IMG/VR virus record: IMGVR_UViG_3300042259_000159
Length of the DNA: 64,000 nucleotides
Reading direction: 5' to 3' (one strand)
Source: a virus
Below, one piece after another: positions 1 through 64,000 of the stretch. The position numbers and the translations under genes are program-made. Within the stretch, counting starts at the first letter, position 1, and every line of letters starts with the position of its first letter. The notes under the pieces were generated by a model. It was not told where the DNA came from, made no database searches, and saw only the letters and a program-made list of their open reading frames with translations.

Positions 1-407
1 GTATGGGTGTTAAGTATCAACTCGTTCGCGTGAACAACACCGTTGCGCTTTTTCTGGGCCAATCCGCCGTCGTCCATGTACCAAATGGCGATGTGGATTG
101 CAGACAGCCTGTTCAGGAGTTTCCGGTTGTAGATGTTTTTATAGCCATCTTTGTATAATATCCTTCTCAGTGTTTTACCCCATTTAGTTGTGCTTATATA
201 AGTTCGGTAGCTATCAAATCCGTTATTATTTTTGTAGGTGATGTCAGAGCACTTCACCCCTTCGGAACGTAGATACGCGATTTTCCACAGCAAGTAATCT
301 TTTTGAGCTGCGCAGTGCAGTATCGATCCGCTCCCAGTTTTACCTAAGTGTCCGTCGCCCAAGATGACACTTAGTAATGCAGTTCGTGAACTTCTGTTAA
401 ACTTCAT
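1..407 (-). CDS. LAGLIDADG homing endonuclease (N-terminal part; ORF runs off left edge)
   Basis: Minus-strand ATG at 407..405 preceded by GGAGG. My translation is MKFNRSSRTALLSVILGDGHLGKTG...IHIAIWYMDDGGL, which shows two LAGLIDADG-type motifs. Absent from the ORF track because it is truncated. Confidence 0.7.
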   Translation of the reverse strand, partial: MKFNRSSRTALLSVILGDGHLGKTGSGSILHCAAQKDYLLWKIAYLRSEGVKCSDITYKNNNGFDSYRTYISTTKWGKTLRRILYKDGYKNIYNRKLLNRLSAIHIAIWYMDDGGLAQKKRNGVVHANELILNTH

Positions 408-463
408 GTTAAGCCTCCAAGCACTGTTGTGCTGTTTAAGTCGACATTTAGTCGTTGCACCTT

Positions 464-955
464 CTACCATAAGTAGTTACGGGAGATGTCCTTATAAGAT
501 CTCCGACTACGGATGTCGTCGTAGATATGCTTAGGTATCCCCATAAGGTCTCGAATTTCCTTTGCAGAGTGTCTGCCATCGGCAATCATCTGGCAAATTC
601 TATGCACCTTGTCATCAGGGAGTGTGCTATGTGGACGCTTGCACAACTTGTTCTTGAATGCGTGCTTCCGATTTTCAGATGGCGTCACCCACTCAAGATT
701 GTTCTTGTGGTTATCAATCTTAATCCCATTCTTATGATTGACAACTTTGCCTTCTTCGTAGCCTTGCACATATGTGTAAGCCACAAGTTTATGCACAAAG
801 ATACGAAGAGTCTTTCCTTCAGAGGAGAGGGTTACTCGCTTGTAACCTGTTCTATTAAGGTCAGTGCGCAACACTCTTCCTGTTTCTGAATTTAAGACAA
901 CACCCTCTTCATTAACGAGGTACTTTTCAAAACCTTTTATTGCGACTGGTCTCAC
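464..955 (-). CDS. HNH homing endonuclease
   Basis: Motif NHKNGIKIDNHKNNLEWVTPSENRKHA (HNH_3-like) with a NUMOD4-like N-terminus. GTG start preceded by AAGGAG. Lies inside the putative intron. Confidence 0.8.
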   Translation of the reverse strand: MRPVAIKGFEKYLVNEEGVVLNSETGRVLRTDLNRTGYKRVTLSSEGKTLRIFVHKLVAYTYVQGYEEGKVVNHKNGIKIDNHKNNLEWVTPSENRKHAFKNKLCKRPHSTLPDDKVHRICQMIADGRHSAKEIRDLMGIPKHIYDDIRSRRSYKDISRNYLW

Positions 956-1041
956 ACCTAATCTCCTTATAGTAGCTTGGCTCAGGATTGTCTCTGAGAG
1001 AGTTCCCCTGAATTCACACAGTTTTACGCGGGCATCAATTT

Positions 1042-2010
1042 ACCCGCCCCGAAGTAGAAGGTCTCTCCTAGTCTTCGTCCTCTTGTGGCTTTTGTCAGGC
1101 CAAGCCAAGGCCACGGCCTTCCGTATTCGGGCTTAGTTCTTGCTTTTTCTTTTAAGGTAGAACCCTTGACGATACGGGTGTTCTTTGGGACTACAGTCTT
1201 CCACTTGGTGGCTTGCAGACACTCCGCTACCTTCCCTTCGAGGAGACAGTCATTAACATCCTTACACGGAAGCTCAGCAACATGCCCTCCGGGGAAGATA
1301 CGAACAAACTCTTCTGCTGCTTTCTGACCGGGTTCGTCCATGTCAGGGACGTACACTACCTTCTCAAACAGCTGACGAATCTTGTTTGCATGTTGGAGAA
1401 CAGCCTTCTGCACACTTCCTGCTCCTGAAGGAAGGCTCACAACAGCAGGAATGAGATGTTTGTATTGGGTGTTTGCTACGCTATCCCTGAGCATTTGATA
1501 CAAAGACATTGCATCAATCTCACCTTCGGTGATGTACAGAGTCTTTGCTCCAGCTGTGATAGCTTGTTTCCAACCAAAGAACGAAGCCCCTTTCAAAGAG
1601 CCTATAGCCCACATCCTCTTATCTTTCAGGATTCGTGCTTTATAAGCAGTGAGCTGCCCTCCTTCATCCGTGTAAGGAAAGAATACGATGTCAGGAGTAG
1701 AGCCATCCATAGGTGAGACACCTACTTTGACATTGAAATGCTCAAGGGTTTCTTTCCTCAGCTTTCTTGAAGGAAGAGGATGAGAGAGAAGACTAATTAT
1801 GTGTTTAATTTCTTCGTCTATCTCTTCCTTCGTCTTTTTAGCCACTACAGGAGTGTAGCCTTCAGGTTTGTCCTTATAGGGGTCAGGGACATATTTTCCA
1901 CAAGAGAAACAGTAGCCATCATAGCTGCCATCTTCTTGTAAAAACACTTGTAAACCTGAAGCTGTTCCACAAGAGTGAGGCAATTTTTCTACGCATACTC
2001 CTCGTTTCAT
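1042..2010 (-). CDS. T7 gp4-like DNA primase-helicase, exon 1 (Zn-ribbon plus TOPRIM; helicase domain cut off)
   Basis: Cys cluster HSCG...CFSCGKY, TOPRIM motifs YITEGEIDAMSLYQ and VPDMDEPGQKAA, and the start of a helicase domain (GLTKATRGRRLGETFYFGAG). The track ORF is 1024..2010; the exon end is inferred. Confidence 0.7.
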
Positions 2011-2093
2011 ACCTCCTCCATGTTAGAAGTTAAAGGGGGAATTAACTTCCCCCTATTTATATATACGTCACAGACGAGAGAATGTGACAATTT

Positions 2094-2879
2094 TTATTGC
2101 ATATAATTCCGAATTGCTCTAGCGTATGCTTCAAGAGCAGTGCCCATAATGCCCGGAGCAGTGTTCACTTCCAAGACGTAAGCCATATTCGCCCGCTGGT
2201 TGTAGATAACATCCACTGCTCCGAAGTCAAGCCCAAGAGCTTTAACAGCGAGGAGAGCCTGATTCTGAACTTGGAAGGGGCAGGTGTCATTTACGTCAGC
2301 TCCGTCTTTGTCAGTCCGAACAAAGATGAATCCCTTCTCATGGTTGCGGATACGCCAATCCACATTCTTAATATTCATTTCGGGATTGAGGGCTTTCCTC
2401 GTGATGTCGATGATTCTCCCGTTAAAGACATGGACACGATACTCCTGCTTTTTCTTGATGTAAGCAGTGTAGAGAGGAGCCTCAGGAACTTTGCCATGAG
2501 GCTCCACCAATTCAATTCCCTTTCCGCCATACCCAACGAGAGTGTGACGAACGACTACACAACCTCCGTTTTCCGCCCACAACTGAGCTCTGTCTCGGTC
2601 GATAGTGAAGGCGGGAAAATTGACATACTCTTCATCTTCAAACACTTCAAAAGTACGAAGCTTGTTGGAAGCAATTGCCACTGCCTCAAAGTCGTTAAGC
2701 ACACGACAATCCTCAGGGATGTGCTTAGGACGGGTAGAGCAGCCCCAGTTGAGCACCATTTTATCGGGGGTCCATTTCCACTTGCTGCGTTCAGCTCGAA
2801 TGCGGAGAACACCCAATTCAGTAGCAAGGGCTTTAGCGGACGTAGACTCCATTTTGTAAGGCAGAATAAACAGTTTCAT
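2094..2879 (-). CDS. ATP-grasp family ligase
   Basis: VVVRHTLVGYGGKGIELV, EYRVHVFNGRIID, GLDFGAVDVIY...VLEVNTAPG are typical ATP-grasp (RimK-like) motifs. Confidence 0.7.
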   Translation of the reverse strand: MKLFILPYKMESTSAKALATELGVLRIRAERSKWKWTPDKMVLNWGCSTRPKHIPEDCRVLNDFEAVAIASNKLRTFEVFEDEEYVNFPAFTIDRDRAQLWAENGGCVVVRHTLVGYGGKGIELVEPHGKVPEAPLYTAYIKKKQEYRVHVFNGRIIDITRKALNPEMNIKNVDWRIRNHEKGFIFVRTDKDGADVNDTCPFQVQNQALLAVKALGLDFGAVDVIYNQRANMAYVLEVNTAPGIMGTALEAYARAIRNYMQ

Positions 2880-2889
2880 TTTTTGTCTC

Positions 2890-3714
2890 CTAGATGTCTA
2901 TTAAAGGTTCGTCGATAAACACTGCGTTCATAAAGTCAATGCCATTGACAATAGAGTAGCAGCGATAAAGCTGTCTTTTGAACGAAGCGTTAAAGTCTTC
3001 GTAGGCAAGAGCGAAGGGAAACACTTCCCTCGTAAAGGCTATTGCGTCTTTAGACGCTTCTTTCAGGAGGGCATGAGGGTCTTCAAAAGTACAAGCTTTC
3101 TCCCGAAGAGAGAGGAGAAGGCGGAGCCACTGCTCAATCACTGCGATGTCCACAGTCCCACGCATAGCTCTGAACTCAATCGAACCATACTGAGGCGTAG
3201 CCTTGATGTTCATGCTTGCATAACGAATGTCGTTGTCATCCAAGGCATTAAAGTTCATGCTTTTTGCAAGACCCTCCAGTTTGAAGATGAGTCCTTCCGC
3301 ATCAAAGGAAGAGAGGCAGAAGAGATTGCCTTTACGCGTTTCTCCACAAAACTCCAGAAGAGCGTCTTCATAAAGCAAGTAGAGTATAACAAAGTTGAAC
3401 CACTGGCCCACTGTCAATTTTTGAACGTTAATATGAACATGAACAGATGTTCTGTCCGAGAGGACAACATCCGCTCTCCTGAGATGTTCTCTCAGCATAC
3501 GGAGCCGACGACAAGCCCCCGGGAAGCTGATGGGTTGAGGAAGGACGTATTCCTTCGGGTCATGCCCCCCAATAGGACGAAGAGAAGGTTCGATATGTAC
3601 CTGCCACCCATTCACCTGACGGGGGAGGTCACGACCTTCCACCTCTATTTCAATGCCAATGTCCCCATTCTTAGGGACCAACCCCAGCATATCGGCAATA
3701 GTTATTTCAGCCAT
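2890..3714 (-). CDS. Amidoligase (Amidoligase_2 / GCS2-like COOH-NH2 ligase)
   Basis: IGIEIEVEG, TSVHVHINV, YGSIEFRAMRGT match the pattern I recall for the Amidoligase_2 family. Confidence 0.6.
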   Translation of the reverse strand: MAEITIADMLGLVPKNGDIGIEIEVEGRDLPRQVNGWQVHIEPSLRPIGGHDPKEYVLPQPISFPGACRRLRMLREHLRRADVVLSDRTSVHVHINVQKLTVGQWFNFVILYLLYEDALLEFCGETRKGNLFCLSSFDAEGLIFKLEGLAKSMNFNALDDNDIRYASMNIKATPQYGSIEFRAMRGTVDIAVIEQWLRLLLSLREKACTFEDPHALLKEASKDAIAFTREVFPFALAYEDFNASFKRQLYRCYSIVNGIDFMNAVFIDEPLIDI

Positions 3715-4268
3715 TCTTCTCCCACCACCTCTTTGATGTAGTTAGCATAGAAGTTGTCTGCCACAATAAACTTTTCTTCATCAATATCTGCCACAGGCAT
3801 AGTCCGATAGAAAAGACTCCGCTCCCCAATAGCGAATTCCCTATGGAAGGCTATGCTTCTTCTTCGAGAACGGTCTTTCTCAAAGCATTCTTCCACCGTA
3901 GGGTAGTCGGCTATAATGGTCTTTGCCAAGTCTCTTACATTGGGTTGAGCACTTATCCCTACATAGTTGGAACGAAGGTCCAGACGGTCAAGAACCAATC
4001 CTTGCTTCTGCTTCCGATGGGGCCAGCGAGCCACATACATTGAGACCCCAACTAGGGTGTTCACATAGCCCAAAGGAGGAGAGGCAAAGTCCCATCCCTC
4101 ATCCCTAATGTGGATGCGAGCATCTTCTCCTTCTTCATCAAGAATGTCATACCCATTAGCAAATCCATCTTCCACATGCCGGATGTAGAAGGGGCTGCCA
4201 TTATACCTCACTACCGTTCCTGCCAGACGCATATTAGCGTCATGGTCGTTATTAAATTTCAACAGCAT
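3702..4268 (-). CDS. hypothetical protein within the amidoligase cluster
   Basis: 188-aa ORF overlapping both neighbours by a few nt; no motif recognised. Confidence 0.5.
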   Translation of the reverse strand: MLLKFNNDHDANMRLAGTVVRYNGSPFYIRHVEDGFANGYDILDEEGEDARIHIRDEGWDFASPPLGYVNTLVGVSMYVARWPHRKQKQGLVLDRLDLRSNYVGISAQPNVRDLAKTIIADYPTVEECFEKDRSRRRSIAFHREFAIGERSLFYRTMPVADIDEEKFIVADNFYANYIKEVVGEEWLK

Positions 4269-5043
4269 GGGGCACTCCCAGATTGTACTTCTTAATAAGA
4301 GCGACTGCCGAATCTACATCCGAAGTGTTGATGATGTTGGTGATGTCTCCCTCTTCCTCAGCCAAGTCTCTTCCTGCAAGCAAGTCAACAACAGCTTGTC
4401 GGGAAGCGGAGAACACCCAACGCATCAGACGCTCTTCTTTAAGCCAAGCATTGGACAGAGTGCGATATTCCATGCCGTAAGGCTTAACACGAAAAGCCCC
4501 TGCCTTCCCGTAGAGTTCTCTCCTTTTGGTGTCCTTGTCGAACAGAAGAGAAGGCAATCCAAGGTAGAAATCCAGCTGCCGTGCAAGCTGACACGAAGCA
4601 AGGAAAGCTCCGAAGTCGTTCACATCATGCTCCATATAGCCGATATGAACATGCCCAGCAGCAGTGCGGAAGTCTCGATTACCGTCAGGAGAAGGGTTGA
4701 TGTCCTGCGTCCACCCATTGTAGTCGGGGTCACACCCCAATTCAAGAGCGGCAGGAGGCTGAGTAGCCATATACTCCTTGCCAAAATGAGCCACAGGCTC
4801 AATGACAATTTCCTCCTTCACCATACGACGAAGCTGAGCGAATACATGCTCAATGTTGCTGACGAAGGTGTTTTCATCAGCTGCCGGCTCAATGTTAAAC
4901 TCAAGAGCCATACCATCCACCTGTACAGCCCCCTTCTCAACAGGGAAAGGGGCTTCCTTAGTCCCGGGAATGAGGCCGTAGCCGGAGATGAACTTCCCAT
5001 TGTCCTTCACAAACAGTTCGGGGTCGGTGCCAATGTATATCAT
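4252..5043 (-). CDS. phiEco32-like COOH-NH2 ligase type 2
   Basis: N-terminus MIYIGTDPELFV, then DGMALEFNIEP and AAGHVHIGY, resembling the phage COOH-NH2 ligase type 2 family. Confidence 0.55.
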   Translation of the reverse strand: MIYIGTDPELFVKDNGKFISGYGLIPGTKEAPFPVEKGAVQVDGMALEFNIEPAADENTFVSNIEHVFAQLRRMVKEEIVIEPVAHFGKEYMATQPPAALELGCDPDYNGWTQDINPSPDGNRDFRTAAGHVHIGYMEHDVNDFGAFLASCQLARQLDFYLGLPSLLFDKDTKRRELYGKAGAFRVKPYGMEYRTLSNAWLKEERLMRWVFSASRQAVVDLLAGRDLAEEEGDITNIINTSDVDSAVALIKKYNLGVPHAVEI

Positions 5044-5054
5044 GTTATTCCTCC

Positions 5055-6266
5055 TTAAAAGGGTATATTAGAGTCATACAGGGAGACAAAGTCTTTGTCT
5101 TTCAGGCATTCCAAACAAACAGAATCGTATTCCGAGATGATTGCGATTTTCTCATTCCTCTCATAGAACTTCCCGCACCAGTCGCAGGAGTGGTAAGGGT
5201 GATGCGGGTAGCTTATCTTATACTCAATCTTAGGGGCTTCTTCCTCCTTCTGATTGATGGGAATGATGGAACCCACAGTGAAATACGTCTTCTTGTCGAG
5301 CGTTTGCCCGATGAACAATATCTTTGCCCGAAGGGGGACGCCCACAGGAACATCCGAGTTGCCATATGCGAAGTGACGAGCTTCAATATCCTCTCCAATC
5401 ACCTCACCGAAGTAGTCGACATTCTTCCCATATGTGCTTTCCCTTTTGTGGAACTTCACAGTGGCATACTCATCTTCTCGATAGGTGCGAAGATTCCCCA
5501 CTGCTTTTCGTGTTGCCCTCTCCCAATTATTCCACCCTTGGTGGATGTACGTTGTCTTGACAGGAGGCGTGTACGAGCAAGGAGTGAGCTTCTTGGTAGT
5601 GAGTTTAAGGCCGTTGCTCAAGTTCCACGAGTAGAGAACATTTTCTTTCACTTCGCAAGCTTTCATGCAGGGTATTTTGTTTCTCCAACATGCCGCATGA
5701 ATGAAGAAAGGCTCAGAAGCCCAGAACACCACCTTCTTTTCTTTGTCAAGCATATAGTAGAGAGGCCGCTTATCGTTCCGCAGCATGTTGAGCGTGTCTT
5801 CGTTTTCGTCATACCAGACAAGAGCAGCTGCCCCGCAAAGATTCTGCCAAGTGTCTTCCACACCATGTATGGACATATGGTGGTAGATGTTGGAAGAATC
5901 AACATCGAATTTCTTGTAATCCGCCAGAAGATGTTGGGCTGTAAGTGTTCCGTTATGCACTCCTGTAATGTGCCCATGCTGAAACGGATGAGCGTTTTCC
6001 TCGATAATAGTTCCTTTCGTTGCTGCTCTATTATGCCCTATAAGGCATTTCAACACTTGTGAAAAGATAGGCTGTACTTTACCAATGGTGACAAAGTCAT
6101 AGGCTGCCAGAAGAGATTTTTCGATAGTGACTTTCTTCGTATGGCGATTTACTCCAGCGAGACCCACGGAATCAACTCCGCGTATTTCGTCAAAGATGAG
6201 CATATCCTTGACTGCCTTCTCCTCTTTCGTTGTAATCAGTCCAGCTGCTCCAATAATACCACACAT
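5055..6266 (-). CDS. Class II (Ntn) glutamine amidotransferase with C-terminal Zn-ribbon region
   Basis: N-terminal MCGIIG (catalytic Cys2), GHNRAATKG, and C-terminal CDWCG...CLEC. Confidence 0.7.
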   Translation of the reverse strand: MCGIIGAAGLITTKEEKAVKDMLIFDEIRGVDSVGLAGVNRHTKKVTIEKSLLAAYDFVTIGKVQPIFSQVLKCLIGHNRAATKGTIIEENAHPFQHGHITGVHNGTLTAQHLLADYKKFDVDSSNIYHHMSIHGVEDTWQNLCGAAALVWYDENEDTLNMLRNDKRPLYYMLDKEKKVVFWASEPFFIHAACWRNKIPCMKACEVKENVLYSWNLSNGLKLTTKKLTPCSYTPPVKTTYIHQGWNNWERATRKAVGNLRTYREDEYATVKFHKRESTYGKNVDYFGEVIGEDIEARHFAYGNSDVPVGVPLRAKILFIGQTLDKKTYFTVGSIIPINQKEEEAPKIEYKISYPHHPYHSCDWCGKFYERNEKIAIISEYDSVCLECLKDKDFVSLYDSNIPF

Positions 6267-6391
6267 AGAATACTCCTTTTTCGCACAGAAAAGGGGTTTT
6301 AAGCCCCGTTTATTTGTTTTGTGGACAATGAGATGTCATTGCATCTACCATCGCTTAGAACCAATTCTCGAAAGAATTGGCTCCAAGAGGG

Positions 6392-7006
6392 TTAGATGCC
6401 GAATACATCCTTCAGTACAGTGAAGAACAGCGTTCGAGTGTCATCCTTCCCACCATATTCAGGATGGGGTTGGAAGCACAGGCTCTTAGTCTTCGGGTAG
6501 ACGACAATTTCAGCTTGGTCGTCACGAAGAACAGAGCGCACCCTTCTTTCAGCCGAGAGAAGAGTGTTGTCGATGCAGTCTTCCACTTCTCCGAATCCTT
6601 CAAGACGACCATGACGGGCAGGAATCATCATCTGGTGGTGAGTGGAGGTGACTTTGTACTTTTCTCCCCTCCAATCGAGAGTGTGTGTGCCTCTGATGGC
6701 ATGACCCGTGACATCCTGCCGCATACTTCCACCATTCATCACATTGAGGAATTGCCCCCCACGGCATATTCCCACCAATGCTGCGTTGTGTTGTGTGGCA
6801 AAGAGGTAGTTGGTTATGTCAGCAATGTCTCGCTGAATACAATTATGGGAAGCCCTGTTGAGTTCACCATACAGAGAAGGGGTGACATCATATCCGCCAG
6901 AGAACACAAAGAGGTCAGCTTCCTCCATCTGTGTTGTCATCTGGTAGCCTGCATTGAGGAACATGGTGGACACAGCAATGTCTTGCGTAGACATAAAGAA
7001 TTTCAT
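6392..7006 (-). CDS. Class I glutamine amidotransferase-like / peptidase C26 (gamma-glutamyl hydrolase type)
   Basis: Nucleophile elbow GICRGGQFLNV and THHQMM motif. Confidence 0.65.
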   Translation of the reverse strand: MKFFMSTQDIAVSTMFLNAGYQMTTQMEEADLFVFSGGYDVTPSLYGELNRASHNCIQRDIADITNYLFATQHNAALVGICRGGQFLNVMNGGSMRQDVTGHAIRGTHTLDWRGEKYKVTSTHHQMMIPARHGRLEGFGEVEDCIDNTLLSAERRVRSVLRDDQAEIVVYPKTKSLCFQPHPEYGGKDDTRTLFFTVLKDVFGI

Positions 7007-7815
7007 CGAAATCTCCTCAGGTTGTCTATTGTGTTGACGACAATTTCATCAGTGCCGGGAATATCTTTGTCGTATTCCAGCATGAGAGTATTGCCATTCC
7101 GTGTCACTCTTTTCCCGCTCTCTTTGAGAGCAGATTCAATAAGGTCTATGACAAGAGGCCGATTGGTGTAACGGTTCAGAGTTTTTTCTACTCCTCTGCC
7201 CCAGTCACCCCCATTAAACGGGTCATCCAAGTGCCTTTTTTCCAACTGCTCCCCGTATATGAAGGCGGACGCAGACCTCACCGTAAGACCAGTATCGAAG
7301 AGGGAATGAGGTCCTCTTCTCGACGCAATATATTTCTCCCCACGATAGAAGTAGGCACTAAGCAACGCCACGGGTGGAGACACTTCAAACTTCTTCATAT
7401 ACTCCACCATCTTTTCTATACGGAAATCCTCATGGACGTCCCACGGAAGACGAGCAAGAGTAGCTGCCGTCAGCAAGATGTTTCTGGGAGCGTCCAGAGA
7501 AATGTACACCCCTCCTTTCTTCTTGTTTGTGTTGTTCTCATAATAGCCCTTGAAGCCGCTTTTCTTGAACAGCCAAGGCCAGTAGTGTTCTTTCAAGAAC
7601 TCACCTTCAGACCTAATACCTCCTGCCGGCCCGGGGACACAGCAGAGGTGAGTATATCCATTTTTGAGGGTGTGCGAATTCTTGAGCCATGCAAGGCACA
7701 CTTCGTTCGGAAAAGATTCACACTCTCTCGTTTTTTCGTTCACGAGAAGGTAGGGTTGAGACCTTACGTTATCATCCTCCTGACATTTCTTCACTTCCTT
7801 AAAGAAACTCCTCAT
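7003..7815 (-). CDS. hypothetical protein (first gene of the amidoligase cluster)
   Basis: 270-aa ORF, ATGA-type overlap with 6392..7006, RBS AAAGGAG upstream. Confidence 0.5.
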   Translation of the reverse strand: MRSFFKEVKKCQEDDNVRSQPYLLVNEKTRECESFPNEVCLAWLKNSHTLKNGYTHLCCVPGPAGGIRSEGEFLKEHYWPWLFKKSGFKGYYENNTNKKKGGVYISLDAPRNILLTAATLARLPWDVHEDFRIEKMVEYMKKFEVSPPVALLSAYFYRGEKYIASRRGPHSLFDTGLTVRSASAFIYGEQLEKRHLDDPFNGGDWGRGVEKTLNRYTNRPLVIDLIESALKESGKRVTRNGNTLMLEYDKDIPGTDEIVVNTIDNLRRFR

Positions 7816-7835
7816 GTTTCTCTCCTTTCTTCTCT

Positions 7836-7882
7836 CTGTATAATATATATATATATATTATATAATAATATATATTATACAG
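7836..7882. repeat. AT-only palindrome (14-bp perfect arms CTGTATAATATATA / TATATATTATACAG)
   Basis: Read directly; sits immediately upstream of the RBS of 7003..7815. Confidence 0.8.
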
Positions 7883-8077
7883 AAGTTAATAGTTTAGTTA
7901 AGAGCAGGAAATCCTGCCCTCTCTAAAGTATTAACAGTAAGGGTCTTCGTCCTCTATCGACCAGTCAATCGGCTCCTCAGGCATAATCGTCACCATTTAT
8001 TTGCGAGTAATCTATTCCTTGTTATTGAAAGTTTCTTGTCACATTTTCCATTTTCCAACGTATAATATATTAAGAGA

Positions 8078-8479
8078 CTAGTTCTTGCGACACCAGATTC
8101 CGTCACAAGACGGAGGCTTATTCATCTGGTCAACGTGGAGAGACACACTCTCAATAGGGTATACAATCATGTTATCGTCCCCTTCTTCTTCCACATTGAG
8201 GTAGTAGGACGACTGTTTTTCAAAGTCAAAGTACCTCACTGATGTAACTTTCAGACAAACATGAGCGTTCTCTTTGTAGAAGAAGTCCCCAACATCAAGG
8301 TCGGTGAAAGCCCTCTTCAGGCTAGTATGTCGGCTAACAACTGCAACTCTGGTCATACTCTCTTCTCCTTCGTTTTCTTCCTTACCTTTCAGATAGGGAA
8401 TTTTCAATATTGCAAACACGCTGATACCCATAGCCGCTACCAGAAAGAAAGCTTCACTCCATAACATAGGAGGCTCCAT
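8078..8479 (-). CDS. hypothetical protein (N-terminal TM segment)
   Basis: ORF track. Hydrophobic FFLVAAMGISVFAIL. The start may be the second ATG at 8467 (GGAG upstream). Confidence 0.4.
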   Translation of the reverse strand: MEPPMLWSEAFFLVAAMGISVFAILKIPYLKGKEENEGEESMTRVAVVSRHTSLKRAFTDLDVGDFFYKENAHVCLKVTSVRYFDFEKQSSYYLNVEEEGDDNMIVYPIESVSLHVDQMNKPPSCDGIWCRKN

Positions 8480-8481
8480 GA

Positions 8482-8691
8482 TTAGCGTTCAAGCCAAGAA
8501 TACTCTTCAGTAATACGGAAAAGTGAACAAAGTGGGTATTTATATACGACACGCTTCTTATCTTCCTCAACCAAAATACAGAAAAGACCGCCTTTTGTAT
8601 ATGTGTTGACGACATTCTCAAGCGTAATTGGTTGGCTGGATTCATTTCTATGTATTGAAATTTTCATACCTTTCTCAATAGCGTCAGTCAT
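8482..8691 (-). CDS. hypothetical protein
   Basis: ATG at 8691 preceded by AAAGGAG (MTDAIEKGMK...). Confidence 0.4.
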   Translation of the reverse strand: MTDAIEKGMKISIHRNESSQPITLENVVNTYTKGGLFCILVEEDKKRVVYKYPLCSLFRITEEYSWLER

Positions 8692-8963
8692 TGTACTACT
8701 CCTTTTAAGTATGCGCACCCTACGTATATAGAGCCGATGTGGAATTTCGTACCCTTAAGTTCAGGCTGTTTCCTTCCAACTTTCTTCAGAAATCTTCTGA
8801 AAGCACGGAGGGTACGACAGGGAGGCCCATGACTGGAGAAGCCTTTCTCTGTCGTACACTCTTCAAGCGGAAGCCAGATGCCATCACAATACCAGAGACC
8901 ATCGGACGCAGGTCTCCAGAAGTAACGTCGCAAACGGGCACCTCGCGAGCTAAAAAGTTTCAT
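8688..8963 (-). CDS. hypothetical protein
   Basis: ORF track; overlaps the start of the downstream gene by 4 nt. Confidence 0.4.
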   Translation of the reverse strand: MKLFSSRGARLRRYFWRPASDGLWYCDGIWLPLEECTTEKGFSSHGPPCRTLRAFRRFLKKVGRKQPELKGTKFHIGSIYVGCAYLKGVVQ

Positions 8964-9028
8964 CAGTCTCCCCTACCTTGTAAATGGCACTATTTTTCAA
9001 AACCCTGTCTAGGCTTTTTGCAGACATC

Positions 9029-9274
9029 TTACTTCCTCCTCTCCATCCATATCTGACGTATCTCTTGGAAGAGACTAAGACCTTCATGAAGAATAAGTGC
9101 AAGCACCCCTACCCAAGACAACACCGCAACAATAGCACAAACGATGAGTGCCTCACCAAATGTGTTGACATAACATCCATACGTCCTTTGTAGGCCAATA
9201 AGGACTAGGCAGCCTATATATGCAACAACTACCCCGCTCAGGTAAGTGGAAACGACAAGCTCTATTCCCGTCAT
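9029..9274 (-). CDS. small membrane protein
   Basis: 81 aa, with two or three hydrophobic segments. Confidence 0.4.
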   Translation of the reverse strand: MTGIELVVSTYLSGVVVAYIGCLVLIGLQRTYGCYVNTFGEALIVCAIVAVLSWVGVLALILHEGLSLFQEIRQIWMERRK

Positions 9275-9427
9275 TTTACTTCCTCCGTGCTTTGTCCAGC
9301 ATCATCCTCTGGTTTTCAGACAGTTGTCCCCAATACACTTGGGGATTGTACAAGGCTTTCCACGAGGGCAGACGCAGTTCCTTAGCCAGTGACTTTTCTA
9401 TTGCGTTAGGCATAACCTTCATCCTTG

Positions 9428-9766
9428 TTAATATTCATAGTATTCGCGTAAAGCGTCGTTGTTCCATGCCGGCTCATACACAGGCTTGTCATGTGCTTCT
9501 GCGAGCTTGTGAAGCACGTCGACAATGAAGGAAACGCCATTCTTTGCTTTCTTCGGATTGTTCTTCAGCTGGGCTTCAGCCGCAAGTCTCCCTACCCACT
9601 TCACATATCGGTCAGAGTTGGAACACTTCGCCACACCATACTCCACCTCTCCACTAGGGAGAGAACGGTATGCCACCGTAGCTCCACCGAAAGGATGATA
9701 AGGGTAGAAGTCACCGTTACGGTTGATGTAGCTGCGGCGGTAGTGAAAGAACGACACTTTATCCAT
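9428..9766 (-). CDS. hypothetical protein, PFGGATV paralog family member 1
   Basis: Motif HPFGGATVAYR...YGVAKCSNSDRYVKWVGRLAA, shared with 9784..10050 and 28094..28573. Confidence 0.55.
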   Translation of the reverse strand: MDKVSFFHYRRSYINRNGDFYPYHPFGGATVAYRSLPSGEVEYGVAKCSNSDRYVKWVGRLAAEAQLKNNPKKAKNGVSFIVDVLHKLAEAHDKPVYEPAWNNDALREYYEY

Positions 9767-9783
9767 TTCTATTCTCCTTTGTC

Positions 9784-10050
9784 CTATTCCCAGCGACCAC
9801 GGTAGTCAGGTGTATTGTATGCTGCTCTTATGTACGCTACTATTCCATCGAACACGTCTTTTTTCATTGTTAAAGGGGCAGACAGAGCGTCTATGTATGC
9901 GAGGTTACGCCCGATGCGTTTCACATACTGTTCAGAGTTACAGCATCGGGCAAGGCCAAATGCTACAGCATCCCCTACCTTGCGGTAGAAAACAGTAGCG
10001 CCACCAAACGGATGAAGACGCAATTCACCTTTACGGCTTATGTAGGGCAT
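9784..10050 (-). CDS. hypothetical protein, PFGGATV paralog family member 2
   Basis: HPFGGATVFYR...FGLARCCNSEQYVKRIGRNLA. Confidence 0.55.
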   Translation of the reverse strand: MPYISRKGELRLHPFGGATVFYRKVGDAVAFGLARCCNSEQYVKRIGRNLAYIDALSAPLTMKKDVFDGIVAYIRAAYNTPDYRGRWE

Positions 10051-10069
10051 TGCTCCCTTCTCTTAATTG

Positions 10070-10312
10070 CTACAACACATCACACACACGAGTCCCATTG
10101 TTATAGTAGTATCGGTATTCCCGCACCTTAACAAGTTGTCCTTCCTTGTTAGGTGACATTACACCAATGGAAATGGAAGGAAATATTCCTAGCTCCAATT
10201 CATGCAATGCTACCTTATAAGCGGCGTCGAATGTTGAAAACAATTGGTATCGGTAGGTGTATACGGACATTACACTGTCTTCCAGAATAATTTCATTCCG
10301 CAGACTTTTCAT
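10070..10312 (-). CDS. hypothetical protein
   Basis: ORF track; GAGGAA RBS upstream of the ATG. Confidence 0.4.
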   Translation of the reverse strand: MKSLRNEIILEDSVMSVYTYRYQLFSTFDAAYKVALHELELGIFPSISIGVMSPNKEGQLVKVREYRYYYNNGTRVCDVL

Positions 10313-10428
10313 ATTATTTCCTCACTTTCTTTCATCAATCGATTTGCAATCCCACCGAATGATGATAGTAGCTTATGCTACCAACAAGGGAAGGGGCGAC
10401 GCATAGACGCATCACCCCTTCCCTTGCT

Positions 10429-10797
10429 TTAGAACACCATATCGAGAACCGCCGACACGGCTTTGTTTAGTGTATGGAATCTTGCTTCTTCTTCCATCCT
10501 ATCGCCCGTGATATTCACGAGCACAATGCTATCGAGGTGCGGAAGGAGGGTATAGTCCTCCTCGTTGATAGAAAAGAAAAGCCCTTCCTCGCTTTCATAT
10601 GCGGCGATAAGGCGCTTGGCTACGTCCTGTTTATCCTTCTCCAGCCGGAGACGCTTTACGGCCTCGCTGTTTTCAACGTAGTCATGGCAATCCGTTCCAC
10701 CTTTACGGGCAACGAACGCACCACCGCCACAAGTCAGGGGCTTTCCTTCACCCCACCGGCAAGTCTGGCAATATTGTGTGTTTTGCATAGCAGTCAC
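10429..10797 (-). CDS. hypothetical protein
   Basis: ORF track; Cys pair YCQTCRW near the N-terminus. Confidence 0.4.
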   Translation of the reverse strand: MTAMQNTQYCQTCRWGEGKPLTCGGGAFVARKGGTDCHDYVENSEAVKRLRLEKDKQDVAKRLIAAYESEEGLFFSINEEDYTLLPHLDSIVLVNITGDRMEEEARFHTLNKAVSAVLDMVF

Positions 10798-10866
10798 TAC
10801 TCCATTGGTTATGGTTCATCACATAATTGCAAGCCCTATTGCTAGGGCCTGCTATATGGGACGAAG

Positions 10867-11532
10867 CTAATCAAGGGAAATGCCGCAATCAAATGCGAGG
10901 CTTTTCACACGGTCGAGAAATTCTTTCATATTGTCCTCGGGAATGTATTGTCCCTCGGCCAGTTTTTTCAAGTCAGACTTGATTGCATTGACTGCTTTTC
11001 CCTTGTACGGTTTTTCAGGCTTGGCAGGATTAAAATCATACCATGACTGAGCCGCGAGGCGGGCTTTCACGCTCATGACATTAAAAGACTTGGCGATAAG
11101 CTTCCCTTTTTTGTACGGTTCGCCGTTCGGATCGAGAAGCGTTTCACCGTCCGCTTTCTCCTTCGCCGTTTCGAATTTCCCCTTTTTCATATTCCAGCGT
11201 ATAGCGGACGCGCTTGCGTCCAGAACCGGCTTGTTGTCCTTATCGTATTGTATGGGACCGTCGCAGAATACCCATAACATATAGTTTTGTACTGCCGTGA
11301 TGTTAATTGCCCGTGTGCCGCCGATACGTGTCATGAATTCGCTCATAAGGCGGCAACCTACTTCGCCGTCAGTATCTTCCGCCTTCGCCATTACAGCGTC
11401 GACGATAACCGCCTGGACGGCTTCGCGGAAGGACAATGCCATTGCCTCGATATCCGGCATGGCGGCTGCGAACCTTTCAGCATGCTGGCGGACAACAGGA
11501 TTACTAATCTTGCTTGCGTCGAAGTTGCTCAT
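10867..11532 (-). CDS. hypothetical protein
   Basis: ATG at 11532 preceded by GAGGT (MSNFDASK...); the track ORF extends to 11592. Confidence 0.5.
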   Translation of the reverse strand: MSNFDASKISNPVVRQHAERFAAAMPDIEAMALSFREAVQAVIVDAVMAKAEDTDGEVGCRLMSEFMTRIGGTRAINITAVQNYMLWVFCDGPIQYDKDNKPVLDASASAIRWNMKKGKFETAKEKADGETLLDPNGEPYKKGKLIAKSFNVMSVKARLAAQSWYDFNPAKPEKPYKGKAVNAIKSDLKKLAEGQYIPEDNMKEFLDRVKSLAFDCGISLD

Positions 11533-11868
11533 GGTCTTTACCTCACTTACGTTATTTGTTTGTGGTATGAATGAACAAGCCACCTTGCGCATTCAAGCCC
11601 ACAAACAAACAAAACCTTGCTAGGGCTTGTTTGTCTATGGCGCACAAAGCGTCTATCCTACTTTTCGCCATAGTCCATGATGCGCGTTCCCCGATAGCCT
11701 AGGAATAATTTGTCCTTTCTAAGCGAAGAAATACGCGGAACCATGCTACTTTTCGAATATCCGCTTTGCTTTTCGGAGCGGTGGCCCGCTGCAACCACTT
11801 AAGGAGTCTAGACCACGTCACGCCGCTGAATTCTATCAACGGTCTGCGATGTAAGACGGTACGGAACC

Positions 11869-11897
11869 TATATAGGACGGTTACCTATCGGTGTCAA
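11869..11897 (-). promoter_or_regulatory. sigma70-type promoter (TTGACA-N17-TATATA)
   Basis: Minus strand reads ccggTTGACAccgataggtaaccgtccTATATAgg, about 330 nt upstream of 10867..11532. Confidence 0.5.
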
Positions 11898-12502
11898 CCG
11901 GTTTTTTCGTCCGCTTGCCGTACCGTGCCGGTATGCCGCTGATATAGCATACGCCGTGCCAACGTGTGCAACATGTTGAAATATCAGCACTATTTTTTGT
12001 GCCCTGAAACGCTATGCCCTAACCGCTTTATGTAAACCGTTGAAATGACTAGCTTTTCATATAATGCCGGTTAAAAATTTTGTACCGCTTTTCTGCTAGT
12101 GAATGAAAACTATGGCAATGCCGTAATGTAAGCGCCTGATATAATTGGCGGTTTAAAAAATTATACCATTTCAGGCAAAAGTATAAAAAATTGAACCGAC
12201 CATTTTCTTGTATAATGAGACGCGATTGCAATTATTATGCCAAACTGAATGGAACGCCTTGTGCTTATGCAATTGCCATGCCAATTGATATGGCACAATA
12301 AGTGCATAAGCAAGCATTGTGCCAACAAAGTTATCAGCCAGTTTAGCATGAAGCGTGCCATAATGTCATAAGTGAATGATAGCAGCATGATAGCATGGTT
12401 CAGCAATCTGAATATAGAATGTTATGTCTCGTTTATTGATCATTGCATATAAGCAAAATGATCAATAAGAGAGACAATATTATATAATAAGTATATACTT
12501 GT

Positions 12503-12527
12503 GTCGAGCGTAAGCGAGACGATATAA
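12503..12527 (+). repeat. direct repeat GTCGAGCGTA(A)GCGAGACGATATAA, copy 1
   Basis: Second copy at 12821..12844 differs by a 1-nt indel. Confidence 0.8.
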
Positions 12528-12618
12528 TACTATATAGAATACACGTAAGTGCCCATAATGATTGGACTATAGGTGAATGAGTAGTTGAAACATGATAGCA
12601 GTAGGGTAATGACCTATA

Positions 12619-12668
12619 TATGCCGTAGGCGATATAGGATACCAGATAAATATGCCGTAGGCGATATA
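12619..12668 (+). repeat. tandem pair of TATGCCGTAGGCGATATA (18 bp, 14-bp spacer)
   Basis: Identical 18-mers at 12619..12636 and 12651..12668. Confidence 0.85.
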
Positions 12669-12820
12669 ATATTCCCTAACCGATATAGATTTACAGGGGG
12701 GTAGTAGGGGGTGAGGGGGTGTCCTTTTGGATGCACTACCCCTTAAAAATTTCTCATAGAAATTATCGCCCCAGCCAAAAATATTTTCTCCAATTCCCCC
12801 GCACATTTACACACAAATAT

Positions 12821-12844
12821 GTCGAGCGTAGCGAGACGATATAA
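12821..12844 (+). repeat. direct repeat GTCGAGCGTAGCGAGACGATATAA, copy 2
   Basis: See 12503..12527. Confidence 0.8.
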
Positions 12845-13057
12845 AAATATTTTGTCACACTTTTGATTTTCTTACGTATATACATATAGGGGGATAAGGG
12901 GGGAAGAGGAATAAGTATTATAACGAAAGAAGAAGAAGAAGAAATAAGATGGTAGATATATAAAGGGGAGGGCTCTGCTAAGAAAGCAGCCCTCCCCTTA
13001 TAAGAAATAGATGAGGAAGAGAGAGGCTAACATAACAAAGGAAAAGTAGGAGAGAAG

Positions 13058-14956
13058 ATGGCTAAGATAAACATTCCTAATATTTCTTCTCCTTATGCGT
13101 CTCAGAATGCTTTGAATGAAAGATTCAAGATGATTGAGGACGTATTGAATGACAAGGTGTTGTGGAGAGACAACCCTATCGGAGAAGTGAACACGTTAAA
13201 GAATGACATAGACCTAGGCAACAACGACCTGCTTAATGTAGGCTTAGTTAGTGCTTCGTCTATTATGGTGCAGGGGCAGGGGCTAGAAGAAGGCATTACA
13301 GAAGCCTTGTCTCGTTGTACTGAAAAGGCTGACGAGGCTGAGGCTTCTGCTAATGCAGCTGCTGCTAATGCAGCCAGTGCTGAGGCTTCTGCTATTAGGG
13401 CGGAGGCTGCTGCGTCTCAAGTTGACCTGCCTGCCGTCTCCCCCGGAGATGAGGGGAAAGTTCTTACAGTTTCTCCTTCGTTAGAGAAGGAGTGGGCAGA
13501 GGTGCCTGAGGAGCTCCCTCCTTACAGCGTTGCAGACGAAGGGAAGGTTCTTAAGGTTTCTTCGTTGGGGGAGACAGAGTGGGGGATGGAAGAGAAAGAG
13601 CTTCCTTCCTACACACCGTTGGATGCTGGAAAGACCCTGTCTGTTAACGAAACAGGAAACGCAGTAGAGTGGACAGAGCCTCCTAAAGGGAGTGTTAATA
13701 TTGCTCCACAAACGATAGTGAGGGCTCAAGTGGGTCCTCGTCCCGACGGCTGGACGGCTGCTGACTGTGACGCCCCCGTGCAGAGTATGTCTGCGGAAAG
13801 CGCAGTCATCGTGAATAACGATGTACTCCCGGTGTTCTCTAGCTCTAACAGCAGCGGTGGGATGACGGTGTCAGCGCAGTCCATTTACAGTAGCACCTAC
13901 CCTGTATGGAAAGCGTTCAACAAGCAGGCCGTGAATTATACGGATAGTTGGCAATCAGGAAATGACTTCGCAAGTGACACCGGAGTTGGTAGCAGTTGGA
14001 TTCAAGTTGACATGGGCAGTCAGTTCAATGTGGCGCGTATCGTCCTGTATCCTCGAAATGAAGACGGGACGTTCAACACAAATTTCCCGTATGACTTCGA
14101 TATTGTCATAGACGGCGTGAAGGTGAAAGAGGTCAGAAATGCTATCCCGCCAAGCAGCACTGCGCGAATGGAGTTCGACCTAGATTCTCCGGTAACTGGG
14201 CAGATAGTCCGGTTGGACATTACGAGGACAGGCGGGGCCAGTGTGACTTCACTAGGCCAGTTTTATGTCTATGATGCGGAGGTAGTAAGTGGGAGCGCTC
14301 TTGTACAGATAGCCGCAGGGCTTCAAGTCGCTTACGCAGATGAGGGCAGGGTACAGTTGTCTGATGTTTTAGATTCAGCACATGCAGTTGACCTGTCGGC
14401 AGCGGCGGACGGGACGAGCTACATTTACGCGGATCTCTCGGAGGATGGGGCTTTCTCCGGTTTCGGTGCGACTGCCGTTGCGCCTGAGGTCGGGGCGGAA
14501 AAGGCCGACACATTGGCCGACCACTTCAACCCCGCAGAGGTTGTAATGTACAACGTCGCGGGTTCACCAGTCCGCCGCGTCTACATCGGCACGGCTGAAA
14601 AAGCGTCCGGAGCGATTACGAGTGTTCACTGCTATAGCCTTGGAACAGTAGTCACTATGCCCATAAACAGCGGCAACCCTGTGGCTACGCAGTCCCTTGT
14701 TCTTGATGAACTTCCTTATGCCTACAGCAGGATGATGCAGGTTGAACCGCAGTTGTACGGTGAAGGCATATGGGGCAAAGCTGGATGGATTTATACGTCT
14801 GCTGGCCTCGGTGTGTCGGCCACCGTGCGAAAAGAGGCAATCCGTGTTGTGACAGGCACTGGTCTTACTGCACAGTATGCGTCTATTGGTGGTGACTTTA
14901 ATGCAAACATACCGAGTCCGGCAAAAATCCGCGTCACGGTGCACAGGGGGTACTAA
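13058..14956 (+). CDS. tail fibre / receptor-binding protein with discoidin (F5/8 type C)-like domain
   Basis: The N-terminus (NERFKMIEDVLNDKVLWRD...DIDLGNNDLLNVG) is typical of tail fibre or spike adaptors. Three tandem (D/A)EGKVL.VS...EW repeats. SWIQVDMGSQFNVARIVLYPR resembles a carbohydrate-binding discoidin fold. Confidence 0.6.
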   Translation: MAKINIPNISSPYASQNALNERFKMIEDVLNDKVLWRDNPIGEVNTLKNDIDLGNNDLLNVGLVSASSIMVQGQGLEEGITEALSRCTEKADEAEASANAAAANAASAEASAIRAEAAASQVDLPAVSPGDEGKVLTVSPSLEKEWAEVPEELPPYSVADEGKVLKVSSLGETEWGMEEKELPSYTPLDAGKTLSVNETGNAVEWTEPPKGSVNIAPQTIVRAQVGPRPDGWTAADCDAPVQSMSAESAVIVNNDVLPVFSSSNSSGGMTVSAQSIYSSTYPVWKAFNKQAVNYTDSWQSGNDFASDTGVGSSWIQVDMGSQFNVARIVLYPRNEDGTFNTNFPYDFDIVIDGVKVKEVRNAIPPSSTARMEFDLDSPVTGQIVRLDITRTGGASVTSLGQFYVYDAEVVSGSALVQIAAGLQVAYADEGRVQLSDVLDSAHAVDLSAAADGTSYIYADLSEDGAFSGFGATAVAPEVGAEKADTLADHFNPAEVVMYNVAGSPVRRVYIGTAEKASGAITSVHCYSLGTVVTMPINSGNPVATQSLVLDELPYAYSRMMQVEPQLYGEGIWGKAGWIYTSAGLGVSATVRKEAIRVVTGTGLTAQYASIGGDFNANIPSPAKIRVTVHRGY

Positions 14957-15306
14957 TGGCAATTTACGCAAAAGTAGGCGAGAGCGTGCAATATGTAATG
15001 ACAGAGGCTCAGGCACGGAAAATGCCTGACTTGGTTTTGATGTCAGGGGAGAGACCCTCCCTAGGACATATTGCTCAAGCAGATGGAACATGGTTGGGTC
15101 CAGACAGCATACAAAAACAAATAGAAGCCATCGAAAAAAAGTATAAGACAAAAGAAGATGCTATAAAAGAACGCCTCCTGAATATACGATTATCTGATGG
15201 AACTTCAGAAGAGGCAAGAACCCTTGAAATACAAACGGCGTGGGCAGGAATACAGGCTGCAAAAACACAGGAAATAGAAACAATTTTACTAGGAGGTTTA
15301 GAGTAG
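14956..15306 (+). CDS. hypothetical protein (possible tail-fibre chaperone)
   Basis: Start overlaps the tail-fibre stop (TAATG). The function is inferred from position only. Confidence 0.4.
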   Translation: MAIYAKVGESVQYVMTEAQARKMPDLVLMSGERPSLGHIAQADGTWLGPDSIQKQIEAIEKKYKTKEDAIKERLLNIRLSDGTSEEARTLEIQTAWAGIQAAKTQEIETILLGGLE

Positions 15307-15461
15307 TGCCTACACTTCATTGTTCGGCTTGTGATAGTAAGAATCTTACACAGGAAGGCTTACCAGCTTCAGCCATCAAGTATGGCTATTATAGGTGTTT
15401 AGATTGCGGAAACCTCGTAAGACCTATTGTTATGCCAGACCTTGTAAACGAACCACTATAG
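15306..15461 (+). CDS. small Zn-ribbon protein
   Basis: GTG start overlapping the upstream stop; CSAC...CLDC pairs. Confidence 0.35.
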   Translation: MPTLHCSACDSKNLTQEGLPASAIKYGYYRCLDCGNLVRPIVMPDLVNEPL

Positions 15462-15470
15462 GGGGTAATT

Positions 15471-15752
15471 ATGTCTCTTGGTTACGTTCCACTACGTGCA
15501 GGAGACAGCAGTGATTGGTTGGGGAGAGATATTGTTATTAATATCTCTTCCTCATTAGACCTCACTGGCTGGTCTGCAAAGTTCAAATTGCAAGAAGTCA
15601 CTAAAGACTTCCCTGATATTTCTTCTAAACAAATATCTATTGCACTAACAAAGGAGGATACCTCCGGCCTTACTAAGGGCTTCCATTACGGGTATCTTAA
15701 AATATATGACAATGATGGTGGAAGCATAAAATCAGTTGGAGGGTTTATCTAG
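15471..15752 (+). CDS. hypothetical protein
   Basis: ORF track. Confidence 0.45.
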   Translation: MSLGYVPLRAGDSSDWLGRDIVINISSSLDLTGWSAKFKLQEVTKDFPDISSKQISIALTKEDTSGLTKGFHYGYLKIYDNDGGSIKSVGGFI

Positions 15753-15964
15753 TGTTAGATTCTATTTTGAGGCTCTTGCTGCTTCTTGTCGATTTAATTA
15801 AAACATCTGTGAGGAAGCAGGAGGTAGAGAATGTTAAAAAAGAATATAAGGATATTAGTTCTGATAGTAGTGATGAGTGGTCTTCTTGTTTCGGGGTGTC
15901 TATCGACAGGAAGCCAACAAAGCATGATAAAGAGCCTGCCTCCAAAACCAGTTCTGGAAAATAG
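15752..15964 (+). CDS. putative i-spanin (Rz-like)
   Basis: GTG start, N-terminal hydrophobic ILRLLLLLVDLI, charged remainder. Overlaps the lipoprotein ORF in another frame. Confidence 0.4.
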   Translation: MLDSILRLLLLLVDLIKTSVRKQEVENVKKEYKDISSDSSDEWSSCFGVSIDRKPTKHDKEPASKTSSGK

Positions 15965-16064
15965 TTGGATAGATGAAGAGGGAACGCTTCATATCCCAAA
16001 AGGAGATAAAGAAGAACTAATGCTCTATATAAAACAACTTGAAAATATATGTTCAGGATATTGA
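15831..16064 (+). CDS. putative o-spanin (Rz1-like lipoprotein)
   Basis: Signal peptide plus lipobox LLVSGC. Starts inside 15752..15964 in the +1 frame and extends beyond it (overlapped spanin architecture). Confidence 0.55.
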   Translation: MLKKNIRILVLIVVMSGLLVSGCLSTGSQQSMIKSLPPKPVLENSWIDEEGTLHIPKGDKEELMLYIKQLENICSGY

Positions 16065-16069
16065 CTTTC

Positions 16070-16240
16070 GGTGGTAAAATGATTATCTTATAGGTAACAC
16101 ACCATAAGCCGGTCTATTTAACATAGAAACAAAAACTCTTGGAACAAGAGGGTTAGCTCGGTCCGTTTTCGTTGGCTAGTAAAAGCAACGATAAGCCGAG
16201 AAGCCCCCCACTTCAATTAGACCGCAAGGTCAATAAGTGG
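16070..16240 (+). ncRNA. candidate structured RNA (unclassified)
   Basis: Nested hairpins: CTCTTggaacAAGAG; GCTCGG...[CGTTGgctagtaaaaGCAACG]...CCGAG; CCACTTcaattaGACCgcaaGGTCaataAGTGG with a GNRA loop. No convincing ORF. Confidence 0.3.
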
Positions 16241-16489
16241 TGGGCAGTTCACAAAATTCCTATACAACACGTCACAACCCTACAACACACCATACAAGAG
16301 AATGCTTGCAAGACATGGCAAACTTCTGTCATGTAAACATGTATACATATGACAGGAATTTGAACCAGTGGCGAAGCATGGGTTTTCAGGAAATGCAGCA
16401 AATAATGATGGGGAATGGTATACCACAAAGTATGATACAATCCCTTATGTACGGAACAAGAATTTAAAACCCCCTAGGAGGACAACACA

Positions 16490-16711
16490 ATGGAAGCAAT
16501 TATTACATATCTGGTAGCTAATGGAGGAACAATCCTCGCTGCCCTATCCGCCATTATTGGTGGATTTTCTATTATAGCAACGCTAACACCGAACCAAACA
16601 GATAACAAGGTTATTAATGCTTTATTGAAGGTTATTAACTTTCTTGCTGCTAACTTCGGTAATGCTAAAAATGACCCGAATGTTGGAGTTATAAAAAAGA
16701 GCGAAAAATGA
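16490..16711 (+). CDS. small membrane protein (holin candidate)
   Basis: 73 aa; hydrophobic AIITYLVANGGTILAALSAIIGGFSIIATL with a charged C-terminus; followed by a hairpin terminator. Confidence 0.4.
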   Translation: MEAIITYLVANGGTILAALSAIIGGFSIIATLTPNQTDNKVINALLKVINFLAANFGNAKNDPNVGVIKKSEK

Positions 16712-16737
16712 CGCTCATATTTAGGCTGTGAGCGTTT
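16712..16737 (+). terminator. rho-independent terminator
   Basis: CGCTCAtatttaggctgTGAGCG followed by TTT. Confidence 0.5.
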
Positions 16738-16953
16738 CTAATATCAACACAACCCTTACATCATAATACTGGAAAAAGTGTCTGATAAGGCATGTTCTGT
16801 TAAAAAGAGCCTGCATACGGCCCATAGTGTGTGGGCATACACATAGTGTATATGCACACATTTGTGTGCACATCTTTCCGGTTGTGTTGTATGGGTGTTG
16901 CTATTTCTTGGTAGAAACGGCGAGAGGCGGTAAGGTTTCCCTACCGCCTCTTT

Positions 16954-17502
16954 TCATATCATGCTTGTATCTTTTATAAACCGCCAAGTATATCCAGCAC
17001 TTTTACCCTTTTTGTTTTTGCAGCACTTGGTTATACCCGACCCACTCTTAAGCCCTACCGCTTTTGCAGCCTCCTTATCATCACTAAATATTTTTCCTGT
17101 CTCTAGACATACAATAAACTCCCCCCTTCTCCTCCTTCCATGTATGGTTCTCTGTCTGCGTTGTTCAGCGGTAACAGATTTATGACACGCTTTGCAAAGA
17201 ACCCTTAATTTGCTCTCATCACAAAACATCCTCTCCATTACCTCAGACCAATCCATTTCATAAATAGTCTTCTCAAGAGGTATTACAGGGACAATATGGT
17301 CTACCTCAACACCGGATGCTCCATAGGGCTTTCCACATATACTGCAAATAAAGACCCTCCCCCCTCTCGGTCCACGAAGTGTTGGATGTGTGGCCTTATT
17401 CAGCACATTGCGTACAATGGGCGAGCGCGAAAAAGTTCTCCGCATACAAGACATGATGGCATTGTGTGGTTTCCATGTTTTTTTATCCTTCTTCGTTTTC
17501 AT
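16954..17502 (-). CDS. HNH homing endonuclease with C-terminal NUMOD-like DNA-binding module
   Basis: CSICG...VEVDHIVPV...LRVLCKACH (HNH), and C-terminal GKIFSDDKEAAKAVGLKSGSGITKCCKNKKGKSAGYTWRF. Confidence 0.8.
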   Translation of the reverse strand: MKTKKDKKTWKPHNAIMSCMRRTFSRSPIVRNVLNKATHPTLRGPRGGRVFICSICGKPYGASGVEVDHIVPVIPLEKTIYEMDWSEVMERMFCDESKLRVLCKACHKSVTAEQRRQRTIHGRRRRGEFIVCLETGKIFSDDKEAAKAVGLKSGSGITKCCKNKKGKSAGYTWRFIKDTSMI

Positions 17503-18064
17503 ATATCTCCATAAAACTCTTTACCACCTCCAAACTGTCATAAGGGTAGAAGTTTCTACCAAACATTTTTACAGAGATGTTATACGGTTTTCTAGGCATC
17601 ATTATTCTTATCCTAGAATCATCAAACATCTGAACTGTGTGTGGATGGTCATCAACAAAGACAAGGACATTATTCTCTTCACAAAAAGGGTGTTTCTCAT
17701 CCCAGTCACGGTTGAATATTCTAAAAACAATATCATCGCCGTATATCTGGTGTAACATACCCTGTGTGTCTGCGTTTGTTTCTCTTTTACGTGCAGTGAG
17801 AATATCAACACTACCAAAAAGTTTCATGCTTTTACCAACCACATTAACAGAATAATCAACAGGTTTGCTGTGTTCCGCATACTTAAAAACATAGTCACAA
17901 AGAAGAGAATGTGTCTCCTTCTCACTCATATTTCCAACAGTTTTAATATACTCATTTCCTGTAGTATGAATACCATGCTCCATCTTTAGTCCATAAACAA
18001 TACATGGAAAGGTTTCAACAAGGGTATTATCAAGATCAAAAACAAAAGGGTTTAGTGCCTTCAT
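17483..18064 (-). CDS. HAD-family 5'(3')-deoxyribonucleotidase-like phosphatase
   Basis: Motif I FVFDLDNTLVET; later VLVFVDDHPH. Confidence 0.55.
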   Translation of the reverse strand: MKALNPFVFDLDNTLVETFPCIVYGLKMEHGIHTTGNEYIKTVGNMSEKETHSLLCDYVFKYAEHSKPVDYSVNVVGKSMKLFGSVDILTARKRETNADTQGMLHQIYGDDIVFRIFNRDWDEKHPFCEENNVLVFVDDHPHTVQMFDDSRIRIMMPRKPYNISVKMFGRNFYPYDSLEVVKSFMEIYENEEG

Positions 18065-19104
18065 TAGAACCGCTCCTCATACTCATAAAGGGTTGTTATA
18101 TGGCCTCTCTTCTCAAGCATTCGCAGAAGAATGAAATTTTCATTCATCATCTCTTTCCAGTTACGGGTTATCTCATCACCTCTCCAACCGGTGTATGTGT
18201 AATTATCTCCATAATAATCTTTGTAAGCTTCTGACACGGCTACATACATATCCCTTTCAGTGTTACATCCTTCGAGGTACTTCTCTGCGCCTTTGGGACC
18301 AACGCCTTTGGATTTTCTAATTCCAAACTCTTTCCTTATTTCATCTGTGAAATTATGCAGGCCAAGGATGTTGTCGGTAGCATCTCCTGTCAACATCTGT
18401 GTCCAAAACCGTCTTGCAGCAATATCAATACCAACCCACTCTGGAATAATCTCTTTGTCTAGATAATTAAGGTGATAGCCTGCAACCTGATAAAGATCCT
18501 TATCACAGGCACATATAGTGATGGGTGATGCATCCATATTTCCAGCCTTAACGGCCTTATGATATCCCCACCAACCAAGGACGGAAACAACATCATCAGC
18601 TTCAAATCCGTCTTCCCACACAACCTTGTCTTTGTATGCATCTTTAACAAAATCTTTAACAGCATCAAATCTAAGCGGTTTATCTATCCTGTTCCCTTTG
18701 TATTTCTGTATTGTAGCAATGTCATCACGAAAATTACCACAGCCGCCTATAACTATTTTATAATCTTTGCATAAGGGGTGCTTAATAATCCTCTCAAGGC
18801 TTGCTTCAAATCTGCCGAAGGCGACAAAATCTTCATTTGTTATTTCCACAAGAGGTTCTATCTCAAAGCACTCCGGTGTGAAGGGTGGTTTTCCGTTAGC
18901 CTCCCGTTCTGCATTTAAGTCCGCTAGCCACCCCCCGTCTTTTTTTGAGAAGTTACCTCCCCAGAAGGCTGTTCTGTTTTTAAATATTTTTTTCTTATCA
19001 CTACCTTTGTGCTTCACAACAACACGTTCTTCTTGGCAAGCCAGTGCAGATCTAACAAGGAGTGTATCGGCATCAATAGCAAAAAGCTTTTTATTTTTCT
19101 TCAC
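18064..19104 (-). CDS. 5'-3' exonuclease / flap endonuclease (FEN, T7 gp6 / T5 D15 class)
   Basis: FAIDADTLLVR, YKGNR, GFEADD, LTGDATDNILGL. Confidence 0.75.
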   Translation of the reverse strand: MKKNKKLFAIDADTLLVRSALACQEERVVVKHKGSDKKKIFKNRTAFWGGNFSKKDGGWLADLNAEREANGKPPFTPECFEIEPLVEITNEDFVAFGRFEASLERIIKHPLCKDYKIVIGGCGNFRDDIATIQKYKGNRIDKPLRFDAVKDFVKDAYKDKVVWEDGFEADDVVSVLGWWGYHKAVKAGNMDASPITICACDKDLYQVAGYHLNYLDKEIIPEWVGIDIAARRFWTQMLTGDATDNILGLHNFTDEIRKEFGIRKSKGVGPKGAEKYLEGCNTERDMYVAVSEAYKDYYGDNYTYTGWRGDEITRNWKEMMNENFILLRMLEKRGHITTLYEYEERF

Positions 19105-19158
19105 TATCCCTCCACAAGTGAAAGGGGTTACATTGTAACCCCTTGGAATATAACAGAA

Positions 19159-19986
19159 CTAGAACGGAATATCATCCATTTCGAAGTCTTCTTCACCGCC
19201 ACCAACACTGTCGTCATTAACATATTCATCAGGTTCAAAAGGAGGTTCATCAGGGAGTACAGGTGTTTCAGGTTCTTTTGTCTTCTCCTCCGCTACAGGG
19301 ATTTTACCCTCTTTGACATATTCTGTAACCGGCTTAACCAGTTGAAGAACCCAGATAGCTTTTTCCTGAATCTCATCCTCTTTCTTAGCAATATCACAAG
19401 CATTAAGAATGGCGTGACCCACGGCAGCACCAACATCATAGTCACTCATATCGGGGTGCTTCTTTGCATAAGCGGCCTTAAGCTTGGTTGTCAGGTCATG
19501 AATGAAGCAAGCCGTCTTAATGACAACGCTGTCATCTGCAACCTTTCCACCCTTAAGGAAACGGAATGCTCCGTTGAGTGCGTGACCGACACTAACCCCT
19601 GTCATATCTTTTTTGAAAGACTGCTTTTGCTGCCCACCGCCGGTCTGCTTGCTTTTTGCAGCAGCCTGCTTAAGCTTTATGCTTTTGCCGTTGTAGTAGG
19701 TAACACCGTTGGCACCTGTGTTTGTGGTTAGCGTGAAAGTAATTTCATCTCCTTCTTTCAGATCATGAAATCCTGCACCAAGCTTGATGGCAAACCTCTT
19801 ATCTTTTCTTCCTCCAATATTTACTTTAATACCATCAAAGGATACAGTCTCCATTTTATCCATATCCATACCCTTGACTTCACCATCAAACTGTGCCACC
19901 ACTCTTACCGTGTTTCCATAGTTATCAGGTTGCTTAAGCTCATTAAACCAAAGCTTGCTAATAACACCATTTACAACCATACTCAT
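19159..19986 (-). CDS. single-stranded DNA-binding protein (T7 gp2.5-like)
   Basis: Acidic C-terminal tail EEDFEMDDIPF. ATG at 19986 preceded by AAAGGAGG. Lies in the replication module. Confidence 0.55.
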   Translation of the reverse strand: MSMVVNGVISKLWFNELKQPDNYGNTVRVVAQFDGEVKGMDMDKMETVSFDGIKVNIGGRKDKRFAIKLGAGFHDLKEGDEITFTLTTNTGANGVTYYNGKSIKLKQAAAKSKQTGGGQQKQSFKKDMTGVSVGHALNGAFRFLKGGKVADDSVVIKTACFIHDLTTKLKAAYAKKHPDMSDYDVGAAVGHAILNACDIAKKEDEIQEKAIWVLQLVKPVTEYVKEGKIPVAEEKTKEPETPVLPDEPPFEPDEYVNDDSVGGGEEDFEMDDIPF

Positions 19987-20607
19987 ATCTTTCCTCCTTT
20001 TATCTAAAGCTTTAATATTTAAACTAACCAACTTAAAAATAGACTATACATATTTTCTAAGTATAAGTCAAGAGTTTATTTATTTTATTATTATTTATCT
20101 TAATATTTCATATCTCTACACCTGAAAGGGATTCGATGGGTTTGAAGAGGTTTGGATAGACCACCCCCTATATACCAAGTATTAATACTTAGCTAGAGGG
20201 TCTTTCTATCCATTGATTCGATTGGGAATCAGATGGTCATATCCACAGACTTGATTGCAATCCTTGATTATAATCAGTCGTACCTTTCTCAGTACGGGAT
20301 ATGGGGAGTATATACACGTTGTGCTAGACATATATACCCTACTGGAATCATAACGAAGGATAGCTCCTCCGGCAGCACCCACACCAGTATTAGACCTAGG
20401 CTCTTGCTTCGCTGCGTCCCTCAAGTAACAAGTTCACCACATTTTGCGGCTTATACCCTGCTGGCCCTTGTTGGGGGTCGTCACAACCAACAGGCAGGAG
20501 TCTTGACAAAAGACCTCCTGTCACATACAGTATATGAAAGTGGGCGAACCAAAATCTTTTTGCATGTGAAAAATAAATATACAACAGAGTTTTCAAAAAG
20601 TCAAGAC

Positions 20608-20635
20608 TTGACTTAAACAAAAAATAGTGTATAGT
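20608..20635 (+). promoter_or_regulatory. sigma70-type promoter (TTGACT-N16-TATAGT) embedded in inverted repeat AGTCAAGaCTTGACT
   Basis: Read directly; 30 nt upstream of the RBS of 20668..21051. Confidence 0.5.
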
Positions 20636-20667
20636 CTTAAGATAATCAAAAGGGAGGTAAAATATAC

Positions 20668-21051
20668 ATGAGAACACTGGATAAACAAATAGGCGGGAGT
20701 CATTATACAAAACAAAAAATACAACCAATACAGGGGTATGCGCTCATTGGAATTGAAAAGCAAGCCTTTATGTCAAACATTATCAAGTACATTACGAGGT
20801 TTAAAGACAAGAACGGTCTTCAGGATATCCAAAAAGCAGACGACTATCTTGACCTTATGAAGCTGGGATTTGAAGGTGGTCTTGAGACAGATATGCTAAG
20901 CCTTAGAGAGTATTGTGAAGCAAATAAATTTACAGAAGATCAAACCTCTGTGGTATGCCTCTCTTGGCTCTACATGTTGACAGGAAGAGATGAATACTAC
21001 ACCTATGCAAAGCAGAAGATAGCGAATATACTCAAGGGGTTGGAAGATTAA
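20668..21051 (+). CDS. DUF3310-like protein
   Basis: QIGGSHYTKQKIQPI...NIIKYITRFKDKNGLQDIQKADDYL resembles the DUF3310 signature. Confidence 0.5.
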   Translation: MRTLDKQIGGSHYTKQKIQPIQGYALIGIEKQAFMSNIIKYITRFKDKNGLQDIQKADDYLDLMKLGFEGGLETDMLSLREYCEANKFTEDQTSVVCLSWLYMLTGRDEYYTYAKQKIANILKGLED

Positions 21052-22685
21052 TGGCAATAGGAGGTTATACAAATATGCGGAAAAGGTCTTTTGAGTATAC
21101 CCCGACAGAGACGGTTGAAGAGGTTAATAAGTACCCTTTTGCCATATGGGATGAGAGAGGAATTAGACCAGAAACATTCAAACGTTTTGGTGTAAGAATG
21201 GCCCGTTCCAGCGACGGTCTTTCTGTTTCAGCTATATATTACCCCTTTTATTCTCAGGACAAGAAGGTTTGTGGATATAAGAAGCGCGACCTGACAAAAG
21301 ACAAGCATGAGAGAGGCCACTTCACTGTGATAGGGCATGTCGGGGTAGATTGCATGCTGTTCGGGCAGAACCTTGCAAAAAAATCAAAGAAGGTTTTTAT
21401 TGTTGAGGGAGAAAACGATGTACTGGCTTCATATCAGGCCATGAAGGACTTCATCCTTAAAGGCAAGCCAGAATACAGAAACATGGAACCACCTGTGGTA
21501 GGCTTGTCATGTGGAACAGCAAATGCAGCAGCTGCTGTTGCAACAAACATAAGTTTTATAAACAGTTTTGATGAGGTCGTTCTTGGTCTTGACAATGATG
21601 AAGCAAACCTTGTCGAAAAAAGAAAAGGGGTGAAGAAGGGGAAAGAGGCTACGGAGGATGTTGCAGGCATCCTTATGCGCGACAATATCTTTGTGGCGCA
21701 CTACGAGGATGGATTTAAAGATCCAAACGATTATCTCATGCAAGGTAAGAGCACTCTTCTTGCAAACACGCTCATGTTTACAAAAAACAGGTATGTTGCA
21801 GAGAAGGTGGTGGGTGCCTCAAGCTTTTCTTTTGAGGAGATTATTGCTGAAAAAGAAAAAGGTGTTTATGTAGAGTCTTTCCCGAAAGTTATGGACATGA
21901 TATATGGGATAAGAAAAAGGGAGATGATTGTTATTACCTCAATGTCCGGTGTTGGTAAAAGCTATTTTACATCAGAAATAGGTTACAGTCTTCTGGAGAA
22001 AGGTGCCACAGTGGGAGCAATTTTCCTTGAAGAAGAGGGTAAAGAGACAGTGCAGAGGATTGTGGCAAGAAAGGCCAAGATAAACTTCAACAAGTTCAGA
22101 TTTGCTTGCAAGAGCCTTGCCTCTATTGAGCAGTTGAGGCAGGCATACGATTGGACAACGGGGAAAGATATAGGGAAAGAAAGGCTTTATACCCTTAACC
22201 ATTTTGGTTCCTTGCGTATTAATGACTTGATGAATAAGATAAAGTATTTGACATATGTTTGTAAATGTGACTATATCCTTCTTGACCATTTAAGTGCTGT
22301 TTTGTCTGGACAAGATAGTAAAGATGAACGCAAGGAATTTGATATCCTTATGACCGAGCTTGCTGCTTTTGTATCCTCAAACGATGTTGGCATCATTGCC
22401 GTGTCACATCTTAATAGAAATGCAGCAGAGGAGATTAGAGGTCTTTCAAACCTTAAAGAACCTAAATGGATATGCACCAAGAAGGAAGACCTCAGGGGTT
22501 CAGCGAGCCTTGAGCAGTTCTCATGGATAATTCTTGGGATTGACTTTGAGGTTAGACCTGATAGAACCAGAGGAAGAGCACGGATTACCGTTCTTAAAAA
22601 TAGACCTCTGGGAACAATCGGTGTTGGTGATGTTTTTATATTGGACAATGATACTGGCCTCTTTATTAACGCAGATATTGTATAG
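21051..22685 (+). CDS. DNA primase-helicase (TOPRIM plus DnaB/gp4-type helicase), no Zn-ribbon
   Basis: VFIVEGENDVLASYQ and LGLDNDEAN (TOPRIM), Walker A SMSGVGKSY, Walker B YILLDHLS, then SHLNR. Confidence 0.8.
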   Translation: MAIGGYTNMRKRSFEYTPTETVEEVNKYPFAIWDERGIRPETFKRFGVRMARSSDGLSVSAIYYPFYSQDKKVCGYKKRDLTKDKHERGHFTVIGHVGVDCMLFGQNLAKKSKKVFIVEGENDVLASYQAMKDFILKGKPEYRNMEPPVVGLSCGTANAAAAVATNISFINSFDEVVLGLDNDEANLVEKRKGVKKGKEATEDVAGILMRDNIFVAHYEDGFKDPNDYLMQGKSTLLANTLMFTKNRYVAEKVVGASSFSFEEIIAEKEKGVYVESFPKVMDMIYGIRKREMIVITSMSGVGKSYFTSEIGYSLLEKGATVGAIFLEEEGKETVQRIVARKAKINFNKFRFACKSLASIEQLRQAYDWTTGKDIGKERLYTLNHFGSLRINDLMNKIKYLTYVCKCDYILLDHLSAVLSGQDSKDERKEFDILMTELAAFVSSNDVGIIAVSHLNRNAAEEIRGLSNLKEPKWICTKKEDLRGSASLEQFSWIILGIDFEVRPDRTRGRARITVLKNRPLGTIGVGDVFILDNDTGLFINADIV

Positions 22686-22698
22686 AAGGAGTAGTGAA

Positions 22699-25119
22699 AT
22701 GAGATTCTTTACAATGGACTCTGAAGGAGATGGACTTGTAGATGAAATAACTAAGTTCCACTGTATTGTCTTCAAGGAGTATAAAAAGGAAAACATTTTT
22801 GTGTTTGTCGACAAAGAAAGAATGACAAAAGACATCTCAAAAGGTATAGAAAATGTATTCTCTAAATACCGTTTTACTTGGGGGTATATAGAGGATTTTC
22901 CCAGATTCCTTAAGAGTGATATTGTTGACGGATTTCATTGTCATAACTTCTTCGGATTTGATCAGAAGGCCATTGAGAAACTGATACCGGAAATAAAGTT
23001 TAACCCCTTCATCAGACGTGAGGGGGTTCCGAGTACTGTTAATGTTGGTGGTTTTGAAAGAGACATACACATTTATGACACCCTTCCAATGAGCAGAACG
23101 CTGCACCCAGACAGACCCCTACCTTCTGGGTGTCCTGCTAGGATTAAGAACCCTATAACAGGGAAGATGCAAAATGTTGGCCCCCACGGTTTTCAGGCTT
23201 GGGGATACCGTGTTGCAAGAGCAAAGCCGCAGATCGATGATTGGATAAATGACACACTTTTTAACTATATACAACGGTGTGTTGCAGATACTGAAATCGG
23301 TGAAAAGGTTTGGGATGCCCTAAGGGTGGAGGCTCAAGACATAGCCACGGGTGGGGATTGGAAAAAACCGCTTAAGACATCAATGATAGATTTTTTTCTG
23401 TTTTGTGGTCAAGAGCAGGAAGGTGCCTTGTTGGATAAAGAGAAAGCGAAGACCCTTTGGGAAAGTATAAATAAAATGATGAAGGAGATAGCAGATGATG
23501 TAAATGCCTATCTTCTTGAGAAGAATGTTAGAAGGCCCCTTCCAAAAACAAAACAACCTAAATATCCTGCACAAACGTTTAAAAAAGACGGCACTCTAAC
23601 AAATAATGCACTCAAGTGGTGTGATAGGGTTGGTATACCAGAAAAAGACGCTGAGAAGGCCATTCTGTGCATAAATAAGGCACTTAAAGAAGGGGATGAG
23701 AGTGTCCTTGAAAGGTATGTTTTGACGGAACAAGTCACTATTGCACACGATGCAGCCATTAAGGAGTATCTTGTGGAAGAGGGTTGGGTTCCTACTCTTT
23801 GGAATATAAAAAACGCTTTTGTGAATCAGAAGAAAAAGGACTACACTCCTGAAGAGGTAGATGCAAACATTGCAAAGTATATCAGTGAACTGAAGACAAG
23901 CCCTTATAAAAGATTTATTCTTAAAGAGTTGGATTGGGAAGGCATGGACACTGATAGAGCTTTAAGTACCGAATCCTTCAGGAAGCATGTAAAAAGTAAA
24001 GGTAGGCAGCTTCCCACAACACCTAAAATAAAGGATGCCGCCACGGGTCGTATATGTCACAACCTTGAAGAGATGGATGGTGATTTTGCAAAGAAGGTTG
24101 TGAAATATGGTAGTTTGGAAAACAGACGTAATGTAATTCTTAGTGATAATGGAACTGGTTGGCTAACACACCCTAGACTTGAAAGGGACGGAAGAATACC
24201 TGCCAGCCATACAGGAACCACAAATACACACAGAGTTAAGCATTCAAACATCGTTAATATACCCAAGCCCGATCCTAAGGTTCTTTTGGGGTATGAGATG
24301 CGTGATCTTTTTGTTGCTCCTGAAGGGTGGATGTGTGTTGGGTGGGATAGTGCCGCTCTTGAAAACAGGGTTGCGGGGAGTGCTGCATACCCCTATGATG
24401 GGGGCAGATATGCAGATATTCTTCTCTTAGCGGACAGCCATACCCTTAATGCCCAAGCTTATTCTAAAGCAGCGGGGAAGGAAATCACAAGAAATAATGG
24501 CAAGTCTGTGACGTATGGAATTTTATACGGAGCACAGGCAAAAAAGGTTGCAAAAATGCTTGACATTTCCGTGGAAAAAGCACAAGATGTTATCAATGCT
24601 TTTTGGGATTCCAACGATGGTTTGAAGAAGTTTAAAGAGCATCTTGAGGCTTATTGGGAGAGCACAGGGAAAAAATACATCCTCGGACTAGATGGTAGGA
24701 AGGTTTATACAAGAAGTAAGCACAGCCTTGTAAATGCAGCCTTCCAATCCTGCGGTGCCATTCTTATGTCGCACACTATGGTGGAGATTGAGTATAGAAG
24801 GAGAGAGCAGGGTCTTATTGCTCCTCGTTGGGGATTTTATCATGATGAGGGGCAGTATTATATTCCTTTTACAAAAGATAAAAGTCTTTTTGATTTTGTG
24901 ATTCAGGATGAAAAGGATACCCCAAAACCAGATGACAGGATGTGGACAAAAGCAAGAGAGATAAAAGAAGGCAAGGCGGCAGGCAAGTTTGTGAGGTATT
25001 ACAGCCGTTTTGGAGAGTTGTGTGTTGAAACCCATAGGGATGTAGGTGTAATGCTTGGTATGAATATTCCTCTTGACGGGGAATACATGGTTGGTAAGAG
25101 TTGGGCACAAACACATTAA
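22699..25119 (+). CDS. Family A DNA polymerase with 3'-5' exonuclease domain
   Basis: ATG at 22699 after AAGGAG. Exo I FTMDSEGDGL, motif A GWDSAALENRV, motif B KSVTYGILYGAQ, motif C YHDEGQY. Confidence 0.85.
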   Translation: MRFFTMDSEGDGLVDEITKFHCIVFKEYKKENIFVFVDKERMTKDISKGIENVFSKYRFTWGYIEDFPRFLKSDIVDGFHCHNFFGFDQKAIEKLIPEIKFNPFIRREGVPSTVNVGGFERDIHIYDTLPMSRTLHPDRPLPSGCPARIKNPITGKMQNVGPHGFQAWGYRVARAKPQIDDWINDTLFNYIQRCVADTEIGEKVWDALRVEAQDIATGGDWKKPLKTSMIDFFLFCGQEQEGALLDKEKAKTLWESINKMMKEIADDVNAYLLEKNVRRPLPKTKQPKYPAQTFKKDGTLTNNALKWCDRVGIPEKDAEKAILCINKALKEGDESVLERYVLTEQVTIAHDAAIKEYLVEEGWVPTLWNIKNAFVNQKKKDYTPEEVDANIAKYISELKTSPYKRFILKELDWEGMDTDRALSTESFRKHVKSKGRQLPTTPKIKDAATGRICHNLEEMDGDFAKKVVKYGSLENRRNVILSDNGTGWLTHPRLERDGRIPASHTGTTNTHRVKHSNIVNIPKPDPKVLLGYEMRDLFVAPEGWMCVGWDSAALENRVAGSAAYPYDGGRYADILLLADSHTLNAQAYSKAAGKEITRNNGKSVTYGILYGAQAKKVAKMLDISVEKAQDVINAFWDSNDGLKKFKEHLEAYWESTGKKYILGLDGRKVYTRSKHSLVNAAFQSCGAILMSHTMVEIEYRRREQGLIAPRWGFYHDEGQYYIPFTKDKSLFDFVIQDEKDTPKPDDRMWTKAREIKEGKAAGKFVRYYSRFGELCVETHRDVGVMLGMNIPLDGEYMVGKSWAQTH

Positions 25120-25145
25120 AAACTTTTAGTAAAGAAGGAGAATGT

Positions 25146-25394
25146 ATGAATCTTTATGTAGTAGAAACACCTGTTATGCCTAAGAATGATTGGGATACCT
25201 ATCACAGAGCCTTTACGAGGGTAGAGGCTGTTGATCCCCTCCATGCGGTTAAGATAATTCTGTCTCAGCTTGACGATAAGGAAAAATACCGTGATTACAT
25301 TGTGAGCTGTGATGGTATGTGTGATGACAAGGGTGTTTCTTGTCAAACCCTTATTAGGGTTGATACAGCAGGAATTTCAACATATTATATTTAG
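25146..25394 (+). CDS. hypothetical protein
   Basis: ATG after AAGGAG. Confidence 0.45.
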   Translation: MNLYVVETPVMPKNDWDTYHRAFTRVEAVDPLHAVKIILSQLDDKEKYRDYIVSCDGMCDDKGVSCQTLIRVDTAGISTYYI

Positions 25395-25402
25395 GAAACA
25401 AT

Positions 25403-25753
25403 ATGAACATCTTTAACAAAACAGATAAAGAAACGGCAGACGACCCAGAAAACGAAGGCATGTTCTTTACCCTAGCCAAAAACTTTGATGATGACTTTGA
25501 TTCACAAGAACAAAAAGAAAAACATAGTGGGTGGGTAAAAATTGCGGTAGGGGAATTGGGGTGTAATGCCGTTCTTGATTATGAAAAAGGCATTTCAGAC
25601 TTTGCACTTGAAATGCTCAAAGAAGATATAAAGGATCAGAATGTTGATCTTGGAGAGGTTGGTGTGTACACGTTTAACATAAATGTGGACTGTGAATCAG
25701 ATTACTATGGTGACTATGATTGTTACCTTGAATATGAGAAAATTGAAGACTAA
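25403..25753 (+). CDS. hypothetical acidic protein
   Basis: ORF track; D/E-rich by eye. Confidence 0.45.
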   Translation: MNIFNKTDKETADDPENEGMFFTLAKNFDDDFDSQEQKEKHSGWVKIAVGELGCNAVLDYEKGISDFALEMLKEDIKDQNVDLGEVGVYTFNINVDCESDYYGDYDCYLEYEKIED

Positions 25754-25793
25754 ACACTACTGACCGAATTAAACAAAAAGGAGAGTTGATCAT

Positions 25794-26186
25794 ATGAATT
25801 ATAAAGAACACCTTATTGCAAACATGAAAGTTGCTGCCAACTCATTTAAAATGATGGTATTTCATGCCTTGCACGGTATCATTCCTTGCAAATACACAAG
25901 TCATGATTATTGGGCTGTCAACGACAATTCAAAGGATATCAAAACATCGGAGTTTATTCCCTGCAAAGAGCGATTGCCGGAAAACAAAGGATATTATTGG
26001 GCTACTGTTAAAGAATCGGGTAGCCCGTATAGTGAAACCGGCACTAGTTACTATATAGAAACAGTTTGGTACAGCCCTGAAAATGGAAATGGCTGGTACA
26101 TTGCGAATTGCCGCAAAGATAATCCTGATTGGACATTTGAAGTTACTGCGTGGATGGAACGCGCCAAGCCTTATAAAGGAGATTGA
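25794..26186 (+). CDS. DUF551-like protein
   Basis: The C-terminus WYIANCRKDNPDWTFEVTAWMERAKPYK resembles DUF551. The N-terminal HALHGIIPCKYTSH is shared with 58444..58596. Confidence 0.4.
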   Translation: MNYKEHLIANMKVAANSFKMMVFHALHGIIPCKYTSHDYWAVNDNSKDIKTSEFIPCKERLPENKGYYWATVKESGSPYSETGTSYYIETVWYSPENGNGWYIANCRKDNPDWTFEVTAWMERAKPYKGD

Positions 26187-26288
26187 TAGTGCCCAAGAAC
26201 TACATACCTGTTTGGACGGGTTGGGGAGGGCAAGCCCTACTTGTAGATAAAGCGTGAAACGCTTTGTTTCTAAAACCTATATTTTCTA

Positions 26289-26317
26289 TTGACAAAAGTG
26301 TTCGGTCTTGATAGGTT
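26289..26317 (+). promoter_or_regulatory. sigma70-type promoter (TTGACA-N17-TAGGTT, then GTATTTAAC)
   Basis: Same architecture at 32237 (+) and 56322 (-). Confidence 0.5.
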
Positions 26318-26357
26318 GTATTTAACGAAACAACATAAACAAACAAAAGGTTCAGAC

Positions 26358-26768
26358 ATGCGTAAAACTCTTTTTATTATTCGGGGTGCTTCCGGTTCCG
26401 GTAAAAGCACTCTTGCTGATGAGATTGATAACATTTTGCAGGTTTGGGAAGCAGATATGTATTTTACAGATGCCATTACTCAGGAATATAACTTCATCCC
26501 TAAACTCCTCCCGCTGGCTCATAAGTGGTGTCAAAATCAGATCCGTAAGTGTATGGAGCGCGGTGACAAGAGAATTGCTGTGGCAAATACCTTTACAAAA
26601 AACTGGGAAATGAAACCATATCTTGACATGTGTGAAGATTTTGGTTACACTCCTTTCGTAATTCGCTGTGAGAATGCTTTTGACAATATCCACGATGTAC
26701 CTGAAGATGTTGTCAAGAAACAACGCGAACGTTTTGAAGATTATGGAGTAACTAAAGATGTCTCGTAG
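26358..26768 (+). CDS. P-loop kinase-like protein (AAA_33-like)
   Basis: Walker A GASGSGKST at the N-terminus. Confidence 0.5.
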   Translation: MRKTLFIIRGASGSGKSTLADEIDNILQVWEADMYFTDAITQEYNFIPKLLPLAHKWCQNQIRKCMERGDKRIAVANTFTKNWEMKPYLDMCEDFGYTPFVIRCENAFDNIHDVPEDVVKKQRERFEDYGVTKDVS

Positions 26769-26988
26769 GGTATACACAAAAACTATCAAGACAGAAAAGG
26801 AAGTCGCATTTACCGAATTAACATGTGACGAGTGTGGCAGAAAAGAAGAAACAAGCGCAGACGAATTGTTCGGATGGGATGCTATGACGTATGGTGGTAA
26901 GGTATACGATATATGCCCCTCGTGTGCTGAGGCTTTGGCTACTATTGTACAATCTATGAAAATAGAAAAGCAAGAAAATCTATACTAA
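26758..26988 (+). CDS. Zn-ribbon protein
   Basis: CDECG...CPSC. Confidence 0.45.
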   Translation: MSRRVYTKTIKTEKEVAFTELTCDECGRKEETSADELFGWDAMTYGGKVYDICPSCAEALATIVQSMKIEKQENLY

Positions 26989-27011
26989 CCTGTTATAAGA
27001 AAAGGCTAACT

Positions 27012-27545
27012 TTGGACATCTTCTTTATAACTTTTATTCTGTGGTTTGGAGGGGAGACTATTCCCGATGATCTCCTGCACGATACAATCAGTGAGGTTGT
27101 CGATATTGTATGTTCTCAGCACCACATACCGGACAAGGAAAGTTTTAAAAGGCTTTTATATGAGACTGCTCAATATGAAAGTGAGGGTGGAATATATATA
27201 GAACAGCTTTCCGGAGGAGGAGCAAAAGGTATCTATCAGATAGAGCCTTTCACAGCGGAGTGCATAAAAAGCAATTGGATGAAATATAACGCTTCCAGCG
27301 GTGTTGAGACACTTTATAAAAATGCCTATGAAAGCGGCATGGGCTTGGAGTGGAATCTAGAGGTTAATCTGGGGTTTCAAACACTTATAGCCTCTTTGAT
27401 TTACATTTCAAGAATGAATAAAAAAGACCATGCCCTAATAAAAACCTTGACAGGAAGGGCAAAAGTGTATAAGAAGTATTTTAATACACCACTTGGAAAA
27501 GGAACAGTTCAAGGGTATATAACCAAAAACAAAAAGGAGAAATGA
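27012..27545 (+). CDS. lytic transglycosylase (SLT-like) with N-terminal hydrophobic segment
   Basis: YETAQYESEGG ... GAKGIYQIEP. TTG start as in the ORF track. Confidence 0.45.
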   Translation: MDIFFITFILWFGGETIPDDLLHDTISEVVDIVCSQHHIPDKESFKRLLYETAQYESEGGIYIEQLSGGGAKGIYQIEPFTAECIKSNWMKYNASSGVETLYKNAYESGMGLEWNLEVNLGFQTLIASLIYISRMNKKDHALIKTLTGRAKVYKKYFNTPLGKGTVQGYITKNKKEK

Positions 27546-27802
27546 TGAGTATTTACACACCGAAAGAGGTAGCAAATGTAGCAATGGATATCGTTCTGAA
27601 GGAGGGCATTGCACGTCTTGAGTATGATAAAGATTTTATCCGAAAGATTGAAAACACCCTTCAAGAAGCAGGGTACTTTAAGGTAAACATTACCGATGCA
27701 CAGAAGCGTCACATTGCAAAAGCAATGCTTAAGGATGTGACACGATGGCATGAAAGTCGCCGTAAATATATGGCAGAAAGCCGTGGACATAAGAACTGGT
27801 AA
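27542..27802 (+). CDS. hypothetical protein
   Basis: ORF track; ATGA overlap with the upstream gene. Confidence 0.45.
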   Translation: MMSIYTPKEVANVAMDIVLKEGIARLEYDKDFIRKIENTLQEAGYFKVNITDAQKRHIAKAMLKDVTRWHESRRKYMAESRGHKNW

Positions 27803-27852
27803 GTCTTAATTCCTCGACTGGCCAGTCCCATTCAGACGTTTAAGGAGTACAA

Positions 27853-28041
27853 ATGCTTGCTTTTTGTTCGCAAGACGAGTTTGATTTTTCAGAGGAAAAA
27901 CAGGAAAGACGTGTAAACCGTATGAAGAAGGGAAGTAAACGGCTTACTAAAGAAGATCGTAAGAAGATAGTTAAACAAAGGCGTATACTTAAGAACAAAG
28001 AGGGCTTCAGGGATGAAGAGCATGATGGTGAGTATATCTAG
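27853..28041 (+). CDS. hypothetical basic protein
   Basis: ORF track. Confidence 0.35.
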   Translation: MLAFCSQDEFDFSEEKQERRVNRMKKGSKRLTKEDRKKIVKQRRILKNKEGFRDEEHDGEYI

Positions 28042-28093
28042 CGCACCACACTCAAAATGCCTGAGAAAAAATAAGGAGAACACTGTGGAAAAG

Positions 28094-28573
28094 ATGAGTG
28101 AAAATATGAGCCTCTATGATTTTATTCTTGAGGATCTTGCAAAACTTAAAGGTACTACGAAATACGGGCACTACCGTCACAAAATGTTAAAGCTGCTTCC
28201 ACGTATAGGCTTTTTGGGTGATGCCGGTTACTACCCCTTTGGAGGATGTACTGTAGCACTTGAGTTCACTAATGTAGGTGTTGCTATAAAATACGGAGTA
28301 TGCAACGAGGTCGATCGCTTTGTTAAAAGCCTCGGAAGGGCTTGTGCAAGATCAAAAAAGCCCTCACAATTTTATCCGTATGAGAAACTTCTAGAAGACA
28401 TCCTTCAGGATGAAGAATGCCTTACGGATGACAGCCTTGCATGTAAGCTTGATATCGCACTGACAACCCTAGATACCTTTAGACGCATGATCATACAAAG
28501 AGCCTACCAGAAAGCCGAGGAAGGTCTTAAGAAGGCAGGATTTAAAGAGAAAACATTCTACATTCTGAAATAG
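28094..28573 (+). CDS. hypothetical protein, PFGGATV paralog family member 3
   Basis: YYPFGGCTVALEF...YGVCNEVDRFVKSLGRACA; start uncertain (28013-28106). Confidence 0.5.
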   Translation: MSENMSLYDFILEDLAKLKGTTKYGHYRHKMLKLLPRIGFLGDAGYYPFGGCTVALEFTNVGVAIKYGVCNEVDRFVKSLGRACARSKKPSQFYPYEKLLEDILQDEECLTDDSLACKLDIALTTLDTFRRMIIQRAYQKAEEGLKKAGFKEKTFYILK

Positions 28574-28647
28574 GCATTTATCACCTTGACAAGCATCTTA
28601 TCTTAGGATAGGGTGCTTTTATTATTTTCAATTACAAGGAGGATGCT

Positions 28648-30024
28648 ATGGAGATGTTTTTTAGCAACAAAGAGGTTATCAGGGCTTGGGAAAATGTTGT
28701 GAAAAAACTTAACGCCAGCGGTTTTAAAGGTGCCATTGTTGGCGGTGCAGTTAGGGATGTTTTTATGGGAAAGACTCCCACAGATATAGACATTGCTACA
28801 AATGCAACACCAGAGGAGGTTTGTAGCATCTTTAAAGGTGCTAAACTTGTTGGTGAAAGCTTTGGTGTTTGCCGTTGGAATGGCTATGAAATTGCTACTT
28901 ATCGAAACGATGTCCACAACGGTATTGGTGATACTTGTTGCACCGTGAGGTATACAGACGATCTCATTGAAGACCTTAGGCGTAGAGACTTCACAATGAA
29001 TGCTTGTGCATATGAGAGGCATCCTGACGGGACAACGCATTTTGTTATGGCACAGGCAGGTTGTCTGGATGACATCGAGAATAAGCGTCTTGATTTTGTA
29101 GGCAATGCTGAAGATAGAATCAGGGAAGATCCCAACCGCAGCTTCAGAGCATACCGCATGATTTGCAAAACAGGCTTTCTGCCGTCATATGCTACAGCAA
29201 AGATAATATACAACAGAGGTATTGTTGAAAAATATCTTCCGTACATTGCACCTGAGAGGATAGGTAAAGAGCTTATAAAATCTATGGAGGAGCCTTTCTC
29301 TTGGAATTTTTTTAGGTGTCTTTACAGGTCTGGTATTATGTACACTCTCATCCCTGAGATGGCACAGGCTTGGAATATTTGGGGAGGAAAATACCATGCA
29401 GAGTACGTTGGTGAACACCTTATGGCTGTTGGTATGGGTATCTCTGCAAAATTCCCCTTGCTGAGGCTTGCAGGGTATCTGCATGATGTTGGTAAGGGGG
29501 TAACACACGAGGATGGCAGCTTCATCCGGCATGAAAAAGAGGGCGTGCATATTGCGCGGAGGTTTCTTAAAAGCCTTAAGTTCTCTACAAAAGATACAGA
29601 GAAGGTTTGCAATATAATTCGTTGCCATATGCGTAGATTTGGTGAGAATGAAACGCCTGCTACAAACAGGCGAACCCTTGCATATCTTGCAAAACACAAT
29701 GTCTGCACATACGATTTCATCCGTTTGCGGATTGCGGATCACAACGGCAACTTTGCATGCAAGAAGATGAAATTCAGAGATATTAAGTCCCTTGTCAGAT
29801 GTTGGGACACCTATCAGTTTGAAAAACAAGCTGCCCATAGTAGGAAAATGCTTGCCATTAATGGCAGGGATATTATGAAAGAGTTTAATATCCCTCCGTC
29901 AAGACTTGTTGGGGAGATGATTGAATTTGCCCATAATATTGTTCTTGACAATGTTGATAAAAACGAATATAGTATCCTTATCAATGAAATTAAAAAGCGG
30001 TTCGGAGGTAGCAATGGCGAATGA
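28648..30024 (+). CDS. cca: tRNA nucleotidyltransferase (CCA-adding enzyme) with HD domain
   Basis: GAIVGGAVRDVFMGKTPTDIDIAT and GYLHDVGK; AAGGAGG RBS. Confidence 0.8.
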   Translation: MEMFFSNKEVIRAWENVVKKLNASGFKGAIVGGAVRDVFMGKTPTDIDIATNATPEEVCSIFKGAKLVGESFGVCRWNGYEIATYRNDVHNGIGDTCCTVRYTDDLIEDLRRRDFTMNACAYERHPDGTTHFVMAQAGCLDDIENKRLDFVGNAEDRIREDPNRSFRAYRMICKTGFLPSYATAKIIYNRGIVEKYLPYIAPERIGKELIKSMEEPFSWNFFRCLYRSGIMYTLIPEMAQAWNIWGGKYHAEYVGEHLMAVGMGISAKFPLLRLAGYLHDVGKGVTHEDGSFIRHEKEGVHIARRFLKSLKFSTKDTEKVCNIIRCHMRRFGENETPATNRRTLAYLAKHNVCTYDFIRLRIADHNGNFACKKMKFRDIKSLVRCWDTYQFEKQAAHSRKMLAINGRDIMKEFNIPPSRLVGEMIEFAHNIVLDNVDKNEYSILINEIKKRFGGSNGE

Positions 30025-30202
30025 ACTTAATCTAAGGCTTAAGCTTAACGATGTGGAGAGGGAGGCAGCCACCTACAGGGCGGTATGCAAGATGTTGTTT
30101 AATAGAATGTCTTCAGCAGGAGACCTTGCATTCATCCACAAAAAGGATCTTCAAAAAGCACTTGACAAATATAAGGAGGTATCACAAGATGCAAATATAT
30201 AA
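30014..30202 (+). CDS. hypothetical protein
   Basis: ATG at 30014 overlapping the cca 3' end. Confidence 0.4.
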   Translation: MANELNLRLKLNDVEREAATYRAVCKMLFNRMSSAGDLAFIHKKDLQKALDKYKEVSQDANI

Positions 30203-30608
30203 ACCGAGCCACTTCAGGATTGAAGAACTTGTTGACAAAAAAACTTTCAACGACAGAGGCGAGAAGGCTTGGCAACTTTTGGATGACAGGGCTTTGTTTG
30301 TTCTTCAGCTTCTCAGAAAGCGTTATGGACCCATTACAGTTAACAACTGGCTGTGGGGAGGGGACAGACAGTGGAGCGGCCTTAGAACAAAAGAGTGCAG
30401 TATTGGTGCAACATATTCTCAGCACAGGTTCGGAAGAGCCTTTGACTGTCTTATTAAAAACGCCACTGCCGAAGAAGTTAGAAAAGATATGCTTGACTTC
30501 TGGCCAAAACAGATGTATAACTTCCCTATCACGATGGAAGACGATGTAAGCTGGTTCCATTTTGATACGCGGCAACAGGAAAATCCAGTAACCATTTTTA
30601 AACCGTAA
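30189..30608 (+). CDS. peptidase M15 family cell-wall hydrolase (endolysin candidate)
   Basis: SQHRFGRAFD and WFHFD (H..D...H zinc ligand pattern); AAGGAGG RBS. Confidence 0.7.
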   Translation: MQIYKPSHFRIEELVDKKTFNDRGEKAWQLLDDRALFVLQLLRKRYGPITVNNWLWGGDRQWSGLRTKECSIGATYSQHRFGRAFDCLIKNATAEEVRKDMLDFWPKQMYNFPITMEDDVSWFHFDTRQQENPVTIFKP

Positions 30609-30874
30609 AGGCGAATATCTGCCTAGCGTAACTCATAGGATACATGGACTTCGCAAGTACAAGAATCAAATTAAAAAGGAACTTTAACTATGGATATAGC
30701 GGTATCACACAAGATACGACTGCCGTGGTTCCCCTCCAAATCCTTCTGTGCTAAATCTTAACGCCTGTGGACAGAATGACCTCTGTATCTACCAACCAAT
30801 GGAAGATATAAGTCAGCTGGTTGAAGCAGGAATTAAGTCCGGATTAATAGAAATTAATAGGAATTAAGGAGCAG

Positions 30875-31042
30875 ATGAATATGTTGATTACGAACAATAA
30901 AGAACACCTTCGCTCATACCATGATATCATGCGTCTTTGGAAGATTGGTATCTTCACAGACAAGGCAAAGGATAAGTATTTGAATAAGCTTTATATTCGT
31001 GCTATGCACGACGGTAGGGTTCTTACAGAAAAAGAACATTGA
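30875..31042 (+). CDS. hypothetical protein (55 aa)
   Basis: ATG after AAGGAG; below the ORF-track size cut-off. Confidence 0.35.
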   Translation: MNMLITNNKEHLRSYHDIMRLWKIGIFTDKAKDKYLNKLYIRAMHDGRVLTEKEH

Positions 31043-31051
31043 GGGATAGCA

Positions 31052-31393
31052 GTGGACAATGTACCTTTTCTTGACCTTAATAGGGTCTCTGTAAATATGC
31101 TTATCAAAGCACCTGAATTACTTGTTAAAACAGATGCACAGATACATTCCGTAAAACACATTATAGAGGATCTGAATCTAGATGCTGTTAAACTTGTAAA
31201 GATGGCCGTCCTTCTACGTACTCTTTTGAGGCAGAGGAGGTATTATAAAGAGATCACGGCCTTGCATAATTCAATGTGTGTTGATAGTGAAAGGGTACTG
31301 AACTGGAAAAAGAAAAGCGATAGGCGGTTGATGGGGTATAAAGATCAATCCGAGCAACAGCTTGAATACTATGAGAAGAAATACAATCTCTGA
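31052..31393 (+). CDS. hypothetical protein
   Basis: ORF track (GTG start). Confidence 0.4.
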   Translation: MDNVPFLDLNRVSVNMLIKAPELLVKTDAQIHSVKHIIEDLNLDAVKLVKMAVLLRTLLRQRRYYKEITALHNSMCVDSERVLNWKKKSDRRLMGYKDQSEQQLEYYEKKYNL

Positions 31394-31408
31394 TACAGGA
31401 GGAGAAAG

Positions 31409-31600
31409 ATGAAGATGGGTTTTATGACTATTCTGGGTCTTATCTTTATTACGCTGAAACTTACAGGGCATATCCTGTGGTCTTGGTGGTGGGTATTGGC
31501 ACCTTTCTGGGGTCCAGCAGTAATTGCACTGATTTGCTTGATTTGTTTTGTAGCAAGCAACCTGCTGTTTAATACGAACAAAGGCAAAAATAGACTTTAA
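31409..31600 (+). CDS. small membrane protein
   Basis: Two hydrophobic segments; W-rich WSWWWVLAPFW. Confidence 0.45.
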   Translation: MKMGFMTILGLIFITLKLTGHILWSWWWVLAPFWGPAVIALICLICFVASNLLFNTNKGKNRL

Positions 31601-31609
31601 GATTAATTT

Positions 31610-31647
31610 AAAAACCGCTTGACAAAATCAGGCGGTTTTTCTATTGT
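31610..31647 (+). promoter_or_regulatory. composite terminator hairpin / sigma70 promoter (AAAAACCGCttgacaaaatcagGCGGTTTTT; TTGACA-N17-TATTGT)
   Basis: The -35 hexamer lies in the loop of a U-tailed hairpin. Near-identical copy at 38080..38116. Confidence 0.55.
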
Positions 31648-31706
31648 GTTCCTACGGCAACGAGGAAAAGAACACAAATACGCAACAAACAAAAGGGGAA
31701 ATAAAG

Positions 31707-32058
31707 ATGAAATGGTTGGAACAGTTTGAACCTATCAGTAACACCACAAATGTAAAAGCAATTTATGAAGTTGCAGGTATCGTAGATGGTCTTGGGGGAT
31801 CTTTCTGACGAAACATTCAGTAGCTGGCAGGATGTTTTCAAGAAGTGCACGCCTCTTTATGCAGACTGCGTAGGAAGGAGTACATATCAGGTTGTCACCT
31901 ATCTTAGAGAAATTAATGAAATGACCTACCAAGAAGCTGTTTCCTACATGTTACAGGAGATGCTCCCTTTATTTGGAAAGCCCATCTTCTGGCACAGTAA
32001 ACATATACAGCTTTGGGATTATCTCTCAAAGCACGGTGTTAGTAAGAAGAAGGCGTAA
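31707..32058 (+). pseudogene. hypothetical gene split by a frameshift at a G5 run (31707..31805 plus 31786..32058)
   Basis: MKWLEQFEPISNTTNVKAIYEVAGIVDGLGGSF* and MVLGDLSDETF... become one ORF if the GGGGG at approx 31793-31797 changes length by 1 nt. Confidence 0.4.
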
Positions 32059-32236
32059 GGCTCCTATAGACTTTTCAAAGAACTAGTTGGGGCATCAACT
32101 AGTGGAGTAGGGCATGTCAGACTGGAGAAATCTAGCAATGCCTGTTGATACCAGAATCCCAAGAACTTTAGCCTTGGGAGTATGTCAAGGACAAGTTGTG
32201 AATCGATTTGTTTTTTACAAAAAACACAAATTTCTA

Positions 32237-32265
32237 TTGACAAAACTTCTTAGCTTGGATATGTT
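32237..32265 (+). promoter_or_regulatory. sigma70-type promoter (TTGACA-N17-TATGTT, then GTATTTAAC)
   Basis: Read directly. Confidence 0.5.
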
Positions 32266-32310
32266 GTATTTAACAAAAACATTTTTTACATCAGAAAAAG
32301 AGAGAAGATC

Positions 32311-32466
32311 ATGATGTATAAAGAAATGACAATCATGCAGTTTTTGGCAAAACTGGCAAATGCCTCTGGAGATGAGGCACTTGACCTTGTTGGGGAATGG
32401 CAATGTGGAGGTCTTGTTGTTGGTGGAATCAGTCTTGATGATGCTGAAGAATTTGAAGCTAAATAA
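32311..32466 (+). CDS. hypothetical protein (51 aa)
   Basis: ATG after AGAGAAG; below the ORF-track cut-off. Confidence 0.35.
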   Translation: MMYKEMTIMQFLAKLANASGDEALDLVGEWQCGGLVVGGISLDDAEEFEAK

Positions 32467-32493
32467 AACACATTTAATAAAAAAGGATTGACA

Positions 32494-32928
32494 ATGACCG
32501 AAAACAATTGTACAAAGTTTCTTGCACGTGAGAAGTACGAGGAAGCATGGATTTGCATGATAACAGCACTGGAACATATTGAGAGTGCAAAATACCTTAT
32601 CGGGCTTTGTAACAGTGTGCATGTCGGCGATGCAACCTATAACCTGAATCGTGCCACCGATGATATGCAAACGGCACACAGTTTCTACAAAGAATTCTTC
32701 GATACTCTGACGATTGGTTGTGATGACGAGGATGAACAAAATGTTTATCAAAGTGAGGAAGAAATTAACGAGGCACTGTGTGACCTAGACATAATGGGGA
32801 TAGACAGTAAAACTGTATGCATTTCTTGTTTTTATTGTGGGGGTATTTGCCCCAAAGACCCCGTTAGTTGCAATCAAGCAACACATTTTTATAAGTTCCT
32901 TCACAAGGATACAGGAGAGCGAGCATGA
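32494..32928 (+). CDS. hypothetical protein
   Basis: ATG at 32494 (the track begins at a TTG at 32488). Confidence 0.45.
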   Translation: MTENNCTKFLAREKYEEAWICMITALEHIESAKYLIGLCNSVHVGDATYNLNRATDDMQTAHSFYKEFFDTLTIGCDDEDEQNVYQSEEEINEALCDLDIMGIDSKTVCISCFYCGGICPKDPVSCNQATHFYKFLHKDTGERA

Positions 32929-33263
32929 ACAAGTGTCAAGAAGAAATCCTTACTTTTGTTGTTGGGGTGGTTGCGGAGATGGAGCGTGAAACAGGAGCGG
33001 ATATTTTTGTAAGTTACTCTCCCCACGTGTCTTGCATCAATGTTAATTTCCACGCTAATAAGTGGATAAGTGGACATGGATCAGATTTTGATGTGGTGTT
33101 TTATCTTGATTCTGAAGAGTATGATGATATAGCTGAAAGTTTCCTGTCTCTGGAGAATGCTAGGGATTTGATTGAAAAGCATCAACAAGATACCCTGCTT
33201 AGAAAGCAAAAAGCCATTAAGGAACTTGAAGAGCAGCTTAAACGCCTGAAAGAAGAGCAGTAA
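32925..33263 (+). CDS. hypothetical protein
   Basis: ATGA overlap with the upstream gene; followed by a strong terminator. Confidence 0.45.
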   Translation: MNKCQEEILTFVVGVVAEMERETGADIFVSYSPHVSCINVNFHANKWISGHGSDFDVVFYLDSEEYDDIAESFLSLENARDLIEKHQQDTLLRKQKAIKELEEQLKRLKEEQ

Positions 33264-33270
33264 GTATTGA

Positions 33271-33295
33271 GGCCGGAAATAATCCGGCCTTTTTT
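33271..33295 (+). terminator. rho-independent terminator
   Basis: GGCCGGAaataaTCCGGCC followed by TTTTTT. Confidence 0.75.
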
Positions 33296-33377
33296 ACGTC
33301 TAAATCCAGAGGACTTTTTCATTTTAAAAGGTCTAGAGAGGTTTTTCATTTTGGGAGGTCTAAAGAACATTTTCAAT
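33288..33377 (+). repeat. 90-bp direct repeat, copy 1 (identical copy at 37862..37951)
   Basis: CCTTTTTTACGTCTAAATCCAGAGGACTTTTTCATTTTAAAAGGTCTAGAGAGGTTTTTCATTTTGGGAGGTCTAAAGAACATTTTCAAT is present at both sites. Confidence 0.9.
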
Positions 33378-33443
33378 TTACAACCAAAAGTAAAAAGTCT
33401 AGAGAACATTTTTAATTTGAGGTCTAAAGAGGATTTTCATTTT
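33297..33443 (+). repeat. array of five approx 23-bp iterons (G)GTCTA(A/G)AGA-N4-6-TTTT(C/A)ATTT
   Basis: Units start at approx 33297, 33330, 33357, 33397 and 33421. Confidence 0.7.
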
Positions 33444-33456
33444 CAGATTTTTGTAT

Positions 33457-33558
33457 GAAAATGATACTCATTATCACCGATAATGGTCGTTGAAAACGAC
33501 ATTCATTATCAACGATATTGATAATCATTTTCAATGATATTGAGTTTCATTATCAATC
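33457..33558. promoter_or_regulatory. cluster of Fur-box-like sites
   Basis: GAAAATGATACTCATTATC (33457-33475) matches GATAATGATAATCATTATC at 17/19. TGATAATCATTTTCA (33519-33533) matches the 7-1-7 TGATAATNATTATCA at 14/15. Additional CATTATCAA half-sites are present. Confidence 0.4.
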
Positions 33559-33828
33559 TAAATAGTAACTATTACTAATAATAAAAATTGTGCAGGGGCG
33601 GTTTATAATGGATCTTAACCATGTGCCGGAATGCCTTTGATTTTTTCCTCGCTGGCAAAGACAGAATATTAAAAATGCAAACGGCGGTCAAGCGGAAAAT
33701 GAAAAAATATTAAAAATATTTTTTCGGCTTGCCATATCATTATATAGACGCTATATCCATCCCATACCACAGACAATGAATGGAACGCGGAGGAATGGAG
33801 TTTTTATTAAAAATCGTCTGAAAAACAC

Positions 33829-33857
33829 TTGACAGTGATTCCGCTTTGTGTTTAGTT
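33829..33857 (+). promoter_or_regulatory. sigma70-type promoter (TTGACA-N17-TTAGTT)
   Basis: Read directly; precedes 33894..34043. Confidence 0.4.
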
Positions 33858-33893
33858 TTTCACCTACAAGAACACAAAAAAGAGGTAAAGAAA

Positions 33894-34043
33894 ATGCCAA
33901 CCATGTATCAATTTGCTAGTGCAACGCCCTACATCATTATTATTGTATCCATGCTGATCTGTGTCGGGATCGGATCAACCCTTTCCAGTAAAAAAGATAG
34001 TAAGCACGCTTGGAACACAACATACAACGGTAAAAATATCTAG
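33894..34043 (+). CDS. small membrane protein (49 aa)
   Basis: ATG after AGAGGT; hydrophobic YIIIIVSMLICVGIG. Confidence 0.4.
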   Translation: MPTMYQFASATPYIIIIVSMLICVGIGSTLSSKKDSKHAWNTTYNGKNI

Positions 34044-34053
34044 GAGGCTAAAA

Positions 34054-34236
34054 ATGTCTGATTTTCTTACTCTTTTCAAGAGCATTGCGGCGGAGGTACT
34101 GGCCGAAGAGGAAACATCCCGCGCAGCTGCTACTACACTTGACGCTTGGCAATGGGCAACGGATGAAACGGACGGATTGCCCGAACAGGTATGCAAACAT
34201 ATAGGTCTGTGGGAGGAACAGGAAAATGAAAGATAA
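34054..34236 (+). CDS. hypothetical acidic protein
   Basis: ATG after TAGGAGG. Confidence 0.45.
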   Translation: MSDFLTLFKSIAAEVLAEEETSRAAATTLDAWQWATDETDGLPEQVCKHIGLWEEQENER

Positions 34237-34327
34237 GCAGGTTTTGATTGATCTTGTCACGGCTTGCGGATACATTTGCATTCTTTTTGCTATCCTTTAT
34301 ATATGCCTTTTTATACATGCAGCCTAG
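34226..34327 (+). CDS. small membrane peptide (33 aa)
   Basis: ATG after GGAGGAACAGG; CGYICILFAILYICLFI. Confidence 0.3.
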   Translation: MKDKQVLIDLVTACGYICILFAILYICLFIHAA

Positions 34328-34341
34328 TCGGGAGGTGTGAA

Positions 34342-34572
34342 ATGCTTTTTTCAGATTTTTGTAGGGCGCTCCAGTGCACGCCGCTTGCCGGTATCCGGAT
34401 TATTGAGGAGTGGGCAGAAAAGCACAGTACAGTCACCTGTAAAAATATTGTACCGTTCCGGCCTTGGCGGGCTGGACAAATATATGTTAATGAATTGTGC
34501 CCTGAAATATTTGACACCGTATATAAATGGTTTATCGGCAGGGGGGTAGTAAATAATGAAGACAAAGAGTGA
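34342..34572 (+). CDS. hypothetical protein
   Basis: ATG after GGGAGG. Confidence 0.45.
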   Translation: MLFSDFCRALQCTPLAGIRIIEEWAEKHSTVTCKNIVPFRPWRAGQIYVNELCPEIFDTVYKWFIGRGVVNNEDKE

Positions 34573-34843
34573 AAAAGATTTTTTCATGAAAAACTTTTGT
34601 TCCTATGGTTTTACACGCAAAAGCGTTTTGGCACTATATGACGCTGTACAGGAGTGGGAAGGCAAAGAACAGGATACATACAATTTAGACGGTATACACG
34701 GCTACATACAGGAATGGCTTGCAATTAATCCGCCGGAGGTATTAGCATGCAAAATAACGTTACGCCGTGCCCGTGCCGATGATATTAACGCCGATCCAGA
34801 ACAAATAACACTGTGGAGGAGGAATGCCGGTAAAAATACTTAA
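34556..34843 (+). CDS. hypothetical protein
   Basis: ORF track. Confidence 0.45.
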   Translation: MKTKSEKDFFMKNFCSYGFTRKSVLALYDAVQEWEGKEQDTYNLDGIHGYIQEWLAINPPEVLACKITLRRARADDINADPEQITLWRRNAGKNT

Positions 34844-35174
34844 AAATTGCATGGATGGATATAAAGATGCTATATTTTTTACCGAGGAGGATAAAAACGG
34901 CTGGACAGGAAACGAAACATTTAGTATGGAAGCGGAGGAGGTGATTTTCAAAGACTGCTCGCACTTTGTGGATACCATTATAGGCTATTTACCTATTGAT
35001 TTTTGTGAATATGATCAACTAGGCTTTGATTTTTGGCTTACACGCAACGGGCAAAACGCTTTTGCAAAGCGTATAATGCTTTACAATGGTGCAGCAAAAA
35101 TACTAACACAGGTATCTGAAGTTTTTGGCACTGTTTATGCCTACGCTGAAAATGATGAAATATTTTTGAAATAA
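34824..35174 (+). CDS. hypothetical protein
   Basis: ORF track. Confidence 0.45.
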   Translation: MPVKILKNCMDGYKDAIFFTEEDKNGWTGNETFSMEAEEVIFKDCSHFVDTIIGYLPIDFCEYDQLGFDFWLTRNGQNAFAKRIMLYNGAAKILTQVSEVFGTVYAYAENDEIFLK

Positions 35175-35177
35175 CGC

Positions 35178-35206
35178 TTGACAATGCTAAAAGTACAGAT
35201 TAGAAC
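35178..35206 (+). promoter_or_regulatory. sigma70-type promoter (TTGACA-N17-TAGAAC)
   Basis: Read directly. Confidence 0.4.
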
Positions 35207-35232
35207 AAGACAAACAACAGCAAAAAAGGAGC

Positions 35233-35829
35233 ATGGAAATGAAAATTATCGAAGCTTTTGAAATGTGGGAAAATGAAGTGCAGCCCTTCATCGTTGAAAA
35301 ATACGGTGAAAATGACTTTCCGGCACTTGCGGAAAGCTGGAATGACTTCACAGACATTCTTTGCAAGGACGGAGAATTGACGTCCTTGCAGTATCACTAT
35401 GCACCGGCATATGATGAAGGTATGCCCGACGATGATCTGGAGTACATCCTTGACCAGCTTGGCATTGAGTTCCATTGCGAGACCATACCTGCACGTACAG
35501 ACGGGCTTATGTCTGATATGCCTGCCGGTACGCGGCACTTTGAGTGCACATTCTATCAGGGCAACACTCCGGCTCTTGTTGTGCAGTACTCGCAAGGTCC
35601 TGCACACATGGGCATGCCCACTCGCGAGGAGGTTTTGCAAAGCATCATGCAAGATATCGCCTATGCCGATTACGATTTTGAGGAGTTTTGCAACGAAATG
35701 GGCTACGATACTGACAGCAGGACGGCAGAAAGTATCTATAATGCAGTAGTGGAACAAAACGAAATTGTCCAAGCCATGTTTACGGCGGATGAAATTGCCG
35801 ATCTTCAGCAGCTTTTTTACGATTTTTAA
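35233..35829 (+). CDS. hypothetical strongly acidic protein
   Basis: 198 aa, D/E-rich by eye; own promoter. Confidence 0.5.
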   Translation: MEMKIIEAFEMWENEVQPFIVEKYGENDFPALAESWNDFTDILCKDGELTSLQYHYAPAYDEGMPDDDLEYILDQLGIEFHCETIPARTDGLMSDMPAGTRHFECTFYQGNTPALVVQYSQGPAHMGMPTREEVLQSIMQDIAYADYDFEEFCNEMGYDTDSRTAESIYNAVVEQNEIVQAMFTADEIADLQQLFYDF

Positions 35830-35839
35830 CGAATAGTGC

Positions 35840-35868
35840 TTGACAGGTGCTGTATTAACCTATAATAC
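35840..35868 (+). promoter_or_regulatory. sigma70-type promoter (TTGACA ... TATAAT) overlapping inverted repeat CTGTATTAacctaTAATACAG
   Basis: Read directly. Confidence 0.55.
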
Positions 35869-35907
35869 AGTACCTACTCAACCACTATTAAAAACGGAGT
35901 AAAAGCC

Positions 35908-36492
35908 ATGCGTGAAATTATTACGAAAATTTACCGCTTTGAGGAATTGTCTGAAAAATCCCAAGCCCGTGCACTTGAAAAATATCGTGACATTTTTGTG
36001 TCTGATAGCCTTTGGTATGAGGATTTGCTTGAGGAATACAAGGCATGCCTCGAAAAATGTGGGTTCTATGATGCAGAAATACTTTTTTCTGGCTTTTTCT
36101 CGCAAGGGGATGGAGCCTGTTTTGACGCACAACACATTGACGTTGCGGAAGTGCTCAATGCAATAATTATGACTGATCAGGCATGCATTGACCGCGAATT
36201 TATCCGCTTTTACACACTGGCGAATCATGATGCAATCGAGTGCGACATTCTTCAGCGGTCATCCCTTTATGTTCATGAGCATACCAGATACATAGGCGCG
36301 GATAGCCCGTTTTTGACTGAAATGGAAACAAAACGCCTTGAGGAAATTATTGAAAATTTTCGCCTTGATCTGTGCTATACCATATACAACCGCCTTGAGG
36401 CGGAGTATCAATATCAGACCAGTGATGAAGTTTTGCGTGAGTTTTTCATTGATATGGAATGCGAGTTCTATGAAAGCGGGAAGATGGTATAA
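35908..36492 (+). CDS. hypothetical acidic protein
   Basis: ORF track; FSGFFSQGDGACFD motif, family not identified. Confidence 0.5.
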   Translation: MREIITKIYRFEELSEKSQARALEKYRDIFVSDSLWYEDLLEEYKACLEKCGFYDAEILFSGFFSQGDGACFDAQHIDVAEVLNAIIMTDQACIDREFIRFYTLANHDAIECDILQRSSLYVHEHTRYIGADSPFLTEMETKRLEEIIENFRLDLCYTIYNRLEAEYQYQTSDEVLREFFIDMECEFYESGKMV

Positions 36493-36552
36493 CTATCAAA
36501 AATAGTTAGCAATGTTTGAGAGGAAAGAAAAATAATTTTTTATAAAAACCGC

Positions 36553-36581
36553 TTGACAGGTGTAGGGCATATTTGTATGGT
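36553..36581 (+). promoter_or_regulatory. sigma70-type promoter (TTGACA-N17-TATGGT) overlapping inverted repeat GTAGGGCA...TGCCCTAC
   Basis: Read directly. Confidence 0.5.
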
Positions 36582-36614
36582 TGCCCTACAGACAACAAAA
36601 AAGGACGGTTAAAA

Positions 36615-36890
36615 ATGACAAAGCTTGAAAAACAGAACGCTAAAAAATGGGATGAAATTTGCAACCTCCTCCGCGCCCACGGCTATGAAATGGACCGTTA
36701 TGGCAATATGGTCAAGGGCGAAAAGGGTAGTGCCGTGAGATATAAGAAGATGGCTCGCAATGTGCGCAAAGAGCGTGATTTTTATACGGAAGGGTATGAC
36801 GGGAAAATGGAAAGGCTTTGGCGTAAAGTGTGGTCCATACCGCTTAAGCAGCTTGCCATTGTGGATGGAAAAATAACAAAAAATAAGTGA
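36615..36890 (+). CDS. hypothetical basic protein
   Basis: ATG after AAGGACGG. Confidence 0.45.
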   Translation: MTKLEKQNAKKWDEICNLLRAHGYEMDRYGNMVKGEKGSAVRYKKMARNVRKERDFYTEGYDGKMERLWRKVWSIPLKQLAIVDGKITKNK

Positions 36891-36978
36891 TTTGGTGCAT
36901 TGCGGGGAATCCTGAAAATAATCCTGACAGGATTCCCTGCCCCAGCGTGTCAAAAAACAAAACAGATTGGAGGATACA

Positions 36979-37206
36979 ATGATAGATGAAAATATCCGCT
37001 TCATTAGCATAGAACACGATTATCAGAATAGTGCGGTTCGAAGCTGGTTTAATGTTGACGGTCAGGATTGGTGTATTCACCTTTCCACTATGACAGGGGA
37101 GCGAACTATGCTTGACAGTGAGGGCTATCCAGTTTATCCGCGCAATAGACGTGAAGATGCTATCTGGCGTAGGCTTTTGCAACACGTATATAGGGAGCAG
37201 GTATGA
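36979..37206 (+). CDS. hypothetical protein
   Basis: ATG after GGAGGA. Confidence 0.45.
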   Translation: MIDENIRFISIEHDYQNSAVRSWFNVDGQDWCIHLSTMTGERTMLDSEGYPVYPRNRREDAIWRRLLQHVYREQV

Positions 37207-37460
37207 AAAATATAAAAGCAGTGGATAGAAAAAAGGACCTTTCCACAGGAACCATTGAGTTGATTCATTGGTTTCAGGATCAAGCGCACTGGCAAAAGGA
37301 TCCGTGTTTCAATAGGATGTGCATTCATGTCGCTGATTGCCTTGAGTGTGGGACAATTACACCGATGGAGGGTTATGATATACAGGCATATGTACATCTA
37401 TACGGATTATTCCCGGAGTGGCCGAAGGCGCGGGCGTCAAACTACTCACATACCATCTAG
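37203..37460 (+). CDS. hypothetical protein
   Basis: ATGA overlap with the upstream gene. Confidence 0.45.
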   Translation: MKNIKAVDRKKDLSTGTIELIHWFQDQAHWQKDPCFNRMCIHVADCLECGTITPMEGYDIQAYVHLYGLFPEWPKARASNYSHTI

Positions 37461-37478
37461 TACACCAAGGAGCATATT

Positions 37479-37808
37479 ATGACCACAGTGAAAAGATTAC
37501 AGAAGCTGGTTGAAGACATTGCAAGAGACATTGAAAACGGCGTAATTGATTGCGAACCCGTGGACGGTGAAGAGCCTACGGCATTTGATTACCTACAAAA
37601 CGCACTTGCTATTGAGTACATTGTCAGCAGCAGGAAAGAATATCTTGGCGCACGCATCATGGTTGCATGTGGCGGACCTGATATCTGGATTAATACACGC
37701 ACAAACACTGTGGAAGGCTACTGGGGCTCTAATGCAGCCGTGGCCATGGCCTCGGCATTGTTCCGCCGTCACGGAAAAGCGCTGGAGGAATTATACTTGT
37801 GTAGTTAG
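37479..37808 (+). CDS. hypothetical protein
   Basis: ATG after AAGGAG. Confidence 0.45.
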   Translation: MTTVKRLQKLVEDIARDIENGVIDCEPVDGEEPTAFDYLQNALAIEYIVSSRKEYLGARIMVACGGPDIWINTRTNTVEGYWGSNAAVAMASALFRRHGKALEELYLCS

Positions 37809-37861
37809 GGGCTACGTTAAAATTAGCAAAAACTTCAAAAAAGGCGTTGACAAGGTTGACG

Positions 37862-37951
37862 CCTTTTTTACGTCTAAATCCAGAGGACTTTTTCATTTTA
37901 AAAGGTCTAGAGAGGTTTTTCATTTTGGGAGGTCTAAAGAACATTTTCAAT
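37862..37951 (+). repeat. 90-bp direct repeat, copy 2
   Basis: See 33288..33377; it also follows a terminator hairpin. Confidence 0.9.
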
Positions 37952-38087
37952 CCGATGCAGCCTTTGCCGCGTATAGCCGTGACCGCATTGGTTTGGATGG
38001 AGAACTGGAGGGATTGTATGCGTGTAAGCCTCCGCTAACACACATAAGGCTGCTTACAGTAAAAATAGAAAAACTATTCAAAACCGC

Positions 38088-38116
38088 TTGACAAAACCGG
38101 GCGGTTCTTCTATTGT
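38088..38116 (+). promoter_or_regulatory. composite hairpin / sigma70 promoter, second copy (AAACCGCttgacaaaaccgGGCGGTT; TTGACA-N17-TATTGT)
   Basis: About 45 nt near-identical to 31610..31655. Confidence 0.55.
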
Positions 38117-38157
38117 GTTCCTAACGAACACAAACACTCAACAAAGAGAGGTAAAGA

Positions 38158-38502
38158 ATGTTTCCTATCAAGATGAATGTCAAGCATTTTTATGCCGCCA
38201 GAAAAGCGTTCCTGCATGCATTTATGCGCCACAACAACCCCGACAGTATATTCGACGAGACAGATTGCGCGATCAATGCCGTAAATCGTGAAAGAATCTA
38301 TAAAAAAAGAGAAAAGGACGCGTTTGTTGTTGGATTTCTTGCGTTTTTGTCTGATATTGACAATATCAAAGAGCTGTACAGACAGCACGGGGAAGATGCT
38401 GTTATGAAGACTTGGCTAGTAGACAAAAAACTGGTGCTTACCGGTGACGAAGATATGATAGACGATGTTCTGTATAGGGTAGGGCTCAAGGTAGCTAAAT
38501 AA
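38158..38502 (+). CDS. hypothetical protein
   Basis: ATG after AGAGAGG. Confidence 0.45.
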   Translation: MFPIKMNVKHFYAARKAFLHAFMRHNNPDSIFDETDCAINAVNRERIYKKREKDAFVVGFLAFLSDIDNIKELYRQHGEDAVMKTWLVDKKLVLTGDEDMIDDVLYRVGLKVAK

Positions 38503-38742
38503 TCAAAAAACCTCAAAACAACATAAATAACAGGAGCACACTATAACTGACCGCACATTCTTTATCCACCTTATATCCGGCCACGTTGCTACGCTCGAAG
38601 AGTGGAGGGCAGACTATAAGTCAATGGATGCAGAACTATGGCACGGCAAGCCCGCTGAAGAGTGCAACCCTGATGAATGGCTTAAAGACGGCCTCCTTGA
38701 GGAATATGAAGCGGATCCCAACGAATAAAGCAGTTACACCAC

Positions 38743-38768
38743 AGAGGCACCTATGAGGTGCCTCTTCT
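38743..38768 (+). terminator. rho-independent terminator
   Basis: AGAGGCACCtatgAGGTGCCTCT followed by a T-rich tail. Confidence 0.6.
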
Positions 38769-39136
38769 TATGCCTACTAGCGCCGTTATCAGGGTAACGG
38801 CAGGAATCAGCGGGAAACATGTATATAAGGAAAGAAAAACTAAAAGATAACCTAGGACATACGTAAGAGGTAAAAAGCATTAGAAGGCGCATAAGGGGCA
38901 CTAAATATGCCCCTTATTTGTTTGTGTGTCTAATAGGCTTTGTGTGTGCAAAAAGGCTTGTATAGCGGCTTTATCATGGAAGCCGCGCATACAGGCAAGG
39001 CTTTTAGCACTATATATGCACAGATACGGTGTATCCGTGAATATGGTTAATAATCTCTAAATACCTGCCCGAAAGATATGAAATATCTTGAGGGGGGAAA
39101 CACACAATAATCCTCCTGTCAAGTGTTACTGATTTT

Positions 39137-39273
39137 GAATATCATTATCAATGGAGATATTGTCATTGAACAGCATAACGCTGTTATACACACGGATCAA
39201 TTAATTCCCATCGATCAGCATTTCGCTGGTGCTGCTGGAATCAACACTTGTTGAGATAATGACATCCATTATC
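39137..39273. promoter_or_regulatory. Fur-box-like sites in the non-coding region
   Basis: GATAATGACATCCATTATC (39255-39273) matches the 19-mer at 16/19. GAATATCATTATCAAT lies at 39137-39152. Confidence 0.35.
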
Positions 39274-39302
39274 AATGCTGTTCAATGGCCGTTTTCAACG
39301 GC

Positions 39303-39322
39303 AATGTTTCACGTGAAACATT
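39303..39322. repeat. perfect 20-bp palindrome AATGTTTCACGTGAAACATT
   Basis: Self-complementary by inspection; flanked by hairpin GCCGTTttcAACGGC (39288-39302). Confidence 0.9.
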
Positions 39323-39526
39323 CCTGATCAGAATACTGGCAAGAAACATTGATAACGACAATCTTTATCAACGTATCTGGCGATCCTTTCAGGTTAACAC
39401 AAATCTGGAAGAAAGTAAAGTAATATAAATTTTAATAAGGGGTTGACATCTTCCTGATATTTTGATATTATAGAAAGAGAGGCGTATGGGGAGGGGGGAG
39501 GCCTTAAGCACCGGTATACTTATATA

Positions 39527-39576
39527 CCAAGTACCCCTATAGGTTCATGCCGGATATTTGCCCAAGTACCCCTATA
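39527..39576 (+). repeat. direct repeat CCAAGTACCCCTATA x2
   Basis: Copies at 39527-39541 and 39562-39576. A related TATACCAAGTA occurs at approx 20171. Confidence 0.8.
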
Positions 39577-39967
39577 ATGGTATACCGATATACTTATACA
39601 CACCATATCTGCACACAGAAGGTATAGGGGGATATTTCCTGCTAGGATATTTCCACACAAAAAGGGGGAGTATATGGGAGGGATATTCCTGAAGGGAATA
39701 GATATTTTAGACAGGTATATATATATTATCTCTATGCTATATATACTCTATATATGTATATTCCATATATACATATTTCTTCTTATTCTATTCTTCTATT
39801 TCTACTAATGAGATATATACATATTAGGACAGCATATGCATGTGTCTACATCACATGTAGACACATATATACACATTCCCTTTCCTAACGGACAGCCGTA
39901 TTATAACATATTTTTTGGATTTTGTCAAGAACTTTTTTGTATTTCACATGGAAAATATTTCATACCG

Positions 39968-40085
39968 GCTATTCCTTTTGGGAATAGCCTATTCCATTTT
40001 GGAATAACCATTCCTAGGGGAATAGCCTGTTCCCAGAGGGAACAGACATACCCGAAGGGAATAGATATGCCCATTGGAAATAGCA
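39968..40085. repeat. array of inverted repeats built on GGAATAGC / GCTATTCC
   Basis: GCTATTCCttttgGGAATAGC, CTATTCCattttGGAATAA, CATTCCtaggGGAATAG, CCTGTTCCCagagGGAACAG, GGGAATAGA, GGAAATAGC. Confidence 0.8.
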
Positions 40086-40187
40086 AAAGCCCACACACCT
40101 GTAAAGATATGTGGGCTGATAACATTAACAGTGTTAATAACATTAGCGAAGCTAATAATATTTTATCCTATCAATCAATACCTGTAG

Positions 40188-40418
40188 CTACGTGATCGAG
40201 GCAGAGCACCTGTGGTCGAGGTAGAACACCTTGCCAATGCAGAAGGTATGCCCTTCCTTCATAATGCGGAATGTTGCTTGCATGGGCACATTTACCTCCA
40301 CTACCCACTGGATGCCTTGTTCAGGCCAGAAACTCAAGCTGCCGTTAAACTCAAAAGGCTTTGCTTCACAACCCTTCACAGCGGTATTTATCTCTTCCAT
40401 ACCATCTTCACCAGTCAT
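40188..40418 (-). CDS. hypothetical protein
   Basis: ATGA overlap with the methyltransferase stop. Confidence 0.4.
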   Translation of the reverse strand: MTGEDGMEEINTAVKGCEAKPFEFNGSLSFWPEQGIQWVVEVNVPMQATFRIMKEGHTFCIGKVFYLDHRCSASIT

Positions 40419-41269
40419 GACTCCACGGAATCAAGCAAACTTGGCTGCTTATTTCTACGGCTAATAGCCTCGGCGTCTAGCCGCTTAGCGATTATCTCGC
40501 AGTACTTTTCTTCGCGCTCTATCAGGATCCAGCGGCGGCTAGCACGCTCGGCTGCAACTGCTGTTGTGCCGCTGCCCGCGCAGAAATCAAGCACTGTTTC
40601 ACCTTCGTTGGTGTAGGTTTTGATGAGGTATTCCATTAGGGCAACAGGTTTTTGGGTTGGATGGAGTGCTTCAGAGTCTTGGCTAAATTTAATAACACCG
40701 CGAGGGTAGTTTGTAAATTCTTGTTTATAGCTTTCAGATTTGGTCAGATCATTATGTACACTTGTCCTATCCCCATTCTCTTTTAGAGAATCCTTCCGTG
40801 TCTTTGTCCCCGTGTTTTTTACCACCTTGTCCACCTTTACAAGCCCCTGCGCGTTATAAGTTGGCTGCTTGCGGTAGAATACAAGCACGTCCTCAAATCC
40901 TTTTAGCGGCATCCTTTTGGCATTGGGGAAATTTGTTGGACGACCTTTCTCCCAGACCCATGTGTATTTAAGCATTTTGAGATTACTAGCCCCCAAAAGA
41001 CTTGTAAACGGCTGGCTAGCAGTCATAACAACAGCCCCACTAGGCTTGATAGCCCGCTTCAACTGCTCCCACATTGGCTCTAGCGGAATAATGCTATCCC
41101 ACTTACACGCCGTCATTCCAATTCAGCCGTAGGGTGGATCGCATAACACCAGGTCTATAGAGCCGTCTGGGATATATTTCATAACCTCAAGACAATCTCC
41201 ATGAACCAACGTGTTAGGCAATACGCACCCTACGTGCTGTATCTCCTTTTCGTTAGTTATAGTAAACAT
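40415..41269 (-). pseudogene. N6/N4 DNA methyltransferase (beta class) with an in-frame TGA after DPPYG
   Basis: ATG 41269 ... VLCDPPYG-TGA(41125..41123)-IGMTACKWD ... HPTQKP ... FCAGSGTT, all in one frame. The track ORF 40415..41116 is the downstream part. Confidence 0.7.
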
Positions 41270-41811
41270 TAAATAAAATACTCCTGTATGTTTAGTTTCA
41301 AATTATTCCAATCTGTTTGTGTCATATCATTTTTGCACCTATTTTCAAACCACGACAAAAACTGCAAGTTTTCTATGTCATTAGTTCCTCCTTTTGCTTT
41401 TGGTGTTATGTGGTCTATTGATGGCTTTTTGTATTTTTCTTTACCGCCGCTAACCCATCTTTCATAAATCCTATTAAATTGATCGTCATAGTAAAACCTA
41501 CTTATATAACTTTTGTACCATTCAGTTGATATGTCCCATCTGCCTGAACGATTCGTAATTACATCATTTAACAGCTTTAATTTATCAAAATCCTTAAACT
41601 GCATTAACCAATCAGTCGTTACGTCAAACCTCAAGTGTGTTGCCATGTTGTTATAATTGCGCTCAATATCACAATTAAATTTTTTAACACCTCTTAGATT
41701 CTTGGGCTTTCTGGTCTGTACCCCATTTCTCTTCAGGATTCTTGATATTAGTTTGTGATTAGTACCTAGCTTATCCGCTATAGAGCGCATTGAATCGCCA
41801 CTTTTGTACAA
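41269..41811 (-). CDS. HNH endonuclease with N-terminal HTH
   Basis: SIDHITPKAKGGTNDIENLQFLSWFENRCKND. Its stop overlaps the methyltransferase ATG (TAATG). Confidence 0.75.
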   Translation of the reverse strand: MYKSGDSMRSIADKLGTNHKLISRILKRNGVQTRKPKNLRGVKKFNCDIERNYNNMATHLRFDVTTDWLMQFKDFDKLKLLNDVITNRSGRWDISTEWYKSYISRFYYDDQFNRIYERWVSGGKEKYKKPSIDHITPKAKGGTNDIENLQFLSWFENRCKNDMTQTDWNNLKLNIQEYFI

Positions 41812-41816
41812 TTCAA

Positions 41817-42218
41817 CTAATGGATAAATAGGTAATCCCCAATCTCCTCGGGGCGTTTAGCATTTTTTACCTGCTCATTATAAGGAAGAACCAAGAGTTC
41901 ACCAACAGCATCCCTTTTGGATACAGGCAGTTTTTCTTCCAGCCGTTTTTGCATAGACTCGGAGTCCATTCCCATCAACAGCTCAAAAATCTCCAAATCT
42001 TTTAGACGATTATCGGTGGCAGGTAGAAGCGATCCAAGTATACAGGCTTTATTGAGTATCAGGGGTTTGCGCCCTTTCCAGTAACTGCCAAGAGCGGTCA
42101 ATGTTTTGCTCTGAACAGCGCTCTGTTCTTTAAAACTTTCAGCGGATATTTTTTGCACTGGAAAGAGATGTTCAATCAGTGCCGGTTTATCTTTCCATTC
42201 GAACGGTTTCAGTGCCAT
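41817..42218 (-). CDS. DUF1156-like N-terminal fragment (domain normally at the N-terminus of large DNA methylases)
   Basis: From MALKPFEWKDK: LIEHLFPVQKISAESFKEQ...YWKGRKPLILNKACILGSLLP resembles DUF1156. Only about 133 aa; it ends 5 nt before the HNH gene. Confidence 0.4.
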   Translation of the reverse strand: MALKPFEWKDKPALIEHLFPVQKISAESFKEQSAVQSKTLTALGSYWKGRKPLILNKACILGSLLPATDNRLKDLEIFELLMGMDSESMQKRLEEKLPVSKRDAVGELLVLPYNEQVKNAKRPEEIGDYLFIH

Positions 42219-42448
42219 CAGATATCTCCCTTTTCTATAAATCCAACAAGAGGAAGGACTTCTTGTTTTGCTTGTATATTGTACATCTGGCAAAGATCAG
42301 TAAGATTGTCAGAAGATGTAACCCACTTACCAACCTGATTTTTGACATCGAAAAAGGTAACACCCTTATTGTGATTGCATGGTAAGAGGTTTTCAAAAAG
42401 ATTATGGCACCCCCTTAAGGAGGGCTTTTGTATCATAACACCTTCCAC
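42218..42448 (-). CDS. hypothetical protein
   Basis: ORF track. Confidence 0.3.
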   Translation of the reverse strand: MEGVMIQKPSLRGCHNLFENLLPCNHNKGVTFFDVKNQVGKWVTSSDNLTDLCQMYNIQAKQEVLPLVGFIEKGDI

Positions 42449-42592
42449 AGGTGGGACAAAATATTAAACTGGTTAGTTCTGTTTGGTGTATAGTCATCAA
42501 CACACCCTCCCATCACTTGTCATTTGCTTGCTCCTCTGTGTTTTTTGTATGGTTTTATAGCCTCGGCATCGCCCCTGCTTTCTGCCCATTGC

Positions 42593-43417
42593 TTAGATGA
42601 TTGCTTTATTCTCATGTGCACTCTCAATGCGCCGCTTGGCAATGTTGAAATAGCCTTGGTCTAGCTCAATACCGATAAAGCAGCGGTTCAGCAGCTTGGC
42701 CATCTTGCCAGTCGTACCGCTGCCCATGAAGGGGTCGAAAATCGTATCGCCTTCGTTTGACCAGCTTGATATATGTCTTTGCGCTAATTTTTCAGGAAAA
42801 ATTGCAGGGTGCTTAAACGCCTCACTATCCATTGTTGAGTGACCTTTACCTGTCGTTATGTACCATATATTTCCATCTATCTTATCTAATCCAACTGGTT
42901 TCCTTTTCTTGCCACTTCTGGCACTGCGCATTTTTTCAGTTGTAGATGAAAAATAACTGTTCTGACGTGAAGTTTCTTTTTCCGGATATTTTGTCGGAAC
43001 TCGAATGGCGTTAAAGGTTTTAGGTCTACCCTTACTAAAAACAAACATATACTCAAAATCTTGTTCGTATCTGTTGTGGTTTTTCGGTAGTGCGTTTTTA
43101 TGGTATATCATCGTATCATGCAGCCGGAAGCCGCACTCCATAGCCCACAATGCTTGCTTAAAGCTAGTACCTGTCTCACTACCCTTAATCGTGGCGTCAC
43201 CAACAACCCAAACAACAACCCCACCATCTTTAGTAACACGGTATAGGTCTTTAATAACCGCCTTCCAAACATGCTCTCCCCACAACGCATTATTGCCGTT
43301 ATAAGTGCGCAGATTATCGTATGGTGGGCTTGTTACCGTTAAATCAACAATACCATCAGGTATTTCTTTCATCCGCTCAAGGCAATCGCCTAGCATCAGC
43401 TTAATCATCATCACCAC
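42593..43417 (-). CDS. N6/N4 DNA methyltransferase (SPPY type)
   Basis: LTVTSPPYDN, HPAIFPEKL, FDPFMGSGTTG. Confidence 0.8.
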   Translation of the reverse strand: MVMMIKLMLGDCLERMKEIPDGIVDLTVTSPPYDNLRTYNGNNALWGEHVWKAVIKDLYRVTKDGGVVVWVVGDATIKGSETGTSFKQALWAMECGFRLHDTMIYHKNALPKNHNRYEQDFEYMFVFSKGRPKTFNAIRVPTKYPEKETSRQNSYFSSTTEKMRSARSGKKRKPVGLDKIDGNIWYITTGKGHSTMDSEAFKHPAIFPEKLAQRHISSWSNEGDTIFDPFMGSGTTGKMAKLLNRCFIGIELDQGYFNIAKRRIESAHENKAII

Positions 43418-43613
43418 CCATCAGCCCGTCAAACAAATCATCGGTATATCCTTCAATTTTCCCTTCAATATGCCCATCAATCCATGCCCCACCGTATGTT
43501 TTAGGGTAGGGGCTAGTAACACCTTCTAGCTTGTTACGGCTATCCTGTTCACAACACAAGGGGATGTACTTGTTCTGTTCATTTTCACAATCCACCTCAA
43601 TCACATATCTCAT
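43401..43613 (-). CDS. hypothetical protein
   Basis: ORF track. Confidence 0.4.
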   Translation of the reverse strand: MRYVIEVDCENEQNKYIPLCCEQDSRNKLEGVTSPYPKTYGGAWIDGHIEGKIEGYTDDLFDGLMGGDDD

Positions 43614-43634
43614 GATTTCTCCTTTTATTCGCTC

Positions 43635-44351
43635 TTATATTTCCGAAAGACGCTTGTTTCCCCTGAACCTTTTACCTTCCGAGTAATTTATTCTCTCCTC
43701 AAGATCAAGCATCCTCGCCCACAATTCCGGCTTATTATTTTTAACAGCCAAAAGGCTGTCCAAGGGTTGAAGGGGGCAGCAATAGCAGGATACCCTATTC
43801 ATGTGTTTGTAGAGGCCCCCCCAATCAAAGCCCCTATCATAGCAGTATTCAAGGGCTGATTTTTCGTCCATATCCCACTCTATCAAAGGAAAACGAAGAA
43901 TCCATCCATGTTTTTCAGCATTAGCATTCATTGTTCTAGAGAGCGCCCTCTCTGATTCATCTTTTGCAAAGCCAATACACTTAACAATGTTACCATCTAT
44001 TTTTTTATAGCTCATCCCCCTCAAATAGTAATCAAAAGCTTTTATCTTTTCTCTTGTACACCACCTTCTAGACGGTGATGGCCATCCAACACCACGGCAC
44101 CTTACTTCTTTAGTCCCCCTAGAGACCACTTCGTGCTCCGTAAGCCAATAATCAAAGGGTTTGTTTGGTTTGAGTATGGTGATTTTGCGAGAAATATAGT
44201 CTTCAACCTTTTTGATATGATCATACATCTCGGGAAATTCCCAACCTGTGTCAAACATAACAATGTCTTCAATCTTTTCTCCACATTCAATGGCCTTCAA
44301 AAGCATTGCTGTAGAATCCTTTCCCCCGCTAAAACTAAAAAATTGTCGCAT
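43635..44351 (-). CDS. PAPS reductase-like PP-loop ATPase
   Basis: N-terminal FSFSGGKDSTAMLL (SGGKDS PP-loop). Confidence 0.65.
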   Translation of the reverse strand: MRQFFSFSGGKDSTAMLLKAIECGEKIEDIVMFDTGWEFPEMYDHIKKVEDYISRKITILKPNKPFDYWLTEHEVVSRGTKEVRCRGVGWPSPSRRWCTREKIKAFDYYLRGMSYKKIDGNIVKCIGFAKDESERALSRTMNANAEKHGWILRFPLIEWDMDEKSALEYCYDRGFDWGGLYKHMNRVSCYCCPLQPLDSLLAVKNNKPELWARMLDLEERINYSEGKRFRGNKRLSEI

Positions 44352-44371
44352 ATACTACTCCTTTTTGCAAT

Positions 44372-44599
44372 CTAACGTTTATTAACATATTTTCCTCTGA
44401 CAGGTACTCCCCTGTAAAGCACAGGTGTATCAAAATAGTACTCTTCTGTCAACCTGTTTAGAGGAGTATAATGCCAAGTTTGGTTTTTATTTGATGTCCA
44501 TGAAAAATGAGGAAAGGGGAATATCTTTTCACAATTAACCCTCCCTCCACATGTAATTTGTTTCCAGATTGCCCAGATAAGACAGTTACCGTACCGCAT
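44372..44599 (-). CDS. hypothetical protein
   Basis: ORF track. Confidence 0.4.
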   Translation of the reverse strand: MRYGNCLIWAIWKQITCGGRVNCEKIFPFPHFSWTSNKNQTWHYTPLNRLTEEYYFDTPVLYRGVPVRGKYVNKR

Positions 44600-44631
44600 A
44601 AACTTACCACGTATAAAAGAGGATATAAAAG

Positions 44632-44943
44632 TTAAAGTTTGTCATCCAACCCCTTTATCCACCGACTATACTCTGTATCTGAGAGGCCAAAATATTCTTG
44701 AAGGGTAACACCTTCACATTCATCGCCACCATACCGCTTATCGATCATGTTGTCAACAATTTTCCTGTTTATCTTTTGAGGCTTATTTAATGTTGATGCC
44801 ACATACTTAACATCTAGAACGTGGTATACATACAGGAGAACAATCCAAATAAACGGAGTCATCCCACTAAAGGTGGCATAAAGGGTCGCTACAAACAAGG
44901 TAGCAATAGTGGCAAAGTAAGAAACAATAAAAACAGGGTACAC
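44632..44943 (-). CDS. membrane protein
   Basis: Two N-terminal TM segments. Confidence 0.4.
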   Translation of the reverse strand: MYPVFIVSYFATIATLFVATLYATFSGMTPFIWIVLLYVYHVLDVKYVASTLNKPQKINRKIVDNMIDKRYGGDECEGVTLQEYFGLSDTEYSRWIKGLDDKL

Positions 44944-44954
44944 GGCAACACCTC

Positions 44955-45152
44955 CTAAATATGTTCTTCTATAAGATTCTTTGTACTTATAACACAGAAC
45001 CTGATGGAGCTATACAGCCCAAGGAGCAAACCTGTGGTAATGAAGCCGCTAACAACTATGCTTCCTGACAAAGCCATAACCAGAAGATAGGCAAAGAAGA
45101 GACAACCACACAACGATCCTGCAAAATCAAGCAGTGTTTTAAAGCCTTTCAT
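44955..45152 (-). CDS. small membrane protein
   Basis: ATG at 45152 after GGAG (MKGFKTLLDF...). Confidence 0.4.
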   Translation of the reverse strand: MKGFKTLLDFAGSLCGCLFFAYLLVMALSGSIVVSGFITTGLLLGLYSSIRFCVISTKNLIEEHI

Positions 45153-45693
45153 GTTGTTCTTTCTCCATAATATATTGACAAATAACTTTTGCTGCTTTTT
45201 CGTCACTTACTAGGTTTATAAAAGGTATATTATACTCTATAAGAAAGTTTTTTATCTTAATATCTACCTCTTCAGCCTCTTTTACATCCTTTTGGGTGCG
45301 TCCCTTTGAATCATAGGGGAACTTTTTATTTCTTTCCAAGAGGATGTTAACGTTGTCATATGCATTGAAAGTTTCAACAACAAGGTGTTGAAATGCGTTT
45401 TTAGGAACAAAACCATCAACCTTGCAATAGATGGCTGATAGGAGTATAGGGCTGTCTGTAACCACGAAGTCTGCCTGCCCATAGATACTTTTCTGTTGCA
45501 GTAGCTGTTTTGCGAAAATGTAGAGTTGCTCTTCTTGGAGAATCTTCTCTCTGCCCTGATATACCAAGCTTTTAGCATACTCTGTTACCAGTTCAGTGCT
45601 CAGATGTCTCCTTTTCATTACTGAGAAAAGATCCGCAGCGACAGTGCTTTTACCGGCACAAGGCCCACCAAAGATGTTGATTATTTTAGTCAT
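45139..45693 (-). CDS. P-loop NTPase (AAA_28-like)
   Basis: Walker A GGPCAGKST; later VVTDSP. Confidence 0.5.
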   Translation of the reverse strand: MTKIINIFGGPCAGKSTVAADLFSVMKRRHLSTELVTEYAKSLVYQGREKILQEEQLYIFAKQLLQQKSIYGQADFVVTDSPILLSAIYCKVDGFVPKNAFQHLVVETFNAYDNVNILLERNKKFPYDSKGRTQKDVKEAEEVDIKIKNFLIEYNIPFINLVSDEKAAKVICQYIMEKEQHERL

Positions 45694-46076
45694 TATCCCT
45701 CCAAACCTTCTTCAACAATCCACCAATTCTTTACAAGGAGTGTGTGGTATACACTCCCGTCCTCCAAAGACACCACACACGCAAGAGGGATTCCATCATA
45801 TATACCAATAACCTCTTGAATAATAAAAACACACCCCTCCTCTACCTGACACGGCTCATACTCCTCAACAAAATAATCATAGAGATTACCATCCTTGAGA
45901 ACAATAACGGCAAGCATCCCCACCAAAACCTCTTTAGTTTGTGTAACAACGGCTGTACCGTTTGAGGTGGCCTTGCTACCAATCAGAGAAGCTGCGCTAC
46001 TATCTCTTACAAGGCTCAGGAGAAATACCATCCCCACAAGCAGATAAATTATTAGTAAAGTCTTCTTCTTCAACAA
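45693..46076 (-). CDS. membrane-anchored hypothetical protein
   Basis: TTG start after AAGGAG inferred; TM LLIIYLLVGMVFLLSL. Confidence 0.3.
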   Translation of the reverse strand: MLKKKTLLIIYLLVGMVFLLSLVRDSSAASLIGSKATSNGTAVVTQTKEVLVGMLAVIVLKDGNLYDYFVEEYEPCQVEEGCVFIIQEVIGIYDGIPLACVVSLEDGSVYHTLLVKNWWIVEEGLEG

Positions 46077-46215
46077 AATACTCCTTTTTTTGTATTCTTG
46101 CTTTATATTCTTCCCCACAATCCAAACAAACAACGGATCCCGCTGTGTAGACACCGTCCGGTTGTTCTTCAAACTGAAAAACACATCTCCCTGAGCACTT
46201 CGGGCAAACCATCAT
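46000..46215 (-). CDS. Zn-ribbon protein
   Basis: CPKCSG...CLDCG. Confidence 0.35.
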   Translation of the reverse strand: MMVCPKCSGRCVFQFEEQPDGVYTAGSVVCLDCGEEYKARIQKKEYFVEEEDFTNNLSACGDGISPEPCKR

Positions 46216-46388
46216 ACCGAATCCTCCTTTTCATTCATCTCTTTTAGGCATTGTAAACAGATATGCTCCCAATCTTCATCAAACTTAACCTTCTTTGATT
46301 CCACGATGGAAGCGATGGGGTATATGACCTCGTAATCATCTGTTACCCCGCAGCAGTCACAAAGGAAAGCCTCTTTCAAATACTTCAT
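46212..46388 (-). CDS. Zn-ribbon protein
   Basis: ATG at 46388 after GGAGG; CDCC...CLQC. Confidence 0.4.
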   Translation of the reverse strand: MKYLKEAFLCDCCGVTDDYEVIYPIASIVESKKVKFDEDWEHICLQCLKEMNEKEDSV

Positions 46389-46471
46389 AACAACCTCCAT
46401 GAAAAGAATATACACATAACAAAGAAGAAAGTCAAGCAAAAAAAAAAGGAGAGCCGAAGCTCTCCGTAAAT

Positions 46472-46870
46472 CTACCCTTTCTGACTTCTCTCAATGTAGT
46501 CATCAATGAGGGCATCTTTCTTTTTAATCCTTCCATCCAGATCGACACCTTCTTTGAAGGCTTTTGACTTAATCTCCTCAATGGAGAGATTCTCAAGCTC
46601 CTCCCGCAAGGTGTTTTCCGCTCCTGTGGCAACCTCCTGCATCTTCTCTTCCTCTTTTACCGTTGTCTCAACCACAACACTCTCTGGGTCATTGATAGCC
46701 TCTCCCGCACTTTTAGGTACGGTTACAGAATATTGACTGCCAAAACGGTTCATTTTTACACCCGCAAGAGACACACCAGCAACGCCAAGACAGTAGGCAA
46801 TACGTGCATAATCACGATGGTTGAACGCACTGTAAACATAAAAATCAATAAGCTCTTTTGTATAAAACAC
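46472..46870 (-). CDS. hypothetical protein
   Basis: ORF track (GTG start adjacent to the ligase stop). Confidence 0.4.
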   Translation of the reverse strand: MFYTKELIDFYVYSAFNHRDYARIAYCLGVAGVSLAGVKMNRFGSQYSVTVPKSAGEAINDPESVVVETTVKEEEKMQEVATGAENTLREELENLSIEEIKSKAFKEGVDLDGRIKKKDALIDDYIERSQKG

Positions 46871-46871
46871 C

Positions 46872-47999
46872 TTAATCCTCCCTGATATATTGTCCTACAG
46901 TATTCCCTTGCGGAATACCATCTTTCGAAAACTCCTGAAACTTAACATTAAGCCACTTGCCAATATAGCTGTCTTTGTACTTTATAATTTGCTCTCTATA
47001 GGCATCCTCCCCCATAGGTCTAACTTCAAAAATCTTTTTATTCTGGGTTTCACAGACAAACATACCTTGGCGGTATGCAACACACCCGTCTGTATTATAG
47101 ATTGGTTTTGTTTCCACCACATCTACAATTTTAAACTCATTATCCATAAAGCTTTTATATTTCCACAGGTGAGGAGACCTAGTACATTCATAGGGGGCAT
47201 CTATTCTTATTATTATGCCCTCAAATCCTTGCTGAACACGTTCGTTACATATCTTCTCCAAGGAATCACAGGAAGGCAGTCTCATATCCTTCTGCTGGAG
47301 GAGGGTGTTTGGGGTAAGAAAGGCAGTTCTTTCCCTATAAGTAAGATGCTCCATCCCCTTAATATAAACATCAAATACTACAAAGTCAATATCATATATT
47401 TCAGCATTACCTGTCTTTACAAATGAGTTGATATCTTGTAAGGGCATCCCGTGCTTATAAAACTCCCCATCAAGTATTACATTCTCCTCCTTGGCCTTCA
47501 TCCCTCTTGCAATCCTTGATATAAGAGCCTCTGACTGGTAATACGCACGGCATTGTAAAGGCACCTTGGAATATTCTACATTTTTACGTGAGAAAAACAG
47601 CCTTCTCCTGTCAACTTCTTGGAAGGTGGCTCGTAACCCGTTTAACTTATTTTGAAGCACCACAGACCCGCCCACGGCCATTTTTTCCATACGTCTATAG
47701 TTTTTCCTTCCGTCCTGCGCCTTCATAGGGTAGAAGGTGGAACCCCACTGTTCAATATCTTCGACATACCCTTTACGCTCTATCTGCTTCCTGTGCAGGG
47801 CGGCAGCTTCAAGACGTGCCTGTTCCTCTGCTGTTGTCTCATTTGCTTTCCCTATATTCTTACCGTTGCAAACCGTTTTTCTTTTTGTTTGTTTACCGCC
47901 CTGTGTTCCGTGGATAACAGTGAAGGAATCTCCCTCAACAAAGATCCTCCACTCCCTGATTTTGCCTTTTCTATCTTTAGCATATAGTGTGGAAAACAC
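46872..47999 (-). CDS. ATP-dependent DNA ligase
   Basis: Motif I QNKLNGLR (adenylation Lys), ILDGEFY, FEGIIIR, LWKYK. Confidence 0.7.
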   Translation of the reverse strand: MFSTLYAKDRKGKIREWRIFVEGDSFTVIHGTQGGKQTKRKTVCNGKNIGKANETTAEEQARLEAAALHRKQIERKGYVEDIEQWGSTFYPMKAQDGRKNYRRMEKMAVGGSVVLQNKLNGLRATFQEVDRRRLFFSRKNVEYSKVPLQCRAYYQSEALISRIARGMKAKEENVILDGEFYKHGMPLQDINSFVKTGNAEIYDIDFVVFDVYIKGMEHLTYRERTAFLTPNTLLQQKDMRLPSCDSLEKICNERVQQGFEGIIIRIDAPYECTRSPHLWKYKSFMDNEFKIVDVVETKPIYNTDGCVAYRQGMFVCETQNKKIFEVRPMGEDAYREQIIKYKDSYIGKWLNVKFQEFSKDGIPQGNTVGQYIRED

Positions 48000-48053
48000 A
48001 AAGAACCCCTGTACATAAAAAGTTTTCTGGAATAAAACAAAGGAAATACATAA

Positions 48054-48287
48054 TTAACCTTTATTCAGAAGAGATGTTAGCATTTCTGTAAAAGCCGCTA
48101 CCTCGTCCATCTCGTCTGAGAAGTTTTGTTTGTGAACAACCTTAACCACCCTATTGAACAAAGCAGGCTTGATATCAAACTCCTCTTTGGCAGTTTTTGC
48201 CAACTCTTTGCGCTGCTCTTTTATTTGATTTTCTTCTTCCATAAGTACTGCTGCCGATTCAATCATGTTCTTAAGCTTCTGTTCCAT
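48054..48287 (-). CDS. hypothetical protein
   Basis: ORF track. Confidence 0.4.
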   Translation of the reverse strand: MEQKLKNMIESAAVLMEEENQIKEQRKELAKTAKEEFDIKPALFNRVVKVVHKQNFSDEMDEVAAFTEMLTSLLNKG

Positions 48288-48296
48288 AATTCCTCC

Positions 48297-48848
48297 TTAT
48301 TTAACTCCTGTGCTTCCGTGACCACCACGATTTTTACCACTGAGGCTATCAACCTGTTTCAAAACAAAACCCTCACTGCGCATCGTGGATGTTACCCTGA
48401 ATTGGCAAACCCTATCATTTTTTGCTACTCTCCCATCACGCATAGCTATGACAGGGAAAAGCCACTCATCCCCCTCACCGCAGTAGGTGTTATCAATAAT
48501 GCCCATACTATTAGTGAGAAGAAATCCATAGTTTTTAAAGGTGGAAGATCGGGGAACAACATGTGCCTCGCTTCCCTCTGGTAGCTGCACTGCTATGCCA
48601 AGGCGGATTCTTAAATAATCGTTAGGATAATAATACCAATATTGTCCAGTATTTACCAAGGGCTTAAAAATAATCTCCCCTGTGCTTTTACACATATACC
48701 CTTTCTCAATGCTAGAAACACGAAGGTCAATCCAATCCCCGATATCAATTACCTCCGGCGGGATAAGGTCTTTATCCAAAACCTTAAAACAAATCTCCTT
48801 TCTCAAAACTACCTCCTTTTTAGGGGGTCGTAACCCCCTTTTTTTCAA
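48297..48848 (-). CDS. dut: dUTPase
   Basis: GIIDNTYCGEGDEW (motif 3) and NRGGHGSTG (motif 5). Confidence 0.8.
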   Translation of the reverse strand: MKKRGLRPPKKEVVLRKEICFKVLDKDLIPPEVIDIGDWIDLRVSSIEKGYMCKSTGEIIFKPLVNTGQYWYYYPNDYLRIRLGIAVQLPEGSEAHVVPRSSTFKNYGFLLTNSMGIIDNTYCGEGDEWLFPVIAMRDGRVAKNDRVCQFRVTSTMRSEGFVLKQVDSLSGKNRGGHGSTGVK

Positions 48849-51800
48849 CTAAATGCTTTTATCTACAAACTTTCTCTGTGGAAAATCAAATTCCCGCCTT
48901 GTTTTATTCCAAGCTTTTACGGGTGTAAAAAACCCAACAACCCTTGTCAGCTGTGTACTTATATCTTCCGAACATATGGGGCATGTACTGAAGGAACCCA
49001 TAGAGACATGGGAGTTGATACACTCAGAGTATACGGTATTAATGGCAAAATGTTCACATCCACAACCCAAAGCAAAACAGATAATTTTCTTGGCCTGCTC
49101 TCTTGTCAGCCTCTGCCCGACAGTGGCATGAACAATCCCCCCGCCTGTTAGGTTTTTAGTATATTCTCCGTCAATTCTGAGCCTGTCCCACAGAGATGCC
49201 TCTTCCCACAAAGGAACAAACTGGTTTGCATAGAGAGGGTATTCTATAAAAGTATCGCCGTGAATGATCTTATCTGCGCTGCAAACTTTTACAGCCATAC
49301 TCTCTGCTGGGATTTGCTCAATGTTGAAGACATATCCTGCGTTCTTCTTGGTATACAATCTAGCTTTTCTGTTAAGAAATGTCAAGATCTTTTTCTTCAA
49401 ATCCCCCTCAACACCGAACCTTTGTTTAAGAACCTTTTCACACTCGTAAAGACCAAGAATACCAAACGTTGAAAAGAGCCTGTTGAGGTCTATCCACCCA
49501 CGCGTTATAAAAGGCTGAAGACCTATTTGTTCAAGGACATGAATCAAGACCTTATGAGCAATCAGAATATCTTTAGCAGCCTCTACACGGTACGTGTATA
49601 TTTTCCAAAAATCATCAATACTCTCGGCCTCAATTGCCATCTTGTTGAAATTAAGAGTAACAACTCTATGGCTCCCGATGCTGGAAAGAACACCGGCACC
49701 GAAAGAATTGGAGGTGGATGCCACATCTAACATCTCTTCATCATTGATCAATCGGCAACAGCTAGCGATCTTTGTGCTCTCAGATGTGAAAATATTGTAG
49801 CGCGAAATGTCTCTATTAAGAAATATTTCCAAACTCTCTTCGTCTGCAAGGATGTAATCATCGCCGTCCTTAGTTTTTGAAATGTTCATCGTGCAAACAG
49901 GGAACCTGTAAGGCATCCCGTTATTTGAGGGATCTCCTTTATCAAAGATGTCTAGGAATATTTCCTGCAATTCAAAAACATAGTCAACACACTCTTCTAT
50001 ATCTACAACACCACCATCTGAAAACATCCACAAAAGATGTTCCTTTATGATGTACCTGAGTTTGTGTTTATCAAACACCGATACATTGGTAAAGGGACTC
50101 TCAACTCCGTCACGACTCAAATGGTTTACGCTGTGAATAAGCTGTTGAAACTCGTTTTCTATCTCTTTCCTCACAGCCTTATCGTTTTTAAGCACATCAA
50201 GGGGAACCTTATTCTTTATCATGAGAAGGTGAGCAACATCTATAAATACAGTACCTATGGCTAGAGCACCAGCAACATGCGATGACATTTGGTGGATTGT
50301 CTCACACAGGGCGGCAATATAACTATTAACTCTTTTTGCCGGTTTAGAGGGCAATACTCCAAAAGTTCTTCCTTCTGTAATGAGATTTGTTGCGTTTAAA
50401 GAATAACAATTATGTTGCACCATTCCGTTTGCATAAAAACGGCCCGTTGCTGTTGTCAAATCATATACGTCTTGAAGCTCCTCTCTAAGCTTTCTTGTAC
50501 TAGGAATGTCTTCAAGATTAAACCTGATGATTTTTACAACCCTGTTGCTTTCGCCCTTGGTGTTTGCTTTTTCATTATACTTATCATAGTCTTCTTTATG
50601 CATCTTCATCTTATCAGAAAGATCAACCATCTTATTCGTACTTGACGGGACAAAGGAAAGGGCATAAATCGAATTAGAAATATCACTCCCTTTTATCCTT
50701 TTTCTAAGGCATCGAATACCTTCAATGCCTCTAAGGACGTCATAAAGTGTGTTTATTACTGCCATAGACTGCAAACAAATCTCCACCCTGCCATTCTTTT
50801 TGTAGGTATATCCGTCCGCGTCTACAAGCCCCGCAACAAGTGCCTCTACAGAATCATTTGTCCAAGAGAGGATGTTCTTAGGAAGAACCTTTGTGAAGCT
50901 ATTTTCTTTGTTCCCGAAACCAAAAAAGGCACTTACAAGAAAATTCATATCATAAGAAGACCAATTAATCTGTCTCTCGACTTTATCACTGGGCTTAAAA
51001 AGATTCGCATCAGGAAACAAGTCTTTTATGATACTATAAATTCTTGAGTTATCAATATCGTTTTGATAAACACTGCAAAGCGTTCCCCCTCTTGTAAATC
51101 TGAAAGAGCCTTTTATGTCCTTACCGTTCATTACGCCATCATCAACACAATACCCTTCAAAGTTCCCATCACCAAGCATAAAGCCAAGAAGGTAGGCCAG
51201 CTTTTCTGGAACAATTATTGTTTTTTCCACGGAGGGCAAACAAGTCTCTGTCAAAACAGCATCCCCAACAGAAAGTTCTGAGGCTATTTTTTCAGTTCCA
51301 TCTTCCATATAGATTGGGTGGTTGTCTGTTACCAAAGCAAAGTGCCCTGCCTCTGTCTGATACAAAGAGAATCCTGTATCCGTTTTATGCTTGATAATAC
51401 GTTGTACAGCAACCCATCCATTGTTTGTATCCCAAACCTCTATATTAACTTTTTCACTCACATTGCAGGCCAACTTACCGGAACGACCTTTTGCGGTGTT
51501 CTTGTTAGTGATGTTCGCACTCACATTATTACGCAGCATTGCTGTTGTAATCTCTAGATCTCTTGTAAGGCCTTTTGTGTTAATTTCCTCATGCGTACCC
51601 CTATTTTCGGAGTGTATTGCAAACATATTGAAAAGCTTTTTAAGAGGAATACAAATAATCTCTCCGTTAATTCTGACAAAAACAGGCGTGTTTCCATAAT
51701 ACGAATATGGAAGGTTTAGCTTCGTGCTGTCGGAGATGGGAAGACTGAAATCCAACATTTCTCCTATAAGCCTTTTAGCCCTCTTCTTGCCGTAGAGTTC

Positions 51801-52184
51801 CTTCATAACACGGTAGAGGAAATCGTACCCTGCAATTTTTTTCTGGGGGGCACTTGCCTCACTCTGTATTCCGGCAATTGTCTTCTCATTCTTATTAGCA
51901 TTGTCATCAATAGAGACATCATTAATGTTTGCATTTAATTGTTTTTGAAACATCTTGAGAAAGTCTGTATTGTCCTGCGAAAGACCATGCAGACGCATAA
52001 GTTTTTCAGCTTTTGTATCAATCTCTTCTTGAGAAAGGGTTGTTTTACGAGAAAGATTCCTTTTCAAAGCCTTAAGCATCTGTTTCCGTGTGTATTCAAT
52101 CTCAGCATCATTTGTAAAAGATGAAGAAAAACCTTTAGCTATGCTATTCAAAGCAGTAAACTCCTTCTTTTGTAAGTTTAACAT
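48849..52184 (-). CDS. nrdD: anaerobic ribonucleoside-triphosphate reductase (class III), intein-containing
   Basis: C-terminal CPICS Zn site and glycyl-radical region TRVVGFFTPVKAWN. Likely start MLNLQKKEF at 52184, overlapping the nrdG 3' end. A 432-aa insert carries intein blocks. Confidence 0.8.
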   Translation of the reverse strand: MLNLQKKEFTALNSIAKGFSSSFTNDAEIEYTRKQMLKALKRNLSRKTTLSQEEIDTKAEKLMRLHGLSQDNTDFLKMFQKQLNANINDVSIDDNANKNEKTIAGIQSEASAPQKKIAGYDFLYRVMKELYGKKRAKRLIGEMLDFSLPISDSTKLNLPYSYYGNTPVFVRINGEIICIPLKKLFNMFAIHSENRGTHEEINTKGLTRDLEITTAMLRNNVSANITNKNTAKGRSGKLACNVSEKVNIEVWDTNNGWVAVQRIIKHKTDTGFSLYQTEAGHFALVTDNHPIYMEDGTEKIASELSVGDAVLTETCLPSVEKTIIVPEKLAYLLGFMLGDGNFEGYCVDDGVMNGKDIKGSFRFTRGGTLCSVYQNDIDNSRIYSIIKDLFPDANLFKPSDKVERQINWSSYDMNFLVSAFFGFGNKENSFTKVLPKNILSWTNDSVEALVAGLVDADGYTYKKNGRVEICLQSMAVINTLYDVLRGIEGIRCLRKRIKGSDISNSIYALSFVPSSTNKMVDLSDKMKMHKEDYDKYNEKANTKGESNRVVKIIRFNLEDIPSTRKLREELQDVYDLTTATGRFYANGMVQHNCYSLNATNLITEGRTFGVLPSKPAKRVNSYIAALCETIHQMSSHVAGALAIGTVFIDVAHLLMIKNKVPLDVLKNDKAVRKEIENEFQQLIHSVNHLSRDGVESPFTNVSVFDKHKLRYIIKEHLLWMFSDGGVVDIEECVDYVFELQEIFLDIFDKGDPSNNGMPYRFPVCTMNISKTKDGDDYILADEESLEIFLNRDISRYNIFTSESTKIASCCRLINDEEMLDVASTSNSFGAGVLSSIGSHRVVTLNFNKMAIEAESIDDFWKIYTYRVEAAKDILIAHKVLIHVLEQIGLQPFITRGWIDLNRLFSTFGILGLYECEKVLKQRFGVEGDLKKKILTFLNRKARLYTKKNAGYVFNIEQIPAESMAVKVCSADKIIHGDTFIEYPLYANQFVPLWEEASLWDRLRIDGEYTKNLTGGGIVHATVGQRLTREQAKKIICFALGCGCEHFAINTVYSECINSHVSMGSFSTCPICSEDISTQLTRVVGFFTPVKAWNKTRREFDFPQRKFVDKSI
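50409..51704 (-). mobile_element. intein with LAGLIDADG homing endonuclease domain inside NrdD
   Basis: Block A SYYGNTPVFV (Ser1), block B LVTDNHPIY, LAGLIDADG motifs LAYLLGFMLGDGNF and LVAGLVDADGYTY, C-terminal FYANGMVQHN followed by extein Cys (CYSLN). Confidence 0.8.
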
Positions 52185-52659
52185 AATTATTATTATAAAG
52201 TTCTTGGTTAGACGAACCAAGTACGAGTTTTGTCCTTTGCCCTTTTGTTGTATCTGACTGGTGCAGTTCTTTTATATACTCTCCTGTTTTTATAAATTTG
52301 AAACCGTTAAGATTAAGGTATTTAACAGTGTCAATATCGTATCCAGTATAAATACATATGTTAAAACACCCACCGTATTGTTCTAAGAACTGTGCTGTAA
52401 ACCCTCTGTTGCAGGAGGCTAGCGGATCTCCACCAAGAAGTACAATATTATTTGTGCGGTATTTTAAGGTCTCCTGTTTACAATGGTTGTAGAAGTCTTC
52501 AATGGAAAATTCCACACCACCCTGATATTCAGGGTTTTGCAGGGAGGGGTTATGACACCCCTTACAGGAAAAATCACACCCACACATAAAAAGACTTACT
52601 GCCCACCCATCCTTTGAGGGGTAGTCTGTAAATGTCATCTCAGAACCTGCAAATCTCAT
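52144..52659 (-). CDS. nrdG: anaerobic RNR activating enzyme (radical SAM)
   Basis: CGCDFSCKGCHNP (CxxxCxxC cluster). Confidence 0.8.
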   Translation of the reverse strand: MRFAGSEMTFTDYPSKDGWAVSLFMCGCDFSCKGCHNPSLQNPEYQGGVEFSIEDFYNHCKQETLKYRTNNIVLLGGDPLASCNRGFTAQFLEQYGGCFNICIYTGYDIDTVKYLNLNGFKFIKTGEYIKELHQSDTTKGQRTKLVLGSSNQELYNNNYVKLTKEGVYCFE

Positions 52660-52661
52660 TT

Positions 52662-53258
52662 TTATCCTTCTCTTTCCAGAGCAACATCTATAAGGGATTG
52701 GAACTCCGGCGGGAGGCTGTTATACATTTTTTGTGCCATTTCCCTTATTTCCCACTGTGCGTCTTTTGCCATACGGAGTTTTAGAAAATTGATTAATGCT
52801 CTTAGATTCATTGTTACCATAATTTTTGTGGTAGTTGCGTTCGGGAACACAAAACGTGCATCCTCTTTTTTAACCCCAGCATCAAGCAGGCGATTGTATG
52901 TGTCCCATATAACCTCCATTGTATCTTCATAAAGATCACGAATATAGCCATCCTCGTGCTCTGATATGCTTGGTGGAGTGACATAAGAAGGCTCTTCTGT
53001 CTTTACATACCTTTGACTTGCCTGTGTATATGATGCAATACGGTGTCTTACCTGTTGATGTGTTAGTGCGCGGGATACCCCTGTAATTTCAAAACAAAAA
53101 GCAGAATGCTCCACAACACTTTCGTGTCCTTTCTTAATACACTTTTTAACAAGCGCTGTATCACTCGCACCCCCATTGTCAGAAACACTTTCATAGGGTA
53201 TTCTGGCAGCACGACAAATAGTTGTGTATTTCAAACAATCAACAAGTTCTACTTTCAT
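52662..53258 (-). CDS. thyX: flavin-dependent thymidylate synthase
   Basis: ThyX motif QVRHRIASYTQASQRY. ATG at 53258 after AAAGGAGG. Confidence 0.8.
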   Translation of the reverse strand: MKVELVDCLKYTTICRAARIPYESVSDNGGASDTALVKKCIKKGHESVVEHSAFCFEITGVSRALTHQQVRHRIASYTQASQRYVKTEEPSYVTPPSISEHEDGYIRDLYEDTMEVIWDTYNRLLDAGVKKEDARFVFPNATTTKIMVTMNLRALINFLKLRMAKDAQWEIREMAQKMYNSLPPEFQSLIDVALEREG

Positions 53259-53422
53259 TACGCCTCCTTTTTTACCCAAGATGTGGGCTTATAATCATTG
53301 CCTATTCGGCAGTTTTTACACTCTACCTTCCTGTGGTGTCTATAGGGGCCACTTGCACAGCTTATGCATGTAAGATTTGTCTCAACATGCCCACGGTTTT
53401 TCCTCTCTACAAAGACATTCAT
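53258..53422 (-). CDS. Zn-ribbon protein (54 aa)
   Basis: ATG after AAGGAG; CISC...CKNC. Its stop overlaps the thyX ATG (TAATG). Below the track cut-off. Confidence 0.4.
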   Translation of the reverse strand: MNVFVERKNRGHVETNLTCISCASGPYRHHRKVECKNCRIGNDYKPTSWVKKEA

Positions 53423-53604
53423 CGTTTCTCCTTTTTGCGTTGATAGGTGAATTTAATATTCCCAACCCTTGCAGGTATAACACTCTTTTCAATAACACGC
53501 CCACATGCCTTTTCAGGAATGGAGAAGGTATCTATAATTTCCCCATTACTATTAAACACCACTATAGTATCCACAAAACCCCCTAAAGGCTGAAAAAGCC
53601 GCTT

Positions 53605-54579
53605 TTAGCGGCAAAAATAAATGTCTGGTGAGAAGGTTAGAAGATCTTTTGTATGCACTGAGTATGAGATATCGTTCAAATCCTGTGCTTCGTGTAAAAT
53701 ATCAAACACAAGGAACCCGAAATCTACTGTTCCAGAACATTTCCTCTCTCCGAAAATTGTCTTTGGACCTTGAAGAGATGGACAAGACATCGCCATATAT
53801 TTTGTTGTACTGTTTGCAATGTGGTAGTGAACATGCCCACGGAGAATTACATCGCTTTTAGGCTGCATCTTTTTCTCTTCCCATAGGCGATTCCAGACAT
53901 ATTCTTTCGAAAGCTGTGTTGCCCTCCCGTGAGGGATTCCACTACTTCCAATGGCATGTCTGAGGTCAAAAAGAATCCCATTAATATCTACCCACAACCT
54001 ACCATCAAAAATAGCACCTATCTCTTTAGCTAGAACCTCTTCAAAATCCTCACCACCGGCATATGTATGGTAACCTGTCCCACCAACTAGAAAAATATTC
54101 TTACACGGGATTGAATCGAAGACTTGAACAGCTATATCTACTTGCTCGTTGAGGGATGAGGTTATCAGTCCATTTCCACCATCCTTAGATGCCTTGCCAT
54201 CAATTGCATCGCCTATGTGAAAAAGTGCATCGATATGGCCTAAGGATGAAACCCCTGTAGAGAAAAAGTCCCACATCTCTTCTTGCATAGAGGCAATCTT
54301 CTTTCTTTCCTCTTTGCTTCCTCCTTGAACGTTAAACATCCAGTCTGGAGGTGTCAAACCAACCTTACTTCCGCAGTGGGTATCCGAGATAACCAAAACC
54401 CTTGAGAAATCCCTTTTACACCTTTCCTCCTCTTTTTCCCACTTTGTGAGACCCTTATACTTATCCTTAAGAAAGTCGTGAACAGAAGATTTTGGAACCC
54501 CTGTTGCGGCAGAAATCTGCCTTATAGACTTCCCAGCCTTTTGCATTATAAGAGCAACCTCTTTCTGATATTCCTCCAT
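53605..54579 (-). CDS. calcineurin-like metallophosphoesterase with N-terminal HTH
   Basis: VISDTHCG, IGDAIDG, RGHVHYH. N-terminal GKSIRQISAATGVPKSSVHDFL. Confidence 0.6.
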   Translation of the reverse strand: MEEYQKEVALIMQKAGKSIRQISAATGVPKSSVHDFLKDKYKGLTKWEKEEERCKRDFSRVLVISDTHCGSKVGLTPPDWMFNVQGGSKEERKKIASMQEEMWDFFSTGVSSLGHIDALFHIGDAIDGKASKDGGNGLITSSLNEQVDIAVQVFDSIPCKNIFLVGGTGYHTYAGGEDFEEVLAKEIGAIFDGRLWVDINGILFDLRHAIGSSGIPHGRATQLSKEYVWNRLWEEKKMQPKSDVILRGHVHYHIANSTTKYMAMSCPSLQGPKTIFGERKCSGTVDFGFLVFDILHEAQDLNDISYSVHTKDLLTFSPDIYFCR

Positions 54580-54616
54580 CTAACCTCCTTTACTCCTGTT
54601 TTTGGGAATAGAAATA

Positions 54617-54646
54617 TGGTACTGGCAGCGGGATTCGAACCCACAC
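54617..54646 (-). tRNA. orphan tRNA 3' fragment (T-arm, acceptor 3' strand, CCA)
   Basis: Minus strand reads GTGGGTTCGAATCCCGCTGCCAGTACCA with no upstream D or anticodon arms. Its acceptor strand complements the 5' acceptor ACTGGTA at 55323..55317. Confidence 0.6.
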
Positions 54647-54658
54647 TGAAGGGGGGAT

Positions 54659-55108
54659 TTACTTATCTCTCTGGTAGTAGTGCTTTGATATTGCACTTCT
54701 TTCCATTTTTTGAATTTTTTTATTCTGAACGTCGGACCCATAACGTCCAGAACACGTTCTGGAACAAAAGGGCCCAGCTTTATTTTTAATGTTTCTCTGT
54801 GTCACCGTTGGCGTAAAAAGAGAATCGCAATATGGACACTTTACTTCTTCCACTCTCACCCTTACCACATCAAGCGAAGCATGGGAGGATCTACACAAAA
54901 CTTGTAAATTTTCAATTTTGTTGTTCAGTGGATTTCTATCAATGTGGTCAACTGTCTCAGATGGATCTAAAACTCTGCCCAGATGCACTTCCATTATAAT
55001 TCTGGAAGCCTGTTTAGCAGTTCTTTTAATTCCATCATATAAAACAATGACCAGTCTACCGTCTTTCCTTAAATATGGCCCATAAATTTTTTTACACTCT
55101 GGGTACAA
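54659..55108 (-). CDS. HNH homing endonuclease
   Basis: VDHIDRNPLNNKIENLQVLCRSSHA plus C-terminal CPYC...CSRTC. The track ORF extends to 55192 but overlaps tRNA-Leu; a TTG at 55108 is proposed as the start. Confidence 0.65.
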   Translation of the reverse strand: MYPECKKIYGPYLRKDGRLVIVLYDGIKRTAKQASRIIMEVHLGRVLDPSETVDHIDRNPLNNKIENLQVLCRSSHASLDVVRVRVEEVKCPYCDSLFTPTVTQRNIKNKAGPFCSRTCSGRYGSDVQNKKIQKMERSAISKHYYQRDK

Positions 55109-55122
55109 TTTTTGAATGTGTT

Positions 55123-55206
55123 TGGTAGGAGAAGAGAGATTCGAACTCTCAAGGAATAATCCGTCGAGGCTTAAACTCGATGTGTTTACCATTTCACCAT
55201 TCTCCC
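55123..55206 (-). tRNA. tRNA-Leu (anticodon UAA), type II with long variable arm, CCA encoded
   Basis: GGGAGAA/TTCTCCT acceptor, anticodon arm TCGAG-TTTAAGC-CTCGA, T-arm GAGAG-TTCGAAT-CTCTC. Confidence 0.75.
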
Positions 55207-55245
55207 GTATTTTTTATCTACCATTCCGCCATTCCCGCATTTATT

Positions 55246-55323
55246 TGGTACCCACTGTGAGATTCGAACCCACACTAATCAGTTTCTAAGACTGATGCCT
55301 CTGCCAAGTTGGGCTATACCAGT
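55246..55323 (-). tRNA. chimeric / possibly defective tRNA (anticodon UAG, short variable loop)
   Basis: Good D, anticodon (TCAGT-CTTAGAA-ACTGA) and T arms. However, 5' acceptor ACTGGTA pairs poorly with the local 3' strand AGTGGGT and well with TGCCAGT at 54617..54646. Confidence 0.45.
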
Positions 55324-55581
55324 ATTATGCTTATTATTTTATTTTGAAAGGCCATATGTATACACATATATATATATACATATATATATGTATAGAGCAA
55401 CCAAAATGGTTAAATAAAAAGGTGTTTTGTGGAGACACCAAACTCCTCCAGTTTTAGTGATCTGGAAACAATAAGCGGCGCAGGTGCTCTTTAAAACACG
55501 TGCTACCAAGCGTATAAATTGTCTAGGGGATTTCACCAAACACATTATGTTATTGGAGGGATCTTTCCCTAGACTCAGTAA

Positions 55582-55654
55582 AGCTCCTGACAGGACTTGA
55601 ACCCGCAACCGGCTGATTACAAATCAGCTGCTCTGCCAGTTGAGCTACAGGAGC
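55582..55654 (-). tRNA. tRNA-Thr (anticodon UGU), no encoded CCA
   Basis: GCTCCTG/CAGGAGC acceptor, GCTGA-TTTGTAA-TCAGC. Confidence 0.8.
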
Positions 55655-55658
55655 AGAA

Positions 55659-55730
55659 CAGAGGGAGAAGGATTCGAACCTTCGAATGACGGGACCAAAA
55701 CCCGTTGCCTTACCGCTTGGCTACCCCTCT
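55659..55730 (-). tRNA. tRNA-Gln (anticodon UUG), no encoded CCA
   Basis: ACGGG-TTTTGGT-CCCGT anticodon arm, T-arm GAAGG-TTCGAAT-CCTTC. Confidence 0.75.
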
Positions 55731-55738
55731 AAATTTTT

Positions 55739-55815
55739 TGGCTCCGGCGGCAGGATTTGAACCTACATTCGCAATGGTTAACAGCCATTTGCCTTACCAA
55801 TTCGGCGACACCGGA
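55739..55815 (-). tRNA. tRNA-Asn (anticodon GUU), CCA encoded
   Basis: AATGG-CTGTTAA-CCATT, TTCAAAT T-loop, acceptor TCCGGTG/CGCCGGA. Confidence 0.75.
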
Positions 55816-55860
55816 ATGAACTTTTTATTTGTTATCAGCATTGTTTTGCTTTATTTTAAA

Positions 55861-55939
55861 TGGTCTCGGTGATTAGATTTGAACTAATGATTATTCCTGC
55901 TCCCAAAGCAGGTGCCATACCAAGCTAGGCGACACCGAG
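55861..55939 (-). tRNA. tRNA-Pro (anticodon UGG), CCA encoded
   Basis: CCTGC-TTTGGGA-GCAGG, T-arm ATTAG-TTCAAAT-CTAAT, acceptor CTCGGTG/CACCGAG. The variable region is slightly long. Confidence 0.65.
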
Positions 55940-56293
55940 ATCAGGTGTGGTACCAAACTCCACTATGGGCAGAGGTTATAAGAAGGTCCGTACATGATAT
56001 AGACAGATATTCTTCCATAACAGCGGTACGGACGCTGTCTCATTTTTATATCTTTCAGTGTGCTATTACGCCAAAGGGAAATTAAGCCTTACCAGTTACG
56101 GGGTGCCCTTTTACTATCCACAAAGAATTTCAAATCGCGTGCATTCTAAGTATCGGAAAATTCTACAACCACTTAAAGTACACCTCGTTTAAGAGATAGC
56201 GACCTGTGCTTCGTCCCACTCTTTAAAGGATGGCTGCCTCAAAGCCCACCTCCTGAAAAATGCATGAAGGATTATCCCTCCTTCGCTAAATAC

Positions 56294-56322
56294 AACCTAT
56301 CAATTTTAAGGGTTCTTGTCAA
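56294..56322 (-). promoter_or_regulatory. sigma70-type promoter (TTGACA-N17-TAGGTT, then GTATTTAGC) facing the tRNA cluster
   Basis: The minus strand has the same architecture as the promoters at 26289 and 32237. Confidence 0.5.
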
Positions 56323-56423
56323 GAACATTTTAAGGTTTTTGAAATTTTTGTTGAACGCTGATTTGCTACGCGGGTACAGCGTTCGAAACCTCGATAGCAT
56401 CCTTGCCGTTGGCAAAGCTGTCA

Positions 56424-56505
56424 GGAGCCGCAGGAGGAGAATTGAACTCCTCTGGCATCAACACGCAGTCACCACAACTACATCTACCGTTACGGGTATG
56501 GCTCC
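56424..56505 (-). ncRNA. degenerate tRNA-like element
   Basis: GGAGCC/GGCTCC acceptor-like helix, hairpin GTAGT-TGTGGTG-ACTGC, perfect T-arm AGGAG-TTCAATT-CTCCT. It has extra nucleotides and a non-canonical anticodon loop. Confidence 0.3.
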
Positions 56506-56519
56506 CCATCCTAGTCACC

Positions 56520-56790
56520 TGTTGATACCTTATAGGTTCAGCCCTACCAAGGGCACTGCGGCTTAAGTGGGTTGGTTGGTGCAGATTGTGAACGTACCCC
56601 CGCCTATAGAGGCGGAAGCTTCCTGCTTCAGCGAGAACAGCACCAGTAACTCCGAAGAGTTGTGGCGAATTACACTCTCTCCACAGGCGTAAATTCCCGT
56701 GCGACCCACGGTACTTTATGAGTTACGCTAGGCAGATATTCGCCCAGCTTCTTCTCTAATATTTATTGCAGCGTTCTTGTCACGGTTATG
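56520..56790 (-). ncRNA. expected TnpB omega-RNA (reRNA) region
   Basis: Located by position at the 3' end of tnpB plus downstream sequence. Hairpins CCGTGGGTCGCACGG, ACTCttcgGAGT and CCGCCtctataGGCGGGGG are present; the exact ends are unknown. Confidence 0.3.
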
Positions 56791-57976
56791 ATGACTGCCA
56801 CACTTAAGGCAATCCCATTCCCGCACAGACAAGTCTTTGGTATCCTTGTTCTGGTAGCCACAGACATGGCATAGCTGACTGCTTGGATACCATTTGTCTA
56901 TCTTGATAAGTTGCTTACCCTGCCATGCAAGTTTGTATTTCAGCATACTTGTGAACATGCTCCAGCCGTTGTCGGATATGGATTTACCAAAGTTGAACTT
57001 GCCACCCTTCTTTCGCTTCGCCATGTCCTTTACGCTAATGTCCTCTATGCCAATCACATCATAGCGGTCTGCAAGATAACGAGCTTTCTTATGCAGGAAG
57101 TCGCGGCGTTGATTAGCAATTTTCTCATGGAGTACAGCCAAACGTAGTCTTTGTTTATTCCTATTACGGCTCCCTTTTTGTCTCTTGGAGAGTTTTCTTT
57201 GTGCCTTGATCAATCTCTTTTCGGCTTCCCGTAAGAAATTTGGATAATCGGCGTTGTCCTCATCGGAAGCAACATACATCCCGTGCATAGCAAAATCCAA
57301 TCCAAGAAAATTCTTCGGTATGATGGGAAGTATTTGGTTTTCATACTCCACCAAAATACTAATATAGTATTTTCCTGACGGTGTTTTACTTATGGTTACA
57401 GTCTTTATGGTGCTATTCTCCATCAATGGACGATGCAGACACAGCTTTACCCAACCTATTTTCGGCAGCTTGACTTTGTTTCCCTCGATTCTTACAGAGC
57501 CATGTTGGTTGTTCGTAGAATATGAAGCATGACCCGCTTTCTTCGACTTGAAGCGTGGCTTGCAAAAATGCTTCCTATTGCTCCAAAAGTTGTTATACGC
57601 CTTGTTCAGGTTTATTTGGGCATTGGCGAGAGCAAGGCTGTCAACCTCTTTCAGCCAAGGAAACTCTTTCTTGTACTGTGCAGGTGTGTTGTTCAGCCTC
57701 TCTCCTGTTTCCTTATAGTGATCAAGACGATCTCCAAGCATCTTGTTATAGATGAATCTGGCACTGCCGAAAGTCTTGGCAAACATAATCTTCTGTTCAA
57801 TTGTCGGGTAGAGTCTATATCGGTATGCCTTATTCACTATAATCACCTGCCTTGATTTTCTATGTATTTACGAATTGTCTCAAACGGAGCAATTATCTGG
57901 CTCAACTACTTACGTAAATTCGCTAGACACACCTTCATCCCCCACCTTAGAGGTGGAGGGCTTCTGGCGGGTTAGG
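56560..57976 (-). mobile_element. IS200/IS605-family TnpB-only element (boundaries approximate)
   Basis: tnpB is flanked by similar subterminal hairpins: LE CCCTCCACCtctaaGGTGGGGG (57939-57960) and RE CCGCCtctataGGCGGGGG (56597-56614). No tnpA is present. Confidence 0.55.
56728..57846 (-). CDS. tnpB: TnpB (OrfB_IS605) RNA-guided nuclease
   Basis: N-terminus AYRYRLYPTIEQKIMFAKTFGSARFIYN. RuvC-like GLDFAM / IGIEDISVKDM / RDKNAAINI. Zn-ribbon CHVCGY...CLKCGSHHNRD. Confidence 0.9.
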   Translation of the reverse strand: MIIVNKAYRYRLYPTIEQKIMFAKTFGSARFIYNKMLGDRLDHYKETGERLNNTPAQYKKEFPWLKEVDSLALANAQINLNKAYNNFWSNRKHFCKPRFKSKKAGHASYSTNNQHGSVRIEGNKVKLPKIGWVKLCLHRPLMENSTIKTVTISKTPSGKYYISILVEYENQILPIIPKNFLGLDFAMHGMYVASDEDNADYPNFLREAEKRLIKAQRKLSKRQKGSRNRNKQRLRLAVLHEKIANQRRDFLHKKARYLADRYDVIGIEDISVKDMAKRKKGGKFNFGKSISDNGWSMFTSMLKYKLAWQGKQLIKIDKWYPSSQLCHVCGYQNKDTKDLSVREWDCLKCGSHHNRDKNAAINIREEAGRISA

Positions 57977-58013
57977 TTAAATCCCTTGTGTCTACTAATT
58001 CCACCAATCGGGC
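57977..58013 (-). pseudogene. truncated tRNA-Leu(UAA) 5' half ending at the anticodon (..AAGGGATTTAA)
   Basis: GCCCGATTGGTGGAATTAGTAGACACAAGGGATTTAA, then unrelated sequence (the IS left end). It duplicates the 5' half and upstream spacer of the tRNA at 58023..58109. Confidence 0.7.
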
Positions 58014-58022
58014 TAAAATCTT

Positions 58023-58109
58023 TGGTGCCCAATGCAGGACTCGAACCTGCACGCCATTTCAGGCAGGAGGGCTTAAACCTCGTGTGTCTACCAATTCCAC
58101 CAATCGGGC
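58023..58109 (-). tRNA. tRNA-Leu (anticodon UAA), type II, CCA encoded
   Basis: Close to E. coli leuZ-type layout: GCCCGAT..GTGGAATTGGTAGACAC..TTTAAGC..TGCAGGTTCGAGTCCTGCATTGGGCACCA. Confidence 0.8.
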
Positions 58110-58118
58110 TAAAATCTT

Positions 58119-58202
58119 TGGTGCCTCAGACAGGATTCGAACCTGCACGGATCTCTCCACTTGGTCCTAAGCCAAGCGTGTCTGCCATTCCACCACTGAG
58201 GC
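58119..58202 (-). tRNA. tRNA-Leu (anticodon UAG), type II, CCA encoded
   Basis: GCCTCAG acceptor, CTTGG-CTTAGGA-CCAAG, long variable arm, GCAGGTTCGAATCCTGT. Confidence 0.8.
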
Positions 58203-58260
58203 TGAAATTTTAATTAAAGTTTGACATACTCCCCACGGATAAATCCGGGGGATTCTGGAT

Positions 58261-58413
58261 TCAAACAGCAACGGCGGGTGCAAGCACCCTTCTGTCTGTC
58301 ATTGAGGCAGTCGCCTTAGAACCAGCCGCTGCACCGAACTCGCTACCGCTGGGCGCTCTGCAAGAACACACTCCCAGATATGTATGCCAATAGCAATTTT
58401 TGTCATGTTTCAT
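58261..58413 (-). CDS. small Cys-rich protein (50 aa)
   Basis: ATG after GGAGGTAAAC; below the track cut-off. Confidence 0.35.
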   Translation of the reverse strand: MKHDKNCYWHTYLGVCSCRAPSGSEFGAAAGSKATASMTDRRVLAPAVAV

Positions 58414-58443
58414 GTTTACCTCCGCTCGCAGGTGAGCTATTCG

Positions 58444-58596
58444 TTATATGTCGTAAAATTCATGGCTCGTGTATTTGCACGGGATTACCCCATGCAAAAC
58501 GTGCAGGAAGGCAAGCACAGCCTGACGCACGGCCTCCCTTAATGCCTTTTTTGCTACGGCAAAATTCGCCATCATGTGCTTAAAATAGATCATCAT
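58444..58596 (-). CDS. small protein homologous to the N-terminus of 25794..26186
   Basis: HVLHGVIPCKYTSHEFY compared with HALHGIIPCKYTSHDYW; weak RBS. Confidence 0.3.
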   Translation of the reverse strand: MMIYFKHMMANFAVAKKALREAVRQAVLAFLHVLHGVIPCKYTSHEFYDI

Positions 58597-58646
58597 ATAA
58601 CCAGTCAATCAACCGGATTTGCTATGCTCTCCGGTTATTTCGGTCG

Positions 58647-59057
58647 TTAGCCTTCCATCGCCAGCTTGATTGCCCGGCGAACTTTCCCAAAATCGTGAAT
58701 CGAAAACAGGCATCCGCCGAAATTATACCGGCAGACCATCTCCGCATCCAGCCAGCGCAACACCTCCAGCATTTCAGGGGCGGCTGCAATAAGTTTGGCG
58801 TTGGCCTCCATGATTGGCACGCGTCCTTGCACGCCACGGGCAGAGGTTGCACATACCGGGTTGCCGTTGCAATCCTCTACTATCAACCGGCCTTTTCGGT
58901 CCGGCACAACTCCGGCAGTAACCGACCACGGGCCGGGACTATGCACAGGATAATCTTCCCTGTTGTAGGCTGTTTTCCCATCCGTTATAATTGTCGGCGT
59001 TTCGCTATCTTTGCAAACCTTTCCCCGATATGTATTTCCGTCACCGTAGCTATTCAT
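58647..59057 (-). CDS. hypothetical protein
   Basis: Contains EANAKLIAAAPEMLEVL, a motif I recall from many phage and prophage hypothetical proteins. Confidence 0.5.
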   Translation of the reverse strand: MNSYGDGNTYRGKVCKDSETPTIITDGKTAYNREDYPVHSPGPWSVTAGVVPDRKGRLIVEDCNGNPVCATSARGVQGRVPIMEANAKLIAAAPEMLEVLRWLDAEMVCRYNFGGCLFSIHDFGKVRRAIKLAMEG

Positions 59058-59107
59058 TGGTGTTATCTCCTTCTTCGGCCATTATTCTTAAAAATTCTTC
59101 AAAGTTG

Positions 59108-59281
59108 TATGCGGCCTTATTCGTCATCTCTATACACCTCCACTTGCTCATGTGATTGTCGGAAACTTTCGGCAACTTTTTCGGCGACATCTTTTGTCAT
59201 TAGGCCAGTCCTATACCACTCTCCGGCTTGTTCGTTAATCCATCTCCAGTATTTCACTCGATAATTAACATTTTTTGGCAT
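59108..59281 (-). CDS. hypothetical protein (57 aa)
   Basis: ATG after GGAGGAG; below the track cut-off. Confidence 0.35.
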
Positions 59282-59284
59282 TGT

Positions 59285-59551
59285 CTATCTCCTCCGCAAG
59301 TTGCGCTCTCTGGTCAAGCCACCATTTTTTTCTGACACGTCTTTGTCTCTTTCAATCGTGTAGAGAAGGTTTTCGGATTTGTCTATCAATTCCTGTAATT
59401 GATGATATATTTTCCGGTATTCGTCGTGCGAAATATCCAAAAGTTCCCGCATTCCGTCTCTGGTATTCTTAAACAACAAGCAATCTGCATCACCACGAGA
59501 AAGGCCAAGGTTTGCTTCCATATAATTAAACGGGCAAACAGGCTTTTTCAT
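59285..59551 (-). CDS. hypothetical protein
   Basis: ORF track; ATGA overlap with the upstream gene. Confidence 0.45.
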   Translation of the reverse strand: MKKPVCPFNYMEANLGLSRGDADCLLFKNTRDGMRELLDISHDEYRKIYHQLQELIDKSENLLYTIERDKDVSEKNGGLTRERNLRRR

Positions 59552-59808
59552 GTTGTCTCCTTTATTTCTTCAATAAGTGTTTCCAGGTCTGAACACTCCT
59601 GCTCAAGTGCCTTGTGCAGTGCTTTATTCTCATGAGCACCTTGCATTTCCGAGTACAGCCGCCCGAGCAACGATGCTTCCAAGTATGGCAAAACCCTTTT
59701 CAACAGTTCACCTCGCAACAAATTTTCAGTAACCTGCTTTTCTTGGTGGTTCTTCATCAGGCAAGAACCGCAAATAATATTCTCGCTGTGGTTACAGGAC
59801 GTTATCAT
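59548..59808 (-). CDS. hypothetical protein
   Basis: ORF track; overlap-coupled. Confidence 0.45.
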   Translation of the reverse strand: MITSCNHSENIICGSCLMKNHQEKQVTENLLRGELLKRVLPYLEASLLGRLYSEMQGAHENKALHKALEQECSDLETLIEEIKETT

Positions 59809-60047
59809 ACAAACCCCTCAAAATAGCATAACGGCAGCCAACCCCGAATAAGGTGCGTGTCGTGACCATCTATCAAGAACCTATCTTCACAACATATCCA
59901 ATCATACTCGCCGTCGTCTTTCGCGTCGTTCTCCGGAGCAACATTAGAAAACCACGCACTACAAACTGTTCCGTCATGCAAAAACAACAATATCTGCTGA
60001 CCGTTTGTCGGTAGTGTTTCCGGGCCATTCAATCGTATTTGATTCAT
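59805..60047 (-). CDS. hypothetical protein
   Basis: ORF track; overlap-coupled. Confidence 0.45.
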   Translation of the reverse strand: MNQIRLNGPETLPTNGQQILLFLHDGTVCSAWFSNVAPENDAKDDGEYDWICCEDRFLIDGHDTHLIRGWLPLCYFEGFV

Positions 60048-60257
60048 TTACAGTCCTCCAAATGTATTTTCCATTGCCGTAAACCCGCAGCCTTTTCCAT
60101 CTGCAAGCGTTTCAACTGCGGCATTAAAACCACGGACGAACGCCGGTGGCGGGTCCGGTATGTCGTCATCGTCAGTACCCCAATACTTACGCCAGCTATC
60201 CATCATCGTTTTGTTAATCATTTCACTCATCTTCAAAGCCCTCCACGTGCAAATCAT
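60048..60257 (-). CDS. hypothetical protein
   Basis: ORF track. Confidence 0.4.
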   Translation of the reverse strand: MICTWRALKMSEMINKTMMDSWRKYWGTDDDDIPDPPPAFVRGFNAAVETLADGKGCGFTAMENTFGGL

Positions 60258-60432
60258 TGCTCAGATCCAAGTCAACAAACACCTGCGCCGGTTCCTCTTC
60301 CTCGCCGTAATTACCCGATTGCCTGACGGGGCCGGTGAGTATTCTGATGTCTCTTATCATGCATAACAACTGTGATCCGTCGAAAGAGAGATTAAACAGC
60401 TGAGACAGTTATGCAGGCGTTAACGTTCTTAT

Positions 60433-60461
60433 TATATAGCACAGGAGAAACACTTTGTCAA
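60433..60461 (-). promoter_or_regulatory. sigma70-type promoter (TTGACA-N17-TATATAAT)
   Basis: Minus strand reads gcTTGACAaagtgtttctcctgtgcTATATAATaag. Confidence 0.55.
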
Positions 60462-60611
60462 GCTTTTTATAAAACTATTTTAAAAAAGAACTGTTTCGCT
60501 GTACATAATTCTGACTTAAGGCCTAGAACAAATAGTAAAACCGGAGGAGGAGCTTCTTTTCATCTAGGATGTGACTTCCATGTCTGATAGGCTTTCCGGC
60601 GTGTTAAGAAG

Positions 60612-60640
60612 AATATAACAAACAACACAGGCCTTGTCAA
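60612..60640 (-). promoter_or_regulatory. sigma70-type promoter (TTGACA-N17-TATATT)
   Basis: Minus strand reads cTTGACAaggcctgtgttgtttgtTATATTc. Confidence 0.5.
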
Positions 60641-60713
60641 GTGTTTTCTTACATCCCTTATGAGACTCCTTATTGTTTATATCACAACACCCTGCTGTCA
60701 TTGCTTCTTCCTC

Positions 60714-61423
60714 TTAGATAGTAAACAGTTTTTCAACACCTTTCTTGCTTCCCGTGTTCTTTGTCAGGCTGCTTACAATTTCTTTTTTCCAAATGCAAGT
60801 AAAATCTTCTGGAGCATTATATTCTGAAACAAACACCTTATGTCCCTCATTAGCCTTATCTCTGCACCACTGCCAAAACAACTCATGGTCAAAATCATTA
60901 GAGTACTTTGTTGTCCCTGAATAGGGCGGATCACAGTAGATTAAGCTGTTACTGGGGATATGTAGCTCATCATAAGGACAACACAAAAATTCTACATTTT
61001 GAATTAGCGAGGACTGTTTTATTGCTGATTGCTTACTACGTTTTGTTTGTATTATCATGTTTTCAATATCACCTTTTGTTCCTGCTTTGTCCCGCCTATA
61101 CCCCCCAAAAAATTTACCACCAAAAGACATTGAAAATGCTGTAAATCCAGTTAAACCATCAATATTTTTGTGTTTTTTCATTGAATTGTACATATCTTCT
61201 GTAATAATTTCAGGAATACTTTTTGGTGCATCGCGTATAAGTTTTAATGCTTCTATTACATACGGGCTGCAATGGCGGCCCCAATACGATTCCCATCAAC
61301 CTTATCAATCATGTTTCCACCTCCAACAAACGGTTCAACCCACCACTGGTCAGGTTTTCTTTCTGCAAGCATAATTGGGAGGATATACTTTGCTATTCTG
61401 TTTTTACTTCCCATGTATTTCAT
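60714..61423 (-). pseudogene. Dam-like (D12 class) N6-adenine methyltransferase split by a frameshift
   Basis: N-part MKYMGSKNRIAKYILP...WVEPFVGGGN (61256..61423). C-part ...SPYVIEALKLIRD...LIYCDPPYSGTTKY (60714..approx 61250) lies in another frame. The switch is near 61250-61265. Confidence 0.65.
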
Positions 61424-61772
61424 ACTTACCTCCTGTTTTTGTTTTAGTTGTAAGGTGCTTTTACCTGTCAATATCAAACTACCCCTATTCCCCCTGTTTG
61501 TCAATACCTTATTCTTATCTAAACATAAGATATATATATTATATATATATTCTTTATATAATATAAATATATATACTTTATATATAGTATATTTATATAA
61601 TATATATATGTATATAATATATATACTCCTACTCACTACGAGACACATACATAATATATACATTAACCCTTCCTGCAAAGGAAGCCGTAGGATACCATAA
61701 AAAAGAGATTTTGTCAAGCATTATTTTAAGAAATGTTAAAAATAATTTCCTAACCTAATCTCTATTTTTTAC

Positions 61773-61801
61773 TTGACAAAAAGACTTTATTGTGTTATAA
61801 C
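61773..61801 (+). promoter_or_regulatory. sigma70-type promoter (TTGACA-N17-TATAAC)
   Basis: Read directly. Confidence 0.5.
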
Positions 61802-61833
61802 ATAATAGAGGCTAATTTTATATGGAGGAAAAT

Positions 61834-62016
61834 ATGATATACACATACAGGTGTTCAATCTGCAACAAGCTTTTTACCTCGCACGAGGATGTATACGATG
61901 TATACTTAGAAAGCTTTGTTTGTCCTGAATGTCTGCGTGAGGGAAATATCTCCGCTGTCTATGGCGAGGATTTCTTAGATTCGCTGGACATGTTCGACAA
62001 CCCAGAAGATCTTTAA
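61834..62016 (+). CDS. Zn-ribbon protein
   Basis: ATG after GGAGGA; CSIC...CPEC. Confidence 0.45.
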   Translation: MIYTYRCSICNKLFTSHEDVYDVYLESFVCPECLREGNISAVYGEDFLDSLDMFDNPEDL

Positions 62017-62051
62017 TAAAGTATTTTATCAAAAAATAATTAAATAAAGAC

Positions 62052-62080
62052 TTGACAAATGGTTAAAAGTGTGTTATAAT
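62052..62080 (+). promoter_or_regulatory. consensus sigma70 promoter (TTGACA-N17-TATAAT)
   Basis: Read directly; followed at 62103-62125 by the AT-rich Fur-like site AAATGATAATGAATTTCATTGTC. Confidence 0.6.
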
Positions 62081-62219
62081 AGGTTTTGAATTAATAATTA
62101 AAAATGATAATGAATTTCATTGTCTTTTGTAATCTTCTAAGATGTCTTAGATAGGCATCCGAAAAGTATAGGGGAGTTTCCCTCCTTTTCTCCCCTATAA
62201 AATATTAACAGGAGGTAAT

Positions 62220-62540
62220 ATGGCTAGGCCGAAAGGTACAACAAAAGAGGTTCTTATGAACAGGAAGCTTCTTGCACAACTAGACATTATCAAAGAGAAG
62301 GTGTCTGATGATGTTGTAGAGGCTTATGAAACACTGGCCTTCTTGATGAGGGATAAGGCATCCTCTTCAAGTGTAAGAAAGGGTTCAGCGGAACAAATCA
62401 TTGGTCTCCACAAATCTTTTTGCAAGGAAGCAAGCGGTGATGTTGAGGATGTAGAGGAGGTAATGGAAGACGGTAGGACTTCTGGCGGGGGTATGGGTAA
62501 AATACTCAGCCTGAAAATGGTAGGAGGAGGCAATGACTAA
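62220..62540 (+). CDS. putative terminase small subunit
   Basis: Inferred only from its position directly upstream of terL and overlapping it (ATGACTAA). Confidence 0.35.
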   Translation: MARPKGTTKEVLMNRKLLAQLDIIKEKVSDDVVEAYETLAFLMRDKASSSSVRKGSAEQIIGLHKSFCKEASGDVEDVEEVMEDGRTSGGGMGKILSLKMVGGGND

Positions 62541-62604
62541 ACTCGCACCTGCATCAAGAAAGCAAGAAATGATGCTGGGTGCTGATGCCCAAATGACGGT
62601 AATT
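62533..62604 (+). CDS. terL: terminase large subunit, exon 1
   Basis: MTKLAPASRKQEMMLGADAQMTVI. A stop follows 2 codons later unless the transcript is spliced. Confidence 0.55.
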
Positions 62605-63082
62605 GGTAGATAACTGCCCTGTACACAGGAAACTGTGTATGTGTATCTCATTAAAACGGGGAACCCTAAGTGTACACGCATAAGGGAATCCCGTGACTAC
62701 GCAAGCCGAAAAAGGAGTAGGCATGAAAAATTTAGGATTTATGGGTTTTGATAAGTGTGCGGATATGTTCTGACCTAGAGAAGGGTTTTTCATGCTCTTC
62801 TACTGTAAGGAGGAATAAGGTTGGAACAAGCACGGTACATAGGATCTATAGAAGAAAAACGCATACTTCCATATCTAAGAATTTTTCTTGGGAGTAGTTG
62901 TAACGACTAGTTCATAAGAACGTAAGACACAAGTAGTCCTTAAGTGCAAGGACAAGGTGTTTGAAACATGAGACACTCTAACAAGTAATGTTGAGGGTGA
63001 AGAGATAGTCTGAACTGTATAGAAATATACAGCAGGAGAACATTTTAATGTTTTTCCGGCAGATGCCTTACGAACATCTGTG
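62605..63082 (+). ncRNA. group I intron 1 in terL (ORF-less, approx 478 nt)
   Basis: Core GTAACGACTAGTTC...GAAGAGATAGTCTGA, hairpin CTGTATAgaaaTATACAG, terminal CAGATG..CATCTG hairpin, ends in G. Confidence 0.6.
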
Positions 63083-63368
63083 AACATTTTGGGTGCCGCA
63101 GGTTCGGGAAAGTCATACATAATGAATATGATACCTTTGAGGTATGTCGATTGCCCCAACTTTAGGGGGATTGTCTTCCGAAGGGAAACGACACAGCTTA
63201 CAGGTGAAGGGGGGATGTGGGATACAGCAACGGAGATATACTCTGAGCTGCCTAAAAATATCAGGCCCAAAATATTGAAACATAACCTGAGAATGATTTT
63301 TCCGAATGGGGCAAAAATTAAGTTTTCACACATGGAAAATGATAATGATTTCAGGAAACATCAAGGGT
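63083..63368 (+). CDS. terL: terminase large subunit, exon 2 (Walker A)
   Basis: NILGAAGSGKSYIMN...GIVFRRETTQL...KFSHMENDNDFRKHQG. Confidence 0.7.
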
Positions 63369-63622
63369 TAATTAGTAGCCCCTTGTGTTGGTGACAGCGC
63401 AAGCAAACTAACCTAATTCGGTGGAAGCCCAAACATGTAGGATGTGGGTGATACCGAGCAAGCCACGGCGTGTGTAACGACTAGTTCTTAGGAACGTAGG
63501 CCCAAGCGGGTCGAAACGGTTAGCATCTTATTAAGATGAAGATATAGTCTACTCTGCATGGAAACATGCAGCGGACACTTTATGTGTCGGGCAGATGTTA
63601 GCGCCATCTGTTGAATATTATG
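63369..63622 (+). ncRNA. group I intron 2 in terL (ORF-less, approx 254 nt)
   Basis: GTAACGACTAGTTC...GAAGATATAGTCTAC (compare canonical AGATATAGTC), CTGCATGgaaaCATGCAG, CAGATG..CATCTG. U before the 5' junction and G before the 3' junction. Confidence 0.65.
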
Positions 63623-63739
63623 TACAATATACCCTGATATGCTTTGATGAGGCAACACATTTCACTTTCCAACAAGTTGAATACTTAATGTCACGTATGA
63701 GAAGTAAAAGTAAGTATGCTTCTCGTATGGTTCTGTCGT
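63623..63739 (+). CDS. terL: terminase large subunit, exon 3 (Walker B)
   Basis: (L)QYTLICFDEATHFTFQQVEYLMSRMRSKSKYASRMVLS; the 3' end is approximate. Confidence 0.65.
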
Positions 63740-64000
63740 GGATTACGCGACATGTATGGCGAAAGCTGTACTGGCAACTGTGTGAACTCAGGGAAACCTT
63801 AGCTGCTGCAATTGGGCAGAGGAAGAAGGCAATCCTGAGCGAAGCCTTCCCACCGGGAAGGAACGTGCAACGACCATCGAAAGCGTAACACCTGTTACAG
63901 TGAGTAGAGTACACCACACATGTGTGGTGGAAGCGCACAGCCCCTAACATGTAACGATGAGGGTGAAGATATGGTCTGAACCTACAGAAATGTAGAAAAA
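63740..64000 (+). ncRNA. group I intron 3 in terL (runs off right edge)
   Basis: CAACGACCATCG...GAAGATATGGTCTGA, with GACCA/TGGTC replacing the GACTA/TAGTC of introns 1 and 2. Hairpin CCTACAgaaaTGTAG(G). Confidence 0.55.

What the first reader, a model, noticed from the sequence alone, without database searches (positions are those of the whole stretch)
40188..44351. DNA-modification island: two beta-class methyltransferases plus a PAPS-reductase-like PP-loop enzyme and small unknown ORFs
A DPPY methylase, an SPPY methylase and an SGGKDS PP-loop protein (PAPS reductase / DndC-like fold) are clustered with four unknown ORFs of about 70-80 aa. A third, Dam-like methylase lies at 60714..61423. 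PP-loop proteins of this family next to methylases recur in phages and their role is not established. It may go beyond simple methylation, for example sulphur or other base or backbone modification, or anti-restriction activity.
Basis: inference. Interest (0 to 1): 0.5.

Follow-up and report, generated by a model that had tools for sequence, protein, structure and literature searches.

The report
Homing-endonuclease cassette with stop-hop in methylase
A phage DNA-methylase gene has been invaded by a selfish nuclease cassette that leaves a 9-base stop-containing gap in the enzyme's active-site codons, and about 80 related cases suggest that ribosomes hop over this gap, a decoding trick so far known in nature essentially only from phage T4 gene 60.

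Summary
The SPPY methylase (42593-43417) and the SGGKDS PP-loop protein (43635-44351) are intact. The DPPY methylase is not one ORF. An in-frame TGA sits right after DPPYG (41123-41125). Relatives show the TGA is not a random lesion. Eighty-three unique contexts carry a 5-11 nt insert at the same site (TGA, 0-5 nt, then GGN). Frames differ, yet the downstream methylase ORF stays open. The HNH gene lies upstream of interrupted alleles and of none of 74 uninterrupted ones. This is the architecture of the T4 mobA/gene 60 mobile bypass cassette, with a new target and a far shorter gap. I propose a Gly-to-Gly ribosomal hop. This rests on comparative evidence only. The PP-loop protein belongs to a large stand-alone phage family (over 4000 homologues) closest to SspD/DndC. 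It has no Dnd/Ssp partners here and only a loose link to methylases. A fused homologue was reported to counter Dnd defence. A coordinated hypermodification pathway is not supported.

The parts
43635..44351 (-). Stand-alone PP-loop ATP-pyrophosphatase of the PAPS-reductase family, SspD/DndC-like, 238 aa. It has SGGKDS and the invariant residues Cys98, Cys170, Cys189, Cys191 and Cys192.
43401..43613 (-). Unknown 70-aa ORF between the PP-loop gene and the SPPY methylase.
   Evidence: Called in the Logan assemblies. No hit in Pfam, PHROGs, NCBIfam or PADLOC. Not conserved beside PP-loop homologues.
42593..43417 (-). Intact beta-class SPPY DNA methyltransferase, 274 aa.
   Evidence: Pfam N6_N4_Mtase 7.7e-47, profile positions 1-220/221. 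PADLOC orphan MTase 7.4e-82. Motif IV is SPPY and motif I is FMGSGTT.
41817..42218 (-). 5' remnant (133 codons) of a DUF1156 methyltransferase gene of roughly 944-1005 codons. It is truncated where the HNH gene begins.
   Evidence: PADLOC DUF1156_MTase positions 1-133/944, 235-250 bits. NCBIfam NF042963 9.6e-40. In 14 other viral contigs the homologue runs on: 12 give complete ORFs of 944-1005 aa and two are cut by the contig end.
41269..41811 (-). HTH+HNH homing endonuclease, 180 aa from the TTG. The frame is open upstream to 41856, and the native start appears to have been lost with the left flank. Its TAA overlaps the ATG of the methylase N-segment.
   Evidence: Pfam HNH 5e-6 and HTH_38 9e-5, matching profile positions 16-44 only. 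Homologues at 83-88% identity lie in the same position in other contigs. Found upstream of interrupted alleles only.
41126..41269 (-). Cassette-borne replacement 5' end of the DPPY methylase, 48 codons. It consists of a unique N-terminal extension MFTITNEKEIQHVGCVLPNTLVH plus a region homologous to the methylase N-terminus, GDCLEVMKYIPDGSIDLVLCDPPYG. It ends at the proposed take-off codon GGC (41126-41128).
   Evidence: Found as exactly 48 codons in 50 other loci, with pN/pS 0.30 (extension) and 0.17 (homologous part). Nucleotide identity to other cassettes is 80-100%, while the methylase body falls to about 50%.
41117..41125 (-). 9-nt coding gap TGA ATT GGA: a stop, a spacer and the proposed landing codon. 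It is inserted between DPPYG and (T)TACKWD.
   Evidence: Uninterrupted relatives read DPPYGTTACKWD. In 83 unique contexts the insert is TGA, then 0-5 nt, then GGN (77 contexts) or AGN (6 contexts), with lengths of 5-11 nt.
40415..41116 (-). Body of the DPPY beta-class methyltransferase, 233 codons starting MTACKWD. Motif I is FCAGSGTT.
   Evidence: Pfam N6_N4_Mtase 4.4e-31 on the joined sequence, profile positions 1-220/221. PADLOC MTase_II 2.7e-78.
40188..40418 (-). Unknown 76-aa ORF. Its start overlaps the methylase stop (ATGA).
   Evidence: No family hit.
60714..61423 (-). D12-class (Dam-like) methyltransferase gene broken by a 1-nt frame shift near 61260.
   Evidence: Pfam MethyltransfD12 scores 6.4e-13 only when the two frames are joined.

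Best explanation
The stretch is the accessory 'DNA-marking' end of the minus-strand replication and nucleotide-metabolism module of a large phage. The contig is 91.6 kb and carries ThyX, NrdD/G, ligase, Pol A, primase-helicase and tRNAs. Four things lie side by side.

(1) An intact SPPY methylase.

(2) An intact stand-alone SspD/DndC-like PP-loop enzyme.

(3) A DPPY methylase invaded by a mobile HNH homing-endonuclease cassette. The cassette brings the nuclease gene and a replacement 48-codon 5' end for the methylase. It also brings a 9-nt insert, TGA ATT GGA, placed exactly in the DPPYG|TTACKWD-coding DNA.

Inferred, by analogy: that conserved DNA is the nuclease's target, and the insert splits it, which makes the carrier immune to its own nuclease. 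Inferred from comparative data: ribosomes carrying peptidyl-tRNA-Gly on GGC meet the UGA, detach and re-pair on the GGA 9 nt downstream. They then resume and make a full-length enzyme (DPPYG-MTACKWD) without the inserted codons. This is a natural 'stop-hop' and follows the same logic as the mobA/gene 60 element of T4.

(4) The cassette's left edge has since been joined by a deletion to codon 133 of a DUF1156 methylase gene. This left a stump and removed the nuclease's original start.

For the PP-loop enzyme my best guess, at about 0.35, is a counter-defence role against phosphorothioate-based immunity (Dnd, Ssp, BREX type 4). It would act as an active ATP-pyrophosphatase and sulfur-relay protein working with host components, not as part of a phage-encoded multi-enzyme pathway.
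For: Shown directly.
- The in-frame TGA follows DPPYG and is reproduced in an independent assembly.
- There is no global stop-codon reassignment, no suppressor tRNA, and no intron or other RNA family.
- Among 80 related viral methylase loci, 74 are uninterrupted (nearly all read DPPYGTTACKWD; a few carry substitutions or were not resolved by the motif scan), and 6 carry a stop within DPP/YG/TT. None of the 74 uninterrupted loci has the HNH gene. Five of the 6 interrupted ones do, and the sixth lacks upstream sequence.
- An unbiased scan left the gap free and found 88 loci in 83 unique contexts. Insert lengths were 9 nt (59 contexts), 6 (10), 10 (5), 5 (4), 11 (3) and 7 (2). In every case TGA follows the Gly codon, and the triplet just before coding resumes is GGN in 77 contexts and AGN in 6.
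- The downstream ORF is open for about 200-235 codons in the landing frame in nearly all complete loci. This includes the 5-, 10- and 11-nt gaps, which are out of frame with the N-segment, so read-through cannot join them.
- Gaps differ by 1-2 nt indels, as non-coding DNA does (TGACTT-GGT against TGACTTC-GGT; TGA-GGA against TGAC-GGA). Two contigs that share the 10-nt gap differ in the methylase body by 11 synonymous and 2 non-synonymous changes, giving dN/dS 0.05.
- The N-segment is under purifying selection.
- High nucleotide identity between cassettes runs from the HNH start to about 100 nt past the gap and then decays, as a co-conversion tract does.
- In other contigs the host methylase's own N-terminus survives upstream. 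It is cut at DPP or fused in frame to the HNH.

Literature.
- The MobA element consists of HNH, N- and C-terminal extensions, a homologous replacement region and a bypass that ends at the landing codon. The bypass protects against MobA.
- The T4 take-off codon is also a Gly codon, GGA.
- Natural in-frame stop-hops were expected, but 'no occurrences are known'.

PP-loop enzyme: the family, the conserved Cys residues and the fold. More than 4183 stand-alone homologues. The anti-Dnd precedent.
Against: - No protein or ribosome data exist, so the hop is inferred.
- In the 9-nt class the spacer codon is nearly always NTN (Ile or Leu). The landing codon varies freely in its third base and does not covary with the take-off codon (GGC to GGA is common). 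This is what a translated W-I/L-G insert made by UGA read-through would also show.
- Six contexts land on AGN. One separate insert type (L037: CCA TAG TTA TAC) has no matching codon.
- Synthetic stop-hops are reported as inefficient.
- In this window alone the codon after the landing site is ATG. Termination followed by re-initiation, giving a split enzyme, is therefore possible here.
- The nuclease's target has not been tested.
- The window's HNH lacks an obvious start codon and may be inactive.
- For the PP-loop enzyme, the anti-Dnd precedent is a Dam fusion that was moved together with a second gene. No biochemistry exists for the stand-alone family.
Confidence: 0.6

Rival explanations
1. 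The stop is decoded by other recoding events, not by a hop. In-frame gaps (6 and 9 nt) would use UGA read-through, giving DPPYG-W-(I/L)-G-TT. Out-of-frame gaps would use +1 or -1/+2 frameshifting at GGN-UGA. The enzyme would tolerate 1-4 extra residues after the catalytic loop.
For: The spacer codon in the 9-nt class is NTN (Ile or Leu) in 57 of 59 contexts. The 'landing' Gly codon shows free synonymous variation. UGA is the leakiest stop codon (general knowledge).
Against: Homologous cassettes that differ by a single nucleotide in the gap would need three different mechanisms. The 10-nt derivative of a 9-nt cassette is still under purifying selection. tRNA-Gly slipping +1 onto GCU or GUU pairs worse than re-pairing on GGN. 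The 9-nt spacers AAC and ACA show no Ile/Leu requirement.
Confidence: 0.15
2. The methylase is simply dead. The cassette is a purely selfish element that spreads despite knocking out a dispensable accessory gene. The stop and the repeated Gly codon would be scars of insertion or repair.
For: Phage methylases are often dispensable. Two loci have decayed bodies (L126, L149). Vibrio phage VnaP keeps only methylase fragments around a related HNH. In this same window two other methylase genes are damaged.
Against: About 50 of 55 complete loci keep a 200-235-codon ORF in the landing frame. dN/dS is 0.05-0.5 in bodies that share a gap. The N-segment is under purifying selection. TGA directly after Gly, and GGN directly before resumption, are conserved across gaps of six lengths.
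Confidence: 0.12
3. The enzyme is split. The 48-aa N-segment, which carries DPPY, terminates at TGA. The body is translated separately; in this window it would start at the ATG 6 nt after the stop by termination-reinitiation. The two pieces assemble, as the T4 gp39/gp60 and Aeh1 NrdA fragments do.
For: Only in this window is the first codon after GGA an ATG. Split enzymes produced by Mob elements are documented.
Against: In the other 82 contexts there is no ATG, GTG or TTG at or near the resumption point. A 48-residue fragment carrying the catalytic loop would have to dock non-covalently.
Confidence: 0.08
4. The methylases, the PP-loop enzyme and the small ORFs form one coordinated hypermodification pathway, such as sulfur insertion or another base or backbone modification of virion DNA.
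For: The PP-loop gene lies one small ORF away from the SPPY methylase. Tight MTase|PAPS|Dam operons and a PAPS-Dam fusion exist elsewhere. The enzyme looks catalytically intact, and its nearest folds include Fe-S sulfur transferases.
Against: About half of the sampled homologues have no methylase nearby, including one in an inovirus. No DndD/E, SspB/C or BrxC-type P-loop partner and no desulfurase was found here; known PT systems need such a partner. The small ORFs are not co-conserved. The cluster is a patchwork of mobile and damaged genes.
Confidence: 0.15

Closest known systems
T4 mobA / gene 60 mobile bypass cassette (Bonocora et al. 2011, from memory; Manning & Atkins, bioRxiv 10.1101/2022.08.31.505936)
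   Same: Both have an HNH homing-endonuclease gene inserted in a conserved enzyme gene. Both are followed by an element-encoded N-terminal extension plus a region homologous to the displaced target sequence. Both then have an untranslated insert that starts with a stop directly after a Gly take-off codon and ends at a Gly landing codon. The element ends at or just after the landing codon. In both families some copies have lost the nuclease but kept the gap (searches compared).
   Different: The target is a beta-class DNA methyltransferase, at the DPPY catalytic motif, not topoisomerase II. The gap is 5-11 nt instead of 50 nt, so there is no room for the take-off stem-loop or an internal Shine-Dalgarno sequence. 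The stop is UGA. The landing codon is often synonymous with the take-off codon instead of identical. The upstream gene fragment is about 25-35 codons and is probably dispensable. This HNH has an N-terminal HTH and a C-terminal HNH, and shares only the HNH motif with MobA (E about 1e-4).
[quoted passage not shown] 2016 review, PMC5009743)
   Same: The same geometry is seen here: GGN UGA GGN (6 nt) and GGN UGA NNN GGN (9 nt).
   Different: Those were engineered and inefficient. The review states that no natural occurrence was known. Here there are 83 natural contexts, with evidence of selection.
PAPS-reductase-domain::Dam fusion of Vibrio crassostreae podophages, an anti-Dnd determinant (Piel et al. 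2022; bioRxiv 10.1101/2021.05.05.442762)
   Same: A phage-borne PAPS-reductase-family PP-loop domain is associated with a DNA methylase in a variable accessory region.
   Different: That protein is a 479-aa fusion and was transferred together with a second unknown gene. The window protein is a stand-alone 238-aa enzyme and is not fused. Sequence relatedness between the two was not tested.
SspD / DndC / BrxP, the PP-loop sulfur-inserting components of the Ssp, Dnd and BREX type 4 phosphorothioation systems
   Same: They share the PAPS-reductase PP-loop fold and SGGxDS. The best defence-library match is SspD (88 bits over the full length). Conserved cysteines are present.
   Different: The scores are far below family cut-offs (DndC TIGR03183 gives 16 bits against 290). 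No ATPase, nickase or DndE partner and no desulfurase was found nearby. The BrxP extra domains are absent.
Anti-phage-associated DUF1156 methyltransferases (NCBIfam NF042963; PADLOC DUF1156_MTase)
   Same: Residues 1-133 are collinear with the profile and 66-75% identical to full-length phage-borne copies.
   Different: Only 14% of the gene is left, and the methyltransferase domain is gone.

Membership tests
Beta-class N6/N4 DNA methyltransferase (Pfam PF01555) | Motif IV (D/S)PPY lies N-terminal to motif I FxGxG, with a full-length profile match. | tested here: met
   The SPPY gene matches profile positions 1-220/221 at 7.7e-47. The joined DPPY gene matches 1-220/221 at 4.4e-31. The motifs are SPPY...FMGSGTT and DPPY...FCAGSGTT.
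Beta-class N6/N4 DNA methyltransferase (Pfam PF01555) | One uninterrupted reading frame. | tested here: not met
   The DPPY gene has TGA at 41123-41125 between motif IV and the rest of the gene. The SPPY gene is uninterrupted.
PAPS-reductase family PP-loop ATP pyrophosphatase (Pfam PF01507) | PP-loop SGGxDS and a profile score above the gathering threshold. | tested here: met
Assimilatory PAPS/APS reductase (CysH) | Equivalog-level score and a C-terminal catalytic ECG(L/I)H cysteine motif. | tested here: not met
   TIGR00434 gives 17 bits against 165, and PRK02090 gives 17.8 against 154. The C-terminus reads ...RFRGNKRLSEI with no ECGLH motif.
DndC (Dnd phosphorothioation) | TIGR03183-level similarity and linked dndD/dndE (and dndA or iscS). 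| tested here: not met
   The score is 16 bits against 290. There are no Dnd hits among 20 neighbouring proteins.
SspD (Ssp phosphorothioation) | Similarity to SspD and linked sspB/sspC. | tested here: inconclusive
   This is the best PADLOC hit, SspD at 1.9e-25 over positions 2-209/277. No SspB or SspC was found nearby. PADLOC has no curated cut-off.
MobA/gene 60-type mobile bypass cassette | An HNH endonuclease gene lies immediately upstream of an element-encoded N-terminal extension plus a region homologous to the target. | tested here: met
MobA/gene 60-type mobile bypass cassette | The coding gap begins with a stop directly 3' of the take-off codon and ends at a landing codon for the same tRNA species or amino acid. 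| tested here: met
   The window reads GGC TGA ATT GGA. GGN landing occurs in 77 of 83 contexts, across gaps of 6-11 nt.
MobA/gene 60-type mobile bypass cassette | A 50-nt gap with a take-off stem-loop and an internal Shine-Dalgarno sequence, topoisomerase II as target, and a MobA-orthologous nuclease. | tested here: not met
   The gap is 5-11 nt. The target is a methylase. Only the HNH motif aligns with T4 MobA (E about 1e-4).
MobA/gene 60-type mobile bypass cassette | Ribosomes demonstrably bypass the gap, and the gap protects against the nuclease. | not testable with these tools
   This needs protein mass spectrometry or reporter assays, and cleavage assays.
Group I/II intron or intein carrying a homing endonuclease | An intron RNA structure or intein splicing blocks flank the endonuclease. 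| tested here: not met
   No Rfam family reaches E<=1 in 39500-45500 except a weak sRNA match. The HNH is a free-standing ORF.
DUF1156 anti-phage-associated methyltransferase | An N-terminal DUF1156 domain followed by a methyltransferase region of about 800 aa. | tested here: not met
   The DUF1156 domain is present (8.3e-20), but the ORF stops at codon 133, where 12 complete homologous ORFs run to 944-1005 aa.

The most novel reading that the evidence does not exclude
These cassettes would be the first natural family of short-distance programmed translational bypass ('stop-hop', 5-11 nt, Gly to Gly over UGA). They would also be a second, independent lineage of homing-endonuclease plus bypass mobile elements after T4 mobA/gene 60. 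They are spread across phages of several bacterial phyla and target the catalytic-motif DNA of methyltransferase genes.
Probability: 0.55. Interest if true: 0.9.

Novelty: new variant of a known kind. Interest (0 to 1): 0.75.

Why it matters
Programmed ribosomal bypassing has for decades rested on one bacterial-virus example, T4 gene 60, plus yeast mitochondria. [quoted passage not shown]

A set of about 80 natural, diverse variants gives a ready-made mutational series for testing what a ribosome needs in order to hop. The variants have six gap lengths, different spacers, and matched, synonymous or 2-of-3 landing codons.

The finding also shows a general way for a homing endonuclease to gain self-immunity at a target it cannot recode, here an active-site motif, without killing the gene. 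It explains a class of 'pseudogenised' or split methylase annotations in phage genomes.

For the PP-loop enzyme, the value is more modest. The analysis places it in a very large stand-alone phage family with an intact active site, and it points experiments at phosphorothioate-based defences.

Tried and rejected
- Genome-wide stop-codon reassignment. Reading through TGA, TAG or TAA does not merge ORFs generally, and TGA is used as a normal stop.
- A suppressor tRNA. There are 8 tRNAs and none is a suppressor.
- Assembly error. A Logan assembly is identical over 16.4 kb, and the non-3n gaps recur in independent contigs.
- An intron or other structured RNA. Rfam finds none.
- A cultured phage carrying the cassette. 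megablast of the island against 50,697 phage records gave no match. HNH relatives at 47% identity occur in Vibrio phage VnaP and Pseudoalteromonas phage H101. VnaP has only decayed methylase fragments around its HNH, and H101 has no such arrangement.
- MobA orthology. Only the HNH motif aligns.
- The DUF1156 stump as a widespread stand-alone small protein, for example a decoy. All 14 other viral-contig homologues continue past codon 133; 12 are complete at 944-1005 aa.
- The small ORFs as conserved partners of the PP-loop gene. There are no hits next to homologues.
- Dnd or Ssp partners among 20 window proteins. None was found.
- The PDB entry 21fy 'PptA'. It is the only solved sequence the family profile hits below 1e-3 (4.8e-5, C-terminal half). 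I could not find what it is in the literature.
- Prior description of bypass in methylase genes. A literature search found none in the held library.

Full report
SETTING. The window is identical to IMG/VR contig IMGVR_UViG_3300042267_000152, which is 91.6 kb long. The finding lies at the start of a long minus-strand gene run from about 40.2 to 61.7 kb. This run encodes an AAA_28 P-loop protein, DNA ligase, a DsbA-like protein, anaerobic ribonucleotide reductase NrdD with an intein signature, NrdG, ThyX, a dUTPase-like protein and tRNAs. The plus-strand arm carries a primase-helicase, a family-A DNA polymerase and a CCA-adding enzyme. This is a phage replication and nucleotide-metabolism region. 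megablast found no close cultured relative.

CHECKING THE OBSERVATION. The SPPY methylase (42593-43417, 274 aa) is intact and matches Pfam N6_N4_Mtase end to end. The PP-loop protein (43635-44351, 238 aa, FSFSGGKDST) matches PAPS_reduct above threshold and phrog_424 at 1.7e-42.

The 'DPPY methylase' is two in-frame ORFs. The first has 48 codons and ends ...LVLCDPPYG-TGA. It is followed by ATT GGA and then ATG-ACG-GCG..., a 233-codon ORF.

In fact 41269-41811 encodes an HTH+HNH endonuclease whose TAA overlaps the ATG of the 48-codon ORF. The stretch 41817-42218 encodes residues 1-133 of a DUF1156 methyltransferase (PADLOC profile positions 1-133 of 944 at 250 bits; NCBIfam 'anti-phage-associated DUF1156' at 9.6e-40).

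The small ORFs of 70 aa (43401-43613) and 76 aa (40188-40418) have no family match in four libraries. A further 76-aa ORF (42218-42448) was not called by an independent gene caller.

The Dam-like gene at 60714-61423 is a D12-class methylase. Its N- and C-terminal parts lie in different frames.

THE STOP CODON IS NOT A RANDOM LESION. I first excluded the trivial explanations:
- Reading through any one stop codon does not generally fuse ORFs in the window, and TGA ends ordinary genes here.
- None of the 8 tRNAs is a suppressor.
- Rfam finds no intron in 39.5-45.5 kb.
- A Logan assembly of another run is 100% identical over 16.4 kb, including the TGA.

I then fetched 80 viral contigs encoding relatives of the methylase body. 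Seventy-four are uninterrupted; nearly all read ...DPPYGTTACKWD..., and a few carry substitutions or were not resolved by the motif scan. Six, including the window, carry an in-frame stop inside exactly this motif. The junctions are:
- Window: TAC GGC TGA ATT GGA ATG ACG.
- L016: GGC TGA CTT GGC ACC ACT.
- L030: GGC TGA ATC GGA ACT ACA.
- L092: GGC TGA CTT GGA ACG ACA.
- L056: CCT CCG TGA CCA TAC GGA.
- L037: CCT CCA TAG TTA TAC GGG.

Each interrupted allele with enough upstream sequence has a homologous HNH gene ending at the methylase ATG. None of the 74 uninterrupted alleles has one.

THE CASSETTE. HNH homologues at 83-88% identity sit in the same arrangement in other contigs. Nucleotide identity between the window and these contigs is 80-100% from the start of the HNH gene, through the 48-codon segment, to about 100 nt beyond the TGA. 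It then falls to about 50% over the methylase body. That pattern fits a mobile segment with a co-conversion tract.

Upstream of the HNH in those contigs lies a second, truncated methylase N-terminus. In L113 it runs M..GDCLERMKEIESGSIDLILTDPP and then diverges into a short tail. In L112 it is fused in frame to the nuclease (MIDLYNGDCLEEMKKISDGSVDMV|IVELYKKGDS...).

So the element has inserted at the DPPY codons. It displaced the host's own 5' end and supplies a replacement. The replacement has a unique extension (consensus MFTITNEKEVQpVGcVlPNTLvh) plus a methylase-homologous part (GDCLEVMKyIPdgSiDlVLCDPPYG). Both parts are under purifying selection, with pN/pS of 0.30 and 0.17.

This is point for point the architecture described for the T4 MobA element. 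That element consists of an HNH gene, element-encoded terminal extensions, a 'HomR' region replacing deleted target sequence, and then the bypass, with the element ending at or just after the landing codon. There the bypass insert protects the carrier from MobA. The nucleases themselves share only the HNH motif.

THE LEFT FLANK IS DIFFERENT IN THIS WINDOW. The HNH frame is open only to 41856 and has no ATG or GTG before the TTG at 41811. The Pfam HTH match lacks its first 15 positions. Immediately upstream is the DUF1156 stump. In all 14 other viral contigs the homologous ORF continues past codon 133 (…LF(D/E)H|VWE…). Twelve of these ORFs are complete at 944-1005 aa, and two are cut by the contig end. 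The simplest reading is a deletion. It would have removed about 2.4 kb of the DUF1156 methylase gene, the residual host N-terminus and the first codons of the nuclease.

HOW THE GAP IS DECODED. I searched for the flanking codons while leaving the gap unconstrained: GAY CCN CCN TAY GGN TGA, then N{0,30}, then ACN GCN TGY AAR TGG GA. The search covered metagenome and genome collections. With the viral loci this gives 88 loci in 83 unique contexts.

The insert, measured relative to DPPYG|TT, has these lengths across the 83 unique contexts:

| Insert length | Contexts | Example sequences |
|---|---|---|
| 9 nt | 59 | TGA NNN GGN |
| 6 nt | 10 | GGT TGA GGA / GGC |
| 10 nt | 5 | TGAAATT-GGA; TGACTTC-GGT |
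| 5 nt | 4 | TGAGC |
| 11 nt | 3 | TGAAATCA-GGA; TGAATATT-AGA |
| 7 nt | 2 | TGAC-GGA; TGAC-GGC |

In every case TGA directly follows the Gly codon. The triplet immediately before coding resumes is GGN in 77 contexts and AGN in 6.

In almost all loci with enough sequence the ORF that starts at the resumption point is open for about 200-235 codons. This holds whatever the gap length, including the out-of-frame 5-, 10- and 11-nt gaps. The 7-nt case is open for 145 codons up to the contig end.

Gaps differ from one another by 1-2 nt indels, as untranslated sequence would. Examples are TGACTT-GGT against TGACTTC-GGT, and TGA-GGA against TGAC-GGA. Two contigs that share the 10-nt gap differ in the methylase body by 11 synonymous and 2 non-synonymous substitutions, a dN/dS of 0.05. 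The body has therefore been under protein-level selection since the out-of-frame gap arose.

A single mechanism fits all of this. Peptidyl-tRNA-Gly leaves the GGN when UGA occupies the A site, re-pairs with the next (G/A)GN, and decoding resumes at ACN ACN. The product has the canonical DPPYGTTACKWD junction. T4 gene 60 also takes off from a Gly codon followed by a stop.

The geometry GGN-UGA-GGN, or GGN-UGA-NNN-GGN, is that of the synthetic 'stop-hops' in E. coli. The 2016 recoding review says of these that natural counterparts were long presumed but 'no occurrences are known'. A search of the held literature found no description of bypassing in methylase genes.

CAVEATS ON THE HOP.
- There is no protein evidence.
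- In the 9-nt class the spacer is NTN (Ile or Leu) in 57 of 59 contexts. The landing codon's third base varies without covarying with the take-off codon. UGA read-through producing a W-(I/L)-G insertion would give the same picture, and it cannot be excluded for the in-frame classes. The spacers AAC and ACA do occur, however.
- Landing on AGN (six contexts) needs 2-of-3 pairing.
- The L037 insert (CCA TAG TTA TAC) has no matching codon.
- A few copies are decayed (L126 and L149; Vibrio phage VnaP).
- In this window alone, the codon after the landing site is ATG instead of ACN. Termination-reinitiation giving a two-piece enzyme is therefore a specific alternative here.
- That the DPPYGTTACKWD-coding DNA is the nuclease's target is inferred. 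The inference rests on the insertion point, on the strict HNH-gap association and on the T4 precedent. A more distant HNH (39% identity) sits next to a gap-free methylase that reads DLPFGITACKWD, which suggests that immunity can also be gained by substitution.

THE PP-LOOP ENZYME. The search found 4183 homologues at E<=1e-5. Those listed are stand-alone proteins of about 240-290 aa. An alignment of 40 shows the following invariant or near-invariant motifs: SGGKDST, FDTGWEFP, GxGWPSxxRRWCTxxK, DExxR and RVSCxCCPL. Five cysteines are invariant: 98, 170, 189, 191 and 192.

It is not CysH, because it lacks the C-terminal ECGLH motif and scores far below the cut-offs. It is not DndC at family level either, scoring 16 bits against 290. 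Its best defence-library match is SspD (1.9e-25 over the full length), then BrxP and DndC.

Known phosphorothioation systems pair this enzyme with a P-loop ATPase and a DNA-binding or nicking partner. None was found among 20 window proteins. The nearby AAA_28 protein has no defence-library hit.

The contexts of nine homologues are mixed:
- Directly next to methylases in the window, in L211 (C5-MTase|PAPS|Dam with overlapping stops and starts) and in L008.
- Within 4 kb of a methylase in L207 and L209.
- No methylase nearby in an inovirus prophage, two other prophage or phage loci, and L205.

Published work shows that a PAPS-domain::Dam fusion, together with an adjacent gene, lets a Vibrio phage escape Dnd. 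It also notes PAPS reductases in Aca-regulated candidate anti-defence operons.

My committed guess, at about 0.35, is an active counter-defence enzyme aimed at phosphorothioate-based immunity and working with host factors. Whether it marks phage DNA or diverts the host sulfur relay cannot be decided here.

OVERALL. The 'island' is best seen as an accessory hotspot where DNA-marking genes and selfish elements accumulate. It holds one intact methylase, one methylase carrying an HNH/bypass cassette, one methylase stump, and a stand-alone PP-loop enzyme. Elsewhere in the window there are a frameshifted Dam gene, a second HNH gene, a TnpB-like gene and an intein.

It is not excluded for the PP-loop enzyme alone. 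The unexpected and more interesting result is the cassette family and its short stop-containing coding gaps.

Noticed in passing
window 60714-61423 (-): The D12-class (Dam-like) methylase is split between two frames by an apparent 1-nt loss. The break lies in ...ATTGCAGCCCGTATG... near 61260, and the N-part ends AAIAARM**. This could be a pseudogene, a homopolymer sequencing error or a recoding site.
   Followed up: partly
window 39960-40090 (also 39630-39703): There is a cluster of about 6 copies of GGGAATAG(C/A)C-like 10-mers within 120 bp. It sits in the AT-rich gene-poor stretch where transcription direction and GC skew switch, just outside the finding. It may be a set of iterons at an origin or a regulatory region.
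   Followed up: partly
window 56728-57846 (-), with tRNAs at 55123-55314 and 58023-58202: A TnpB/Cas12f-like gene (OrfB_IS605 plus the Cas12f TNB domain) lies between two near-duplicate tRNA-Leu(taa)/tRNA-Leu(tag) pairs. This suggests an IS-associated duplication inside the phage tRNA cluster.
   Followed up: no
window 54659-55192 (-) and 48849-52220 (-): There is a second free-standing homing endonuclease (HNH_3). The 1123-aa NrdD gene has an intein signature. The genome carries several selfish elements.
   Followed up: no
L193-L195, L199-L201 (Leptolyngbyaceae MAG CBDHHL01): Six contigs of one cyanobacterial MAG each carry a methylase with a 5-nt insert (GGT TGAGC ACG). There is no HNH upstream, and each has an intact 231-237-codon downstream ORF in the shifted frame. 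The landing triplet is AGC, not GGN. The reason for the multiple copies is unknown.
   Followed up: partly
L203 (Vibrio phage VnaP, ON212104.1 74069-75197): A cultured phage has an HNH 47% identical to the window's. It is flanked by 40-aa and 31-aa ORFs annotated 'DNA methylase'. This looks like a decayed cassette of the same kind, and such fragment annotations may mark other cases.
   Followed up: partly
L114/L115 (IMGVR_UViG_3300037541_000705, 3300042882_001099): A distant HNH (39% identity) sits upstream of a methylase with a cassette-like N-terminal extension but no gap. The motif reads DLPFGITACKWD. The nuclease target may have been escaped by substitution instead of insertion.
   Followed up: no
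PDB 21fy chain C ('PptA', 270 aa): This is the only solved sequence that the PP-loop family profile hits below 1e-3 (4.8e-5, C-terminal half including the Cys-rich region). I could not find what PptA is in the held literature.
   Followed up: partly
L012 (ENA ERZ21878363 ctg6994c, 3.15 Mb region): A close homologue of the PP-loop protein (50% identity) is encoded inside a filamentous (inovirus-like) prophage, next to a rolling-circle Rep and Zot. This is an odd place for a putative dsDNA backbone-modifying enzyme.
   Followed up: no

Follow-up and report, generated by a model that had tools for sequence, protein, structure and literature searches.

Roughly a tenth of surveyed inteins carry serine as their first residue (Ser1; PMC11766414). 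In the intein literature accessible to us (PMC10189870, PMC11766414 and PMC11923092), the combination of Ser1 with a cysteine at position +1 is described as known only from GOS-TerL (Bachmann & Mootz 2015, cited in PMC11923092). The oxyester-to-thioester transesterification is described as thermodynamically unfavourable and rare, and the closest homologue of GOS-TerL is reported to be inactive when given Ser1/Cys+1 (PMC11766414); the pair thus cannot be assumed to function in any intein scaffold. A signature reported as specific to inteins using Ser1 oxyester chemistry is the NX motif, in which a conserved histidine follows lysine or arginine. Whether this histidine activates Ser1 or serves the attack by the +1 residue was left open (PMC10189870).

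The intein described here is encoded in a 64,000-nt stretch of viral DNA (hereafter the window). It has the same Ser1 and Cys+1 as GOS-TerL and hence, by prediction, the same oxyester-to-thioester transesterification; both are assigned to class 1, and both are of phage or metagenomic origin. According to PMC10189870 and PMC11766414, GOS-TerL is naturally split, a terminase mini-intein without an endonuclease and with the NX histidine reported absent. In contrast, the window intein is contiguous, contains a LAGLIDADG endonuclease, resides in the class III ribonucleotide reductase (RNR) NrdD, and has kept the NX Lys-His.

By sequence, the closest solved splicing domain is that of another Ser1 intein, Neq Pol from the PolB of Nanoarchaeum equitans (PDB 5oxw/5oxx/5oxz). 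A profile of the NX region matched the Neq Pol N-intein at E 2e-5, placing His106 opposite His61 (...WVKVYSIIKHE in Neq Pol, ...WVAVQRIIKHK in the window), and blocks F and G read YDLSTESGKFYVNGLVLHN in Neq Pol and YDLTTATGRFYANGMVQHN in the window intein. Neq Pol differs in being naturally split, in having Thr+1 and no endonuclease, and in its host protein, a DNA polymerase. Trypsin matches of the same profile were disregarded as chance similarity of the '...I[IV][KR]H' kind, and a phmmer search of the PDB with a 70-aa fragment containing the NX motif returned only designed repeat proteins, which we judged spurious.

An intein in the class III RNR large subunit of a phage, of the T. maritima-like (SCCR) type, is known from Clostridium phage c-st / D-1873 (PMC3653736). 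That intein occupies another site, ASC/C (site b; slashes mark insertion points throughout), has Cys1/Cys+1, and resembles the window intein only weakly and locally (blastp E 0.005, some 100 residues aligned). Its homology lies instead with the intein that the related contig L001 has at site b. The architecture of the window intein, a HINT domain with a two-motif LAGLIDADG endonuclease inside, is shared with PI-SceI, PI-PfuI, TliVMA, PhoVMA and PI-TkoII, its best structural and profile matches. Ser1 is found in PI-TkoII as well (PMC10189870). These five are 11-17% identical to the window intein, none has Ser1/Cys+1, and their hosts are V-ATPase, class II RNR or DNA polymerase rather than NrdD.

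The intein and its host gene

We interpret positions 51704..50409 of the minus strand as a class 1 intein of canonical type, equipped with a homing endonuclease of the two-motif LAGLIDADG kind and inserted in frame into a phage nrdD gene between Tyr(-1) and the catalytic Cys(+1), and give this reading a probability of about 0.9. An earlier note on this DNA had placed a 432-aa intein at 50409-51704; its location was right to the base, and to it we add the strand, which had gone unstated. Each motif named there, SYYGNT of block A with Ser1, TDNHP of block B, two LAGLIDADG motifs and GMVQHN followed by Cys+1, was found where the note had placed it (Table 1).

Table 1. Positions of nrdD, its intein and their motifs in the window
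Feature	Position	Strand	Details
nrdD precursor ORF	48849..52184	minus	1111 aa + stop, about 126 kDa; Pfam NRDD 228.7 bits
nrdG, radical-SAM activase, NrdD partner (context, outside intein)	52144..52659	minus	PF13353
N-extein, 160 aa, C-terminal end ...KLNLPY	51705..52184	minus	
Intein, 432 aa, 48.6 kDa, HINT splicing domain split by LAGLIDADG endonuclease domain	50409..51704	minus	
C-extein, 519 aa + stop, begins CYSLNATN; SCCR motif within	48849..50408	minus	
Cys+1 codon	50406-50408	minus	
Empty second intein site (site b), two Cys codons of ASC/CRL	49755..49760	minus	
Block A SYYGNTPVFVRING	51663-51704	minus	
Ser1 codon TCG, predicted N-terminal splicing nucleophile	51702..51704	minus	Ser in 49/50 homologous inserts
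NX motif RIIKHK, Lys105-His106, signature of Ser1 inteins	51384..51401	minus	
Block B GHFALVTDNHPIYM, Thr126 and His129 (TDNH)	51306..51347	minus	each 50/50
LAGLIDADG motif 1 LAYLLGFMLGDGNF, catalytic Asp179	51159..51200	minus	aligned with corresponding PI-SceI motif
LAGLIDADG motif 2 VEALVAGLVDADGYT, catalytic Asp297	50805..50849	minus	Asp/Glu in 49/50
Block F VYDLTTATGRFYA, Asp415	50430-50468	minus	
Block G NGMVQHN, His431 and Asn432	50409-50429	minus	
Blocks F and G together VYDLTTATGRFYANGMVQHN	50409..50468	minus	match to Neq Pol C-intein

The claim that nrdD is one continuous ORF was borne out. The public gene call for the contig starts it at ATG 52184, giving 1111 aa and a 41-nt overlap with the end of nrdG, which adjoins directly upstream; an in-frame TTG at 52220 is an alternative start, from which the frame runs uninterrupted to 48849 (-). 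Without the intein, the extein aligns colinearly and end to end with the crystal-structure sequence of T. maritima NrdD (tmNrdD; E 3e-63), and Tyr-1 falls on Tyr124. Near the C terminus, a TRVVGFF stretch aligned with mRIVGYL of tmNrdD (RVVGFF on RIVGYL) is what we take to be the glycyl-radical region. The NRDD domain, the active-site Cys pair (PYC and SCCR) and the neighbouring NrdG activase identify the host protein as a class III RNR. In tmNrdD, Tyr124 and Cys125 are active-site residues, the cysteine being the catalytic one common to all RNRs (PMC4493059).

Site b is empty in the window, whereas in L001 and phage c-st it holds a Cys1/Cys+1 intein. GC and GC3 are 0.39 and 0.375 in the intein versus 0.40 and 0.41 in the extein, and thus give no compositional sign of a recent foreign origin. 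Four plus-strand ORFs of 72-102 aa scanned within the intein block had no Pfam match. The other selfish elements to which the note had alluded proved real elsewhere in the window: group I introns and a gene for an HNH endonuclease.

Ser1, the Thr-x-x-His of block B, Asp415 at F:4 and the C-terminal His-Asn followed by Cys+1 are those of a class 1 intein. Ser1 and Asp415 at F:4 exclude classes 2 and 3, in which position 1 has no nucleophile (Ala1) and of which class 3 has the Trp-Cys-Thr signature with Cys at F:4. Like Ser1 'oxyester' inteins, the window intein has Lys105-His106 of the NX motif ahead of block B; the Ser/Thr+1 of that group is replaced by Cys+1, as in 49 of 50 family members. 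By its residues, then, the window intein is classified as Ser1-type at its N junction and lies outside the cysteine-less group.

The predicted fold agrees with this assignment. An AlphaFold2 model of the intein (pLDDT 84.9, pTM 0.85; low confidence at residues 53-78 and 191-199) found its best Foldseek matches in the inteins TliVMA (E 6e-20), PI-PfuI, PhoVMA, PI-TkoII and PI-SceI. The HINT fold was matched with a probability of 1.00 to TliVMA, PI-PfuI, PI-SceI and TFIIB mini-inteins, while for the endonuclease fold the matches were I-DmoI (TM by target 0.6-0.69) and the corresponding domains of PI-SceI and PI-PfuI. A family profile matched PI-SceI and PI-PfuI at about 1e-9. Pfam scores, which we counted against the intein reading, stayed below the curated cut-offs, so that sequence alone does not carry the intein over these thresholds: PF14890 (Intein_splicing) gave 30.3-31.3 bits (E 2e-7; gathering score 35.8; the family is divergent), PF14528 (LAGLIDADG_3) 19.8 against 22.5 bits, and PF05204 16.6 against 21.1 bits. 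The PF14890 threshold is a rule of thumb for classification and sets no biochemical standard.

Empty alleles and homologous inserts

L001 provides a natural empty allele. Its DNA matches the window at 96-97% identity on either side of the site, and what is missing is exactly the 1296-nt block; the junction CCATAT/TGTTAT lies in the sequence ...AAGCTAAACCTTCCATAT/TGTTATTCTTTAAACGCAAC..., and the protein junction reads KLNLPYCYSLNATN (protein P0001). Excising the block from the window produces ...KLNLPY/CYSLNATN..., the product that had been foreseen, and this junction is identical in P0001. The boundaries are therefore exact, since the empty allele fixes them. The same presence and absence was seen in a second lineage, where a filled protein of 1125 aa (P0015) and an empty one of 673 aa (P0220) have essentially identical exteins. 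Sixteen intein-less homologues read PY/C at the junction, and no homologue appeared in which the block is an integral domain, the case named beforehand as a refutation.

A HMMER search against 1.84 billion representatives returned 198 matches at E<=1e-3, 29 of them at E<=1e-30, which excludes a chance origin of the intein signal; in most of them the matching segment sits at this very position of an NrdD homologue. Conservation was counted in 50 inserts sharing this NrdD site and 25-50% identical to the window intein. Thr126, His129, Asp415, His431 and Asn432 are present in all 50, and Ser1 and Cys+1 in 49 each. The sole exception at position 1 is a cysteine, and none has Ala1. The NX histidine is found in 48/50 and the preceding Lys/Arg in 50/50; the single Cys1 member has lost the histidine. 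Together, the empty sites, this conservation and the confidently predicted fold uphold the proposal of a Ser1 LAGLIDADG intein in a class III RNR.

The family is spread over many phage contigs and extends to contigs of bacterial and archaeal MAGs, and the NrdD clade with this insertion site carries up to four inserts. The NrdD inteins of M. jannaschii might occupy the same site. A literature search turned up no report of the homologous cysteine of class I or II RNRs as an intein site. Among 50,697 deposited phage genomes there was no match to the gene by megablast or to the intein by tblastn, so that at these sensitivities the family is not represented there; PHROGs likewise has no family for the NrdD intein. 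Queried with the intein by itself, a protein search built on a word index found no matches, which reflects a limit of the index since the other searches find clear homologues.

Predicted splicing and homing, and the alternatives

We infer from the sequence both protein splicing and DNA cleavage by the NrdD intein. Splicing would begin with an N-to-O acyl shift at Tyr-Ser1, assisted by Thr126, His129 and His106, to give a linear oxyester. The thiol of Cys+1 would then attack this oxyester to form a branched thioester; this step, described in the literature as energetically uphill and as documented to date for GOS-TerL only, would presumably be pulled forward by the next, in which cyclisation of Asn432, aided by His431, would set the 48.6-kDa intein free. 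A final S-to-N shift would restore the native ...PY-C... active site in a 77-kDa NrdD. To spread, the free intein would cut intein-less nrdD around CCATAT/TGTTAT in co-infecting relatives, and repair would copy the intein into the empty allele, the event known as homing.

The homing endonuclease is probably active. An intein that splices with an endonuclease no longer active, its distribution reflecting vertical inheritance or precise loss, seems unlikely to us, although several observations would suit it: the endonuclease models of Pfam score under their cut-offs, some family members are only 332-390 aa long, and the SNP spacing between the window and L001 reveals no enrichment near the insertion site, that is, no co-conversion tract, so that SNPs do not distinguish recent homing from precise loss. 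Against this, both catalytic acids (Asp179 and Asp297, as Asp/Glu, 49 each) and the lysine aligned with the GVKNIP Lys of PI-SceI (Lys272, 46) are kept in the 50 inserts at 25-50% overall identity, which argues for selection on the nuclease. Moreover, each of two lineages has filled and empty alleles whose exteins are near-identical, an indirect sign of homing, and the family spans very different phage and cellular backgrounds.

The other alternatives concern splicing itself. If Ser1 were not the first nucleophile and Cys+1 attacked the Tyr-Ser1 bond directly, as in class 2 inteins such as Mja KlbA, the unfavourable and rare oxyester-to-thioester step (PMC11766414) would be avoided, and class 2 inteins show that such chemistry is possible (PMC4031507). 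This route is nevertheless improbable given that Ser1 is kept in 49/50 with Cys and never Ala as the replacement, that the NX Lys/Arg-His persists in 48/50 and is gone in the sole Cys1 member, and that GOS-TerL, with the same pair, is reported to take the class 1 path (PMC11766414). Very improbable, finally, is a splicing-dead, degenerate intein or a domesticated insertion domain, leaving nrdD as a pseudogene or functional with its insert. The interrupted active site, and the fact that host ribonucleotide reductases can serve phages, speak for it. However, the ORF runs unbroken through 1111 codons, all catalytic splicing residues are conserved across the family, the exteins are plainly constrained (94-97% identity with the empty allele), and homologues without the insert are common; the insert would also separate the equivalents of Tyr124 and Cys125, whose adjacency is required in the active site.

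The Ser1/Cys+1 pair and its significance

In kind, the NrdD intein is ordinary; the rare part is its splicing residues. What makes it unusual is the combination of Ser1 with Cys+1, not Ser1 by itself; the earlier note had recognized the Ser1 nucleophile but did not remark on the rarity of the pairing. We tentatively suggest, as a possibility with the odds somewhat against it, that these inserts represent the first family of Ser1/Cys+1 inteins that are contiguous, carry an endonuclease and are widespread phylogenetically, and in which the invariant catalytic Cys of the host forces a +1 thiol on a Ser1 lineage. In the same tentative proposal the NX histidine, kept unlike in GOS-TerL and lost in the Cys1 member, would serve the activation of Ser1 and not the +1 attack; this pattern argues for that role.

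Intein biochemistry gains from the family dozens of Ser1/Cys+1 inteins that are natural and divergent. The role of the recently defined NX histidine can also be compared with its help: the residue is present in the NrdD family, reported absent from GOS-TerL, and lost in the one Cys1 relative. The matched filled and empty nrdD alleles are material for homing tests. For annotation the case is routine: nrdD should be regarded as a single gene whose product is predicted to mature by protein splicing, neither a fusion nor a pseudogene. For phage biology, the intein marks a previously undescribed NrdD insertion site, at the universally conserved catalytic Cys. If our tentative proposal is true, and more speculatively, the second splicing step would depend on the catalytic, redox-active Cys of an O2-sensitive enzyme having its thiol free, and maturation of NrdD could therefore be redox-gated.

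An insertion with exact boundaries in nrdD

The earlier note's observation of a LAGLIDADG intein within the class III ribonucleotide reductase NrdD is confirmed, and sequence comparison and a structural model support the interpretation. Its coordinates, 50409-51704, proved exact, the coding strand being the minus strand (see table), and block A, TDNHP, two LAGLIDADG motifs and the HN/C junction (slashes mark junctions) were all found in the translated ORF. Pfam recognized an NRDD domain in the precursor at 228.7 bits. Two further Pfam matches stayed under the curated thresholds of their models: Intein_splicing at ~30-31 bits (E 2e-7) and LAGLIDADG_3 at 19.8 bits. The NCBIfam NrdD models matched two stretches, one on each side of the 432-aa block. 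Four plus-strand ORFs scanned within the block (72-102 aa) had no Pfam match.

When the block was deleted, the protein aligned end to end with Thermotoga maritima NrdD (PDB 4coi; E 3e-63), the junction ...LNLPY/CYSL... lying over ...LMPYCFAY.... The best evidence for an insertion with exact boundaries is a natural empty allele: the NrdD protein P0001, encoded by L001, an ENA contig closely related to the window, has ...KLNLPYCYSLNATN.... The L001 DNA is 97.2% identical to the window over 1201 nt upstream and 96.2% over 656 nt downstream, and exactly 1296 nt are missing (CCATAT/TGTTAT versus CCATAT/TCGTAT...CATAAT/TGTTAT). The same pattern recurs in a second lineage, where P0015 (1125 aa) carries a homologous insert that P0220 (673 aa; ...NILKPY/CYSVNASK...) lacks; the two share a 90%-identity cluster, and their exteins are all but identical. 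Beyond those pairs, all 16 of 16 insert-less homologues have PY/C. Since L001, P0220 and these 16 proteins do without it, the block is not an integral domain of NrdD, the finding that would have spoken against the earlier claim of an intein.

The first three codons of the intein (TCG TAT TAT, SYY; 51696-51704) resemble the first three of the C-extein (TGT TAT TCT, CYS; 50400-50408), both on the minus strand, and as a result BLAST alignments run 17 nt into each other at the junction; the likeness is probably due to chance. More than one start codon is possible for nrdD. The public gene call for the window's contig (JGI metagenome 3300042258, contig Ga0451648_000250, 70 kb) uses the ATG, giving 1111 aa; read from this ATG, nrdD shares 41 nt with the end of nrdG (52144-52184, minus), and the call in the relative begins 11 codons downstream of it.

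Coordinates of nrdD, its intein and other features of the window
Feature	Position	Strand	Basis
nrdD ORF	52220 (TTG) or 52184 (ATG) to 48849	minus	continuous reading frame
Intein SYYGNTPVFV...GMVQHN, 432 codons, then Cys	51704..50409	minus	ORF translation
Group I introns, two Rfam matches	63359-63571, 63728-63997	plus	76-77 bits, full-length model
HNH_3 endonuclease ORF	54659-55192	minus	E 9e-10
Eight clustered tRNA genes	55126-58202	minus	
ThyX	52662-53279	minus	
dUTPase	48297-48848	minus	
DsbA-like protein	48054-48287	minus	
ATP-dependent DNA ligase	46872-47999	minus	

A family of inteins at one NrdD site

A HMMER search of 1.84 billion representatives returned 198 matches with E<=1e-3, 29 of which reached E<=1e-30; the majority lie at residues 125-175 of 900-2000-aa proteins. 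Conservation was counted in 50 inserts taken from the PY/C site, which share 25-50% identity with the intein of the window. Thr126 and His129 of block B, Asp415 of block F, and His431 and Asn432 of block G are present in 50/50; the last N-extein residue Tyr-1, the N-terminal nucleophile Ser1 (one Cys), the C-extein nucleophile Cys+1, and an acidic residue (Asp/Glu) at Asp179 and at Asp297 of the first and second LAGLIDADG motifs are each present in 49/50. Lys272, which aligns with a Lys of the PI-SceI segment GVKNIP, is kept in 46/50.

An AlphaFold2 model built from 18 family sequences (pLDDT 84.9, pTM 0.85; loops 53-78 and 191-199 disordered) had endonuclease-bearing inteins as its top Foldseek matches in the PDB, namely TliVMA (E 6e-20), PI-PfuI, PhoVMA, PI-TkoII and PI-SceI, with the splicing half matched by mini-inteins and the endonuclease half by I-DmoI. 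The family profile itself matches PI-SceI and PI-PfuI at ~1e-9.

The family occurs on IMG/VR viral contigs, including one of 91.6 kb with an identical intein, on 200-280-kb contigs, and on bacterial and archaeal MAG contigs (Thermoplasmatales, Lachnospiraceae, Thermoprotei, Saccharibacteria), where every member with a locatable N junction reads PY/S...HN/C in an NrdD gene. The identical NrdD precursor is encoded on three contigs, the longest 117 kb. Neither PHROGs nor 50,697 deposited phage genomes contained a match.

The Ser1/Cys+1 pair, and proposed splicing and homing

Ser1 by itself is not rare; in a review, Ser1/Ser+1 and Ser1/Thr+1 each account for ~5% of surveyed inteins (PMC11766414). 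The Ser1/Cys+1 pair is, being represented in the accessible literature by one split intein only, GOS-TerL; here it is found in 48 or 49 of the 50 family members. Inteins with Ser1/Ser(Thr)+1 conserve the NX motif, a His following Lys or Arg, which was essential in three tested inteins (PMC10189870). While GOS-TerL lacks this motif (PMC10189870), the window's intein has it, as RIIK-H106-K. The top PDB match of the NX-region profile was the Neq Pol N-intein (E 2e-5), with His106 aligned to His61, the residue named as the NX counterpart (PMC10189870); the PolB16 intein matched more weakly in the same region (E 0.13). By sequence, no solved splicing domain is closer than that of Neq Pol, a Ser1/Thr+1 intein. 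The NX His is present in 48/50 members and the preceding Lys/Arg in 50/50. In the sole Cys1 member, the PY/C-site intein of P0068 (CMYGNTP...), Arg replaces the NX His. This natural co-variation of the position-1 nucleophile with the NX motif is a single, anecdotal case, but its direction is the one that a role of the NX His in serving Ser1 would predict. We infer that an intein from the Ser1 oxyester lineage moved into a site at which the host protein fixes residue +1 as Cys.

Splicing would begin with an N-to-O shift at Tyr-Ser1, helped by Thr126, His129 and His106. The Cys+1 thiol would then attack the oxyester to form a branched thioester, Asn432 would cyclise with the help of His431, and an S-to-N shift would restore PY-C in a 77.1-kDa NrdD and free a 48.6-kDa endonuclease. 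Direct attack by Cys+1, as in class 2, is improbable, being disfavoured by the conserved Ser1 and NX motif, and a dead intein or a domesticated domain is more improbable still. That the element homes into empty alleles is suggested by its intact nuclease residues together with two pairs of alleles, one filled and one empty in each; an inactive nuclease seems unlikely, if less so than the foregoing alternatives. Searches for a co-conversion signature around the site and for a compositional anomaly of the intein revealed neither, so that gain and precise loss are not distinguishable.

The insertion site and its genomic setting

Cys+1 aligns with Cys125 of T. maritima NrdD, and Tyr-1 corresponds to Tyr124, which is poised over the ribose (PMC4493059). 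The intein thus separates two adjacent active-site residues, a typical intein location. The known phage NrdD intein, of Clostridium phage c-st (PMC3653736), differs in lying at ASC/CRL and in having Cys1/Cys+1. A 337-aa homologue of it, likewise Cys1/Cys+1, occupies ASC/CRL in nrdD of L001 (1841-2850), whereas this site is empty in the window (49755-49760, minus). Thus, of two genomes with 96-97% identity, each has in nrdD the intein that the other lacks.

Within this clade NrdD is a hot spot for inteins: inserts lie near extein positions ~160, 208, 255-263 and 378, and a single protein can hold up to four. The proteins concerned include P0068 (1987 aa), P0008 (1632 aa), P0005, P0013, P0024, P0066 and P0073. 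For gut jumbo phages, cases of nrdD fragmented by introns and intein domains have been reported (PMC12880540). P0218 (938 aa), from the 90% cluster of P0015 and P0220, has the PY/C-site intein, and its ORF stops within a second element starting at the SC/C site (CHNFEDV...TPNH...); this element is possibly a split intein, or else one into which another gene has been inserted.

The window's nrdD lies in a minus-strand block of nucleotide-metabolism and replication genes (46872-53279) that includes NrdG. Between its genes for dUTPase and the DsbA-like protein, L001 has an additional one (4312-4857) that encodes a 181-aa MT-A70 family methyltransferase; the window lacks this gene at the corresponding position (~48297-48303). 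The 5' end of the HNH_3 ORF overlaps the first gene of the tRNA cluster. Either the ORF is a free-standing homing endonuclease beside or inside the cluster, or its start is over-extended. The two group I intron matches lie ~150 nt apart at the window's right end.

In conclusion, the window's intein represents a new allele, and its site in NrdD had not been described before. Inteins are commonplace in phage ribonucleotide reductase genes (PMC3653736, PMC3037004), and the element is therefore ordinary in kind; a family with the Ser1/Cys+1 pair is of interest chiefly to intein biochemists.

Follow-up and report, generated by a model that had tools for sequence, protein, structure and literature searches.

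A free-standing HNH endonuclease gene and a tRNA-Leu(UAA) inside a broken phage tRNA gene: a cassette that probably moves between tRNA genes

The viral genome fragment IMGVR_UViG_3300042259_000159 carries, within the 64,000-nucleotide stretch analysed here (the window), a tRNA gene whose two acceptor strands do not fit each other and, roughly 630 bp away, an orphan tRNA 3' half. What broke this gene, and what is the DNA that now lies between its two ends? Analysis of the locus (Table 1) identified a roughly 0.6-kb selfish unit inside a resident phage tRNA gene, composed of a free-standing HNH endonuclease gene and an intact tRNA-Leu(UAA).

Table 1. Components of the split tRNA locus and their positions in the window
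Feature	Position	Strand	Sequence or remark
A5', 5' acceptor strand and D-arm of the resident tRNA-A	55295..55323	(-)	ACUGGUAUAGCCCAACUUGGCAGAGGCAU
B, foreign tRNA anticodon arm (UAG), variable loop, T-arm, 3' acceptor AGUGGGU, A73 and CCA	55246..55294	(-)	
Upstream exact 16-mer copy	55261..55276	(-)	AGTGTGGGTTCGAATC / AGUGUGGGUUCGAAUC; variable loop, T-stem, T-loop
C5', unpaired 5' piece of a third tRNA, of Leu type (acceptor GCGGGAA, UG, D-arm to GGUAGA)	55217..55238	(-)	GCGGGAAUGGCGGAAUGGUAGA
A-rich spacer, left part of the conserved cassette	55207..55216	(-)	UAAAAAAUAC
Cassette tRNA-Leu(UAA), long variable arm	55123..55206	(-)	ARAGORN; Rfam 57.3 bits
HNH homing endonuclease ORF, HNH_3 domain and C-terminal Cys4 zinc-finger-like motif	54659..55108	(-)	
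Right spacer between HNH stop codon and T-stem	54645..54658	(-)	AUCCCCCCUUCAGU
Downstream exact 16-mer copy	54632..54647	(-)	Candidate right-hand recombination junction
A3', orphan T-arm, 3' acceptor UGCCAGU, A73 and CCA of tRNA-A	54617..54644	(-)	

The tRNA cluster of the window has eight tRNA genes within 55.1-58.2 kb. One of them, read on the minus strand from 55323 to 55246, joins A5' to B, which belongs to the same tRNA family as A, and the product is a mismatched chimera. The initial annotation stated that its 5' acceptor strand cannot pair with its own 3' strand; the fit is indeed poor, although the wording is slightly too strong, as ACUGGUA and AGUGGGU form two Watson-Crick pairs, three G-U pairs and two mismatches. 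ARAGORN, run as that annotation had proposed, does not call the 78-nt chimera as a normal cloverleaf; its only call here, at 55246..55314, is a 69-nt version lacking the D-arm. The Rfam tRNA score of the chimera (37.8 bits) is the lowest among the eight tRNAs of the window, the other seven scoring 48-66, and its minimum free energy fold does not have a cloverleaf shape (z = -0.5). The gene at 55246..55323 has neither the seven-pair acceptor stem nor the standard cloverleaf of a functional tRNA, and judging from its sequence the chimeric A5'/B3' tRNA is probably non-functional.

The 3' strand that fits A5' is found in the orphan, GUGGG-UUCGAAU-CCCGC-UGCCAGU-A-CCA. As initially described, ACUGGUA pairs with UGCCAGU (54620..54626) at 7/7 positions, with one G-U. 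The 15-mer reported as a breakpoint shared by the two 3' segments occurs only twice in the window; it is in fact part of an exact 16-mer repeat, with copies 629 bp apart, and it is not necessarily the breakpoint. The in silico deletion between the repeats, also suggested in the initial annotation, restores a clean, canonical 78-nt tRNA(UAG) according to ARAGORN.

An empty site is present in a close relative, L004. Its flanks are 92-99% identical to those of the window and it shares four upstream tRNAs, an AT-rich repeat and a downstream 324-aa gene; at the same position it has an uninterrupted 79-nt tRNA, and it lacks both the HNH gene and the cassette tRNA-Leu. The HNH gene therefore shows a presence/absence polymorphism between collinear close relatives, and no relative was found with the split arrangement minus the HNH gene. 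The first 29 nt of A5' are identical to the intact L004 tRNA, which scores 59.2 bits in Rfam against 37.8 for its chimeric orthologue, and A3' is orthologous to the 3' end of the L004 gene, including a flank of roughly 12 nt past the CCA. In the anticodon arm, nearly every position differs between the chimera and L004 (UAG vs UAA). Because L004 differs through the anticodon arm, the left junction may be the end of the D-arm, at about position 29. The arrangement of the window is found identically in an IMG/VR contig and in contigs from three other JGI samples. When IMG/VR was scanned for exact patterns of the tRNA/HNH junction, of the foreign 3' end and of the 5' half, only the source contig and L004 matched. 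No close cultured relative was found: searches of GenBank phage DNA (the locus in distant mode, 24 kb in near mode) returned only generic tRNA matches. L004 has a different insert after its tRNA. The locus has also been rearranged in other ways, with a TnpB element and a deletion; the TnpB element lies 1.4 kb off and is inserted at a different site, within another tRNA-Leu gene.

The combination of a UAG anticodon with a short variable loop was initially regarded as an oddity of this gene. It is not isolated: the gene is one of a family of phage tRNAs that recurs in FelixO1-like phages and at several metagenomic loci. The alignment of eight members (window, L004, a FelixO1-like phage, L078, L079, L083, L112 and L123) has in common the D-arm UAGCCCAA..GG.AGAGGCA, a short variable loop, A73 and an anticodon UAG, UAA or CAA. 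The members appear as tRNA-Leu in GenBank annotation. Leu is also the top isotype score of the TAG, TAA and CAA tRNAs of Shigella phage Sf14 (PMC12482277), a source that is silent on the variable arms of these three Leu-anticodon tRNAs.

Regarding the contents of the insert, the foreign 3' end, the tRNA-Leu(UAA) and the HNH gene listed in the initial annotation are all present, and one further 5' tRNA fragment, C5', had been missed. Its acceptor fails to pair with the downstream orphan, and it occupies the position of the 5' halves that bracket the cassette in three other loci (L059, L065 and L067). We read C5' as a likely relic of the previous host gene of the cassette, and this second fossil within the insert points to at least two successive events. 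The body of the cassette tRNA is nearly invariant across four contexts and its acceptor stem shows compensatory changes (GGGAGAA/UUCUCCU, GGGAGUG/CACUCCU and GGGGGAG/CUCCCCU), features of an apparently functional tRNA. The left A-rich spacer has a homologue in 4/4 cassette copies, and the right spacer resembles that of L059 (UUUAUCCUUACAGC). A scan for promoters and terminators in 54400..56300 gave nothing exceeding shuffled expectation.

The 149-aa product of the HNH gene matches HNH_3 (PF13392) with 38.9 bits against a cut-off of 24.8 (6.5e-10, Pfam), with a weak zf-FCS match, and PHROG 14913, "HNH endonuclease" (2e-20). D54-H55, N67-L68 and H76, invariant or nearly so in 28 homologues, are present in the window protein, which retains every residue that is invariant in the family alignment. 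Compared with its homologues, the gene is 10-20 residues shorter at the N-terminus. Where translation starts is uncertain: a TTG at 55108 is the likely start codon, and upstream of it the frame continues without a stop to an ATG at 55192, within the tRNA. The dN/dS values between cassette copies are 0.12-0.16, and the gene is under purifying selection. The nearest solved structure in a profile search is I-HmuI (E = 0.007 over the HNH core). The cleavage activity of the protein and its target are predicted.

At least seven other places examined have a related unit within a broken tRNA gene, and in three of them the copy is near-identical. In these three unrelated contexts the unit composed of tRNA-Leu(UAA) and HNH gene is 83-92% identical to that of the window, the same tRNA precedes the HNH gene, and each copy is bracketed by the complementary halves of a different broken tRNA: CGGGGUA..UACCCCG-ACCA in L059-61, where the cassette adjoins T4-like neck/tail-completion genes (Pfam gp13 and gp15), ACGGGUA..UACCCGU-ACCA in L065/66, and GCCCGAG..CUUGGGC-ACCA in L067. 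The HNH proteins of the same-cassette copies are 82-91% identical. In 4/4 copies the shared sequence starts at GGTAGA in the D-loop and stops at GGTTCGA in the T-loop; core identity is 83-92%, against an alignment baseline of 50-60% outside these boundaries. Further brackets are present in L069, L076, L101 and L123. The interrupted gene in L123 is a tRNA-Leu(UAA) with a long variable arm. It is split precisely within its anticodon loop, and neither half is truncated; the bracketing halves in L059, L065, L067, L069 and L076 are wholly without an anticodon arm. Stacked 3' stubs were observed in L073.

A tRNA lies no more than 400 bp away from 27 of 80 metagenomic HNH homologues, with the anticodon UAA in 20 cases and Leu(UAG) in two more; the remaining 53 have none within that distance. 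Complementary brackets were detected at 8/27 loci, compared with 2% in cross-locus controls (binomial P = 4e-8), using tightened windows, as wider ones had a false-positive rate of 10%. Cultured phages carry more distant relatives of the HNH protein: in PVP-SE1-like Salmonella phages and in Klebsiella phage KP13-16 the HNH gene is directly upstream of a tRNA-Leu(UAA), and in the Salmonella phages a 5' tRNA fragment abuts the HNH ATG. Many members of the clade, L082, L087, L134 and L144 among them, have an intact tRNA-Leu(UAA) as neighbour but no bracketing halves that could be detected, so insertion into a tRNA gene is one outcome and not the rule. HNH homologues of 40-46% identity in IMG/VR contigs, several of them longer than 250 kb, have a tRNA within 1.5 kb in 6/22 cases; as most have none nearby, the tRNA link stops short of this part of the family.

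The initial annotation interpreted the locus as the footprint of endonuclease-driven gene conversion from a related phage. The empty site in L004 bears out an HNH-linked insertion or conversion footprint, but the interpretation is too narrow: the unit of tRNA-Leu(UAA) and HNH gene recurs in unrelated contexts, each time in a different split tRNA, so that the donor need not be a related phage. In our view it is likely that a free-standing HNH cassette hops between tRNA genes through conserved D-arm and T-arm homology, carrying a spare tRNA with it. The HNH protein would nick or cut Leu-type tRNA genes of cassette-free genomes during co-infection, and the cassette-bearing genome would serve as template for repair of the break. 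Remnants of the previous host tRNA (..GGUAGA on the left, GGUUCGA.. on the right) would flank the cassette and act as homology arms, which would be very short, about 10-25 bp. The segment of the target from D-arm to T-arm would be replaced by the cassette, and the two acceptor halves of the target would remain as brackets, still complementary to each other. In the window, the left crossover would have occurred one gene further upstream, in the donor's neighbouring tRNA(UAG) B. The co-converted tract would then comprise the 3' part of B, C5', the tRNA-Leu(UAA) and the HNH gene, giving the chimeric A5'/B3' tRNA and displacing A's own 3' end. The carried tRNA would keep a decoder of UUA/UUG despite the destruction of a tRNA gene. 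A donor with an intact tRNA-B (ACCCACU/AGUGGGU) next to a C-split cassette was absent from all collections searched and from the fetched loci, and the order of events in the window is accordingly reconstructed rather than observed. A scan for the L059 5' half had no match and gave no empty site for that context, and the core of the cassette tRNA, searched as an exact pattern in metagenome contigs, had none either. The sequence ACCCACUUA, at about 56573, was considered as a 5' partner of AGUGGGU and rejected as a probable chance match: it has no tRNA-like continuation, and roughly one such match is expected per 128 kb of two-strand sequence. It also falls in the stretch 56282..56591, which matches L004 at 94.8%, a figure for the stretch and not for the 9-mer.

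The same locus could be explained by ordinary decay or rearrangement of a tRNA array through duplication, deletion and unequal crossing-over, with the HNH gene there by chance. tRNA arrays are rich in short shared motifs, and the TnpB element, the deletion, the insert in L004 and the stacked stubs in L073 would all be in keeping with such decay. It is nevertheless unlikely, given that the HNH gene and tRNA-Leu lie, in unrelated contexts, between the complementary halves of four different tRNAs, that the D-loop and T-loop mark the exact limits of the shared sequence, that brackets are enriched over controls (P = 4e-8), and that purifying selection acts on the HNH gene. If a recombinase or transposase had carried out a site-specific integration, the 16-bp direct repeats would be the attachment core and the foreign end a replacement 3' end, as in islands. 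An element-borne 3' end on the resident 5' part, a displaced resident 3' end, the repeats themselves and the nearby TnpB element agree with this, but the 630-bp insert holds only the HNH gene and tRNA, with no integrase or transposase (tyrosine or serine recombinase), and the element-borne 3' end gives no working acceptor stem. The sister junctions, moreover, fall at variable D-arm and T-arm positions with no fixed core, and the TnpB element has its separate insertion site. We regard integration of this kind as very unlikely.

Cyanobacterial tRNA-Leu(UAA) genes are interrupted by group I introns in the anticodon loop region, and the L123 insertion, with two complete halves, lies exactly in that loop. 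As the outer pieces of tRNA-A form a perfect cloverleaf when joined, the gene might be a functional interrupted tRNA whose parts beginning at 55323 and 54644 are joined or paired at the RNA level. This is more improbable again. There is no match to a group I intron or other ribozyme, and the tRNA and the ORF leave no space for a ribozyme core; Intron_gpI had no Rfam match in 53500..59000 (E <= 1) or in seven sister loci (E <= 0.1; a set excluding L076, L101 and L123). The halves in L059, L065, L067, L069 and L076 have no anticodon arm, so joining them could not yield a decoder, and the relative L004 holds a contiguous gene. The unusual processing that the initial annotation kept as a lesser alternative thus finds no support. 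The least probable explanation is an assembly chimera in which similar tRNA genes were collapsed or mis-joined: the repeats of tRNA arrays can confuse assemblers, yet those of this locus are only 16 bp, well below read length, the arrangement is identical in the IMG/VR contig and in three other JGI samples, and unrelated ENA and Logan assemblies show an analogous architecture.

The hopping cassette shares features with several known systems. In phage Aeh1, nrdA/mobE is a gene split by the insertion of a homing endonuclease, and as in such split genes the nuclease gene of the window lies within a conserved gene, with no self-splicing intron. In Aeh1 and in "fractured genes", which are described with split inteins in PMC2677866, the pieces still yield a functional product, whereas the tRNA disrupted here has apparently been lost and a spare one accompanies the nuclease. 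The group I intron in tRNA-Leu(UAA) of cyanobacteria and plastids has the same target gene and, in L123, the same region, but no ribozyme is detectable in our case and the insert is a tRNA plus an ORF. Integrase islands and prophages in tRNA genes leave the same footprint (an element 3' end, a displaced resident 3' end and short direct repeats); in the window there is no integrase, the tRNA is not restored and the junctions vary between copies. I-HmuI, the intron-encoded HNH nicking homing endonuclease of Bacillus phage SPO1 (PDB 1U3E), is of the same Pfam type, HNH_3. It is encoded within a protein gene, in a self-splicing group I intron, whereas the window HNH gene has no intron and its product has a Cys4 zinc-finger-like motif as C-terminal DNA-binding part.

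Phage T4 SegB is a GIY-YIG free-standing homing endonuclease of the T4 tRNA gene cluster; its recognition site includes the conserved T-loop motif GGTTCRANTCC, and it cleaves tRNA genes of SegB-less relatives and drives co-conversion of the tRNA region (PMC2330249). SegB homologues are widely associated with tRNAs, and tRNA+segB units can be amplified (PMC13096335). The likeness would lie in a free-standing nuclease of a phage tRNA cluster that leaves, in the window, a chimeric tRNA and apparently co-transferred fragments. Since the window protein has HNH_3 and no GIY-YIG domain (Pfam), it would work like SegB without being a member of that family. SegB also has no tRNA isotype preference (PMC13096335), whereas the HNH clade is tied to tRNA(UAA), and SegB lies between tRNA genes, whereas the HNH unit lies inside one, bracketed by complementary halves, an arrangement described in neither PMC2330249 nor PMC13096335. 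Site-specific endonuclease genes are also attributed to the tRNA gene cluster of phage T5 in work cited by PMC2330249; T5 is absent among the 29 records that we matched (tblastn, E <= 1e-10).

A broader possibility, which we put forward tentatively and hold to be somewhat less than an even chance, is that this HNH clade follows a distinct route of gene invasion. It would insert into Leu-type tRNA genes together with a complete, cleavage-immune replacement tRNA for the same codons, and portable D-arm and T-arm homology would allow it to hop across non-orthologous tRNAs and unrelated phages. To our knowledge, homing endonucleases are thought to persist in conserved genes only through introns or inteins or at intergenic sites; breaking a tRNA gene while supplying a substitute would add another strategy to these. 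If the clade does follow such a route, layered relics such as those of the window would record successive hops, and "Leu" tRNAs with a short variable loop could persist partly by escaping such nucleases. The cultured relatives (PVP-SE1-like phages and KP13-16) make the idea experimentally testable. For annotation, standard tools label the chimera as tRNA-Leu although it is probably dead, and half-tRNAs go wholly unannotated. Such an element would account for the mosaic and fragmentary tRNA genes that phage tRNA clusters contain. These clusters have been linked to escape from tRNA-cleaving bacterial defences, and an element that reshuffles tRNA genes and passes them among unrelated phages could therefore influence the arms races between phages and their hosts.

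The acceptor strands of the chimeric tRNA form only two Watson-Crick pairs and three G-U pairs, with two mismatches. ARAGORN did not accept 55323..55246 as a normal tRNA and reported a 69-nt version without D-arm (55246..55314), in which GCCCAAC of the D-arm is borrowed as a substitute acceptor strand. With the Rfam tRNA model it scores 37.8 bits, versus 48-66 for the seven other tRNAs of the window, and its minimum-energy fold has no cloverleaf, with an energy ordinary for its composition (z = -0.5). Its 5' strand ACUGGUA pairs 7/7, one pair being G-U, with UGCCAGU of an orphan 3' piece that has no tRNA-like sequence ahead of it. Both T-arm regions contain the exact 16-mer AGTGTGGGTTCGAATC (55276..55261 and 54647..54632, 629 bp apart), and in-silico deletion between the repeats gives a textbook 78-nt tRNA(UAG). 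The mismatch, the matching orphan and a shared 15-mer had all been described in the initial annotation and are confirmed; the 15-mer occurs at no other place in the window and extends to the 16-mer. Its inventory of the insert (foreign tRNA 3' end, complete tRNA-Leu(UAA) and HNH gene) is also correct, except that it missed a 22-nt 5' tRNA fragment.

Coordinates of the features, and acceptor strands (5' / 3') of the tRNA halves bracketing the cassette or HNH unit
Feature	Locus and position	Strand	Sequence or remark
Chimeric tRNA	window 55323..55246	minus	ACUGGUA-UA-GCCC..GAGGC-A-UCAGU-CUUAGAA-ACUGA-UUAGU-GUGGG-UUCGAAU-CUCAC-AGUGGGU-A-CCA
Foreign tRNA 3' end (B)	window, within insert between 16-mer repeats	minus	
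22-nt 5' piece of another tRNA (C)	window 55238..55217	minus	GCGGGAA-UG-GCGGAAUGGUAGA; between foreign 3' end and tRNA-Leu(UAA)
tRNA-Leu(UAA), complete, long variable arm	window 55206..55123	minus	57.3 bits
HNH_3 ORF	window 54659..55108	minus	frame open up to ATG at 55192 within tRNA-Leu(UAA)
Orphan T-arm/acceptor/CCA piece	window 54644..54617	minus	GUGGG-UUCGAAU-CCCGC-UGCCAGU-A-CCA
Short-variable-loop tRNAs	window 55246..55323; L004 4937..5015; L001 207..285, 949..1026, 1527..1603		
Bracket	L059		CGGGGUA / UACCCCG
Bracket	L065		ACGGGUA / UACCCGU
Bracket	L067		GCCCGAG / CUUGGGC
Bracket	L069		GCCCGGG / UCCGGGC
Bracket	L076		GCCCGGU / ACCGGGC; HNH ATG directly 3' of D-arm
Bracket	L101		GGGAGAU / AUUUCCC
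Bracket	L123		GCCUGAG / CUCAGGC
PAPS-reductase-like gene	L004 5220..5962		two overlapping ORFs (97 aa, 155 aa)
tRNA with anticodon UUA	L059 125..215		ARAGORN, 91 nt
Two stacked 3' tRNA stubs	L073 2074..2160		CUAUUCCCCGGACCACCA, then ..ACCGGUUCGAGUCCGUUUCGGGGCACCA
Leu-like tRNA	L078 about 2070..2145		perfect acceptor stem GCGCCCU/AGGGCGC
(TA)n/(TG) repeat	window 55340..55400		TATACACATATATATATATACATATATATATGTATAG
23S rRNA-like stretch, 48 nt	window 56205..56252	minus	26.7 bits, E = 2.8e-5
GC-rich region	window 56280..56590		
IS605-family TnpB element	window 56590..58013; L004 1881..3356		
TnpB ORF	window 56728..57846	minus	
tRNA-Leu(UAA), second 5' half	window 58013..57977		
tRNA-Leu(UAA), intact	window 58109..58023		
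NrdD ORF	window 48849..52220	minus	1123 aa

The window matches IMG/VR contig UViG_3300042267_000152, in which the 324-aa neighbouring gene is 100% identical, and the identical arrangement recurs in contigs of three further JGI samples; misassembly is excluded by these independent assemblies. A close relative without the cassette (L004, UViG_3300036466_000329), 92-99% identical both over the tRNA cluster and over the 324-aa gene that follows it, has at the orthologous position a single intact 79-nt tRNA (59.2 bits), reading ACUGGUAUAGCCCAACUUGGCAGAGGCAU-AGCACUUAAAAUGCUAAAAG-GUGUGGGUUCGAAUCCCAC-UACCAGU-ACCA, and lacks both the HNH gene and the cassette tRNA-Leu. The first 29 nt of this tRNA are identical to the chimeric tRNA, and its 3' end plus a dozen bases past the CCA are orthologous to the orphan; hence the two outer pieces in the window represent opposite ends of a single resident gene, tRNA-A. 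The L004 anticodon arm differs from that of the window at nearly all positions, with UAA in place of UAG. The inner 3' part of the chimera, B, is foreign. The left junction may not be the 16-mer, whose 15-mer portion had been proposed as the breakpoint, but may fall near tRNA position 29. The PAPS-reductase-like gene of L004, probably frameshifted, occupies the gap that separates the intact tRNA from the 324-aa gene. The window lacks it, which makes this place a hot spot for insertions.

Searching 5.8 billion proteins with the HNH protein, we found homologues of 82-91% identity on contigs of unrelated contexts, each with the same tRNA-Leu(UAA) ahead of it; in the metagenome loci L059-61 the cassette adjoins T4-like neck/tail-completion genes (Pfam gp13, gp15). 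The sister copies are bracketed by a 5' fragment (acceptor strand and D-arm) and a 3' fragment (T-arm, acceptor strand and CCA) with complementary acceptors, and a decayed copy with truncated HNH gene was found in L068. The gene conversion within a tRNA gene proposed in the initial annotation was largely right but incomplete; the cassette recurs inside split tRNA genes elsewhere. Aligning the four full copies, the shared part starts at the D-loop GGTAGA and an A-rich spacer and stops at the T-loop GGTTCGA. Identity is 83-92% within this core and drops outside it to 50-60%, the baseline of the alignment method. The HNH gene is under purifying selection (dN/dS 0.12-0.16) and the acceptor stem of the cassette tRNA has compensatory changes among copies (GGGAGAA/UUCUCCU, GGGAGUG/CACUCCU, GGGGGAG/CUCCCCU), which indicate that both genes have been kept functional. 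In the window, L059, L065 and L067 the compensatory changes affect pairs 4:69, 6:67 and 7:66, and a G1-U72 wobble atop the stem is kept in all copies. The window fragment GCGGGAAUGGCGGAAUGGUAGA sits exactly where the sister copies have their 5' bracket; its acceptor strand is no match for the orphan downstream, and the best reading is therefore a remnant left by a previous host gene. The L059 phage, whose cassette is 82% identical, has in its tRNA cluster a possible suppressor tRNA, with an anticodon that reads the UAA stop codon.

A clade profile search of metagenome contigs retrieved 80 loci, in 27 of which a tRNA lies no more than 400 bp from the HNH gene. The anticodon is UAA in 20 of these 27, Leu(UAG) adjoins in two more, and in many the order is HNH then tRNA, not tRNA then HNH. 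Perfect brackets occur in 8 of 27 tRNA-Leu-adjacent loci versus 2% of cross-locus pairings (tight windows; binomial P = 4e-8). The cleanest case is L123, where the anticodon loop of a long-variable-arm tRNA-Leu(UAA) is the exact insertion point of a short-variable-loop tRNA(UAA) plus the HNH gene, both host halves being complete and the HNH stop codon being the anticodon triplet itself. L083 repeats the window order: short-variable-loop tRNA(UAG), tRNA-Leu(UAA), HNH and orphan T-arm. In cultured PVP-SE1-like Salmonella phages and Klebsiella phage KP13-16, an HNH homologue (40-47% identity) is directly upstream of tRNA-Leu(UAA), and in the Salmonella phages the 5' tRNA fragment GCGUCCUUGGUCCAAUCUGGUAGAGGCAU abuts the HNH ATG; homologues of 40-46% identity on IMG/VR contigs, several above 250 kb, mostly have no tRNA nearby. 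The stubs of L073, past an HNH-tRNA-Leu(UAA) pair, suggest repeated events at one site. The Leu-like tRNA of L078, downstream of an HNH gene and a short-variable-loop tRNA(UAA), has D-arm and T-arm and no recognisable anticodon arm, and may be a scar after cassette loss.

Random decay of a tRNA array would leave unexplained both the splitting of four different tRNAs by one conserved unit and the control-corrected bracket enrichment. Insertion of the integrase type fails, as the insert encodes no recombinase, insertion did not restore the tRNA, and junction positions vary. Joining of the tRNA pieces at the RNA level also fails: Rfam showed no ribozyme in 53500..59000 of the window or in seven sister loci, the anticodon arm is absent from most brackets, and the gene is contiguous in L004.

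The best-supported model is nuclease damage followed by copying of the cassette by way of homology arms. The nearest solved structure to the HNH protein, a member of the HNH_3 family whose C-terminal part has a Cys4 motif, is the nicking homing endonuclease I-HmuI (weak match, E = 0.007). The data show the anatomy, the empty site, the recurrence, the boundaries and the selection; from these we infer cleavage, target choice, use of D- and T-arms as homology arms and event order as follows. Leu-type tRNA genes of cassette-free genomes would be damaged by the nuclease, and repair would copy the cassette from a co-infecting genome. Remnants of the D-arm and T-arm of the last host would flank the cassette, so that the conserved blocks could serve as homology arms; the target interior (typically positions about 27-48) would be replaced, while its own acceptor halves stay on both sides. 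This would explain why bracketing halves always match each other yet differ among contexts, why the D- and T-loops mark the limits of shared sequence, and how relics can come to be stacked. In the window the left crossover seemingly occurred in the upstream tRNA(UAG) of the donor, of the same family as tRNA-A, which would have carried along the 3' part of B and the C relic. A donor with intact tRNA-B beside the cassette was not found in IMG/VR pattern scans, metagenome contigs or fetched loci.

The UAG anticodon on a short-variable-loop body had been regarded as odd for a Leu decoder; such tRNAs form a recurrent phage family and are no anomaly of this locus. FelixO1-like phages have 74-78-nt members with anticodons UAG, UAA and CAA, the UAG member being 80% identical to the window gene, whose kin in L001, L004, L078, L079, L083, L112 and L123 have a common D-arm UAGCCCAA..GG.AGAGGCA and A73. 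In Shigella phage Sf14, tRNAscan ranks Leu as the top-scoring isotype for the three tRNAs with Leu anticodons (PMC12482277, where variable arms are not commented on). Phages keep these tRNAs alongside normal long-variable-arm tRNA-Leu genes, and often they are the "spare" beside the HNH gene.

Other elements lie near the locus. An IS605-family TnpB element is inserted in a tRNA-Leu(UAA) gene right after the anticodon (..GGUUUAA, then the element). In L004 both halves of its only long-variable-arm tRNA-Leu(UAA) are complete around it; the window has an intact tRNA-Leu(UAA), next a second 5' half and then the element, the 3' half being deleted. If the flank past the right end is the guide, the L004 TnpB would target intact tRNA-Leu(UAA) genes. 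Between this element and tRNA-Pro, a non-coding stretch matches positions 1097-1144 of the bacterial 23S rRNA model, below the gathering score. The adjacent region looks GC-rich and structured and has no convincing ORF. L004 conserves this region and also the AT-rich, partly palindromic repeat just upstream of the chimeric tRNA, where the Rfam matches were limited to microRNA-like hairpins below threshold. An intein seems to lie in the anaerobic ribonucleotide reductase NrdD, based on a weak Pfam Intein_splicing hit together with NRDD in a precomputed listing for the corresponding gene of L062, cut at the locus end; if present, it would be another selfish element less than 3 kb from the HNH cassette.

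The closest analogue is T4 SegB, a free-standing nuclease of the tRNA cluster that has a T-loop motif in its recognition site and drives tRNA genes into co-conversion (PMC2330249); SegB homologues are found with tRNAs but show no isotype preference (PMC13096335), and the T5 F-Tfl enzymes, as cited in PMC2330249, likewise lie in a tRNA cluster. In contrast to the GIY-YIG enzyme SegB, the window element has an HNH fold, is tied to tRNA(UAA), and sits, along with an entire tRNA gene, within a second tRNA gene. No published description of such brackets was found in the literature searched, whose incomplete coverage makes this weak evidence. The feature is real and part of a wider pattern: time and again an HNH-plus-tRNA-Leu(UAA) cassette comes to lie within split tRNA genes, a new form of the free-standing homing endonucleases already known from phage tRNA clusters. 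The tRNA-Leu(UAA) genes of this phage lineage are thus struck by two different selfish elements, with a spare decoder always present, and cultured phages with a homologue are available for testing.
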